Of a DNA stretch of 31,919 nucleotides, positions 1-31,919 are shown one piece after another. The translations under genes and the position numbers were made by a program. Source of the stretch: a virus (lineage: Duplodnaviria > Caudoviricetes); IMG/VR virus record IMGVR_UViG_3300014202_001552, positions 1 through 31,919 of that record; one strand, 5' to 3'. Positions within the stretch are counted from its first letter, which is position 1; the number at the start of each line of letters is the position of its first letter. The notes under the pieces are model-generated. The model saw only the letters and a list, made by a program, of their open reading frames with translations, was not told the DNA's origin and made no database searches.

Positions 1-231
1 TTACCTGGTCTCAGTTTCGTTGTTTTTTATAGCTTCGAGGTACTGGAGATATTCCAGTATCCCGATAATTTTAATGCGGTCAGTTTCTATTTTTTGAAGC
101 TGTTCTTCCAAAGCCTTACGGGTTTTCTGAATATCGATAACCACGGAATCAGAATCCAGATCCTGGCCATAAGCGGAAAATCCCAGCAGTGCGGGAATGG
201 TAAAAAATAGTAAAATAAATAGTTTTTTCAT
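1..231 (-). CDS. Small signal-peptide protein with coiled coil (possible fibre-associated chaperone)
   Basis: MKKLFILLFFTIPALLGFSAYG|Q signal-like N-terminus, then helical KALEEQLQKIETDRIKIIGILEYL; co-oriented in late operon. Confidence 0.7.
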   Translation of the reverse strand: MKKLFILLFFTIPALLGFSAYGQDLDSDSVVIDIQKTRKALEEQLQKIETDRIKIIGILEYLQYLEAIKNNETETR

Positions 232-243
232 GTTGCTGTTTAA

Positions 244-432
244 CTACCTCCTCTTGTTGTTATTTATATTTTTATAAAATTCAACAGCATCTTTATCGTA
301 AAAATCCATTTTTTGCTCAATCTTATCAAGCCTGTCGTTGGTTGATTTCCTCCACTGTAAATTGATGCCCCATTGGATACCGGCCTGAAAGATCAACCCT
401 GCAAATCCAATTATAATATATATAGTTTCCAA
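244..432 (-). CDS. Small membrane protein (N-terminal TM plus coiled coil; holin/XhlA-like topology)
   Basis: TTG start 3 nt after upstream stop; hydrophobic IYIIIGFAGLIFQAGIQWG then RLDKIEQKMD. Confidence 0.6.
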   Translation of the reverse strand: METIYIIIGFAGLIFQAGIQWGINLQWRKSTNDRLDKIEQKMDFYDKDAVEFYKNINNNKRR

Positions 433-435
433 AAC

Positions 436-1215
436 TTACGGTGTTTGAGTTACTAAAAAATTTCTTGTTACCCCATTTATTGTTAATGTTACAGTGCTTA
501 GTTGGCGGTCTACTGTCCCGCCTTCGCCTTCGGCTAGCCATAAACCACTTGCGGTTACAGAGCCAAGGGCACTTGCAAGAAAGCCCGGGGTTCCCTGTGT
601 TTTATACCCACCGGCATTTACTGTAAACCAGGTTGTTGCGTCAGTGTTGCCGAATATGATCTCACTTGATGCTAATGGATAAAAATTCCAGTTTTGGTCA
701 CTATCCTGACGGAATTTGAAAGAACTGGAATACTCTCCTTGTAAATTTATCTCATCCTTTACGAAAAGATCACCTGAGTATAAAGGGCGTGAGCCAACTG
801 AATCAACAGTCCCAATTGTTACAACGCCATACTGGTTTATGATTATCCTTTTAGCCCCTTGCGTCATAAGGTTGAACGGTATCCCCTGAAATAATCCAAA
901 ATTAAACTCTGTATCAAATAGAAAACCCTGACCCCGTGCGTAAACAGTACTTTTTAAATTACCCGAGGGCATTTCATGTAAACCTGTAAATGCAGTTCTA
1001 AATGAATCCAGCCCGATAGCCCTGTCTTTTATAGCTTGATCGATGTTAATCAAATTATCATTCACGCTATCCGCGCTGGGATAGTCACCCTCATTGTACA
1101 TCTTAAGGCCATAATAAACCGTGTAACCGGCGGGAGGATCAACCTGCGCTTGCAGATTTGTAATACAGATTACAAATAAACTTAAGATCAAAACTAATTT
1201 AACTTTATTCAACAT
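436..1215 (-). CDS. Tail-fibre-like protein with N-terminal signal peptide
   Basis: Directly after tape measure; AAGGAG RBS; MLNKVKLVLILSLFVICITNLQA|Q; TVYYGL...NDNLINIDQAIK resembles fibre N-terminal anchors; Gly-rich beta segments. Confidence 0.65.
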   Translation of the reverse strand: MLNKVKLVLILSLFVICITNLQAQVDPPAGYTVYYGLKMYNEGDYPSADSVNDNLINIDQAIKDRAIGLDSFRTAFTGLHEMPSGNLKSTVYARGQGFLFDTEFNFGLFQGIPFNLMTQGAKRIIINQYGVVTIGTVDSVGSRPLYSGDLFVKDEINLQGEYSSSFKFRQDSDQNWNFYPLASSEIIFGNTDATTWFTVNAGGYKTQGTPGFLASALGSVTASGLWLAEGEGGTVDRQLSTVTLTINGVTRNFLVTQTP

Positions 1216-1238
1216 TTTTTTTACTCCTTATTTTTGAA

Positions 1239-4200
1239 TTATCTTGGTTTGATTGTATCATCAACAACATTTTTACCAATTCTTTTTAAAGCTTGTGAAA
1301 TCTGCGGAAGAACATCCTTGTCGATCAGATTATTCCATTCCTGCTGTGAAAGTCCGCTGAGACTTTTATTATTAACGGTTGGGTTGACACCACCCAAATT
1401 AAAAATATTTGAAGAAACAGTACCCGCAAATCCAGCATCCGGAATATTGAGCTTTGGGATACTGATCGGTTTCATTTCCGTTTCAAGTCCTGCAATCCCA
1501 CCGCTAATTACATCCATAGCATCCTGGTTATTCAGGATGTATCCGTTAATATCGGGGATAAATGATTCCGGCCCTTCTTCACCAACGATATACGGCTGGC
1601 CCGCTTTAACCCTGCCGCCTTTAGCTTTGAAAATACCCCCCAAGAAACCAAGAACACCGCCCCCGCCTCCGCTTACAGCTTCGATAATGGTGGTGAATAG
1701 TTTACTTGCTGCAATTTCAAGAAGCTTACTTATTACGGTTTGAACAAACTGCTCAAACAGGCTGTTAGCCTGACCGAAAACACTTACCCATATTTGCTGA
1801 AAGCCTGCCTGGACTGCAGTCATAACAGTGCCCCATCCTGATTGAATCAGCCCAATCATTAAAGCCTGATTTTCAGCCTGTACTTTCTGGACTTCCTTAA
1901 CTCGCGCTATTTCAAGCTGTTTTAAAAGATCTTCTGTTACTTTTGTTTCGCCAAACTTCGCTTTAATATCATCTTTCTCTTTCTTGAATTTCTCGTTGAT
2001 ATTTTTTATTTTCAGGTTGTAGTCATTTTTCTCGTTATCCATACGAAGCTTTGCAAGATCCATTTCACCCTGGGTTGCAAACTTGGTGCTTAACGCTGCG
2101 AGATCTACCTGCTTTTGAGTATCCAGTAAAGCTTTTTGTTCCGATTGTTGGTCTGTTGTTAATTTAGACTTTGCAATTTTTTCATACATTGCAGTATAAG
2201 CTTTTTCAATATCAGCAGTTTCTTTATCGATGCCGGTTAATATTTTATTCTGTCTATCAGTAATAAATTTTGTAACATCGGAAATCATTTCATTGTTTTT
2301 TTCATTGGATTCCTTCTGTTTCTTAGAAGTCTCATCAGTTATTTTATTCATATCTGACTGTAGATCAACCAATTTATTATGAACTTTTTCCCTGTTTTCA
2401 TCGAACTGTAAAGCAGTAAGCAGGGTTGATAATTCAGTTTGATAGGATTGAATTATAGCAGCGCGCTTTTCAGCAACATCACCTGCAAGCTTAAGCTCAT
2501 TTTCCAGAGCGTCAAGCTTATCATCAAGCATTTCCTTTTCGATTTTTTCAGCTTCCTTATCCGCATCATCACCTTTGCCGGAGCCTTTATCTTTTCCAGT
2601 GGGGCTCTTTTTATTGTCTGATAATACCTGTTCTCTCAATCCAATCTCAGGCATACCAAGATCTTTTCTTGTAGGGGCTGTGACAAAACTATCTTTACTC
2701 TGGCTAAGTTCCCCTACAACATCTTGACTCTTGAACGCATCACCCACCATTGATAAAGCATTTTTAAAAGCATCAACCTTCGCCTCCCATGTTGAAGGGT
2801 TGAATACCAAATCTGCAAGATTAATTGTATTAAGAGACTTCATTACTTCCCATAAGCCGGTTAACGCTTTTATAACACGTGACACAACATTTATAATAGC
2901 ATCAAAAGCGGTTATCGTACCTTTTATATAGACTACTAACCCGGCAAAACCAACTTTGCCAACCCATTCCAAAGCGGCAACTAAATCTGAATTTTCTTTT
3001 TTGAAGTCCTGAAATGCCTTTATGATGAGTTTAGTAGATTCTGTTAAAGAATGAATATGCTCCCTTGCCAAAGTTATACCTTCTTTAACAAGAGTTTTAA
3101 AACTTTCCATAATTTGTAAAATATTTACTTTGATACCATCACCGCTTGAGACTAGATCCTTATATGCATTAACCAATTCAGCCTGGATAAAGCTTGCAAA
3201 GCTCTCAAGCATATTCCAAAGTTCATCTGCGGTTTCTTTTATCTTTTGAATATTTTGCTCACCACCAACAACCTCAACTATCCAAGCTTTTATGGAATCA
3301 ATGTTTGCAATAAATGCACCACCAAGACCGGCAAGTGCAGTTACAATTGCACCAACAAGAATAAGCGTACCGCCGGATGCAACACCCAGGGCCGCCAGGA
3401 TCGGGATGAGCGCAGCAAGCGCGCCACCAACACCAACAATGGCTACAATAGCAAGCTGCATTGTGGATGGGAGCTCCTTAAAAATATTCATAACGCCTTC
3501 GGCTGCGCCTTTAAAGAAATTAAATACCGGCACAAGCTGCGCGCCTATTTCTTCGCGGATGTTTTCCATTTGATTTTCAAACATCTGCATCTGGCCTAAA
3601 GTAGTGCCGGCCATTGATTGGCCGAGCCCTTTAAAATTATTATCCAGAATTTTTGAAAGAGCATTGATTTTTTCCATGCCGGTAGCCGTTTTCAAAAAAT
3701 CCTTTTCAGTTTCAGTCATTACAACACCCACACGGGTAAGCCCGGCAACCATCTCAGTGCCTGCGCCTTTACCGATCATTACAGCGATCTGCTGCAGTCC
3801 CATTCCACTTTGCCCTGCCTGTTGATAGGCAGCACTCAGATCAAGCATACGGGGAGTTAAAGCCTGTATTTGTTCGCCGGAAAGCTGAAAGGTGCCAAGC
3901 ATAGCCTGGGCGTTAATGATGTCGTCATCATCGAAGGGAGTTATTTTTGAAAGGTCTTCCGCCTGTTTAACCAGAGTGGAGAAGTAATCCTGCTGCCCTA
4001 AATTTTTCAAGTTGTTCTGGAGCTTCACCGAGGACTGTTCAGCCGCGCCGAAATCCTTTATAAAACCCATAACATAATCTTTTATCTGGGTAAAGGAATT
4101 CGTAACGCCATCAATGATCCCTTTTATAACGGTAAAATCAGCCATCTTATCAATGGCTGATTTAGATTCATTGCCCAGGTTCTTAACAGCTTCGCCACCC

Positions 4201-4376
4201 TCATTTGCAATGCCAGGAATTTCCTTTAAAGGGTTTGTATCAACATTGAACTGGAGGTTATTTACAAGGGCGTTTTTCCATTCATTAACAGCATCAAAGG
4301 CCTGGCCAAGCTCCGCACGGAACGATGGTATATCGACCGATAACTTTAACTGAGCTTCACCAAAATTTGCAGCCAT
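1239..4376 (-). CDS. Tail tape measure protein
   Basis: 1045 aa, helical, hydrophobic Ala/Gly/Leu middle, C-terminal AKGGRVKAGQPYIVGEEGPESFIP motif; follows chaperone genes. Confidence 0.93.
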   Translation of the reverse strand: MAANFGEAQLKLSVDIPSFRAELGQAFDAVNEWKNALVNNLQFNVDTNPLKEIPGIANEGGEAVKNLGNESKSAIDKMADFTVIKGIIDGVTNSFTQIKDYVMGFIKDFGAAEQSSVKLQNNLKNLGQQDYFSTLVKQAEDLSKITPFDDDDIINAQAMLGTFQLSGEQIQALTPRMLDLSAAYQQAGQSGMGLQQIAVMIGKGAGTEMVAGLTRVGVVMTETEKDFLKTATGMEKINALSKILDNNFKGLGQSMAGTTLGQMQMFENQMENIREEIGAQLVPVFNFFKGAAEGVMNIFKELPSTMQLAIVAIVGVGGALAALIPILAALGVASGGTLILVGAIVTALAGLGGAFIANIDSIKAWIVEVVGGEQNIQKIKETADELWNMLESFASFIQAELVNAYKDLVSSGDGIKVNILQIMESFKTLVKEGITLAREHIHSLTESTKLIIKAFQDFKKENSDLVAALEWVGKVGFAGLVVYIKGTITAFDAIINVVSRVIKALTGLWEVMKSLNTINLADLVFNPSTWEAKVDAFKNALSMVGDAFKSQDVVGELSQSKDSFVTAPTRKDLGMPEIGLREQVLSDNKKSPTGKDKGSGKGDDADKEAEKIEKEMLDDKLDALENELKLAGDVAEKRAAIIQSYQTELSTLLTALQFDENREKVHNKLVDLQSDMNKITDETSKKQKESNEKNNEMISDVTKFITDRQNKILTGIDKETADIEKAYTAMYEKIAKSKLTTDQQSEQKALLDTQKQVDLAALSTKFATQGEMDLAKLRMDNEKNDYNLKIKNINEKFKKEKDDIKAKFGETKVTEDLLKQLEIARVKEVQKVQAENQALMIGLIQSGWGTVMTAVQAGFQQIWVSVFGQANSLFEQFVQTVISKLLEIAASKLFTTIIEAVSGGGGGVLGFLGGIFKAKGGRVKAGQPYIVGEEGPESFIPDINGYILNNQDAMDVISGGIAGLETEMKPISIPKLNIPDAGFAGTVSSNIFNLGGVNPTVNNKSLSGLSQQEWNNLIDKDVLPQISQALKRIGKNVVDDTIKPR

Positions 4377-4382
4377 TAATTT

Positions 4383-4874
4383 TTATACCTCTTTAATTGG
4401 AATTCCTAAACCACTGAAAGCTTTTAACATCTTATCCTGCTTTTGTTTCTTCGCTTCAAGATCGGTACTTGGTTCTTTCTTCTTTGCCCCGGATCTCTTT
4501 TTTGTTTCCTGCCCGGCAGAGCCTTTAACCTTCTGGGCGCTTTCAAACTGCTCAAGGAGGCTGTGTTTGTATTCCTTACCAAACATCATTTGCCCGATCT
4601 TATCCAGGTGAAGCAATACCAGTTTTGTAGTGTGATTGATAAAAAAGGATCTTTCGTCACCTTCAAAACTTATTTTTTTTATATACAAAAGAGCGGTAAA
4701 GCTAAACGGTAATTCGGAATATGCGGATCTTAATTCTGTTGGATTACCGCCGGATACTTTAAGCGAGATCTCAAAGCCATTTAACGGCTTTACTTTGCTT
4801 TTGTTTTTGCGGGTTGGTTTGAGTTCACCTGGAATCTGCCCTTGGATTCGTTCATTCGCTGTTTGAAGAACCCG
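4383..4874 (-). CDS. Tail assembly chaperone C-terminal extension (gpT-like, reached by -1 frameshift)
   Basis: The -1 frame from the slippery site at 4874-4880 is open without stops into ORF 4383..4688; predicted fusion 258 aa. Confidence 0.8.
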   Translation of the reverse strand, partial: RVLQTANERIQGQIPGELKPTRKNKSKVKPLNGFEISLKVSGGNPTELRSAYSELPFSFTALLYIKKISFEGDERSFFINHTTKLVLLHLDKIGQMMFGKEYKHSLLEQFESAQKVKGSAGQETKKRSGAKKKEPSTDLEAKKQKQDKMLKAFSGLGIPIKEV

Positions 4875-5158
4875 AAAAAACTTAGGATCACCTCGGTAAA
4901 TAAAGAGAGTGTGCCATTTGAACGGAAGTAAGCGATCTTTTCCTCGTTTGTCATTGGCGCGTTATCAACCGGCTTTAACACATAAGCCATAAGCAGGCAA
5001 AGAGCGTTTGAATCATCCATAACTATTTGCTCCTGCTGCTGGGTATTACCTTTAAGCAGGTCAAGCCCTGTTTTTTCTTTGATGGTATCTATCTCATCAA
5101 AGGTAGGTTCTTTTGCTGTAAATTCTTTATCACCGATTTTAACTGTAAATTCATTCAT
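4790..5158 (-). CDS. Tail assembly chaperone (gpG-like)
   Basis: 122 aa upstream of tape measure, with in-frame T TTT TTC slippery heptamer. Confidence 0.82.
   Translation of the reverse strand: MNEFTVKIGDKEFTAKEPTFDEIDTIKEKTGLDLLKGNTQQQEQIVMDDSNALCLLMAYVLKPVDNAPMTNEEKIAYFRSNGTLSLFTEVILSFFGFFKQRMNESKGRFQVNSNQPAKTKAK
4874..4880 (-). other. Programmed -1 frameshift slippery site T TTT TTC
   Basis: Minus strand reads AGT TTT TTC GGG, X XXY YYZ pattern in correct phase. Confidence 0.8.
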
Positions 5159-5181
5159 GTTTTTGTTCTGTTTTATAATTT

Positions 5182-5210
5182 ATACAGGCCGGAAAAATTC
5201 CAGCCTGTAT
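5182..5210 (-). promoter_or_regulatory. RNA hairpin between lysis cassette and tail chaperone
   Basis: ATACAGGCTGGAA-TTT-TTCCGGCCTGTAT, 13-bp stem with one G-U pair; no strong U tract. Confidence 0.55.
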
Positions 5211-5300
5211 TTAAAAAAATTTTAGTAACAAATCAAGCATGCCCCAGGCAGCAAGCAGGAAAACTACAACATAGCCCGCTACGGCAAATAAATCTTTCAT
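5211..5300 (-). CDS. 29-aa hydrophobic micropeptide (not in ORF track)
   Basis: MKDLFAVAGYVVVFLLAAWGMLDLLLKFF; ATGA overlap with endolysin stop; fills the gap. Confidence 0.6.
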   Translation of the reverse strand: MKDLFAVAGYVVVFLLAAWGMLDLLLKFF

Positions 5301-5959
5301 GCTTCAAGCTGGTCTAATAATTCCTTTGATTTCTTAACCTGGAAACATGGGCAGGCTTTGCCAAGATTGTAATTATTGTGACCGCTAACGTCATGTTTTG
5401 TAAGATTCCTTCTTTTGATTATTTCCCTGGCTTTGGCGATCAAACCGGCCTTCTGTTTTTCGGTCATAAATTCACCAAAAGGTGCATTCGGTTTGTGGTC
5501 ATCACCCCGGGCAATATATGCAAGCGCGATAGTGCCAACATTATAACCGGCACAATGTGCGCCAATTACATCTTCGTCCCTGCCGGGATGGCAGTCACCT
5601 TCTCCATCGATCAGGTAATGGTAGCCAATATCGGAAAATCCGCGCGCGATGTGGCCTGCGCGAATATCCTCAACAGTGGCGTTATCATTTGATGCGGTGA
5701 TATGAATAATAAGTTCATTGACCTCACGGGTATATGACTGCTGCTTTTCAAAACCCTGCGTTTCGGCTTTTTGAACAGAAAGCTTTCCAACAATACCATC
5801 AGCAACAAGTCCACTTTCGCGCTGCCATTCAATAGTTTCAGCCTGCGTTCTGCCGCCAAATTTACCATCGATCTTACCGCAATCATGGTCGTTATCATTT
5901 AAAAACCGCTGCCATTTTTTTACCTCAGTGCCCTGGGAGCCGCGCTGGATTAATTTCAT
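5297..5959 (-). CDS. Endolysin: peptidoglycan-binding domain plus N-acetylmuramoyl-L-alanine amidase (Amidase_2, T7-lysozyme-like)
   Basis: RGSQGTEVKKWQ...DGKFG...ADGIVG PG-binding motifs; IIHITA, DIGYHYLI, GAHC, GHN...KACPCF Zn-amidase motifs. Confidence 0.93.
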   Translation of the reverse strand: MKLIQRGSQGTEVKKWQRFLNDNDHDCGKIDGKFGGRTQAETIEWQRESGLVADGIVGKLSVQKAETQGFEKQQSYTREVNELIIHITASNDNATVEDIRAGHIARGFSDIGYHYLIDGEGDCHPGRDEDVIGAHCAGYNVGTIALAYIARGDDHKPNAPFGEFMTEKQKAGLIAKAREIIKRRNLTKHDVSGHNNYNLGKACPCFQVKKSKELLDQLEA

Positions 5960-5962
5960 TGT

Positions 5963-6151
5963 TTAGTCTCCTTTGGGTTTTTCTGCATTGATCCCGGTGC
6001 CGGTTGTATCATAATCTTTTGTAAAGAGAGCAACGCCTGTGATAGCAAGCCCTGTTACTATCTCTTCGGGCAGGTCTAACCCTGAATATTTATTTACCAG
6101 GATTATCGCAAACCCGATAAATGCGGCGAGTGTAGTTTTGAAGTTTTTCAT
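5963..6151 (-). CDS. Putative holin (2 TM)
   Basis: 62 aa, two hydrophobic segments, charged C-tail, immediately upstream of endolysin. Confidence 0.7.
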   Translation of the reverse strand: MKNFKTTLAAFIGFAIILVNKYSGLDLPEEIVTGLAITGVALFTKDYDTTGTGINAEKPKGD

Positions 6152-6186
6152 ATAAAAAAGTTTCCTTTCGTGATTAATTTTTTTGG

Positions 6187-6663
6187 TTACTCGAAAAGGG
6201 TTACGAGATCTTCGGCATATTTTATAGCCTTATCCAGCCCGGCAAGTATCAGCTTTATTGCCGGAAGCTGCGTTCGTTCATACAGGAGAGTGAGTCCTTC
6301 TCTCGCTTTATAAGCCCATCCAAGGTATCTCTTGGCTGCCCAATATGACGAGGAATGAATTACATAACTCTGACCTATTCTTACCTGGTCAGCGGCTTCC
6401 GTAGTCCACTGCAATACCTGTTTGTTACACCTTGCGTCCATCTCAAGGCAGATCTGTTTTGTTTCGGGGGTGTTGTACACAAAGGAGTTTTCCTTTTCGG
6501 ATGTCCAGTAATCAACACCGTTTTCGGCGGCTTCGATGCCCTGAGTAATTACAGGTGAATCCACAGAGTTTTCCAGTCCAACATCCTGCCCCGCTACCAT
6601 TGAAGATGAGAATAAAAACACCAACATTAAAAGCATGTAAAGTTTGCTGCGTAAATTTGCCAT
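6187..6663 (-). CDS. Exported hypothetical protein in lysis cassette
   Basis: MANLRSKLYMLLMLVFLFSSSMVAG|Q; acidic N-half, amphipathic helical C-terminus. Confidence 0.6.
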   Translation of the reverse strand: MANLRSKLYMLLMLVFLFSSSMVAGQDVGLENSVDSPVITQGIEAAENGVDYWTSEKENSFVYNTPETKQICLEMDARCNKQVLQWTTEAADQVRIGQSYVIHSSSYWAAKRYLGWAYKAREGLTLLYERTQLPAIKLILAGLDKAIKYAEDLVTLFE

Positions 6664-6679
6664 ACAGATAGATCCTTTC

Positions 6680-6982
6680 TTATTTTATAAATGCTGAAAA
6701 ATCCAATTTCAATAGTAAAGCAAGCAAAGCAATAATCGTAAGAGATGCGATAACTATGTCCTTTATATCCCTTGCGGTATTCCCTAATTTTTGCAGTGGT
6801 GTTTTTGGCTGGTTACCGCTTAATAATATTCCATGCATGTCATCAACCTTATTTTTAAGTTCGATCTTATCGTTAAGGTGGCGGATGGAATCCTTAATTT
6901 CACTTACTTCTTTAGCAAGATTTTCAAAAATCGTTTCGATGATCGCCAGCCTTTCCGGTGTTGTCTTTCCAGTTGATTTCAT
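6680..6982 (-). CDS. Coiled-coil protein with C-terminal TM (XhlA/holin-like topology)
   Basis: ERLAIIET...LAKEVSEIKDSI coiled coil, IVIASLTIIALLALLL TM. Confidence 0.6.
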   Translation of the reverse strand: MKSTGKTTPERLAIIETIFENLAKEVSEIKDSIRHLNDKIELKNKVDDMHGILLSGNQPKTPLQKLGNTARDIKDIVIASLTIIALLALLLKLDFSAFIK

Positions 6983-7000
6983 GATGAATTAAAAATTAAT

Positions 7001-8035
7001 TTACGGCGCGCTTGTTATAACTTCCCATGCAGAGCCGTTATAAAAATTCAATTTGCTTGTGGTTGTGTTTGCGATGATCCAGCCAAACGCCGGAGTTAAT
7101 AGATCTCTTGCAGTCTCAGTCATTGGAGGCGGCCTCATCGGGAGATTAAAATCAAAACTCGTCGTTGAAACTGTAGCCCTTGCAACTCCGTTTGTAACAA
7201 GCTGCAAGCTATCCGCACCTGGCCGGTAGATTCCCGTATTTGGATCATTGGCAAAACTAAAATGCACTGTCGATAGCGTTGGAGTAGAATGTATATAAGG
7301 CTTTCCTGTAACTGAAATACCTCCAAATAATGTTCCTGTGGTTTGTATATACATCTGTTCAGTATTTTGAACTGCGAAAAAAATTGCGTTAGCTGAACTT
7401 GTTCCATACACGCTCATATAACTTGTTTGATCTAATCTGCCGATAACTGTATTTTCTGTTGAAGTATTTAAAATATTCATTGTTCCCGTAACTCTTGGCA
7501 ATATGGTATTTGTTCTTACGGTATCGGCAACCATCTCATCGGTAATGGAAACACTATCAAAAGTTTGCGGCTCGGTAAATGAATTCGCGCTATCTTTATG
7601 GGCATAACCATAAGCATTAAATGTCGCACCGGATGCTCTTTTCCCGCCGGGTCCAATATCAACATTATCGCCATACAGAACCTGGCTGAAAACGGAATCA
7701 CTGACCGCATTGCGAAAGATCCTCTTACCCTGGAACTCAAACCTTAGTTTGGAGCCCGGACCAACCCTGGCATAACTTGTGCTATCCAGCATCGTAGAAT
7801 CTTTTTTGGAGAGCCAAACTTCCAGGTATCCGGTTTCACTGTCATTGGTTATAATTCCCCGCATAATTGTACCCTGTATATACGGCGAGATCAAAGTATC
7901 CCTTGATGTCTGTATGTACTTTGCGGTTTCTTTCTTCTGGTAAAGCCTCAACTGCGAGAATGAGCCGGCACTTATAAAAAGCAATAAGACCGCAGCAACT
8001 AAATACTGCAGTCTTATATTTAAATTTTTATTCAT
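7001..8035 (-). CDS. Tail-fibre-like protein with N-terminal signal peptide
   Basis: RLQYLVAAVLLLFISAGSFS|Q; ANSFTEPQTF, FSFANDPNTGIYRPGADSLQLVTNGVAR and PPMTETARD...IIANTTTSKLNFYNGSAW fibre-type motifs. Confidence 0.7.
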   Translation of the reverse strand: MNKNLNIRLQYLVAAVLLLFISAGSFSQLRLYQKKETAKYIQTSRDTLISPYIQGTIMRGIITNDSETGYLEVWLSKKDSTMLDSTSYARVGPGSKLRFEFQGKRIFRNAVSDSVFSQVLYGDNVDIGPGGKRASGATFNAYGYAHKDSANSFTEPQTFDSVSITDEMVADTVRTNTILPRVTGTMNILNTSTENTVIGRLDQTSYMSVYGTSSANAIFFAVQNTEQMYIQTTGTLFGGISVTGKPYIHSTPTLSTVHFSFANDPNTGIYRPGADSLQLVTNGVARATVSTTSFDFNLPMRPPPMTETARDLLTPAFGWIIANTTTSKLNFYNGSAWEVITSAP

Positions 8036-8073
8036 ATAAATTTTTGAGTTTAAAAAATTAAAAAGATCTTTTG

Positions 8074-8610
8074 TTAAGCGAGTTTATCCATCTGGATTTC
8101 CATTGCCAAGCCTGCGGCATCGGGATCAGGAAGAGCCATACACTCAAGCTTGTAAACCCACTCCTTATCGTTCTGGAATGCAAGCTTGAAGTCTCCGGAA
8201 ATCTCAACCCTGGTAAAAATAAACCTGATCTTCTTCTCCTTGTTATACACATTAGGCACGGTGTATTTAAGCTTGAAGTTTGGAATATCTTCAATGACAT
8301 TACCAAAGATCTTGATAGTCTCTTTTTCAGCGTCATCGATTATATCTGCCGGATCTACGCCCAGGGCAATAGCAAGATTCCTTGCCTGAGTTTCCACAAG
8401 CAGAATATTAAACTTGAATTCTTTATCGATGGTAAAACTTTTGATAGGCATTAAATACCTGCCGTCTTTTACGAAAAGCTTTTTAAGCTTCGCGTCAAGC
8501 TCTGCATCACGGCAAGCTCCTACGTTCACATAATCATTATCATCCGGCCCCTGCAGTTCGCAATCGCCTTCGCCAATGTTTATGTTCTGTTCTGTGAATT
8601 CTCCGGCCAT
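8074..8610 (-). CDS. Major tail tube protein
   Basis: 178 aa, NINIGEG start, beta-rich; follows neck genes; GGAG RBS. Confidence 0.75.
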   Translation of the reverse strand: MAGEFTEQNINIGEGDCELQGPDDNDYVNVGACRDAELDAKLKKLFVKDGRYLMPIKSFTIDKEFKFNILLVETQARNLAIALGVDPADIIDDAEKETIKIFGNVIEDIPNFKLKYTVPNVYNKEKKIRFIFTRVEISGDFKLAFQNDKEWVYKLECMALPDPDAAGLAMEIQMDKLA

Positions 8611-8673
8611 ATTGGTTAATCTCCGTTTATTTTTCTAATAAAAATGTTTGGTGAAACAGGAATCAAGTGGATA

Positions 8674-9177
8674 CTACTGTTTTCGTATCATAGAAACCCT
8701 GCCGTAGAATACCACATCTTCCCCGTTACCGGCGAGCCCTTTTACTTTAAAATATAAATATCTCATAGGCAGCCCGTTCCACTTAACCAACACTGTATCG
8801 TTTATGGGTTTGCCCGTGTATAAGCCTGTAGTATCCCAGCCCTGCATTAAAGTCCAGTAGGTTGTATCGGTAGTCAGATAGTTGCTCAGGTATGCGTTAA
8901 CCCTAAAGTTTTTTACCGCGCTGCCTGTTGCGTAAAAGCTAAAGCTTGCAAGATAATCCGCATATGGAAGAACGCTTATAGAGTTCGTTTTCCCTTCAAG
9001 CAACGAGTCGGATGAATACAAAACCGAAAACTCCGCAACGCTTGTGGAATTAGAAGTGGGCGAGCTCTGTGAAATGTTGACAGATGACTGCGCCTTTACT
9101 TCTGACTGCTTATCCAGCGAAGGAAACACTGTGAAATATATTGCGAAAATCAGTAATACTCTTAAGATGGATTTCAT
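8674..9177 (-). CDS. Exported beta-rich hypothetical protein (possible decoration protein)
   Basis: MKSILRVLLIFAIYFTVFP...VKA|Q; ends MRYLYFKV...VVFYGRV, suggestive of a jelly-roll; AGGAG RBS. Confidence 0.6.
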   Translation of the reverse strand: MKSILRVLLIFAIYFTVFPSLDKQSEVKAQSSVNISQSSPTSNSTSVAEFSVLYSSDSLLEGKTNSISVLPYADYLASFSFYATGSAVKNFRVNAYLSNYLTTDTTYWTLMQGWDTTGLYTGKPINDTVLVKWNGLPMRYLYFKVKGLAGNGEDVVFYGRVSMIRKQ

Positions 9178-9199
9178 TTTTTATTCTCCTTATATGAAA

Positions 9200-9655
9200 T
9201 TAATTTGGTTTATACATGGCTGTTATTTTAACGGGTATTGGCATTACATAAAACGATCTTGATTCGATACTCATAAGCCCGGGATCTGCTTTCCCAAAAG
9301 CTACACTTGCCACACCGTTATAAGTTTTACTTCTTGCTGCAATGATCCTGACTACTTTTTCTGATGCTGCCTGGAGCGTATCTCTAAAACCTTTGAGATT
9401 CTCGTTTGTTAATTTGTTATCCGGCAGCGCCTTTATTAAAACATTAACTATATACTCTTCGGCTTTTTTTGTTGAGTTAACATTTGATGCAACCTGCTGG
9501 AAGTCAAACGGCTCTTCGATAATTACGATCGCAAATTCTTTATCCGCAGGTATTGTAATATAATCTGTATCTGAGAGGTAATCGCATCCTTCAAGCTCGT
9601 TACCTGCGCCAAGCTGTTCATTAATTGCGGTATGTAAAAATTCATGTCCTAACAT
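9200..9655 (-). CDS. Putative tail terminator/completion protein
   Basis: 151 aa acidic alpha/beta protein after gp10-like gene. Confidence 0.55.
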   Translation of the reverse strand: MLGHEFLHTAINEQLGAGNELEGCDYLSDTDYITIPADKEFAIVIIEEPFDFQQVASNVNSTKKAEEYIVNVLIKALPDNKLTNENLKGFRDTLQAASEKVVRIIAARSKTYNGVASVAFGKADPGLMSIESRSFYVMPIPVKITAMYKPN

Positions 9656-10237
9656 TTATCCCTTTTGAAACTCTGTTTGAAATTGTGATGCAACCCAGTC
9701 AACATTTTGATTCAGTGCCATTCTTAAAAAAGGCAGCCCTTTTGTGCCATGAATCGAAATCTTTTTCGCAATCGCGTATGCAACGCTGTTCACTAAACTG
9801 TGAGCTTCCTTCCCCTCTTCACGATGCGCAAGCCTATCCCTTTTGTAATTGAATTTCTTGCGAAGGAACCCTTTGTTAACCTTATCCCCGCCGTACTTCA
9901 AGAAACCTTTTTGCATTATCCATAACCGGATGGGTCTTAACGGTGGGAAATGCGGCTTACAATCTTCATGAACGTAAATGGCATAAGGCACATTCGCGCC
10001 AACTCCCAAAACCCCAATTATCTTTCCGGCTTCGCGGTAAACATCTTCACGCAGGTTCTTTCTAAGCTCATGCGTTGAATTGGTTGCGAACTTCTTGCCG
10101 TTCTGGCCTGCCGTTGAAAGAATATCCTCGGCTGTATTTTTCATTTTTAAAAGAACGCGCCTCAAAAAAACTTCTATCTGATCTTCTACCTGGCTGAGAA
10201 ACTGTTCACGACTATCGGTAACTATTATTTCAGCCAT
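9656..10237 (-). CDS. HK97 gp10-like neck/tail-completion protein
   Basis: ELRKNL...VGANVPYAIYVHE...PHFPP...HGTKGLPFLRMAL motifs. Confidence 0.8.
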   Translation of the reverse strand: MAEIIVTDSREQFLSQVEDQIEVFLRRVLLKMKNTAEDILSTAGQNGKKFATNSTHELRKNLREDVYREAGKIIGVLGVGANVPYAIYVHEDCKPHFPPLRPIRLWIMQKGFLKYGGDKVNKGFLRKKFNYKRDRLAHREEGKEAHSLVNSVAYAIAKKISIHGTKGLPFLRMALNQNVDWVASQFQTEFQKG

Positions 10238-10246
10238 TAAACTTTT

Positions 10247-10723
10247 TTATATTGCAGACATTTTAAGTGATCCGGCTTGAACTGTATCTGGGTTACAATC
10301 TTCATCGGTATCGGTATCGGTAACATAATCCTCAAGTAACTCCTCTGCCCGTTTGCGGTACTCAAAACTAAGCTCACTAATATCGTTTTGGCTTAATACC
10401 TCTTTCCTTGAATCTCCGAAGCCGGTTGATTTTACAAACCCTGCGCCGGATGAATTTACATTGAGAGGGCCAACCGCATATGCCAGAACCATATATGCTT
10501 CTGCGGTTTGCATAAGCTCGGTATCAGTGTCATCATAATCGGCATCAGCAGCCCACTCATCACCGCTTGCAAAAAGTTCATAGAGCTCTTTGCCCATGAA
10601 CTTCTTTACTTCTTTTCGTGCTTGTGGAAAGAACGCTTCTACTGTTGCTTCATCATCTACGGTAGGGATGTTACCCAGAACTTTTACCTTTGCAACATCC
10701 GCTATGTAACCTTCAATTGCCAT
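10247..10723 (-). CDS. Putative head-tail adaptor
   Basis: 158 aa acidic helical protein directly after capsid and tRNA. Confidence 0.6.
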   Translation of the reverse strand: MAIEGYIADVAKVKVLGNIPTVDDEATVEAFFPQARKEVKKFMGKELYELFASGDEWAADADYDDTDTELMQTAEAYMVLAYAVGPLNVNSSGAGFVKSTGFGDSRKEVLSQNDISELSFEYRKRAEELLEDYVTDTDTDEDCNPDTVQAGSLKMSAI

Positions 10724-10738
10724 TTTAGATTTTTTTAG

Positions 10739-10810
10739 TAGCGGAGAGGTGAATCGAACACCTGTATTTCAGGTCATGAACCTGACGAGATACCACTTCT
10801 CTACTCCGCG
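10739..10810 (-). tRNA. tRNA-Met(CAT), initiator (fMet)-like; CCA not encoded
   Basis: CGCGGAG TA GAGA-AGTGGTA-TCTC G TCAGG-TTCATGA-CCTGA AATAC AGGTG-TTCGATT-CACCT CTCCGCT A; complete cloverleaf, C1xU72 mismatch, A11-U24. Confidence 0.9.
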
Positions 10811-10820
10811 ATAATACTTT

Positions 10821-11741
10821 TTATGCTTTTTTTGCGAGAATTAATGCTTCGCTTATAGCGTAGTTAGCATCAAGCTCTCCGGCTATGACGAAGTCTTTTG
10901 CCCTTGCCTTAATATTCCTTTCGGACTCTACGGTCATGGTTAAACCATAGCCGAGATGAAAGTTTCCGACTTTTGAAAGCATGATCTTGTCATTTTTCAG
11001 TTTTGAAAACTTGACAAGCTTAACACCTTCATAATACAAACCTGATTTAGCAACCATCATCTGATCGCCCAGGGTAGTATTTCTGCCAGCCATTTCCCTC
11101 TGGTACTTTTTATAAAGACTCGGGGCCAGGTAAATCCTGAGAAGATCTTCGTCACCTGAATATTTTTCAGGCATAGCATCCAGCATACTGGCGAATATAA
11201 CCGAAAGCTTATCGTCATTATTGAATGCGATCTCATCATTGACATCATCATCGGCAAGAGCTTTTATGATAATACCATCGTTGATCGAATGGAACGGGTA
11301 ATCAACCTCGCTAAGGGAAGTATCCCCGTTAAGAGCAAGGTTAAATGCGTCAACCATATACTGGCCGGAAAATTTTTTATTTATAAACTCCTCGGCTCCG
11401 CTGCGCATTATATTACGTCTCAAAAACTTATCGGTAATACGGTAGTGAACCGTTACTTCGACAGGTTTTAATTTGCGCCTTTTGATTGTCATGCCAACGG
11501 GATCAGTAACCTCCACGCCTTCCTGACCTTTACGCATATTTTCTTCGGTCAGATCCGCAATGTCAATGTTCATTTCCGATGCAGTAACCTCGTTAACGAC
11601 AAACTCCTCATTGAGGACATTGACCTGCTCTACTCCGGTGTCAATAAAAGTCTGGAGCTCTTCGGGTTCCATCTGGCCGCCGGTTGCGGTACTTATGTCG
11701 GCTTTTACAATATCTTCTAATTCTGCGTTTTCAAGAGGCAT
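10821..11741 (-). CDS. Major capsid protein (PBSX XkdG/P2-family-like, HK97 fold)
   Basis: 306 aa after protease; GGQMEPEELQTFID, LRRNI, LALNGD, INDGII motifs; AAAGGAG RBS. Confidence 0.88.
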   Translation of the reverse strand: MPLENAELEDIVKADISTATGGQMEPEELQTFIDTGVEQVNVLNEEFVVNEVTASEMNIDIADLTEENMRKGQEGVEVTDPVGMTIKRRKLKPVEVTVHYRITDKFLRRNIMRSGAEEFINKKFSGQYMVDAFNLALNGDTSLSEVDYPFHSINDGIIIKALADDDVNDEIAFNNDDKLSVIFASMLDAMPEKYSGDEDLLRIYLAPSLYKKYQREMAGRNTTLGDQMMVAKSGLYYEGVKLVKFSKLKNDKIMLSKVGNFHLGYGLTMTVESERNIKARAKDFVIAGELDANYAISEALILAKKA

Positions 11742-11787
11742 GCTCTACTTACTCCTTTATTTTTAAAAAAATTTAGTTTTTATTTTC

Positions 11788-12909
11788 TTACTGCTTTGGC
11801 TTTGTGGGACCGCCAAGCCATTTAAATATTTTTTTCTTTCCGGCATCTTCGCCTTTATCAATAGGCTCATCAGCTATTTGCGCCGAACCTTTGGAAGATT
11901 TCTTAAGCTTTTCGTTCTCTTCCTTAAGCTTTTTAAGCTCTTCATCTTTTTCGGTTACAATTTTGTCATGCTCGGTTTTGCTTACGTTTTCCATGGTGGT
12001 AGAATTTTTATTTTTTATAAATTTTTCTGCTTTCTCTGTGGCTGTTTCTGCAAGGGCAATAATATCGCCAAGCGCATCATATGCACTCTGGATCTTTTTA
12101 AGATTAGCTGCGCTGATAGTTTTACCGGCTTTAGCTATGATACTTTTTACTACATCGATCTCAATGCTTTCAAGCTTTGCCTTTGCCTGTTCAAGATTTT
12201 CGATCATAACAGATGCTTTATCTTCCAGCGAGATCGTGTCATTCCATATCACGTCATAGTTAGCAGAACTTAAAGCATCTATAATAGTCATATGGTCAAG
12301 CCTGGCATACCGGGCGTTGAAATCTTTTATAAGCCTGTCCTGTTCGGAGAGCTCGGAATCAGCACCAAAATTTTTAACAAGCCTGTTGATAAAACGTTTA
12401 TACAAGGCATCCTCCTGTTTGGCAACGTCTTCAATTTCCTTTTTAGCAAATCCATACATACTGAGACCGGTATAAGTACCATCCTTGATACCTTTCCAGA
12501 TCTCATCGTTATCTACTTTTATAGCCACATACCAGGAGCCGTCCTTTTCATTCGGGAAATATTCATGGCTGCCTTTTATGATTGCAGACTCTACTATAGT
12601 ACAGCCTTCTGCAATTGTGAGGTTATGCTGGGTATCAACGGCGTTGGTTTTGGATTTACGGAGGAAGTTGTGAGCCGCCTTTTCGATCTCGGCAGCATCA
12701 GAATAATCTTCATGAGCATCTATTTCATCCGGCGAGTAAACTATGCCGTAGATGATCCTTTTTTCTTCATCAACCTTTGCAATGGATACCTGGCGCTCGA
12801 AGCTGGGTGATTTGGCACCAAAAGTTTTGATAACAAACTCTTTCAGGTTCGCGCCTTTATCCACAATGCTGATGAGCGAAATGTCAATATCTTTAAGTTT
12901 TGCCGGCAT
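11788..12909 (-). CDS. XkdF-like prohead serine protease with C-terminal scaffold region
   Basis: ISIVDKGAN, KVDEEKRIIYGIVYSP..DAH.D, VDTQH, GSW, IKDGTYTGLSMYG; coiled-coil C-terminus. Confidence 0.9.
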   Translation of the reverse strand: MPAKLKDIDISLISIVDKGANLKEFVIKTFGAKSPSFERQVSIAKVDEEKRIIYGIVYSPDEIDAHEDYSDAAEIEKAAHNFLRKSKTNAVDTQHNLTIAEGCTIVESAIIKGSHEYFPNEKDGSWYVAIKVDNDEIWKGIKDGTYTGLSMYGFAKKEIEDVAKQEDALYKRFINRLVKNFGADSELSEQDRLIKDFNARYARLDHMTIIDALSSANYDVIWNDTISLEDKASVMIENLEQAKAKLESIEIDVVKSIIAKAGKTISAANLKKIQSAYDALGDIIALAETATEKAEKFIKNKNSTTMENVSKTEHDKIVTEKDEELKKLKEENEKLKKSSKGSAQIADEPIDKGEDAGKKKIFKWLGGPTKPKQ

Positions 12910-12961
12910 GAATGCTTATGTTTTTGTAAAATTGTTTGACTTGTATTGTCAAGAATTAATA

Positions 12962-13012
12962 CAAAAGTACTAACAACGGCTTGCCTTTGTCACCTTACTT
13001 TTTGTTAAGGTG
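12962..13012 (-). promoter_or_regulatory. Putative late promoter with upstream dyad (Mor/C-type activator site)
   Basis: TACTTTTG (TAnnTTTG) at 12962-12969; CACCTTA-N8-TAAGGTG at 12991-13012. Confidence 0.55.
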
Positions 13013-13095
13013 TGAAGATTTGTTTATTTGATTGATTTGTGATGCAAGGAAATATTAGAAATTATACCAAGTGGTGTGATACCGGATGGTATAAT

Positions 13096-13124
13096 AAAAA
13101 AAGGCGATCAGTTGACCGCCTTTT
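13096..13124 (-). terminator. Intrinsic terminator ending the immunity/moron transcripts
   Basis: Minus strand AAAAGGCGGTCA-AC-TGATCGCC-TTTTTTT. Confidence 0.8.
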
Positions 13125-13147
13125 GGGAAAAGTTTTACACGCGTTAT

Positions 13148-13390
13148 TTAATGACCTCCTGAAATATTTACACCGCTGCCATTCTCAAATCTTATAGTTT
13201 TCCAGTTACACTTTGTTTCCGGAGTTACTGTAAGCCGATACAGAATCATAACAATTTCATCGTATTCTTTTTCTTCGCCCATTGCTTCGTATGCTTTTTT
13301 CGTTGTATTGACTATCTCAGGGTGGCGATTTATGAAATGCATGAATTCTTTAAAGCTGTTAAAAGAATTATCTATGACTATTGTATTCAT
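13148..13390 (-). CDS. Hypothetical moron protein (80 aa)
   Basis: ATG ORF with its own promoter and a downstream terminator. Confidence 0.65.
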   Translation of the reverse strand: MNTIVIDNSFNSFKEFMHFINRHPEIVNTTKKAYEAMGEEKEYDEIVMILYRLTVTPETKCNWKTIRFENGSGVNISGGH

Positions 13391-13395
13391 AATTA

Positions 13396-13425
13396 CAAAT
13401 ATAATAGAAAAAATAAATTTGTCAA
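13396..13425 (-). promoter_or_regulatory. Promoter for the 80-aa moron (probably leaderless)
   Basis: TTGACA (13420-13425), 16 bp, TATATTTG (13396-13403); ATG 7 nt after the -10 hexamer. Confidence 0.65.
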
Positions 13426-13426
13426 G

Positions 13427-13867
13427 TTAATAGCTTTTAATTTCTTTCCAACTTCCCCCTTCATTTTTACTTAATGCATGCAATCCGCCGGAGGTTTTCT
13501 TCATCATAGCCACATAATACGAAAACAGTTTATTCTTTTCTGATGCAGTAATCTTATCGTCAAATTGTTTTTTAAAATAATCTCTTGCGATAGATCTATC
13601 CACAAAATAATTTATCGTTATGAAACTTTTAGATTTATTTAATTCCATTAATCTATCATTCACTTTAATAACATGGTCCGCATCCTTTATATAGACATCA
13701 TATAACAACGCACCGCCGGAAGATCTGTCATTTACAATTTCATAGAACGGAATATCGTCTTTTTTAGATTCGGTTTTCATTTCGACTATATCGGTATTTT
13801 TGTTTCTTGTGCATGAAGAGATTAAGATTAAACCACACGCAATTAATGCAACAATAATTATTTTCAT
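13427..13867 (-). CDS. Lipoprotein in immunity operon (superinfection-exclusion candidate)
   Basis: MKIIIVALIACGLILISS|C lipobox-like signal. Confidence 0.7.
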   Translation of the reverse strand: MKIIIVALIACGLILISSCTRNKNTDIVEMKTESKKDDIPFYEIVNDRSSGGALLYDVYIKDADHVIKVNDRLMELNKSKSFITINYFVDRSIARDYFKKQFDDKITASEKNKLFSYYVAMMKKTSGGLHALSKNEGGSWKEIKSY

Positions 13868-13874
13868 GAACGTT

Positions 13875-13988
13875 TTATAAAAATTTATCCCAAAGAAATT
13901 TTAATAATGCAAGTATTATAACAGCGATAACAATAATCCCAATCACTCTATTATTACCAAGCGGATTAATACCAAAAGGCCTCCTCAT
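13875..13988 (-). CDS. 37-aa single-TM micropeptide (not in ORF track)
   Basis: MRRPFGINPLGNNRVIGIIVIAVIILALLKFLWDKFL; ATGA overlap with repressor stop. Confidence 0.6.
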   Translation of the reverse strand: MRRPFGINPLGNNRVIGIIVIAVIILALLKFLWDKFL

Positions 13989-14668
13989 GCAACATCCCGG
14001 ATAATTTTTACAACCTTGTAAATTTTTTGTACGCGATCAAGCTTCACCTGAACGGGTGGATATTTTGTGTTGATACTGTAAATCATAATAATATCCTTAT
14101 CTGCTTTATCTCTGTAGAATAATTTCACACTTGCCTCAGTTGTGCCGGGTGAACTTTTATACAATAATAGTACGGCTGTGTAATCTTTAATATTATCGAA
14201 TGGAATTTCAGCGCAGACAACATGGTCGTTTTTTTCAATGTAAGGTTTCATGCTGTCGCCGGCCGCTTTGACCGCAAAAATATATTTATAGCTTTTCAGC
14301 CCGTCAACAATTATAAAATTCTTTTCGTTGTGCTCCCATTGAGTTGCCGGCAGCCCGCAATCAGCCAATGCGATCTCAGGAACACGTTTAAAATGTTTAC
14401 CATATTTTTCAATTAACTCCTTCGGCTGCTCGGCTTCAAACATCTCTTCATTATCATCAAAAAACCAATTTGCATTAACACCCAATTTTTTCCTGACGAT
14501 AGCAAAAAACTCCGGCATTGGCTTAGTGCCATGCTCATACCTCTGAATATTTTGATGAGTTGTATTTAACAACACAGCAAATTCTTTAAGTGTGAGATCA
14601 CCCCTTAGTTTTCGTATTTTGGTTGAAAGTTCCAGTTCCCTAATTTGTGTACTACAAACATAAACCAA
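13985..14668 (-). CDS. CI/LexA-type repressor (HTH_XRE plus S24 peptidase); true start possibly CTG at 14635
   Basis: KIRKLRGDLTLKEFAVLLNTTHQNIQRYEHG HTH; ADCG putative cleavage site, GDSM Ser, ASVK Lys. Confidence 0.92.
   Translation of the reverse strand: MVYVCSTQIRELELSTKIRKLRGDLTLKEFAVLLNTTHQNIQRYEHGTKPMPEFFAIVRKKLGVNANWFFDDNEEMFEAEQPKELIEKYGKHFKRVPEIALADCGLPATQWEHNEKNFIIVDGLKSYKYIFAVKAAGDSMKPYIEKNDHVVCAEIPFDNIKDYTAVLLLYKSSPGTTEASVKLFYRDKADKDIIMIYSINTKYPPVQVKLDRVQKIYKVVKIIRDVA
14636..14649. repeat. Operator-like box 1 TTCCCTAATTTGTG
   Basis: Exact 14-bp match to 14831-14844 and 14862-14875. Confidence 0.8.
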
Positions 14669-14685
14669 TACGTTTTTAAAATCAA
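14655..14685 (-). promoter_or_regulatory. Putative leftward (repressor) promoter
   Basis: TTGATT (14680-14685), 17 bp, TATGTTTG (14655-14662). Confidence 0.55.
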
Positions 14686-14830
14686 CTCTAAAGCGGTGTA
14701 AAGGCGGTGAAATTTGACGAAACCAGCCGCACCTGCATGGTAATGCAAGAACTCCCCAAAGCCCCGTTAAGCCCCTATTCCGTTACAAATATTAATAACT
14801 CTGTAAGTCATATATACTTAGACAAATAAG

Positions 14831-14844
14831 TTCCCTAATTTGTG
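14831..14844. repeat. Operator-like box 2 TTCCCTAATTTGTG
   Basis: Exact direct repeat just upstream of the early -35. Confidence 0.8.
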
Positions 14845-14854
14845 GATTTTACTA

Positions 14855-14885
14855 TTGACAATTCCCTAATTTGTGCATATTTTTG
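14855..14885 (+). promoter_or_regulatory. Early rightward promoter with operator box 3 (14862-14875) in the spacer
   Basis: TTGACA, 17 bp, TATTTTTG. Confidence 0.75.
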
Positions 14886-14924
14886 TTCAAGTTAAAATTA
14901 ACACAATAGTACGGGGGTACTCAG

Positions 14925-15278
14925 ATGGAGCTTTCAGACTTACAAAACCTCACACCGATGGAAATTAAATCATTGCTTAAAGCAAAAGATCTTAGCGGCA
15001 GACAAATAGCAAAAGATTTAAAGGTTGATCATACAGTTGTCAACTCGGTAATTAATAACAAATACAACGGCGCAGAGTCAACCAAAAAAAAAGTATTATT
15101 AAAGATAGCATTTATCCTTACAGAAAAAAAAGACCTTAACAATATTATATACGCCGATGCACCACTTTACGTCAAGCTTCTTGGCATCGCGATAAAGCAT
15201 AAAAGCTTTAATGATGATGAAACAATGAATCTGATTGAAACAAAAAAAATTTTAGAATCATTTATAAATAATCAATAA
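14925..15278 (+). CDS. Cro/Ner-like HTH regulator
   Basis: EIKSLLKAKDLSGRQIAKDLKVDHTVVNSVI HTH; first gene divergent from repressor. Confidence 0.8.
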   Translation: MELSDLQNLTPMEIKSLLKAKDLSGRQIAKDLKVDHTVVNSVINNKYNGAESTKKKVLLKIAFILTEKKDLNNIIYADAPLYVKLLGIAIKHKSFNDDETMNLIETKKILESFINNQ

Positions 15279-15280
15279 TT

Positions 15281-15466
15281 ATGGAAGCTAAAAATTTCTG
15301 GAAGGTCACGCTTAAAGGATTAGACGAAAGCACAAAAGATATTTATGTGCCTGGAGATTTTGTTGACCAAGTAAACGACAATGCAAAAAAAGTTATAAAA
15401 GAAATTGACCACGTTGGAAATTTCACAATTGATTCCATCGGTCATATCGGTAAAATTTATTTATAA
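15281..15466 (+). CDS. Hypothetical early protein
   Basis: Tightly packed ATG ORF in early operon. Confidence 0.6.
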   Translation: MEAKNFWKVTLKGLDESTKDIYVPGDFVDQVNDNAKKVIKEIDHVGNFTIDSIGHIGKIYL

Positions 15467-15491
15467 ACAATCAATAGAAAGGATTTAAATC

Positions 15492-15974
15492 ATGAACAAT
15501 CGCAGAACAAATTACCCGGTAGTACTCACATTTATTTTAATATTTTTCTTTTGTATTTGTATGCTTGCTTCGCTTGCATCCTGCGGCGAAAGTTTAACCG
15601 GCACATCTTCCGGCTATCTAAACGAAACTAAAACATCCACCGGAGATTCGCTTTCGATTTACACTTCGGAAATCGGAACGGTCAACAAACAAAATAATCA
15701 TGATATAATTTCAGCGGGTCAGAACATCCGTATAGAATTTGACGCTGAAATAAATTTTGCACAGCGTTACTCACACAAATATGTTCAGCTTACTTACATG
15801 AAAGATAACCAGGTGCACTTTGCTTTTCAGAAATACACCAATGAAATACCTGGGCATCATGTTGTTGAGATCAACGATTCATTTGATGCGGTAAACCTTT
15901 ACATAAAGATCTACATTAATAATTCACCAAATGCATTTATCCGGATCACCAACATTTCAATAACTCAAAACTAA
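15492..15974 (+). CDS. Putative lipoprotein
   Basis: Hydrophobic N-terminus ending LASLAS|C; AAAGGA RBS. Confidence 0.6.
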   Translation: MNNRRTNYPVVLTFILIFFFCICMLASLASCGESLTGTSSGYLNETKTSTGDSLSIYTSEIGTVNKQNNHDIISAGQNIRIEFDAEINFAQRYSHKYVQLTYMKDNQVHFAFQKYTNEIPGHHVVEINDSFDAVNLYIKIYINNSPNAFIRITNISITQN

Positions 15975-15980
15975 AAGTCT

Positions 15981-16124
15981 ATGTTTCCATTCACAGTATT
16001 TTATATCTACCCCGATACAGAGGGGAGCTCTGAAGAAACCGTTTGGGCTGATAGTGAAGAAGGCGCAAAGATAATTTTCAGCATGAGAAATCCGCTTGCG
16101 GAAATTTGCGAAGTTACAAGGTGA
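15981..16124 (+). CDS. 47-aa hypothetical protein (not in ORF track)
   Basis: MFPFTVFYIYPDTEGSSEETVWADSEEGAKIIF...; fills operon gap. Confidence 0.5.
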   Translation: MFPFTVFYIYPDTEGSSEETVWADSEEGAKIIFSMRNPLAEICEVTR

Positions 16125-16155
16125 ACCGGGCACAAATTAAAATCCATCAAATAAA

Positions 16156-16413
16156 ATGAATTCAAAATATAAGTACATCCATTTCGCAGAGGCAGCCGGT
16201 GAGAATAAAATAGTTAATAATAAACCTGCTTATGAATGCCGGAACAATAAAACAAATGATGTGCTTGCTATAATATTTTGGCATAAGCCCTGGAAGGAAT
16301 ATTGTTTCACCCAATTTAAGCAAAGCGTGATTTTCAATAAAAGCTGTTTGAATGATGTTCAAAATTTTATCGAACAATTAAACCCAATAAAAAATGAAAA
16401 GAGAAAAAATTAA
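16156..16413 (+). CDS. Hypothetical phage protein
   Basis: 85 aa; IFWHKPWKEYCF...FNKSCLNDVQNFI. Confidence 0.65.
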   Translation: MNSKYKYIHFAEAAGENKIVNNKPAYECRNNKTNDVLAIIFWHKPWKEYCFTQFKQSVIFNKSCLNDVQNFIEQLNPIKNEKRKN

Positions 16414-16675
16414 TTTTAAGTATATCGCCTTTATGCTGGCAGTAACTTTTGTTACAGTAGTTTCAGTTTATGGTATTCCGGTAAGCGATGCAAACCCTGC
16501 AGTATCGTTAACTGAAATCCACACAGAGATAACTGATATTGAAGATATGATGCAAATCATTCTTGAAAATTGGGACGCTCACCCTGAAGAGACTAATTTA
16601 AAGGACATGAAAACAGAAGTGAATAGGTTAATGAAGGCTAATTATAAACTTGGAAAGTTGATAGATAAAAAATGA
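16394..16675 (+). CDS. Hypothetical membrane/exported protein
   Basis: N-terminal hydrophobic segment then helical region. Confidence 0.55.
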   Translation: MKREKINFKYIAFMLAVTFVTVVSVYGIPVSDANPAVSLTEIHTEITDIEDMMQIILENWDAHPEETNLKDMKTEVNRLMKANYKLGKLIDKK

Positions 16676-16953
16676 ATTTTATAAATCCTGATTCTTTTGA
16701 AGAAAGGGTATCTCAACCTAAACAACATTATGTTATGCATGTGGTTAAAGACATGGACACTTCTTTAATACAAAGATGTGAGTTATGCGGCGAAATCATA
16801 TCTGACTATCGCTTTTCCCTACAGCCGGTTGGGCAAGAACCACCTGAAGGATTTCCTGCAGGAAATGTTTTTTTATCAAAAGGTAATCCACAATTCTTAA
16901 CTGTAATATTATCTCCGGAAGATACCTTTGAAAGCTGTACTCAACCAGTTTAA
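16672..16953 (+). CDS. Hypothetical protein with possible Zn site
   Basis: H...RCELCG...C; coupled to upstream stop. Confidence 0.55.
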   Translation: MNFINPDSFEERVSQPKQHYVMHVVKDMDTSLIQRCELCGEIISDYRFSLQPVGQEPPEGFPAGNVFLSKGNPQFLTVILSPEDTFESCTQPV

Positions 16954-16983
16954 ATTTGGTAACTATATATCAGTTGGGACAAA

Positions 16984-17373
16984 ATGAATAAAGACTTAGT
17001 AATATCATTAGATTTAGCAAAAAACATCAAAACCTTTGGGGTTAAACAAAAGAGCTTGTTTTATTACTCAAGGGATTTACAAATTCTTTCATATCGTAGT
17101 GCCGATATTGATAGGTATTACGATTATGATAAACATAGTTCTGCTTTTACGGCGGGTGAATTAGCAATAATACTGCCTGAAATGATACGATATGATAATT
17201 TGGATTTATGGCTTAGAATGACAAAATATCCCGATAGCTATGATATTGCTTATGGATTTTATAATGAGTGCAGATTAACTGTTCAGCATCCAGAATTTGC
17301 AGAAGCATTAGGATTAATGTTAATACAGTTACTTGAAAAGGGCTATGATTTAGAAGCAAGGACATTTGAATAA
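16984..17373 (+). CDS. Hypothetical phage protein (apparent paralog of 20979..21344)
   Basis: SLDLAKNIKTFGVKQ...SAFTAGELAIILP...AEALGLMLIQLLEKG. Confidence 0.65.
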   Translation: MNKDLVISLDLAKNIKTFGVKQKSLFYYSRDLQILSYRSADIDRYYDYDKHSSAFTAGELAIILPEMIRYDNLDLWLRMTKYPDSYDIAYGFYNECRLTVQHPEFAEALGLMLIQLLEKGYDLEARTFE

Positions 17374-17418
17374 TTCTATGTCCCAACAGGGTATATAGTT
17401 ACCTAAAGAAATTAAAAA

Positions 17419-17646
17419 ATGCACAACAAAGTTAACACTTTCTACGATCACGAGCTCCAGCACCTCATAGATCTCTCCGGTCTGCAGGATAAGCGTATTG
17501 CAGAAGATAATGGGATCACCTGCACATACCTTTCAAGGATCAAGACAGGTGACCGCCTGGCAGAATCAACCAGATCTGCGATCAAGCAATGGCTTATCAA
17601 TTACATAAAAAATTATATTGAATTTAAGTTTAAACTCGCAGCCTAA
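17419..17646 (+). CDS. Small XRE-type HTH protein
   Basis: SGLQDKRIAEDNGITCTYLSRIKTG. Confidence 0.7.
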   Translation: MHNKVNTFYDHELQHLIDLSGLQDKRIAEDNGITCTYLSRIKTGDRLAESTRSAIKQWLINYIKNYIEFKFKLAA

Positions 17647-17647
17647 C

Positions 17648-17875
17648 ATGGAAAAATTTATAATACTTTTAAAGTATGCTCACAGTAATGACTGGTTCAT
17701 TGGTTCAGATTATGATGCTGATGGCAAAGATCTTGGTACCTGCTTTTACGATACCGAAGGACTCGCAGAAAAATCAGCAAAAGAAATTGTCGGGTTCGAT
17801 ACTGAATCAAACGGCATGCCACAGCGTGGGGTCAATTATCAGATAGTACCTGTTACAGTAACACAAAAATCATGA
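17648..17875 (+). CDS. Hypothetical protein
   Basis: ATG 1 nt after upstream stop; ATGA-coupled to next gene. Confidence 0.55.
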   Translation: MEKFIILLKYAHSNDWFIGSDYDADGKDLGTCFYDTEGLAEKSAKEIVGFDTESNGMPQRGVNYQIVPVTVTQKS

Positions 17876-18111
17876 TAGATAATTCAAAAAAATATACACC
17901 TGTTTTAAAGCATGAATCTATCCAGATTATCATGCCTTATGAATTATTCAAAGTCTCTGATGCGAACAATGGCGATGTACTCTGGTATGAAGTAACATTC
18001 AGCAAACCATCAACGCTTGATGAAGCAGTGCGCCGTCCATTCCCATCAGAAGAGATCGCAAAGGATTACATCATTGGTGAATTAACACACAGGGAGAGCA
18101 TTCATAAGTAA
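17872..18111 (+). CDS. Hypothetical protein
   Basis: Coupled ORF preceding transposase. Confidence 0.55.
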   Translation: MIDNSKKYTPVLKHESIQIIMPYELFKVSDANNGDVLWYEVTFSKPSTLDEAVRRPFPSEEIAKDYIIGELTHRESIHK

Positions 18112-18125
18112 ACACTTACGATTCT

Positions 18126-20051
18126 ATGAACAATAATCTAAAATACATGCAGGATAATTTTGATAAACAAGAAACCACAACCGATAAACTTGCTCCGGTA
18201 ACTGGCGTAAGCGCAGAAGTATTAACACTGCAGGCTTTTATAATGGAGTGTATTGAGAAGAATCTAAAAGGCAAGGCTATTGAAAAGCTTGCCACAGAGC
18301 AGGGCCTGAAATATACGTATGTTTCACTTCTTAATAAGATCACTGCATATAAATCTGATGGCATCAACGCGCTGATGCGCAAAGAACGGAAAGATAAAAA
18401 TGAATCAAAGTCATTTTCAAATTCAGTTCTTATGACAATGCAGGGGTTCTTTGGAAAATGTCAATGTATAATTACCTCTTACAAAAAAACTCATGATGCG
18501 TTAATGGAAAATTCTCTAAAGTTCCTGCACAAAGGAACGATTCCTTATGACATAAAAAACAATGGACAGGGGAAATATGTATTAACCCTATCAGACTCAA
18601 ATGTTCATGCGATATTCCCGACTATCTATGAAAATGGAGCATACATAACAACAGAAGGTGAAGAACTTTTAATGGGCAGTTATGCTACAGCAAAAAAATA
18701 CTTCACGTCAATAAAGAAAAACAATGGCGATCTTTTATTTAAAAATAGACATGGCCTTGAAAATTACAGATTAAAACGCCAACGAGCTATGAAACTTGAC
18801 TATTCACGCCTGTTGCCAAATGATCTAATAAGTATGGATGCAAAGCAGTGTGATACCGTTGTTATTTCCGAATGCGGACGGTACATTTTCAGGCCCTGGC
18901 TTAGCGGCGGAATGGACGCATCAACAAGAAGGTATCATTTTGAACTTTGCAGAACCCCAAACAGTGATGCTATTGCAAATGCAATCTGTTCAATAACGCG
19001 GATTTGGGGAGTACCAAAAGAGGTCAACTTTGATCGTGGCAGAGATTATACATCGCACAGGGTGCAGCAGTTATTGGATGTACTGAAATGTAAAAAGCGT
19101 AAGTCAATCCGCAAGCTGGCGCGAAGCAAGATGATAGAAAGCTTTCACAATATTCTGGATCACCTGTTGAAATCATTGCCCGGCTACACCGGAAACAATC
19201 GTGATGAGATGCCGCAGGAAACCCGTGATATGCTTCGCAAATATACAACTGCAAATAAAGAGATCAAGAAACATGAGAAGATGCTCAAGGATGGAATGGA
19301 GTTTTATGTTTCGCTTAATGCAAACCCCGAAGGCAGGCTGCGCTCATCCAAAAAAAGATTTTTGTTTATAGATGAATTTATTACACAGCTTAACAAAGCA
19401 CTCGACCATTACCATGAGCGGGTTCATGGTGGCTTAAAAACCGATGAGCTTGGTAAAAAAGTATATGATCGTCTCTGTAATGATGAGCTTATAAATAAAT
19501 ACGGCGAAAGATTAAATACTCCAAATGGCCGGTATGAGTATCATATTGAAAAAGGATTACAAATTGTTTATACCGAGCCCGCAGCAATCGCCATGTTTGC
19601 CATGAATTCCGAGATCCGCATCGTGCAGTATAAAAAAGGCATTGAATTCAGGGGCGAGGAGTTCTGGGATTCAAAACTTAAGACTCTTATCGGGCAGCAG
19701 GTTCTGCTGCGCTATACCAATACAAGCACAAGCGAGCTTTATGTGTTTCACTCTGATGCGCTCCAGGGAGTTGATGGCAGGAAGAACCTTACGCCCGAAA
19801 TACTTTCCGGTTTGAAATATGTGTGCCTTGCCAGTAAATGGGAAAAGATCCATTACAATGATGAGATATATAAAGCCAAGATCGCTGACCAGCGCAGGGA
19901 AGAAAAGCATATTAATAAAACCCTGGGAATCGGTAAAATATACCAGATCAACGGAATGGAAAGCGAAATGGAAAAGATAATCAATGATGAAAATGAACTT
20001 AACGCTGAAAAGAATCCGGTAAATAAATATAAGGATGTAGATCTTTATTAA
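18126..20051 (+). CDS. Mu-like DDE transposase (MuA homolog)
   Basis: ISMDAK, NFDRGRDY, SKMIESFH triad; SLPGYTG; YHERVHGGL; C-terminal KKGIEFRGEEFW...IGQQVLLRY. Confidence 0.92.
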   Translation: MNNNLKYMQDNFDKQETTTDKLAPVTGVSAEVLTLQAFIMECIEKNLKGKAIEKLATEQGLKYTYVSLLNKITAYKSDGINALMRKERKDKNESKSFSNSVLMTMQGFFGKCQCIITSYKKTHDALMENSLKFLHKGTIPYDIKNNGQGKYVLTLSDSNVHAIFPTIYENGAYITTEGEELLMGSYATAKKYFTSIKKNNGDLLFKNRHGLENYRLKRQRAMKLDYSRLLPNDLISMDAKQCDTVVISECGRYIFRPWLSGGMDASTRRYHFELCRTPNSDAIANAICSITRIWGVPKEVNFDRGRDYTSHRVQQLLDVLKCKKRKSIRKLARSKMIESFHNILDHLLKSLPGYTGNNRDEMPQETRDMLRKYTTANKEIKKHEKMLKDGMEFYVSLNANPEGRLRSSKKRFLFIDEFITQLNKALDHYHERVHGGLKTDELGKKVYDRLCNDELINKYGERLNTPNGRYEYHIEKGLQIVYTEPAAIAMFAMNSEIRIVQYKKGIEFRGEEFWDSKLKTLIGQQVLLRYTNTSTSELYVFHSDALQGVDGRKNLTPEILSGLKYVCLASKWEKIHYNDEIYKAKIADQRREEKHINKTLGIGKIYQINGMESEMEKIINDENELNAEKNPVNKYKDVDLY

Positions 20052-20064
20052 AATATAACCAACT

Positions 20065-20952
20065 ATGAAAGAAATTCTAAAACAATTAAACGACCTTCAA
20101 GCCAAGTATGATTTTTCAGACGAACAGCTTGTATCCAAGATCGGTATTTCTCAGGATGAGCTTGACGCACTGCAGAAAAATAAACCGATTGATCCCATTA
20201 AGCTGCAGATAGTTACCCGCTTTATAGAAAAGCTTGAGCAGAATATATACCCTACAAAATTGCTTGAGAAGATGGAAACCCTCCTGCAATTAACTTTCGA
20301 TGAGCAAACTATATCGGTTATAGGCGCGGTATCCGGAGCAGGGAAAACCCTGGCATCAGAGCGATTCGCAATTGAGAATCCATTTGCCATTTACCTGTAT
20401 GTGCCAGAGATCATTTCGGTACGGTACTTACTTACTACGCTTTGTATAAAGCTCGGACTCCCAAGTATGGGGCTTTCGATCCCACAGATGTTTGAGCAGA
20501 TCAGCAATAATATGCTGCAGGAAAAAAGGCTTTTAATATTCGATGAATCGGACAGGCTTAACAGAAAAATGTTTGAAATACTTCGCGACATCTGGCACGA
20601 TGGTAAAGGTAACCTGGGGATTGCATTTGTGGGTGATGAAAACCTTATGAATAAAATAAAGAGGCCCAGCGATCTTAGAGAAAACCTGATTCGCTTAATG
20701 CGCCGCGTAAAATACACTGAAATACTCCAGCCGCTTCATGCTGATGATGTAAAGATGGTATTTAAACAGCATTTCGGAAAACACAAGATCACCGAAAAAA
20801 TGATAGAGCAGGTATTTGCAAAATACGGCAAGCTGGGAGGCCTTGGATCTATTTTGAATTTGGCTGATAAAGTATTGAAGCTCTCGAACCGTTCAGGCGA
20901 CCAGCCTAATAATGAGATGTGCGAAGAAGCCATGAAAAGATTAAAGCTTTAA
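20065..20952 (+). CDS. MuB-like AAA+ transposition ATPase with N-terminal HTH
   Basis: GAVSGAGKT Walker A, LLIFDESDRL Walker B, LRDIWHD, AFVG; directly after transposase. Confidence 0.9.
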   Translation: MKEILKQLNDLQAKYDFSDEQLVSKIGISQDELDALQKNKPIDPIKLQIVTRFIEKLEQNIYPTKLLEKMETLLQLTFDEQTISVIGAVSGAGKTLASERFAIENPFAIYLYVPEIISVRYLLTTLCIKLGLPSMGLSIPQMFEQISNNMLQEKRLLIFDESDRLNRKMFEILRDIWHDGKGNLGIAFVGDENLMNKIKRPSDLRENLIRLMRRVKYTEILQPLHADDVKMVFKQHFGKHKITEKMIEQVFAKYGKLGGLGSILNLADKVLKLSNRSGDQPNNEMCEEAMKRLKL

Positions 20953-20978
20953 TTTATAAACAAAGGGGGTTACAGAAA

Positions 20979-21344
20979 TTGCATATTAACAACAAACTTC
21001 ACAGCGTCTATCTTGATTTCGCATCCTGCTTTATGCTGAAAAAAATAGGCTTCCGCCAGGATCTTGCACCGGCTTACTGGTTTAACAATGACAAACAGGT
21101 TTATCCTGCAGACCGTATTGCGAAATTCAAAGGCTGGGAAAAAAGCTACACTGCCGCAATAGCCGGTGATGCATTGAATATTTTCCTGCCGGTGGGGGCT
21201 ACCGTTACAAAAACATTAAAGAACCTCTATGAAGCTGCAGTAAAAATTGAAGATAAGGCATTCAAAGCATCGGCAATAAACGAATCACAGGCTAAAGCTG
21301 AATTGATTAAAATTCTTGTAAATAAAAATATTATAACATTATGA
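20979..21344 (+). CDS. Hypothetical phage protein (apparent paralog of 16984..17373)
   Basis: TTG start after GGGGGT (track start 20919); MLKKIGFRQ...W...FLP...ESQAKAELIKILV. Confidence 0.6.
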   Translation: MHINNKLHSVYLDFASCFMLKKIGFRQDLAPAYWFNNDKQVYPADRIAKFKGWEKSYTAAIAGDALNIFLPVGATVTKTLKNLYEAAVKIEDKAFKASAINESQAKAELIKILVNKNIITL

Positions 21345-21601
21345 AAAGGGCAAGAAGAATTAAACATAAACTATTTGCTGTAATTAACGTGTTGCTTTCA
21401 GATGAGTTTTTTGTGAGCACTTACGATCACAAGTATGGCGCAAATTATGACCATGAGCTCAGGTCTTCATTTCCTATAGGCTATGGCCTGCAAACAGATA
21501 TAAATTCCGCAGTCCTTCCCTGGCTGGCTGATCACCATGATAAAAAACAGTTACGGGCCAACGCAGAGCTAATCGGAAAAATTAATAAAGGCGAACTATG
21601 A
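21341..21601 (+). CDS. Hypothetical protein
   Basis: ATGA-coupled ORF. Confidence 0.55.
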   Translation: MKRARRIKHKLFAVINVLLSDEFFVSTYDHKYGANYDHELRSSFPIGYGLQTDINSAVLPWLADHHDKKQLRANAELIGKINKGEL

Positions 21602-21918
21602 ACGGAATCCCAGAGGACAGGTGCATTACCGAGACACAACTTAAGAAGGATATTAAAAATTTACCTGCAAACTTTAACCCGGGTAAATCAGAAATACTAT
21701 CCCTTATAGCGAAGAAGCATCGGTTTTTTTATATCCCTTCTGATTTCTGCATAAAGCGGTTCACATCCAAAGGCAGGGCAGTACGGAAAAATCAAAATAC
21801 AAGCGCATTCGTTCAGAAGAACGTCGCCCTGGTTGATGGTATCGCTGAACTTAAAAAATTCAATTCCGCAAACAAAAAACATTCTGCCCGCAGAGCGAAG
21901 GAGTCTAATGCAGCCTAA
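21598..21918 (+). CDS. Hypothetical basic protein
   Basis: ATGA-coupled ORF. Confidence 0.55.
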   Translation: MNGIPEDRCITETQLKKDIKNLPANFNPGKSEILSLIAKKHRFFYIPSDFCIKRFTSKGRAVRKNQNTSAFVQKNVALVDGIAELKKFNSANKKHSARRAKESNAA

Positions 21919-22171
21919 AAAATACAATGAAGAATATTTTCGCAGCATTAAAGATCAGGCTAAAAGGCGTTATGCGCAGTGGCTCATACAATTCGCTGGC
22001 TATGGTTATTCAATATTCGATGGCATGAACAATGCATTATTGCGCGCAGATGATAACGCTATGCAGGAATATGAAGCCGCTTACCCGGCAGAATCCGAAT
22101 GGTTCAATAAACACCTGGCGAAAGATCCGGAAGCTGTAGAAATTCAAAACAATTTATTCAACTGGCTATAA
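21908..22171 (+). CDS. Hypothetical protein
   Basis: ATG after AAGGAG (track start 21833). Confidence 0.6.
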   Translation: MQPKKYNEEYFRSIKDQAKRRYAQWLIQFAGYGYSIFDGMNNALLRADDNAMQEYEAAYPAESEWFNKHLAKDPEAVEIQNNLFNWL

Positions 22172-22431
22172 TGCAGGCAGAACTAAGCTTTGTAAATAAT
22201 ATCGATAACTCACGCTCTCTTAATGAGATCAGGAAAAGGCTTGAAAGCTTAAGGCTTGTGCGTAGTTTCTCGAACATCTTCACAGGCAAGTTTACATCGG
22301 GCAGGCTTTTATATACATCAAAAATGACATGCTGCCACAAAGAGTTTGACGCAGTAACCGAAACAGAGTACAAATGCAGGGTTGAAGGCTGCACCGGCAT
22401 AATAACCGAAAACCAAATCATAAACCAATAG
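22171..22431 (+). CDS. Hypothetical protein with Zn-ribbon-like Cys pairs
   Basis: TCC...CRVEGC; TAATG overlap. Confidence 0.55.
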   Translation: MQAELSFVNNIDNSRSLNEIRKRLESLRLVRSFSNIFTGKFTSGRLLYTSKMTCCHKEFDAVTETEYKCRVEGCTGIITENQIINQ

Positions 22432-22445
22432 AAGGGAATTACATA

Positions 22446-23156
22446 ATGAAAATCACTACAGAGCTTTTAAGAGAAAAGGATGCCTGCAAACCCGGTTTAA
22501 CATGGGTTACCTCAAGAGGTTTGATAGGATTGGAAGCAAAAGAGTTCGCACAAAAGTTATTCGATGCAAAAAAGTACGAGTGGATGAACTGGTTATTTAC
22601 GAAAATATTCACAAAGGAACAGTTGAAAAAGTATATCTGCTATGCTTATGATTTATGGATAGAGTATGTTACCGAAAAGTATCCGCACGATGAACAGTCC
22701 AAGCCTCTACTTGAATCCATGAAAGCCCTCGTCATTAATCCTTCGGAAAAAAATTATAAAATTTTTAACGAGTTGAGAAGTAGTTATCGGGCTGATCGGG
22801 CTTATCGGGCTGATCTGGCTTATCGGGCTGATCTGGCTTATCTGGCTTATCTGGCTTATCGGGCTGATCTGGCTTATCTGGCTTATCTGGCTTATCGGGC
22901 TTATCTGGCTTATCTGGCTTATCGGGCTTATCTGGCTGATCGGGCTTATCGGGCTGATCGGGCTTATCGGGCTTATCTGGCTTATCTGGCTTATCGGGCT
23001 GATCGGGCTTATCGGGCTTATCGGGCTGATCGGGCTTATCGGGCTTATCTGGCTTATCTGGCTTATCGGGCTGATCGGGCTTATCGGGCTTATCTGGCTT
23101 ATCGGGCAAAAATGCAAAAGAAAATGGTAGAGTACGGTATATCGCTTTTGGAGTGA
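22446..23156 (+). CDS. Phage protein with internal A-[Y/D]-[R/L] tripeptide array
   Basis: DACKPGLTW...WMNWL...KYPHD N-domain, 35 tripeptides, KMVEYGISLLE end. Confidence 0.75.
   Translation: MKITTELLREKDACKPGLTWVTSRGLIGLEAKEFAQKLFDAKKYEWMNWLFTKIFTKEQLKKYICYAYDLWIEYVTEKYPHDEQSKPLLESMKALVINPSEKNYKIFNELRSSYRADRAYRADLAYRADLAYLAYLAYRADLAYLAYLAYRAYLAYLAYRAYLADRAYRADRAYRAYLAYLAYRADRAYRAYRADRAYRAYLAYLAYRADRAYRAYLAYRAKMQKKMVEYGISLLE
22791..23105 (+). repeat. Coding minisatellite, 35 x 9 bp GCT-KAT-CKG
   Basis: Units counted: AYR 14, AYL 12, ADR 6, ADL 3. Confidence 0.97.
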
Positions 23157-23238
23157 TTTCTAAATATAATTTTTCGTTTCTATATCAATTTTCCGTTTGT
23201 AAAAATTTAACGTATCTAAAATAGAAAGGATTCAAATC

Positions 23239-23616
23239 ATGAGTAATGCAAACCATTTATTTCAAAACCCAGAGCCAGTTTATAAGCCTCTTCTCAGGCA
23301 GCCAGGCACAATAACAAGCTTCAAAATATTTGAAGAATCGCTGTCGGAATTAAAGTTCTGCAAGGCAAAACTTAAAGACCTCAAGGATAAAGAGGCCCGG
23401 GCAATGGAACTTGCACGTGAGCCCTTTGCAGATGAAATAACCCTGCTGCAGAAGCAGGCTGCGGATCTATCCGGCAATATTGAACTTTATGCCCTTGCCA
23501 ATACCGATGAAAATACAAAGGAATTAATCAACCACATTTCAGGGGTTGAGATTGAAGAAATCCACAAAGTAAAAATTAAATTCTTAAAAGGAGACAAGAA
23601 AAATGTTAAAGATTAA
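23239..23616 (+). CDS. Shortened Gam-like paralog
   Basis: ITSFKIFEESLSEL...IELYALAN aligns by eye with IKSFEELDTALLDL...IETFCMAN of the next gene. Confidence 0.55.
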   Translation: MSNANHLFQNPEPVYKPLLRQPGTITSFKIFEESLSELKFCKAKLKDLKDKEARAMELAREPFADEITLLQKQAADLSGNIELYALANTDENTKELINHISGVEIEEIHKVKIKFLKGDKKNVKD

Positions 23617-24118
23617 ATCATTTGAAGAATTAGACACAGCATTATTGGATTTGGGCAAAGCGCAGGCTGAGCTCGGTATTCAGGAAGCAGAAATGAATAA
23701 GGAGATCCAGCTTGTAACTGAAAGATACGCCGAGAGTACCGCTGAATATAGCGGAAACATCGCAACACTTGAAGATGCTATTGAAACCTTCTGCATGGCA
23801 AACAAATTCGAGTTTGATAAAACCCGCAGCAGAACACTTAATCATGGCTATGTGGGATTCAGAACAAATCCACCGAAAGTAATGCAGTTAAATAAAAAAT
23901 GGAAAGTGGAATCATCACTTGCTTTTTTGAAAAAACTATTTAAATCAAAATTCACCCGGACAAAATTAGAGATTGATAAAGAAGCTATCCTTGCAGAATA
24001 TGCAAGAGAAAGCTTAACCGATGAAGATCTTGCAGCAGTTGGCTTAAGGATTGACCAGGACGAGACATTCACAGTAGAGGCAAACTGGATAGAGATCAAA
24101 AAGACACAAGCAGCATGA
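23603..24118 (+). CDS. gam: Mu Gam family host-nuclease inhibitor
   Basis: KTRSRTLNHGYVGFRTNPPKV, RTKLEIDKEAIL, GLRIDQDETF. Confidence 0.92.
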   Translation: MLKIKSFEELDTALLDLGKAQAELGIQEAEMNKEIQLVTERYAESTAEYSGNIATLEDAIETFCMANKFEFDKTRSRTLNHGYVGFRTNPPKVMQLNKKWKVESSLAFLKKLFKSKFTRTKLEIDKEAILAEYARESLTDEDLAAVGLRIDQDETFTVEANWIEIKKTQAA

Positions 24119-24231
24119 TACAACTTGTAGAAAATAAAACTTGGCAGCTGATACCAAAGATTATCCAAACCATAATGATCTCCGTGTTATCAGCTGCTCT
24201 GGTATTGATGATAATTAATTACCCGGCATAA
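24115..24231 (+). CDS. 38-aa hydrophobic peptide (not in ORF track)
   Basis: MIQLVENKTWQLIPKIIQTIMISVLSAALVLMIINYPA; ATGA overlap with gam. Confidence 0.45.
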   Translation: MIQLVENKTWQLIPKIIQTIMISVLSAALVLMIINYPA

Positions 24232-24399
24232 ATGAAGCTCTCTGAAACAATATCAAAGCTATACGACGATCTCTCCAAGTGCGGTGAAAATGAACTTGTC
24301 GGGATAACATTCGCAGGCATCACCTGGAAGCTTGAAGCTAAATCATTAATGAAAATTTTAGTGCATGCAAACCAAAAGCTCGAATCCCAAAAAACGTAG
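24232..24399 (+). CDS. 55-aa hypothetical protein (not in ORF track)
   Basis: MKLSETISKLYDDLSKCGENELVGITF...; ATG abuts upstream TAA. Confidence 0.5.
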   Translation: MKLSETISKLYDDLSKCGENELVGITFAGITWKLEAKSLMKILVHANQKLESQKT

Positions 24400-24700
24400 G
24401 GCAAGAATCGGCTATTACAGCGAGGTCACACGCAATAATGCTTTTGGGTTATCGATGGATACACATCAGCCACAAAAACGCCGTGTGTATGCACTATTGA
24501 TTCACAGGGGTAAGCTGACGAGGCACCAGATCGCAGAAGCATTAAAGCTCCCGCTTCATGTTGTATGCGCCAGGGTAAACTCCTTAATGGAAGATGGGCT
24601 GGCAATTGATACCGAGGAAACAATTATAAATCCAAACACCAGCACACCAAACAACCTAGTAAAAGCGGTTGTAAAAGAACTTGAATTATTCGGAAAATAG
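24365..24700 (+). CDS. Winged-helix DNA-binding protein
   Basis: RVYALLIHRGKLTRHQIAEALKLPLHVVCARVNSLMEDGL. Confidence 0.75.
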   Translation: MQTKSSNPKKRRARIGYYSEVTRNNAFGLSMDTHQPQKRRVYALLIHRGKLTRHQIAEALKLPLHVVCARVNSLMEDGLAIDTEETIINPNTSTPNNLVKAVVKELELFGK

Positions 24701-24701
24701 A

Positions 24702-24941
24702 ATGTCTTACGATCCATCAGAAATAGTTCCTGCCAACCAGAAGGAAGTTACAAATTGGGATGTTTGTTACGCTTGTGGCAGTGATAAGATTTATAAATAT
24801 GACGGGCACGGCCCTATTTGTAAACGCTGCTGCAATGGGGGTCCGCCTCCAATTAAGGTCGAGCCGAAAACAGGTAGAAATGAATCATGCCCCTGTAAGT
24901 CAGGTAAAAAATATAAAAAATGTTGTTTAAATAAAATTTAA
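24702..24941 (+). CDS. Small Zn-finger protein with SEC-C motif
   Basis: CYAC...CKRC then KTGRNESCPCKSGKKYKKCC. Confidence 0.8.
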   Translation: MSYDPSEIVPANQKEVTNWDVCYACGSDKIYKYDGHGPICKRCCNGGPPPIKVEPKTGRNESCPCKSGKKYKKCCLNKI

Positions 24942-24945
24942 ACTA

Positions 24946-25428
24946 ATGGAATTATTTAAATCAAACTCCGGTGCTGATTTCAGCGAAGATAGAAAATGCA
25001 GATTTAAGCTCTGGCGTATATGGGATGATGCCCTGCCGAAGGTAATGTTTATCGGTTTGAATCCATCAACCGCAAATGAAACCGAATCCGACCCCACCAT
25101 CACAAGATGCATCAACTTTGCAAAATCTTGGGGTTATGGAGGAATGTATATGACAAATTTATTCGCTTATGTATCGACCGATCCCAAGCAGCTTGTAACT
25201 TCTGGTGAAGATCTACATAACAACAATCATGCATTGATTGAAGTCGCAATAGATTGTGACTTAATAATATTCTGCTGGGGCTGCTTTAAACAAGCGAAGC
25301 AAAGAGCAAAAGACATTATAGATTTATTCCCGCGTGGTCATTGCATAAGAATTACAAAATCCGGCAATCCTGAACATCCGCTTTACCTGCCCGGAAATTT
25401 GAAACCAATAAAATTTAACTCAAAATGA
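24946..25428 (+). CDS. DUF1643 family protein
   Basis: FIGLNPSTA...DPTITRCINFAKSWGYG...NLFA...WG...PEHPLY. Confidence 0.88.
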   Translation: MELFKSNSGADFSEDRKCRFKLWRIWDDALPKVMFIGLNPSTANETESDPTITRCINFAKSWGYGGMYMTNLFAYVSTDPKQLVTSGEDLHNNNHALIEVAIDCDLIIFCWGCFKQAKQRAKDIIDLFPRGHCIRITKSGNPEHPLYLPGNLKPIKFNSK

Positions 25429-25646
25429 AAAATTCTAAAAGTAATTCTATCCACCTCCCGAGCGATACTATACTGCAGGAAATCCCAAAAATTATAAAGC
25501 TAAGCAAACTCTCAATTAGTGAATTGCGAAAATTGAATGATGAGAATTATCCCGCATATAACGGCAAAGAGCTAACGAAGGAACAGTTAATATTCCAGCT
25601 GGTTTTCTCAGCTGATGCACCGGAAATCATAAAAAGAAAGGTTTAA
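25425..25646 (+). CDS. Hypothetical protein
   Basis: Overlap-coupled ORF. Confidence 0.5.
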   Translation: MKNSKSNSIHLPSDTILQEIPKIIKLSKLSISELRKLNDENYPAYNGKELTKEQLIFQLVFSADAPEIIKRKV

Positions 25647-25682
25647 ACAAAATGACGAGAAAACAGTGCAAGGCAAGATAAC

Positions 25683-25883
25683 ATGAGTCAAAAAGCTGAA
25701 TATCTTAGAAAAGAAGAAAAAGAGATCATTGAATTGCTGGGAGCAATACATAATAAATTTGTAAAGCTTGAGCGGTTGCATGAATGGGATCACGTAGAGT
25801 TTATGCTTGGGATACATCGTTGTCAAAATATCGTGCTTTCACGGGCAGGGATGCGGCAGCTAAAAAACGAAAAGGAGGAATAA
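25683..25883 (+). CDS. Hypothetical phage protein
   Basis: FVKLERLHEWDHVEFMLGIHRCQNIVLSR. Confidence 0.65.
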   Translation: MSQKAEYLRKEEKEIIELLGAIHNKFVKLERLHEWDHVEFMLGIHRCQNIVLSRAGMRQLKNEKEE

Positions 25884-25893
25884 TTAAACATTG

Positions 25894-26328
25894 ATGGAAG
25901 AAGTAAAAATTAATATCAATCATGGCCAGAGAGCAATGATATACGGAATGGCAAAAGATCTTGGCTTTGATAATGATCGCCTGCATGAGCTTATGGCTGA
26001 ATGGGCTGGGGTTACATCCCTTAAAGGTGATGCCTGCACCCAAAGGCAAGCAAGTATAATTATTGATTGCCTCAAAAAAATAAAGAGTCCGGAAGCTAAG
26101 AAGGAAAGAGGAACCATCACAGATAACCAGATTAATGCAATTCTCGGTATATGCAGCAGCTATAAATGGAAAAGGTCAAGGCTATTAGGGTTCGCTGCGC
26201 ATACGTTGAAAATAGATAGCATTGATTCAGTTGATGAACTGAACCACGATCAGGCATCAATTCTTATTATCGGACTTAAGAGAATGAAATATACCACACA
26301 ACAAAATACCTTAATAAAAAGTAAGTAA
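25894..26328 (+). CDS. GemA/DUF1018-like protein with two internal repeats
   Basis: IYGMAKDLGFD...GVTSL...QASIIIDCLKK and ITDNQINAI...LNHDQASILIIGLKRM; position before Mor-like gene. Confidence 0.75.
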   Translation: MEEVKININHGQRAMIYGMAKDLGFDNDRLHELMAEWAGVTSLKGDACTQRQASIIIDCLKKIKSPEAKKERGTITDNQINAILGICSSYKWKRSRLLGFAAHTLKIDSIDSVDELNHDQASILIIGLKRMKYTTQQNTLIKSK

Positions 26329-26370
26329 CATATTAACGCGCATTCAAACTATATTTACGGGGGTTACGAA

Positions 26371-26589
26371 GTGAGAAAAAAGTCCAAAATTACACGGGAA
26401 TTAATTATAGCTGAGGCTACAAAGCTCGGTATCGTTAATCCTACGAAGGTCAGAAATTTAAAGATCCGTGAAAAATACAACACACTCAAAGCCAGTGGGA
26501 AAAAATATGACCAATGCCTGGAAATTCTGAGTCGTGAATTTTTTAGATCCGAATCCGCAATAATTCAAGTATTAACAAAAACAAAATGA
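26371..26589 (+). CDS. Mor/C-like transcription activator
   Basis: RNLKIREKY...LSREFFRSESAIIQVL; position after GemA as in Mu-like phages. Confidence 0.65.
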   Translation: MRKKSKITRELIIAEATKLGIVNPTKVRNLKIREKYNTLKASGKKYDQCLEILSREFFRSESAIIQVLTKTK

Positions 26590-27074
26590 GTACTCCAAAA
26601 GATTACAACGTATTAAAGCCCGCCATTAAAAGCATGTACATGCAGGGCTCTTTAGCTCCAGAGCTTGCTTTGGTATTTAAAGATGTGCCAGTATCTACAA
26701 TTTACAGTTGGATTACGAAAGAAGGCTGGAAAGCTGAAAGAGATTCTGCTGAAAAGAATATTGCAAATGCGCCCCAGGTATTAATGCAGGCCTTCGTTAG
26801 TTTGCTTACGAAGGTAAAAAATGAAGGTACAGCAGATGGGCTCGCCTCAAATGCGGATGCAATTTCTAAAATCGCTAAAGCATATAAAACATTATTTAAA
26901 GAAAGCGATATTTTAGATATGGCAATTTGGTTCTTTAAAGAATTCGGCACCTTCTTGCGTGATGCCAAGTTTGAAGTTCCTATTGACCAGGAGTTCTTTG
27001 ATAAGCTTGATGTAATTTTACAGAAATTTCAAAGGCATCTAATTATAAAATACTCCCCAAAAAATGTCAGTTGA
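26586..27074 (+). CDS. Putative terminase small subunit (DUF1804-like)
   Basis: KSMYMQG...ELA...VPVSTIYSWITKEGWKAER HTH; ADAISKI. Confidence 0.7.
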   Translation: MSTPKDYNVLKPAIKSMYMQGSLAPELALVFKDVPVSTIYSWITKEGWKAERDSAEKNIANAPQVLMQAFVSLLTKVKNEGTADGLASNADAISKIAKAYKTLFKESDILDMAIWFFKEFGTFLRDAKFEVPIDQEFFDKLDVILQKFQRHLIIKYSPKNVS

Positions 27075-27261
27075 TAATTATTTTAAATGTATTTGTGGTG
27101 AAGAAGTATTGCTTCATCCTGCGCTGGAAACGGAATGCGATTGTGGCTGCCGGTACTGGGTGCAGAAAAACGAGATCGGCGAAGTTTTCGCATTGTTGGT
27201 CTGGGAGCATACAGAAGATGATTCGGGTAATGAGAATACAATTAAAACTTATAAAAAATAA
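27064..27261 (+). CDS. Small Zn-ribbon protein
   Basis: KCICG...ECDCG. Confidence 0.55.
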   Translation: MSVDNYFKCICGEEVLLHPALETECDCGCRYWVQKNEIGEVFALLVWEHTEDDSGNENTIKTYKK

Positions 27262-28062
27262 TTGAATAAAACTAAACTTAATATTAGAAAGGCAATGCAT
27301 TTGATAAGACAACTTTTCCCGTATCCTGGAGGAAAGTGGGTAATTCGGAATAAAGTTACCTCACATTTCCCCGAAAATTATTCAAGATATATCGATGTAT
27401 TCGGCGGTTCCGCTTCAATTTTAATTGCTAAAGAACCATCTTTGGTTGAAATTTTTAACGATCTAAACGAAGAAATTGCAAACTTCTTTAGAGTTGTAAA
27501 GTGGCGTGCCGCTGAATTAGCGGAGCTTGCATATAGCTGGGTTCATAGTAGGAAGCTGTGGGAGGATCTCAAAAAAGAAAGCCCTATTAACCATGAAGTG
27601 GAAAGGGCTTTTAGGTTTTGGGCCATGATGAGAGATTCATTCGGCGGTAAAGGTGAACATTTCGCCATGCAAAAAAGTAAAACAGTGAAAAGCATTACTA
27701 AAGCCAGGGAGTATTTATTCGAAGTATCCGAAAGGTTTAAAAACGTAACCATTGAATCATTACATTTTATAAAATGCATATCGTGTTATGACTCAATCGA
27801 TTCATTTTTATACCTAGATCCTCCTTACAGAGATACAAAAGGCGCAGATAAAAACTATTCTGAATTAACGGATACAGAGTGGTATCACATGGAAGAATCC
27901 CTTTCAAATCTCCAGGGTAAATTTTGCTTAAGCCATATAAAGAATGAATTTGTTAAAAAGCTATTTTCTAAATTCAATTTCAAGGAAATCGAAGTGCCGG
28001 TATTGCTATCCGGCAAAGGTAATTCCAGAAAAAGAATTGAATATTTAATTACAAATTATTAA
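27262..28062 (+). CDS. D12-class (Dam-family) DNA adenine methyltransferase; alternative start ATG 27295
   Basis: PYPGGK, YIDVFGGSAS, EIFNDLN, FLYLDPPY. Confidence 0.92.
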   Translation: MNKTKLNIRKAMHLIRQLFPYPGGKWVIRNKVTSHFPENYSRYIDVFGGSASILIAKEPSLVEIFNDLNEEIANFFRVVKWRAAELAELAYSWVHSRKLWEDLKKESPINHEVERAFRFWAMMRDSFGGKGEHFAMQKSKTVKSITKAREYLFEVSERFKNVTIESLHFIKCISCYDSIDSFLYLDPPYRDTKGADKNYSELTDTEWYHMEESLSNLQGKFCLSHIKNEFVKKLFSKFNFKEIEVPVLLSGKGNSRKRIEYLITNY

Positions 28063-29541
28063 ATGAAGTCTGAATTACAGTTCAATAAAGAGTTTGAAGA
28101 TCTTAGGATATGGATCCAGAGCTCTGTAACGGCCTTTGCTGATGACTCCGAAGCAGCAAAGGCCGCGCGAATTGAACGTGCCCGGACCGATAAGAAATAT
28201 TTTTCATCAACTTATTTCCCGCATTATTGTGAAGATGATTTCGCGCCGGTTCACGATGAGATGTTTGCGGTTGCCAATACATATAACGTTCCTGTGGTTT
28301 TTGCTGGAGCACGTGAAATTGCAAAATCAACAATAATTAGCTTCTTCGATGAAATGCATAAAACCCTTTTTAAGCTAAATAGATTCACAGAGTTTGTTTG
28401 TGATACCCAGGAAACAGCAATATCAGAATTCTTACACCCAATAAGGGCAGAGCTCGAAGAGAATCAAAGAATATTGAATGATTTCGGAGATCAAAGAACC
28501 AAATACTGGGAGATGAAGGATTTTGTAACAAAATCCGGTAAACGATTTTTAGCTTTGGGCCCGAAGATGGGCGTAAAAGGAAAGAAGCATAGAAGCCAAA
28601 GGCCAGATAGGATTATTGTTGAAGATATGGAGAATAGAAACTCATCAAAGAAACGAAGCATAATTAAGCGGCGTATAAAATGGATGCTTGGGGATTTGAT
28701 GAAATCAGTGAGCTTTAAGAAATGGCAGTTTATATATATTGGAAATTATGATTCTAAAAAATCTATAATTCATTACCTGCTTATATCGGAGGAAACTAAG
28801 CACTGGGTGCGCAAACTTATACCGGCTGTTCGGAAAATACGTGGAAAATTGAAATCCGTTTGGGAATCTCGCATGCCAACTAAGCAGCTGCTCCAGGAGC
28901 AGGAAGATGATCCCGTTACTTTTAGAACCGAAAGATTATTAAAGGCAGAGGATGAAGAGGCAGTATTCAAAGAAGAATGGATCCAATATTATACAGAAAG
29001 CGATATAGAGGGCTTGCCCTTGCTGATAGGTACATATATTGATCCTTCGGCCGGAAAGGGGCAGGAGCATTGCTTTAAAGCCATTATAGTGCTTGCTGTT
29101 GATCCTATAGAGATGGATTATTATGTGAAGCATGCCTGGATAAAAAAAACAAGCAAATGGAATGCTACAAAACAGCATTTTAAGTTATCAAAAGAGTATG
29201 AATCGCTTGCCGATGGAGTTGAATCTAATGGCTTTCAGTCAACATTGAAGGAGGATTACGAGCTTGTTGAAAAACAGGAAAAGCAAACTATTAACCTCAA
29301 GCTTATTAACCACACGATGGCGAAGGAAGATAGGATTGGCAGAAGATCTTCATTAGTTCAGCGTGGAAAAATTAAATTTAAGCGAAAAGATTCCGATCAA
29401 CAGGAGCTTATAGATCAATTAATTGATTTTCCTGATGGCGATTTTGATGACGGTCCTGACGGGCTTGACGGAGCAATTGAAACAATTGAATGCAAAATAT
29501 TAAAAATTAAAAAAACTGTCGGAGTTTCAGTTTTAGGATAA
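28063..29541 (+). CDS. terL: Terminase large subunit
   Basis: AREIAKST Walker A-like, RPDRIIVEDME, YIDPS, GVESNGFQ, FPDGDFDDGPDGL nuclease motif. Confidence 0.92.
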   Translation: MKSELQFNKEFEDLRIWIQSSVTAFADDSEAAKAARIERARTDKKYFSSTYFPHYCEDDFAPVHDEMFAVANTYNVPVVFAGAREIAKSTIISFFDEMHKTLFKLNRFTEFVCDTQETAISEFLHPIRAELEENQRILNDFGDQRTKYWEMKDFVTKSGKRFLALGPKMGVKGKKHRSQRPDRIIVEDMENRNSSKKRSIIKRRIKWMLGDLMKSVSFKKWQFIYIGNYDSKKSIIHYLLISEETKHWVRKLIPAVRKIRGKLKSVWESRMPTKQLLQEQEDDPVTFRTERLLKAEDEEAVFKEEWIQYYTESDIEGLPLLIGTYIDPSAGKGQEHCFKAIIVLAVDPIEMDYYVKHAWIKKTSKWNATKQHFKLSKEYESLADGVESNGFQSTLKEDYELVEKQEKQTINLKLINHTMAKEDRIGRRSSLVQRGKIKFKRKDSDQQELIDQLIDFPDGDFDDGPDGLDGAIETIECKILKIKKTVGVSVLG

Positions 29542-29544
29542 CAC

Positions 29545-30975
29545 ATGAAAAAATTACATTCAGAAGCAGCTTTAAAAAATGAAGTTAATGAACTAAGAAA
29601 GAAGATTGCTTCTCTTACTGTTCCCGTTAAGAAAACAGGAAAGGTATCGGCAAAACTTGTAACAATTGATATTAATGATTTCAGGCAGGATGAATCCTAT
29701 AAGCCAGTAAGATCTAAAACGGGTTCTATAAGTAAAAGCTCTTCGCAGATAGACGATGCGTCCAATTTGAGCGCCTTCACAATGAAGCCATATGCGAACA
29801 GAGATGCACAAAAACGCTTCTATGAGCAGAATCCCTATAACTATAGGTCTTTAAAATTAATATCCACTTGTGTTGCTGGAATTGGTCACAATATCGTGCC
29901 GGTTGATCCGACTCTTAAGGATTATTTTGATGATTCTGAATATAAAAAATTTAGAGATTTTTTAGATACTCCCAACCAGGGCGATGATTTAAGAGAAGCA
30001 ACTACATTTCAGGAGATTCTCGTTGCGGGATTAAACGATAAAAAGAATTTTGGTGATGGGTTTTTTGAAATTGTAAGGTCACATGGTGGTGAAGTTACAG
30101 AGATTTACCACATGCGAGCCTTTAACGCTTACGTGAAAATAAATTCCGGCAAAAAATACTATATTCAGAAAAAAGGATCTAAAGAAAAATGGTTTAAACC
30201 CTTCGGAGCTAAATATGGAGAAGGGATGCCGGAGGTTTTGAATATCCGAAATTATAATCCTTTTAGCGATTATTACGGTTTTCCTGAAAATTATCCTGCT
30301 ACTGCAGATATGATTTTAGATCGCTTCGGCACCGAGTATAATATTAAAAGATTTCAAAATAACCTGATGATTCAGTTTATGATAATTTGTGAAGGTGGTG
30401 AAATTGATTCCGGTGGGCTATCCAAAGTAACAGAATTCCTTCGGGCAAATTATAAAGGCATACAAAACGCCGGCAAAGTATTGTACTTAAATTCTGATGA
30501 TCCTGATGTAAAGATCAGAATTGAAAAGCTTGATAGTGAGGTGCGCGATGCAAGCTTTCAGAAGCTACATGAAAAAGCCAGGGACAATACAATTGTCGCT
30601 CATGGAATACTTGGTAGATTAGTTGGAATTGTAACTAGCGGTTCAATGGGTGGTGGGGGAGAAGCAACTGCCCAGTTTAATATATTTCTGGAAACAATGA
30701 TTAGACCGGAGCAGGCCGACTTAGCAAAGAAACTTCAGCCGGTATTTGTAGCAATGGGAATAAAAAAATTTAAGCTGGAATTTAAAGAGCTTTCAATTGA
30801 GACCTTTAAAGAACTGGTCGAAGCATACGGGAATGCCTTTGGAAAAGGCTTGATTGATGACAATGAAGCAAGGCAGGGAATTGATTTTACTCCCAGGGAT
30901 AAGTCTGAAACTGATCTCGATATAGTTTTAGCTAAAGCAAGAAAAATAGTTTACGAATTAGAGCAAACTTTGTAA
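29545..30975 (+). CDS. Portal protein (PBSX/HK97-like)
   Basis: FGDGFFEIVR, YNPFSDYYGFP, YNIKRFQNN, KGIQNAGK, DASFQKL...AHGI, NEARQ. Confidence 0.9.
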   Translation: MKKLHSEAALKNEVNELRKKIASLTVPVKKTGKVSAKLVTIDINDFRQDESYKPVRSKTGSISKSSSQIDDASNLSAFTMKPYANRDAQKRFYEQNPYNYRSLKLISTCVAGIGHNIVPVDPTLKDYFDDSEYKKFRDFLDTPNQGDDLREATTFQEILVAGLNDKKNFGDGFFEIVRSHGGEVTEIYHMRAFNAYVKINSGKKYYIQKKGSKEKWFKPFGAKYGEGMPEVLNIRNYNPFSDYYGFPENYPATADMILDRFGTEYNIKRFQNNLMIQFMIICEGGEIDSGGLSKVTEFLRANYKGIQNAGKVLYLNSDDPDVKIRIEKLDSEVRDASFQKLHEKARDNTIVAHGILGRLVGIVTSGSMGGGGEATAQFNIFLETMIRPEQADLAKKLQPVFVAMGIKKFKLEFKELSIETFKELVEAYGNAFGKGLIDDNEARQGIDFTPRDKSETDLDIVLAKARKIVYELEQTL

Positions 30976-31919
30976 TGCCAGCTAATAGTTATCAAATTCA
31001 GAAATATGAAAAACAATTGGATCGACTTTATAAGCGGTTTGAAACGGTTGTTATCCTTAAGGATGACAAAGCATATAAAAAACTTTTAAAGCAACTCCAG
31101 GGTGTATTGGTAAATACTTATGATGATTTAAGATCTAAATCCATTAAAGATGTAATTCATTATCTTGTAAATTTGGATAGTGAAAATTTCAACAATAATG
31201 ATATTACAGAAATTAATGACCTGATAAAAACCAAGCTTGGGAAAGATTTGCCGGCAGTAGTCGAAGCTGAAATTAATGAGTTAACTGAAAAGATATTTAA
31301 GGTGGGTAAAAAAGAAATATTAAGCTCGGTTGATTTTAAGTTTTCATTTGATGTGGCTGATAAAGACGCTGTTAAGCATCTTCAAAATTTCAATAATTTT
31401 TGGGTTGAGAACCACTATGACGCAAATACCAGAGATAAATTAACGGAAGTACTTACTGGTTATTTTAATTCAAATTTAACAATTGATGATGTCGCTAATA
31501 ATTTTGCTAAAGATTTTAATAAATTAACCGATAAAGGAATTTCATATTTTAAGAATTTATCTCACATCACAACAAATAGAACCCGCGCGCTGGGCCAGAT
31601 TAACGGACTTGAAAAAGCAAAAATTATCGAGTACGAGTTATTCAACCCGGATCCACAAAGCGAGATCTGCCAGCAAATGAATGGCATGGTATTTCCTGTA
31701 GAGCGCGCTCTTGCCTGGAGGGATGAGTTTATATCTATTTCGGATCCAGAAGATATAAAGGAAAAGTTTGGCTGGATAGGAGCAAATGAACTAGTAAATT
31801 ATTTTGATGATTCTGGGGATGTATCTGTTGACACTGCGGATCTTCCTGATGGGATGGTTATTCCCCCTTTACATGGAGGCCCTTGTAAAACTACAATTCG
31901 AGCAAGGTTTGAAAGTTAA
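30975..31919 (+). CDS. MuF/SPP1 gp7-like head morphogenesis protein
   Basis: TNRTRALGQ, SEICQQMNG..F, IPPLHGGPCKT; after portal. Confidence 0.85.
   Translation: MPANSYQIQKYEKQLDRLYKRFETVVILKDDKAYKKLLKQLQGVLVNTYDDLRSKSIKDVIHYLVNLDSENFNNNDITEINDLIKTKLGKDLPAVVEAEINELTEKIFKVGKKEILSSVDFKFSFDVADKDAVKHLQNFNNFWVENHYDANTRDKLTEVLTGYFNSNLTIDDVANNFAKDFNKLTDKGISYFKNLSHITTNRTRALGQINGLEKAKIIEYELFNPDPQSEICQQMNGMVFPVERALAWRDEFISISDPEDIKEKFGWIGANELVNYFDDSGDVSVDTADLPDGMVIPPLHGGPCKTTIRARFES

Follow-up and report, generated by a model that had tools for sequence, protein, structure and literature searches.

A phage tail operon with leader-bearing genes

Tailed-phage particles are taught to be completed in the cytoplasm. 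What part, then, can proteins with Sec-type leaders play when their genes lie among those for the tail? We addressed this in a 31,919-nucleotide stretch of viral DNA (the window), in which a sequence-only reading had picked out five leader-bearing genes and proposed that they export fibres or decoration proteins. The window belongs to a Mu-like siphophage, with transposase A, ATPase B, Gam and GemA all present, and its relevant features are as follows.

18126..20952, plus strand: Mu-type transposase A and ATPase B, which mark the phage as transposable
9200..12909, minus strand: head protease, major capsid and three neck genes, all without leaders
8674..9177, minus strand: small beta-sandwich-like protein of 167 aa, predicted exported (leader 1–29); candidate decoration
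8074..8610, minus strand: major tail (tube) protein, without leader
7001..8035, minus strand: accessory protein of 344 aa, predicted exported (leader 1–27), with a ~110-residue beta domain and a fibre-like C-terminal part
5297..6982, minus strand: lysis cassette, with an amidase endolysin (5297..5959), a holin-like gene (5963..6151) and a gene for a coiled coil and membrane segment (6680..6982)
6187..6663, minus strand: protein of 158 aa in the lysis cassette, predicted exported (leader 1–25), with an amphipathic C-terminal helix
1239..4376, minus strand: tape measure protein, without leader (phrog_28, E = 3e-16)
436..1215, minus strand: tail-fibre or receptor-binding-like protein of 259 aa, predicted exported (leader 1–23, Gln24, N-terminal anchor, beta-rich body)
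1..231, minus strand: coiled-coil-like protein of 76 aa, predicted exported (leader 1–22)

The putative holin-like roles in the lysis cassette are assigned from hydrophobicity and from a holin match of the positional counterpart in relative L006. Four relatives share the divergent layout of the window, which rules out mis-assembly as its source, and they keep leader-bearing genes in the same tail-operon slots. Two relatives whose tail genes were read to the end contain no leaderless fibre gene. A flanking TonB receptor, which has a CarboxypepD_reg-like domain and a leader followed by Gln, fits an FCB-type host, which, on a hunch only, may be Ignavibacteria-like; the species genomes scanned held nothing relevant to the host.

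Leaders end at conserved Gln junctions

The five ORFs and their junctions were found as the sequence-only reading had given them, on the minus strand: AYG↓Q after residue 22 in 1..231, LQA↓Q after 23 in 436..1215, VAG↓Q after 25 in 6187..6663, SFS↓Q after 27 in 7001..8035 and VKA↓Q after 29 in 8674..9177. By our own heuristic (not SignalP), all five show the features of the Q-rule, namely a basic n-region, a hydrophobic core, small residues at −3 and −1 and Gln at +1. The heuristic flags 11 of the 58 window ORFs, with Gln at +1 in these five only, and finds no leader on the capsid, tube, tape measure or endolysin, again as claimed. Because it rewards Gln in site choice, it is no independent test of the Gln junctions, and the pattern of conservation across homologues served as that test. 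The hydrophobic leader is divergent in all six members of the 436..1215 family and the invariant run begins at Q24; in the 8674..9177 family the leader diverges and Q30 is invariant in 10/10 proteins, the window's own counted. The test covers these two families, the other three ORFs having few or weak homologues.

No membrane-like segment follows the leaders in the five (highest 19-residue hydropathy 0.5–1.2), and none of them has a lipobox. A second Met is absent from the first 60 residues of 1..231 and 8674..9177, and the next Met of 436..1215 is residue 39, within the conserved anchor. The leader of 6187..6663 itself contains Met 10, 13 and 22, so a shorter start is possible there. Four of the five genes have a Shine–Dalgarno-like purine run ahead of the first codon; 7001..8035 has none, as is the case for several core genes. 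The five ORFs match the rest of the operon in upstream gaps (12–38 bp) and GC (0.38–0.45), unlike a moron at 13148..13867 (GC 0.31–0.34), and promoter or terminator matches show no excess around them; on these grounds we rejected a reading of the five as morons of the Lom, Bor or Cor kind. Taken together, the predicted export of all five products is well supported by sequence, in line with the original claim.

A fibre anchor shared across tail types

The gene at 436..1215 sits directly after the tape measure gene, and the mature chain starts with a fibre anchor.

1030..1146, minus strand: anchor segment (residues 24–62), candidate virion-docking helix bundle
1063..1071, minus strand: conserved D-S-V motif (residues 49–51)

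This anchor occurs in 137 protein clusters, whose genes occupy the tail or baseplate region of contigs that are sipho-, myo- or podo-like by gene order. Members of the 436..1215 family carry BppL_N, depolymerase, esterase and tail fibre or spike modules, and it is at this family level that a place in the tail module goes together with fibre or spike modules; the protein itself has no PHROG or Pfam match. Among leader-bearing members, 124 of 129 have the anchor motif, as scored with our own pattern (5 lack it), versus 0 of 4 leaderless members, which have other residues at that position and three of which match tail spike or fibre PHROGs; the leaderless set is four clusters, and a quick, unresolved anchor tree cannot reveal independent losses. 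The earlier suggestion to compare homologues by host could be followed only in part: leaderless homologues exist (the same 4 clusters). Cultured phages gave no match to 436..1215, a PDB sequence search with the anchor family returned nothing, and the AlphaFold2 model was unusable (pLDDT 34).

For 7001..8035, the beta domain of about 110 residues is common to five relatives, located after the tube gene, and the protein has a weak direct match to a tail fibre family (phrog_30742, E = 6e-4). No shorter homologues of its N-domain were found, and its AlphaFold2 model was unusable (pLDDT 39) and had no Foldseek match at E ≤ 0.001. The gene at 8674..9177 is flanked by the gene for the putative tail terminator and that for the tube; its Atlas model (pLDDT 0.52) has mostly viral hypotheticals as nearest neighbours, a PDB sequence search with the family returned nothing, and leads from Atlas searches were all under 0.9. 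Neither P0042 nor mature 1..231 had a meaningful match in cultured phages. Positional counterparts of 1..231 follow the fibre gene in two relatives, with weak sequence conservation, and a fibre chaperone or an envelope protein is possible. By its position, 6187..6663 is likely to be an exported periplasmic lysis accessory, and a virion role is unlikely because it lies in the lysis cassette and lacks the glycosylation motif described below. The proposed virion-accessory role is well supported for 436..1215, plausible for 7001..8035 and 8674..9177, and unlikely for 6187..6663.

Leader-bearing chains are rich in an O-glycosylation motif

Two observations go beyond the sequence-only reading: an excess of O-glycosylation motifs and a candidate dock. 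We scored the Bacteroidota motif D-(S/T)-(A/L/V/I/M/T) and counted 15 motifs in the mature chains of the window versus 3.5 expected; four relatives contributed 18 late proteins with leaders, with 58 motifs versus 15.9. There was no excess in core virion proteins (n = 37; 34 versus 42.8), cyanophage fibre-region proteins (n = 11; 29 versus 32.7) or leaderless fibre-like proteins (n = 4; 11 versus 8.5), nor for a control motif in which N or E replaces D. The residue following DS or DT is biased to L, V and I (also A after DS), with no comparable bias after NS, DA or DG; in P. intermedia, DSL, DSV, DSI and DTL rank as the four most frequent sites measured (PMC10897501). The excess holds for 7001..8035 (8 versus 1.5 expected), 8674..9177 and the 436..1215 family, and is not significant in 436..1215 alone (2 versus 1.0) or 1..231 (1 versus 0.2). 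Within the 8674..9177 family, four motif positions are kept across ten homologues that are 42–53% identical. Seven membrane-anchored spanin-like proteins are equally motif-rich (23 versus 4.2), indicating that the excess signals periplasmic exposure, not virion membership. Judged from these motif patterns, the exported fibre-like chains are likely to be glycosylated in the periplasm.

A Tyr-Gly tail as candidate dock

In relatives, the leaderless tail protein encoded beside the anchor gene usually ends in a Tyr-Gly repeat. In its strict C-terminal form the repeat ends 10 of the 284 genes at 16 anchor loci, against 1 of the 501 at 21 control loci; with looser forms counted, 16 carriers are spread over 7 unrelated BLAST groups. 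A scan that used only the repeat brought up one new locus, in which the next gene encodes a leader, Gln and the anchor. Two of the 16 anchor loci (L024 and L030) show no dock-like tail, and the dock gene of the window phage would, to judge from relatives, lie beyond the window. The repeat, as it occurs in a hub homologue, aligns with the C terminus of the hub of phage JBD30; in that phage, this C terminus inserts in the helix bundle of the trimeric receptor-binding protein (PMC11445458). We did not file the anchor as a DUF2793 or gp54-type member, as homology is weak or absent: comparison with DUF2793 gave no Pfam match and an hhalign score of 12.3 (1 of 40 shuffles scored higher), and comparison with the JBD30 gp54 N terminus was not significant. 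Separately, a hub-like protein of 803–827 aa could bind the receptor itself.

A proposed model of docking at lysis

The sequence-only reading had offered three fates for the exported proteins. Joining the virion at lysis fits best, owing to the fibre anchor, the neighbouring dock-like tail and the annotation of Cellulophaga phage phi18:3 (KC821620), whose gp085–gp087 have a leader followed by Gln and carry the GenBank note 'structural protein, MS/MS proteomics'; decoys and display on the cell surface fit less well. We therefore favour, as the probable explanation, fibre and decoration proteins that are exported through Sec, probably O-glycosylated, and docked at lysis on a virion built in the cytoplasm. 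The products of 436..1215, 7001..8035 and 8674..9177 would reach the periplasm by way of the host's Sec pathway; there, signal peptidase I would cut the leader, Gln would cyclise to pyroglutamate as expected from the Q-rule, and glycan would be attached at D-(S/T)-(A/L/V/I/M/T) sites, as the motif excess and its conservation suggest. By analogy with JBD30, the Tyr-Gly tail of the neighbouring leaderless protein would enter the fibre trimer at its helix bundle. Fibres and the cytoplasm-built particle would meet only at lysis, once holins breach the inner membrane.

More tentatively, and as something we take seriously without calling it probable, tailed phages of FCB-type hosts might in general build the core in the cytoplasm, and their fibres and decorations, capped with pyroglutamate and glycosylated by the host, would be made in the periplasm. 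Lysis would bring the two parts together at a portable joint, in which the fibre trimer holds a three-fold Tyr-Gly tail and a glycan lies alongside. Sipho-, myo- and podo-type tails would all have acquired this same joint, and the result would be a virion dressed by its host. We found such a route of export and docking at lysis in no paper on tailed phages. Should fibres indeed be exported, host-modified and joined to the particle at lysis, a phage would become infectious only on release, and the glycan of the last host could shield the particle or influence its host range. Leader-bearing genes of tail operons, which are usually dismissed as morons, would then have to be re-annotated. As a small two-part joint, the anchor and the Tyr-Gly tail are open to in vitro tests that need no culture of this phage; for the export step, phi18:3 can serve as a cultured system.

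Alternative explanations

The proteins could instead be exported and never enter the virion, either as envelope residents or as soluble decoys, released to block the receptor of the phage or to protect progeny. Lambda Lom and Bor, Cor and T5 Llp are exported products encoded beside tail genes. The tail-operon slots are variable, with unrelated exported proteins in other relatives (one with an SGNH-like domain) and no exported protein gene ahead of the tube gene in relative L034. The motif-rich spanin-like proteins also suit this explanation, as do Q-rule genes of P. gingivalis phage, which PMC10367356 reads as envelope modifiers. We nevertheless consider it unlikely: the fibre anchor is conserved and its leaderless versions are spikes or fibres, the dock-like tail co-occurs on cytoplasmic tail proteins, the five bear no lipobox, membrane segment or moron signature, and leader-bearing proteins of phi18:3 are annotated as structural by mass spectrometry.

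A second alternative has the proteins exported and in the virion yet unglycosylated, with export serving folding, pyroglutamate capping or timing, and D-S/T acting as helix caps or beta turns. The phi18:3 proteins gp085–gp087 have 1 motif each versus about 3 expected, and export therefore does not require glycosylation; the anchor motif would also fall at the expected start of a helix, and four exported host proteins beside prophage L031 show no excess (4 versus 3.2). This account is improbable given that leaderless anchors differ at the motif position and leaderless fibres show no excess, that the +2 bias matches measured specificity, and that motif positions are kept among such diverged 8674..9177 homologues. 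That the leaders are not cleaved Sec signals, being removed by a phage protease (as PMC10367356 suggests for capsid leaders of other phages), acting as membrane anchors or bypassed by internal starts (compare the in-leader Met codons of 6187..6663), with fibres assembled in the cytoplasm as usual, is very improbable when in two families conservation sets in precisely at Gln, a small residue and Gln immediately precede the anchor in 120 of 129 leader-bearing members, and the motif excess points to extracytoplasmic modification.

Comparison with known systems

The idea that crAss001 fibres have signal peptides proved unsupported, as 'signal' occurs 0 times in PMC10172136. The Bdellovibrio MAT fibres, likened here by description, also have signal peptides, and some carry an S74 chaperone known from phage spikes, but they are cell-encoded and not virion parts (PMC10769870). 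The Q-rule proteins of P. gingivalis prophages are, like those of the window, phage-encoded with signal peptides that expose Gln; they differ in being five genes of unknown function regarded as outer-membrane modifiers, and the portion of PMC10367356 that concerns them mentions no fibre, dock or glycosylation. Phage phi18:3, which infects a Bacteroidota host and whose proteins carry the structural annotation, shares the leader with Gln, but its motifs are fewer than chance, it belongs to a different phage family and its gp085 and gp086 show no homology to 7001..8035; it is an analogue only. Bacteroidota's general O-glycosylation system, with the Q-rule, shares the motif, the +2 preference and Gln at +1, although in PMC10897501, PMC11969387 and PMC5837995 it is described for cellular exported proteins. 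The gp53–gp54 joint of JBD30 (PDB 8RK3; PMC11445458) likewise belongs to a transposable siphophage, in which the Gly-aromatic C-terminal tail of a leaderless tail protein, the hub gp53, docks the trimeric receptor-binding gp54. Unlike the window fibre, with its leader and glycosylation motifs, gp54 has no leader, and its DUF2793-like N terminus has no detectable homology to the window anchor; in relatives of the window phage, the tail sits on a Dit-like protein of 158–164 aa. With these differences, the anchor may work in the way that the gp53–gp54 joint does.

Genome layout

On its plus strand, the 31,919-base virus record carries genes for a Mu-type transposase, ATPase, Gam, GemA, terminase, portal and a protein of head morphogenesis. 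The minus strand has those for the head protease, capsid, neck proteins, tail tube, tape measure protein and amidase endolysin. With no sheath gene seen in the window, the phage appears to be a transposable siphophage. Four relatives (G001–G004, three classed as proviruses) have transposases with 39–42% identity and share the divergent layout of the window, in which morphogenesis genes occupy two arms (window 11788..14668 and 30975..31919): protease-to-tail genes lie on one side of the repressor, and terminase–portal–F at the distal tip of the opposite arm. In the two relatives that extend further, the tail order is tape measure, leader-bearing fibre, small leader-bearing gene, hub-like gene (803–827 aa) and Dit-like gene (158–164 aa), the last two labelled by size and position alone and without a PHROGs match; in one locus (L031), host genes follow the Dit-like gene. 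Because the longer relatives carry these genes there, the window probably misses roughly 3 kb of tail genes that would lie past position 1.

The capsid and protease (10821..12909) resemble PBSX XkdG/XkdF; among cultured viruses their best matches come from those of Bacillus and methanogens (23–26% identity). A D12-class adenine methyltransferase gene (27262..28062, plus strand) separates the small and large terminase genes; in G002 and G003, methylase-like ORFs follow the large terminase. A 236-aa ORF (22446..23156, plus strand) contains a long imperfect repeat with units like Arg-Ala-Tyr/Leu-Ala-Tyr/Arg-Ala-Asp; the other strand is open there and reads as Pro-Asp-Lys repeats. In one relative, a pair of tail-tube paralogues of 390 and 182 aa lies in tandem (L009:4866-6667).

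Late genes with conserved, probable export leaders

Leader-bearing genes, with motifs D-(S/T)-(A/L/V/I/M/T) observed and expected
1..231, minus strand, small gene after the fibre gene: 1 versus 0.2
436..1215, minus strand, fibre gene with conserved N-terminal anchor: 2 versus 1.0
6187..6663, minus strand, gene between two holin-like genes: 0
7001..8035, minus strand, leader-bearing late gene: 8 versus 1.5
8674..9177, minus strand, leader-bearing late gene: 4 versus 0.5

The coordinates and signal-junction residues of all five ORFs agree with the sequence-only reading. A leader heuristic flagged 11 of 58 window ORFs and placed Gln at +1 in these five only, which is weak evidence because its scoring favours Gln. 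Stronger support comes from family conservation: a variable hydrophobic leader is kept throughout the families of 436..1215 (6/6) and 8674..9177 (10/10), and in both the invariant residues start at Gln. Among hand-picked late-operon leader-bearing proteins of G001–G004, 17 of 18 have Gln at +1. This residue averages 71% in Bacteroidetes species and 77% in Ignavibacterium album (PMC5837995), and a TonB receptor in flanking host DNA carries a leader followed by Gln, compatible with an FCB-type host. The leader feature is real and conserved.

Excess of glycosylation motifs

Exported proteins of Bacteroidota are O-glycosylated at D-(S/T)-(A/I/L/M/T/V) (PMC10897501, PMC11969387). The five mature chains (878 residues) contain 15 such motifs versus 3.6 expected from shuffles (p 0.0005), and the remaining 47 window ORFs 19 versus 22. 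The ten homologues of 8674..9177 have 38 versus 6.0, at four aligned positions.

Pooled motif counts, observed versus expected
Late leader-bearing proteins of relatives (n=18): 58 versus 15.9
Membrane-anchored spanin-like proteins (n=7): 23 versus 4.2
Core virion proteins (n=37): 34 versus 42.8
Cyanophage fibre-region proteins (n=11): 29 versus 32.7
Leaderless fibre-like proteins (n=4): 11 versus 8.5
Exported moron or early proteins (n=8): 2 versus 3.2
Exported host proteins (n=4): 4 versus 3.2

Swapping D for N or E in the motif, as a control, gave no excess. The excess is thus real and specific, and points to periplasmic exposure; by itself it does not imply virion membership, because the spanin-like group is equally enriched. 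These spanin-like proteins, encoded after the endolysin (L007:8511-9251, L008:8606-9265, L009:8547-9200, L011:9843-10475, L027:11894-12442, L039:11877-12344 and L046:11230-11721), are possibly glycosylated. In distant phages that lack the anchor (L010:15137-16255, L011:5866-7834), motif-rich fibre-like genes with leader and Gln follow the tail genes; L011 has a leaderless fibre gene besides.

The anchor family

A profile search with the 436..1215 family gave 182 clusters, and the anchor (residues 24–62) was present in 137 among the 150 matches listed. A hydrophobic leader precedes it in 129, four begin at the anchor, and four were excluded as probable late start calls; the profile contained leader columns, so the 129:4 ratio does not reflect true frequencies. 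Within the anchor, the motif is present in 124/129 leader-bearing versus 0/4 leaderless sequences (Fisher p 1e-5, for non-independent members), and a quick tree, needing at least two changes, is compatible with a single origin. Downstream of the anchor, leader-bearing members have 525 motifs versus 200 expected and leaderless members 12 versus 9.7; the residue following DS or DT is skewed to L, V and I.

Family modules include BppL_N, depolymerase, esterase and fibre types; of the leaderless four, three match PHROGs for spikes or fibres. Where a viral or metagenome locus includes enough flanking sequence, the gene follows tape measure, hub, baseplate or nozzle-like genes, L024 being the least clear. 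Myovirus-like loci (L048:2236-3196, L041:257-3843, L029:9941-13253) have anchor genes with leaders, either single or as a tandem pair; in L041 and L029 a leader-bearing protein of 877–940 aa comes next.

A candidate docking tail

Adjoining the anchor gene there is often a leaderless tail gene whose product has a Gly-Tyr-Gly-x-x-Tyr-Gly-x-x-Tyr-Gly-like C-terminus. A strict pattern occurs in the last 25 residues of 10/284 genes from 16 anchor loci, some of them close kin, versus 1/501 from 21 control loci; four more anchor loci have looser tails and two have neither form. Sixteen chosen carriers (158 to 1,121 aa) form seven groups mutually unrelated by BLAST.

Scanning 2/64 parts of the viral collection for the repeat alone, at the DNA level, turned up 120 loci; the repeat lay near a stop in 49, and a next ORF was available in 34. 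Many other matches were low-complexity Gly-Asp-Gly-Tyr proteins. One next ORF is a new anchor gene with leader and Gln (65 bits; none of the 501 control ORFs reached 10 bits). Seven encode leaderless DUF2793 proteins (7/7 match, six above cut-off), and one of the carriers lying upstream of DUF2793 is homologous to the JBD30 hub (PDB 8RK3, E 4e-87), the C-terminal tails of the two aligning with each other. Sequence comparison did not establish homology of the anchor to DUF2793 or to gp54, the JBD30 receptor-binding protein. By analogy and co-occurrence, the Tyr-Gly tail is a candidate dock for the anchor protein.

Proposed roles of the leader-bearing proteins

We consider it fairly probable that the whole route operates: fibre-like proteins would be exported and cut at Gln, the chains probably glycosylated, and the parts would dock on the particle once the inner membrane fails at lysis. 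The sequence-only reading had proposed a possible virion-accessory system of all five genes. The case is strongest for 436..1215; 6187..6663 probably falls outside it, given its cassette position, lack of motifs and C-terminal amphipathic helix. The gene is present in the window and its closest relative, both without the membrane-anchored gene that the remaining three relatives have behind their endolysin, and we therefore infer an exported lysis accessory. The product of 1..231, which has positional counterparts of weak identity behind the fibre gene of two relatives, may be a chaperone or an envelope protein. Between it and the fibre gene lies a 62-aa ORF (244..432, minus strand, TTG start) with a hydrophobic N-terminal segment and short coiled coil, without a counterpart there in L031 or L009.

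Lom, Bor, Cor and Llp are exported phage products, and the five proteins might likewise be decoys or envelope proteins. We regard this as unlikely: the genes resemble the late operon in spacing and GC, unlike the moron beside the repressor. That slot (13148..13867, minus strand) is of low GC, lies between repressor and late operon, and has a terminator-like hairpin (13099..13124); its counterparts (L060:282-764, L061:233-685, L062:1485-2033, L063:15717-16262) in the relatives each encode an exported protein or lipoprotein, with no motif excess. The early region has a lipoprotein-like gene (15492..15974, plus strand), whose slot resembles one in G001, and another small gene with a leader (16394..16675, plus strand).

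Cellulophaga phage phi18:3 is a cultured analogue. Its gp085, gp086 and gp087 have leader and Gln, and their record reads 'structural protein, annotation based on experimental MS/MS proteomics', which supports export of virion-associated proteins in phages of such hosts. They resemble the window proteins in this but differ in motif count, with one each versus about three expected; export therefore need not serve glycosylation. For the window phage, docking without glycosylation is quite unlikely given the motif excess. That the leaders are something other than Sec signals is very improbable, given the conserved Gln.

Comparison with known systems

Searches of mostly open-access literature found no description of an exported, host-glycosylated tailed-phage fibre; the texts consulted include PMC10172136, PMC13288928, PMC12386605 and PMC10769870. 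The nearest precedent comes from P. gingivalis phages, in which five genes without an assigned function follow the Q-rule (PMC10367356); the supplement of that paper lists them and could bear on novelty. If confirmed, the route would amount to two-compartment virion assembly with host glycans. In JBD30, the helix bundle of the receptor-binding trimer takes the hub C-terminus into its centre (PMC11445458); in the kin of the window phage, the corresponding pair would be the anchor and its Tyr-Gly neighbour. What is new for tailed-phage fibre attachment is that one of the two partners appears to be exported.
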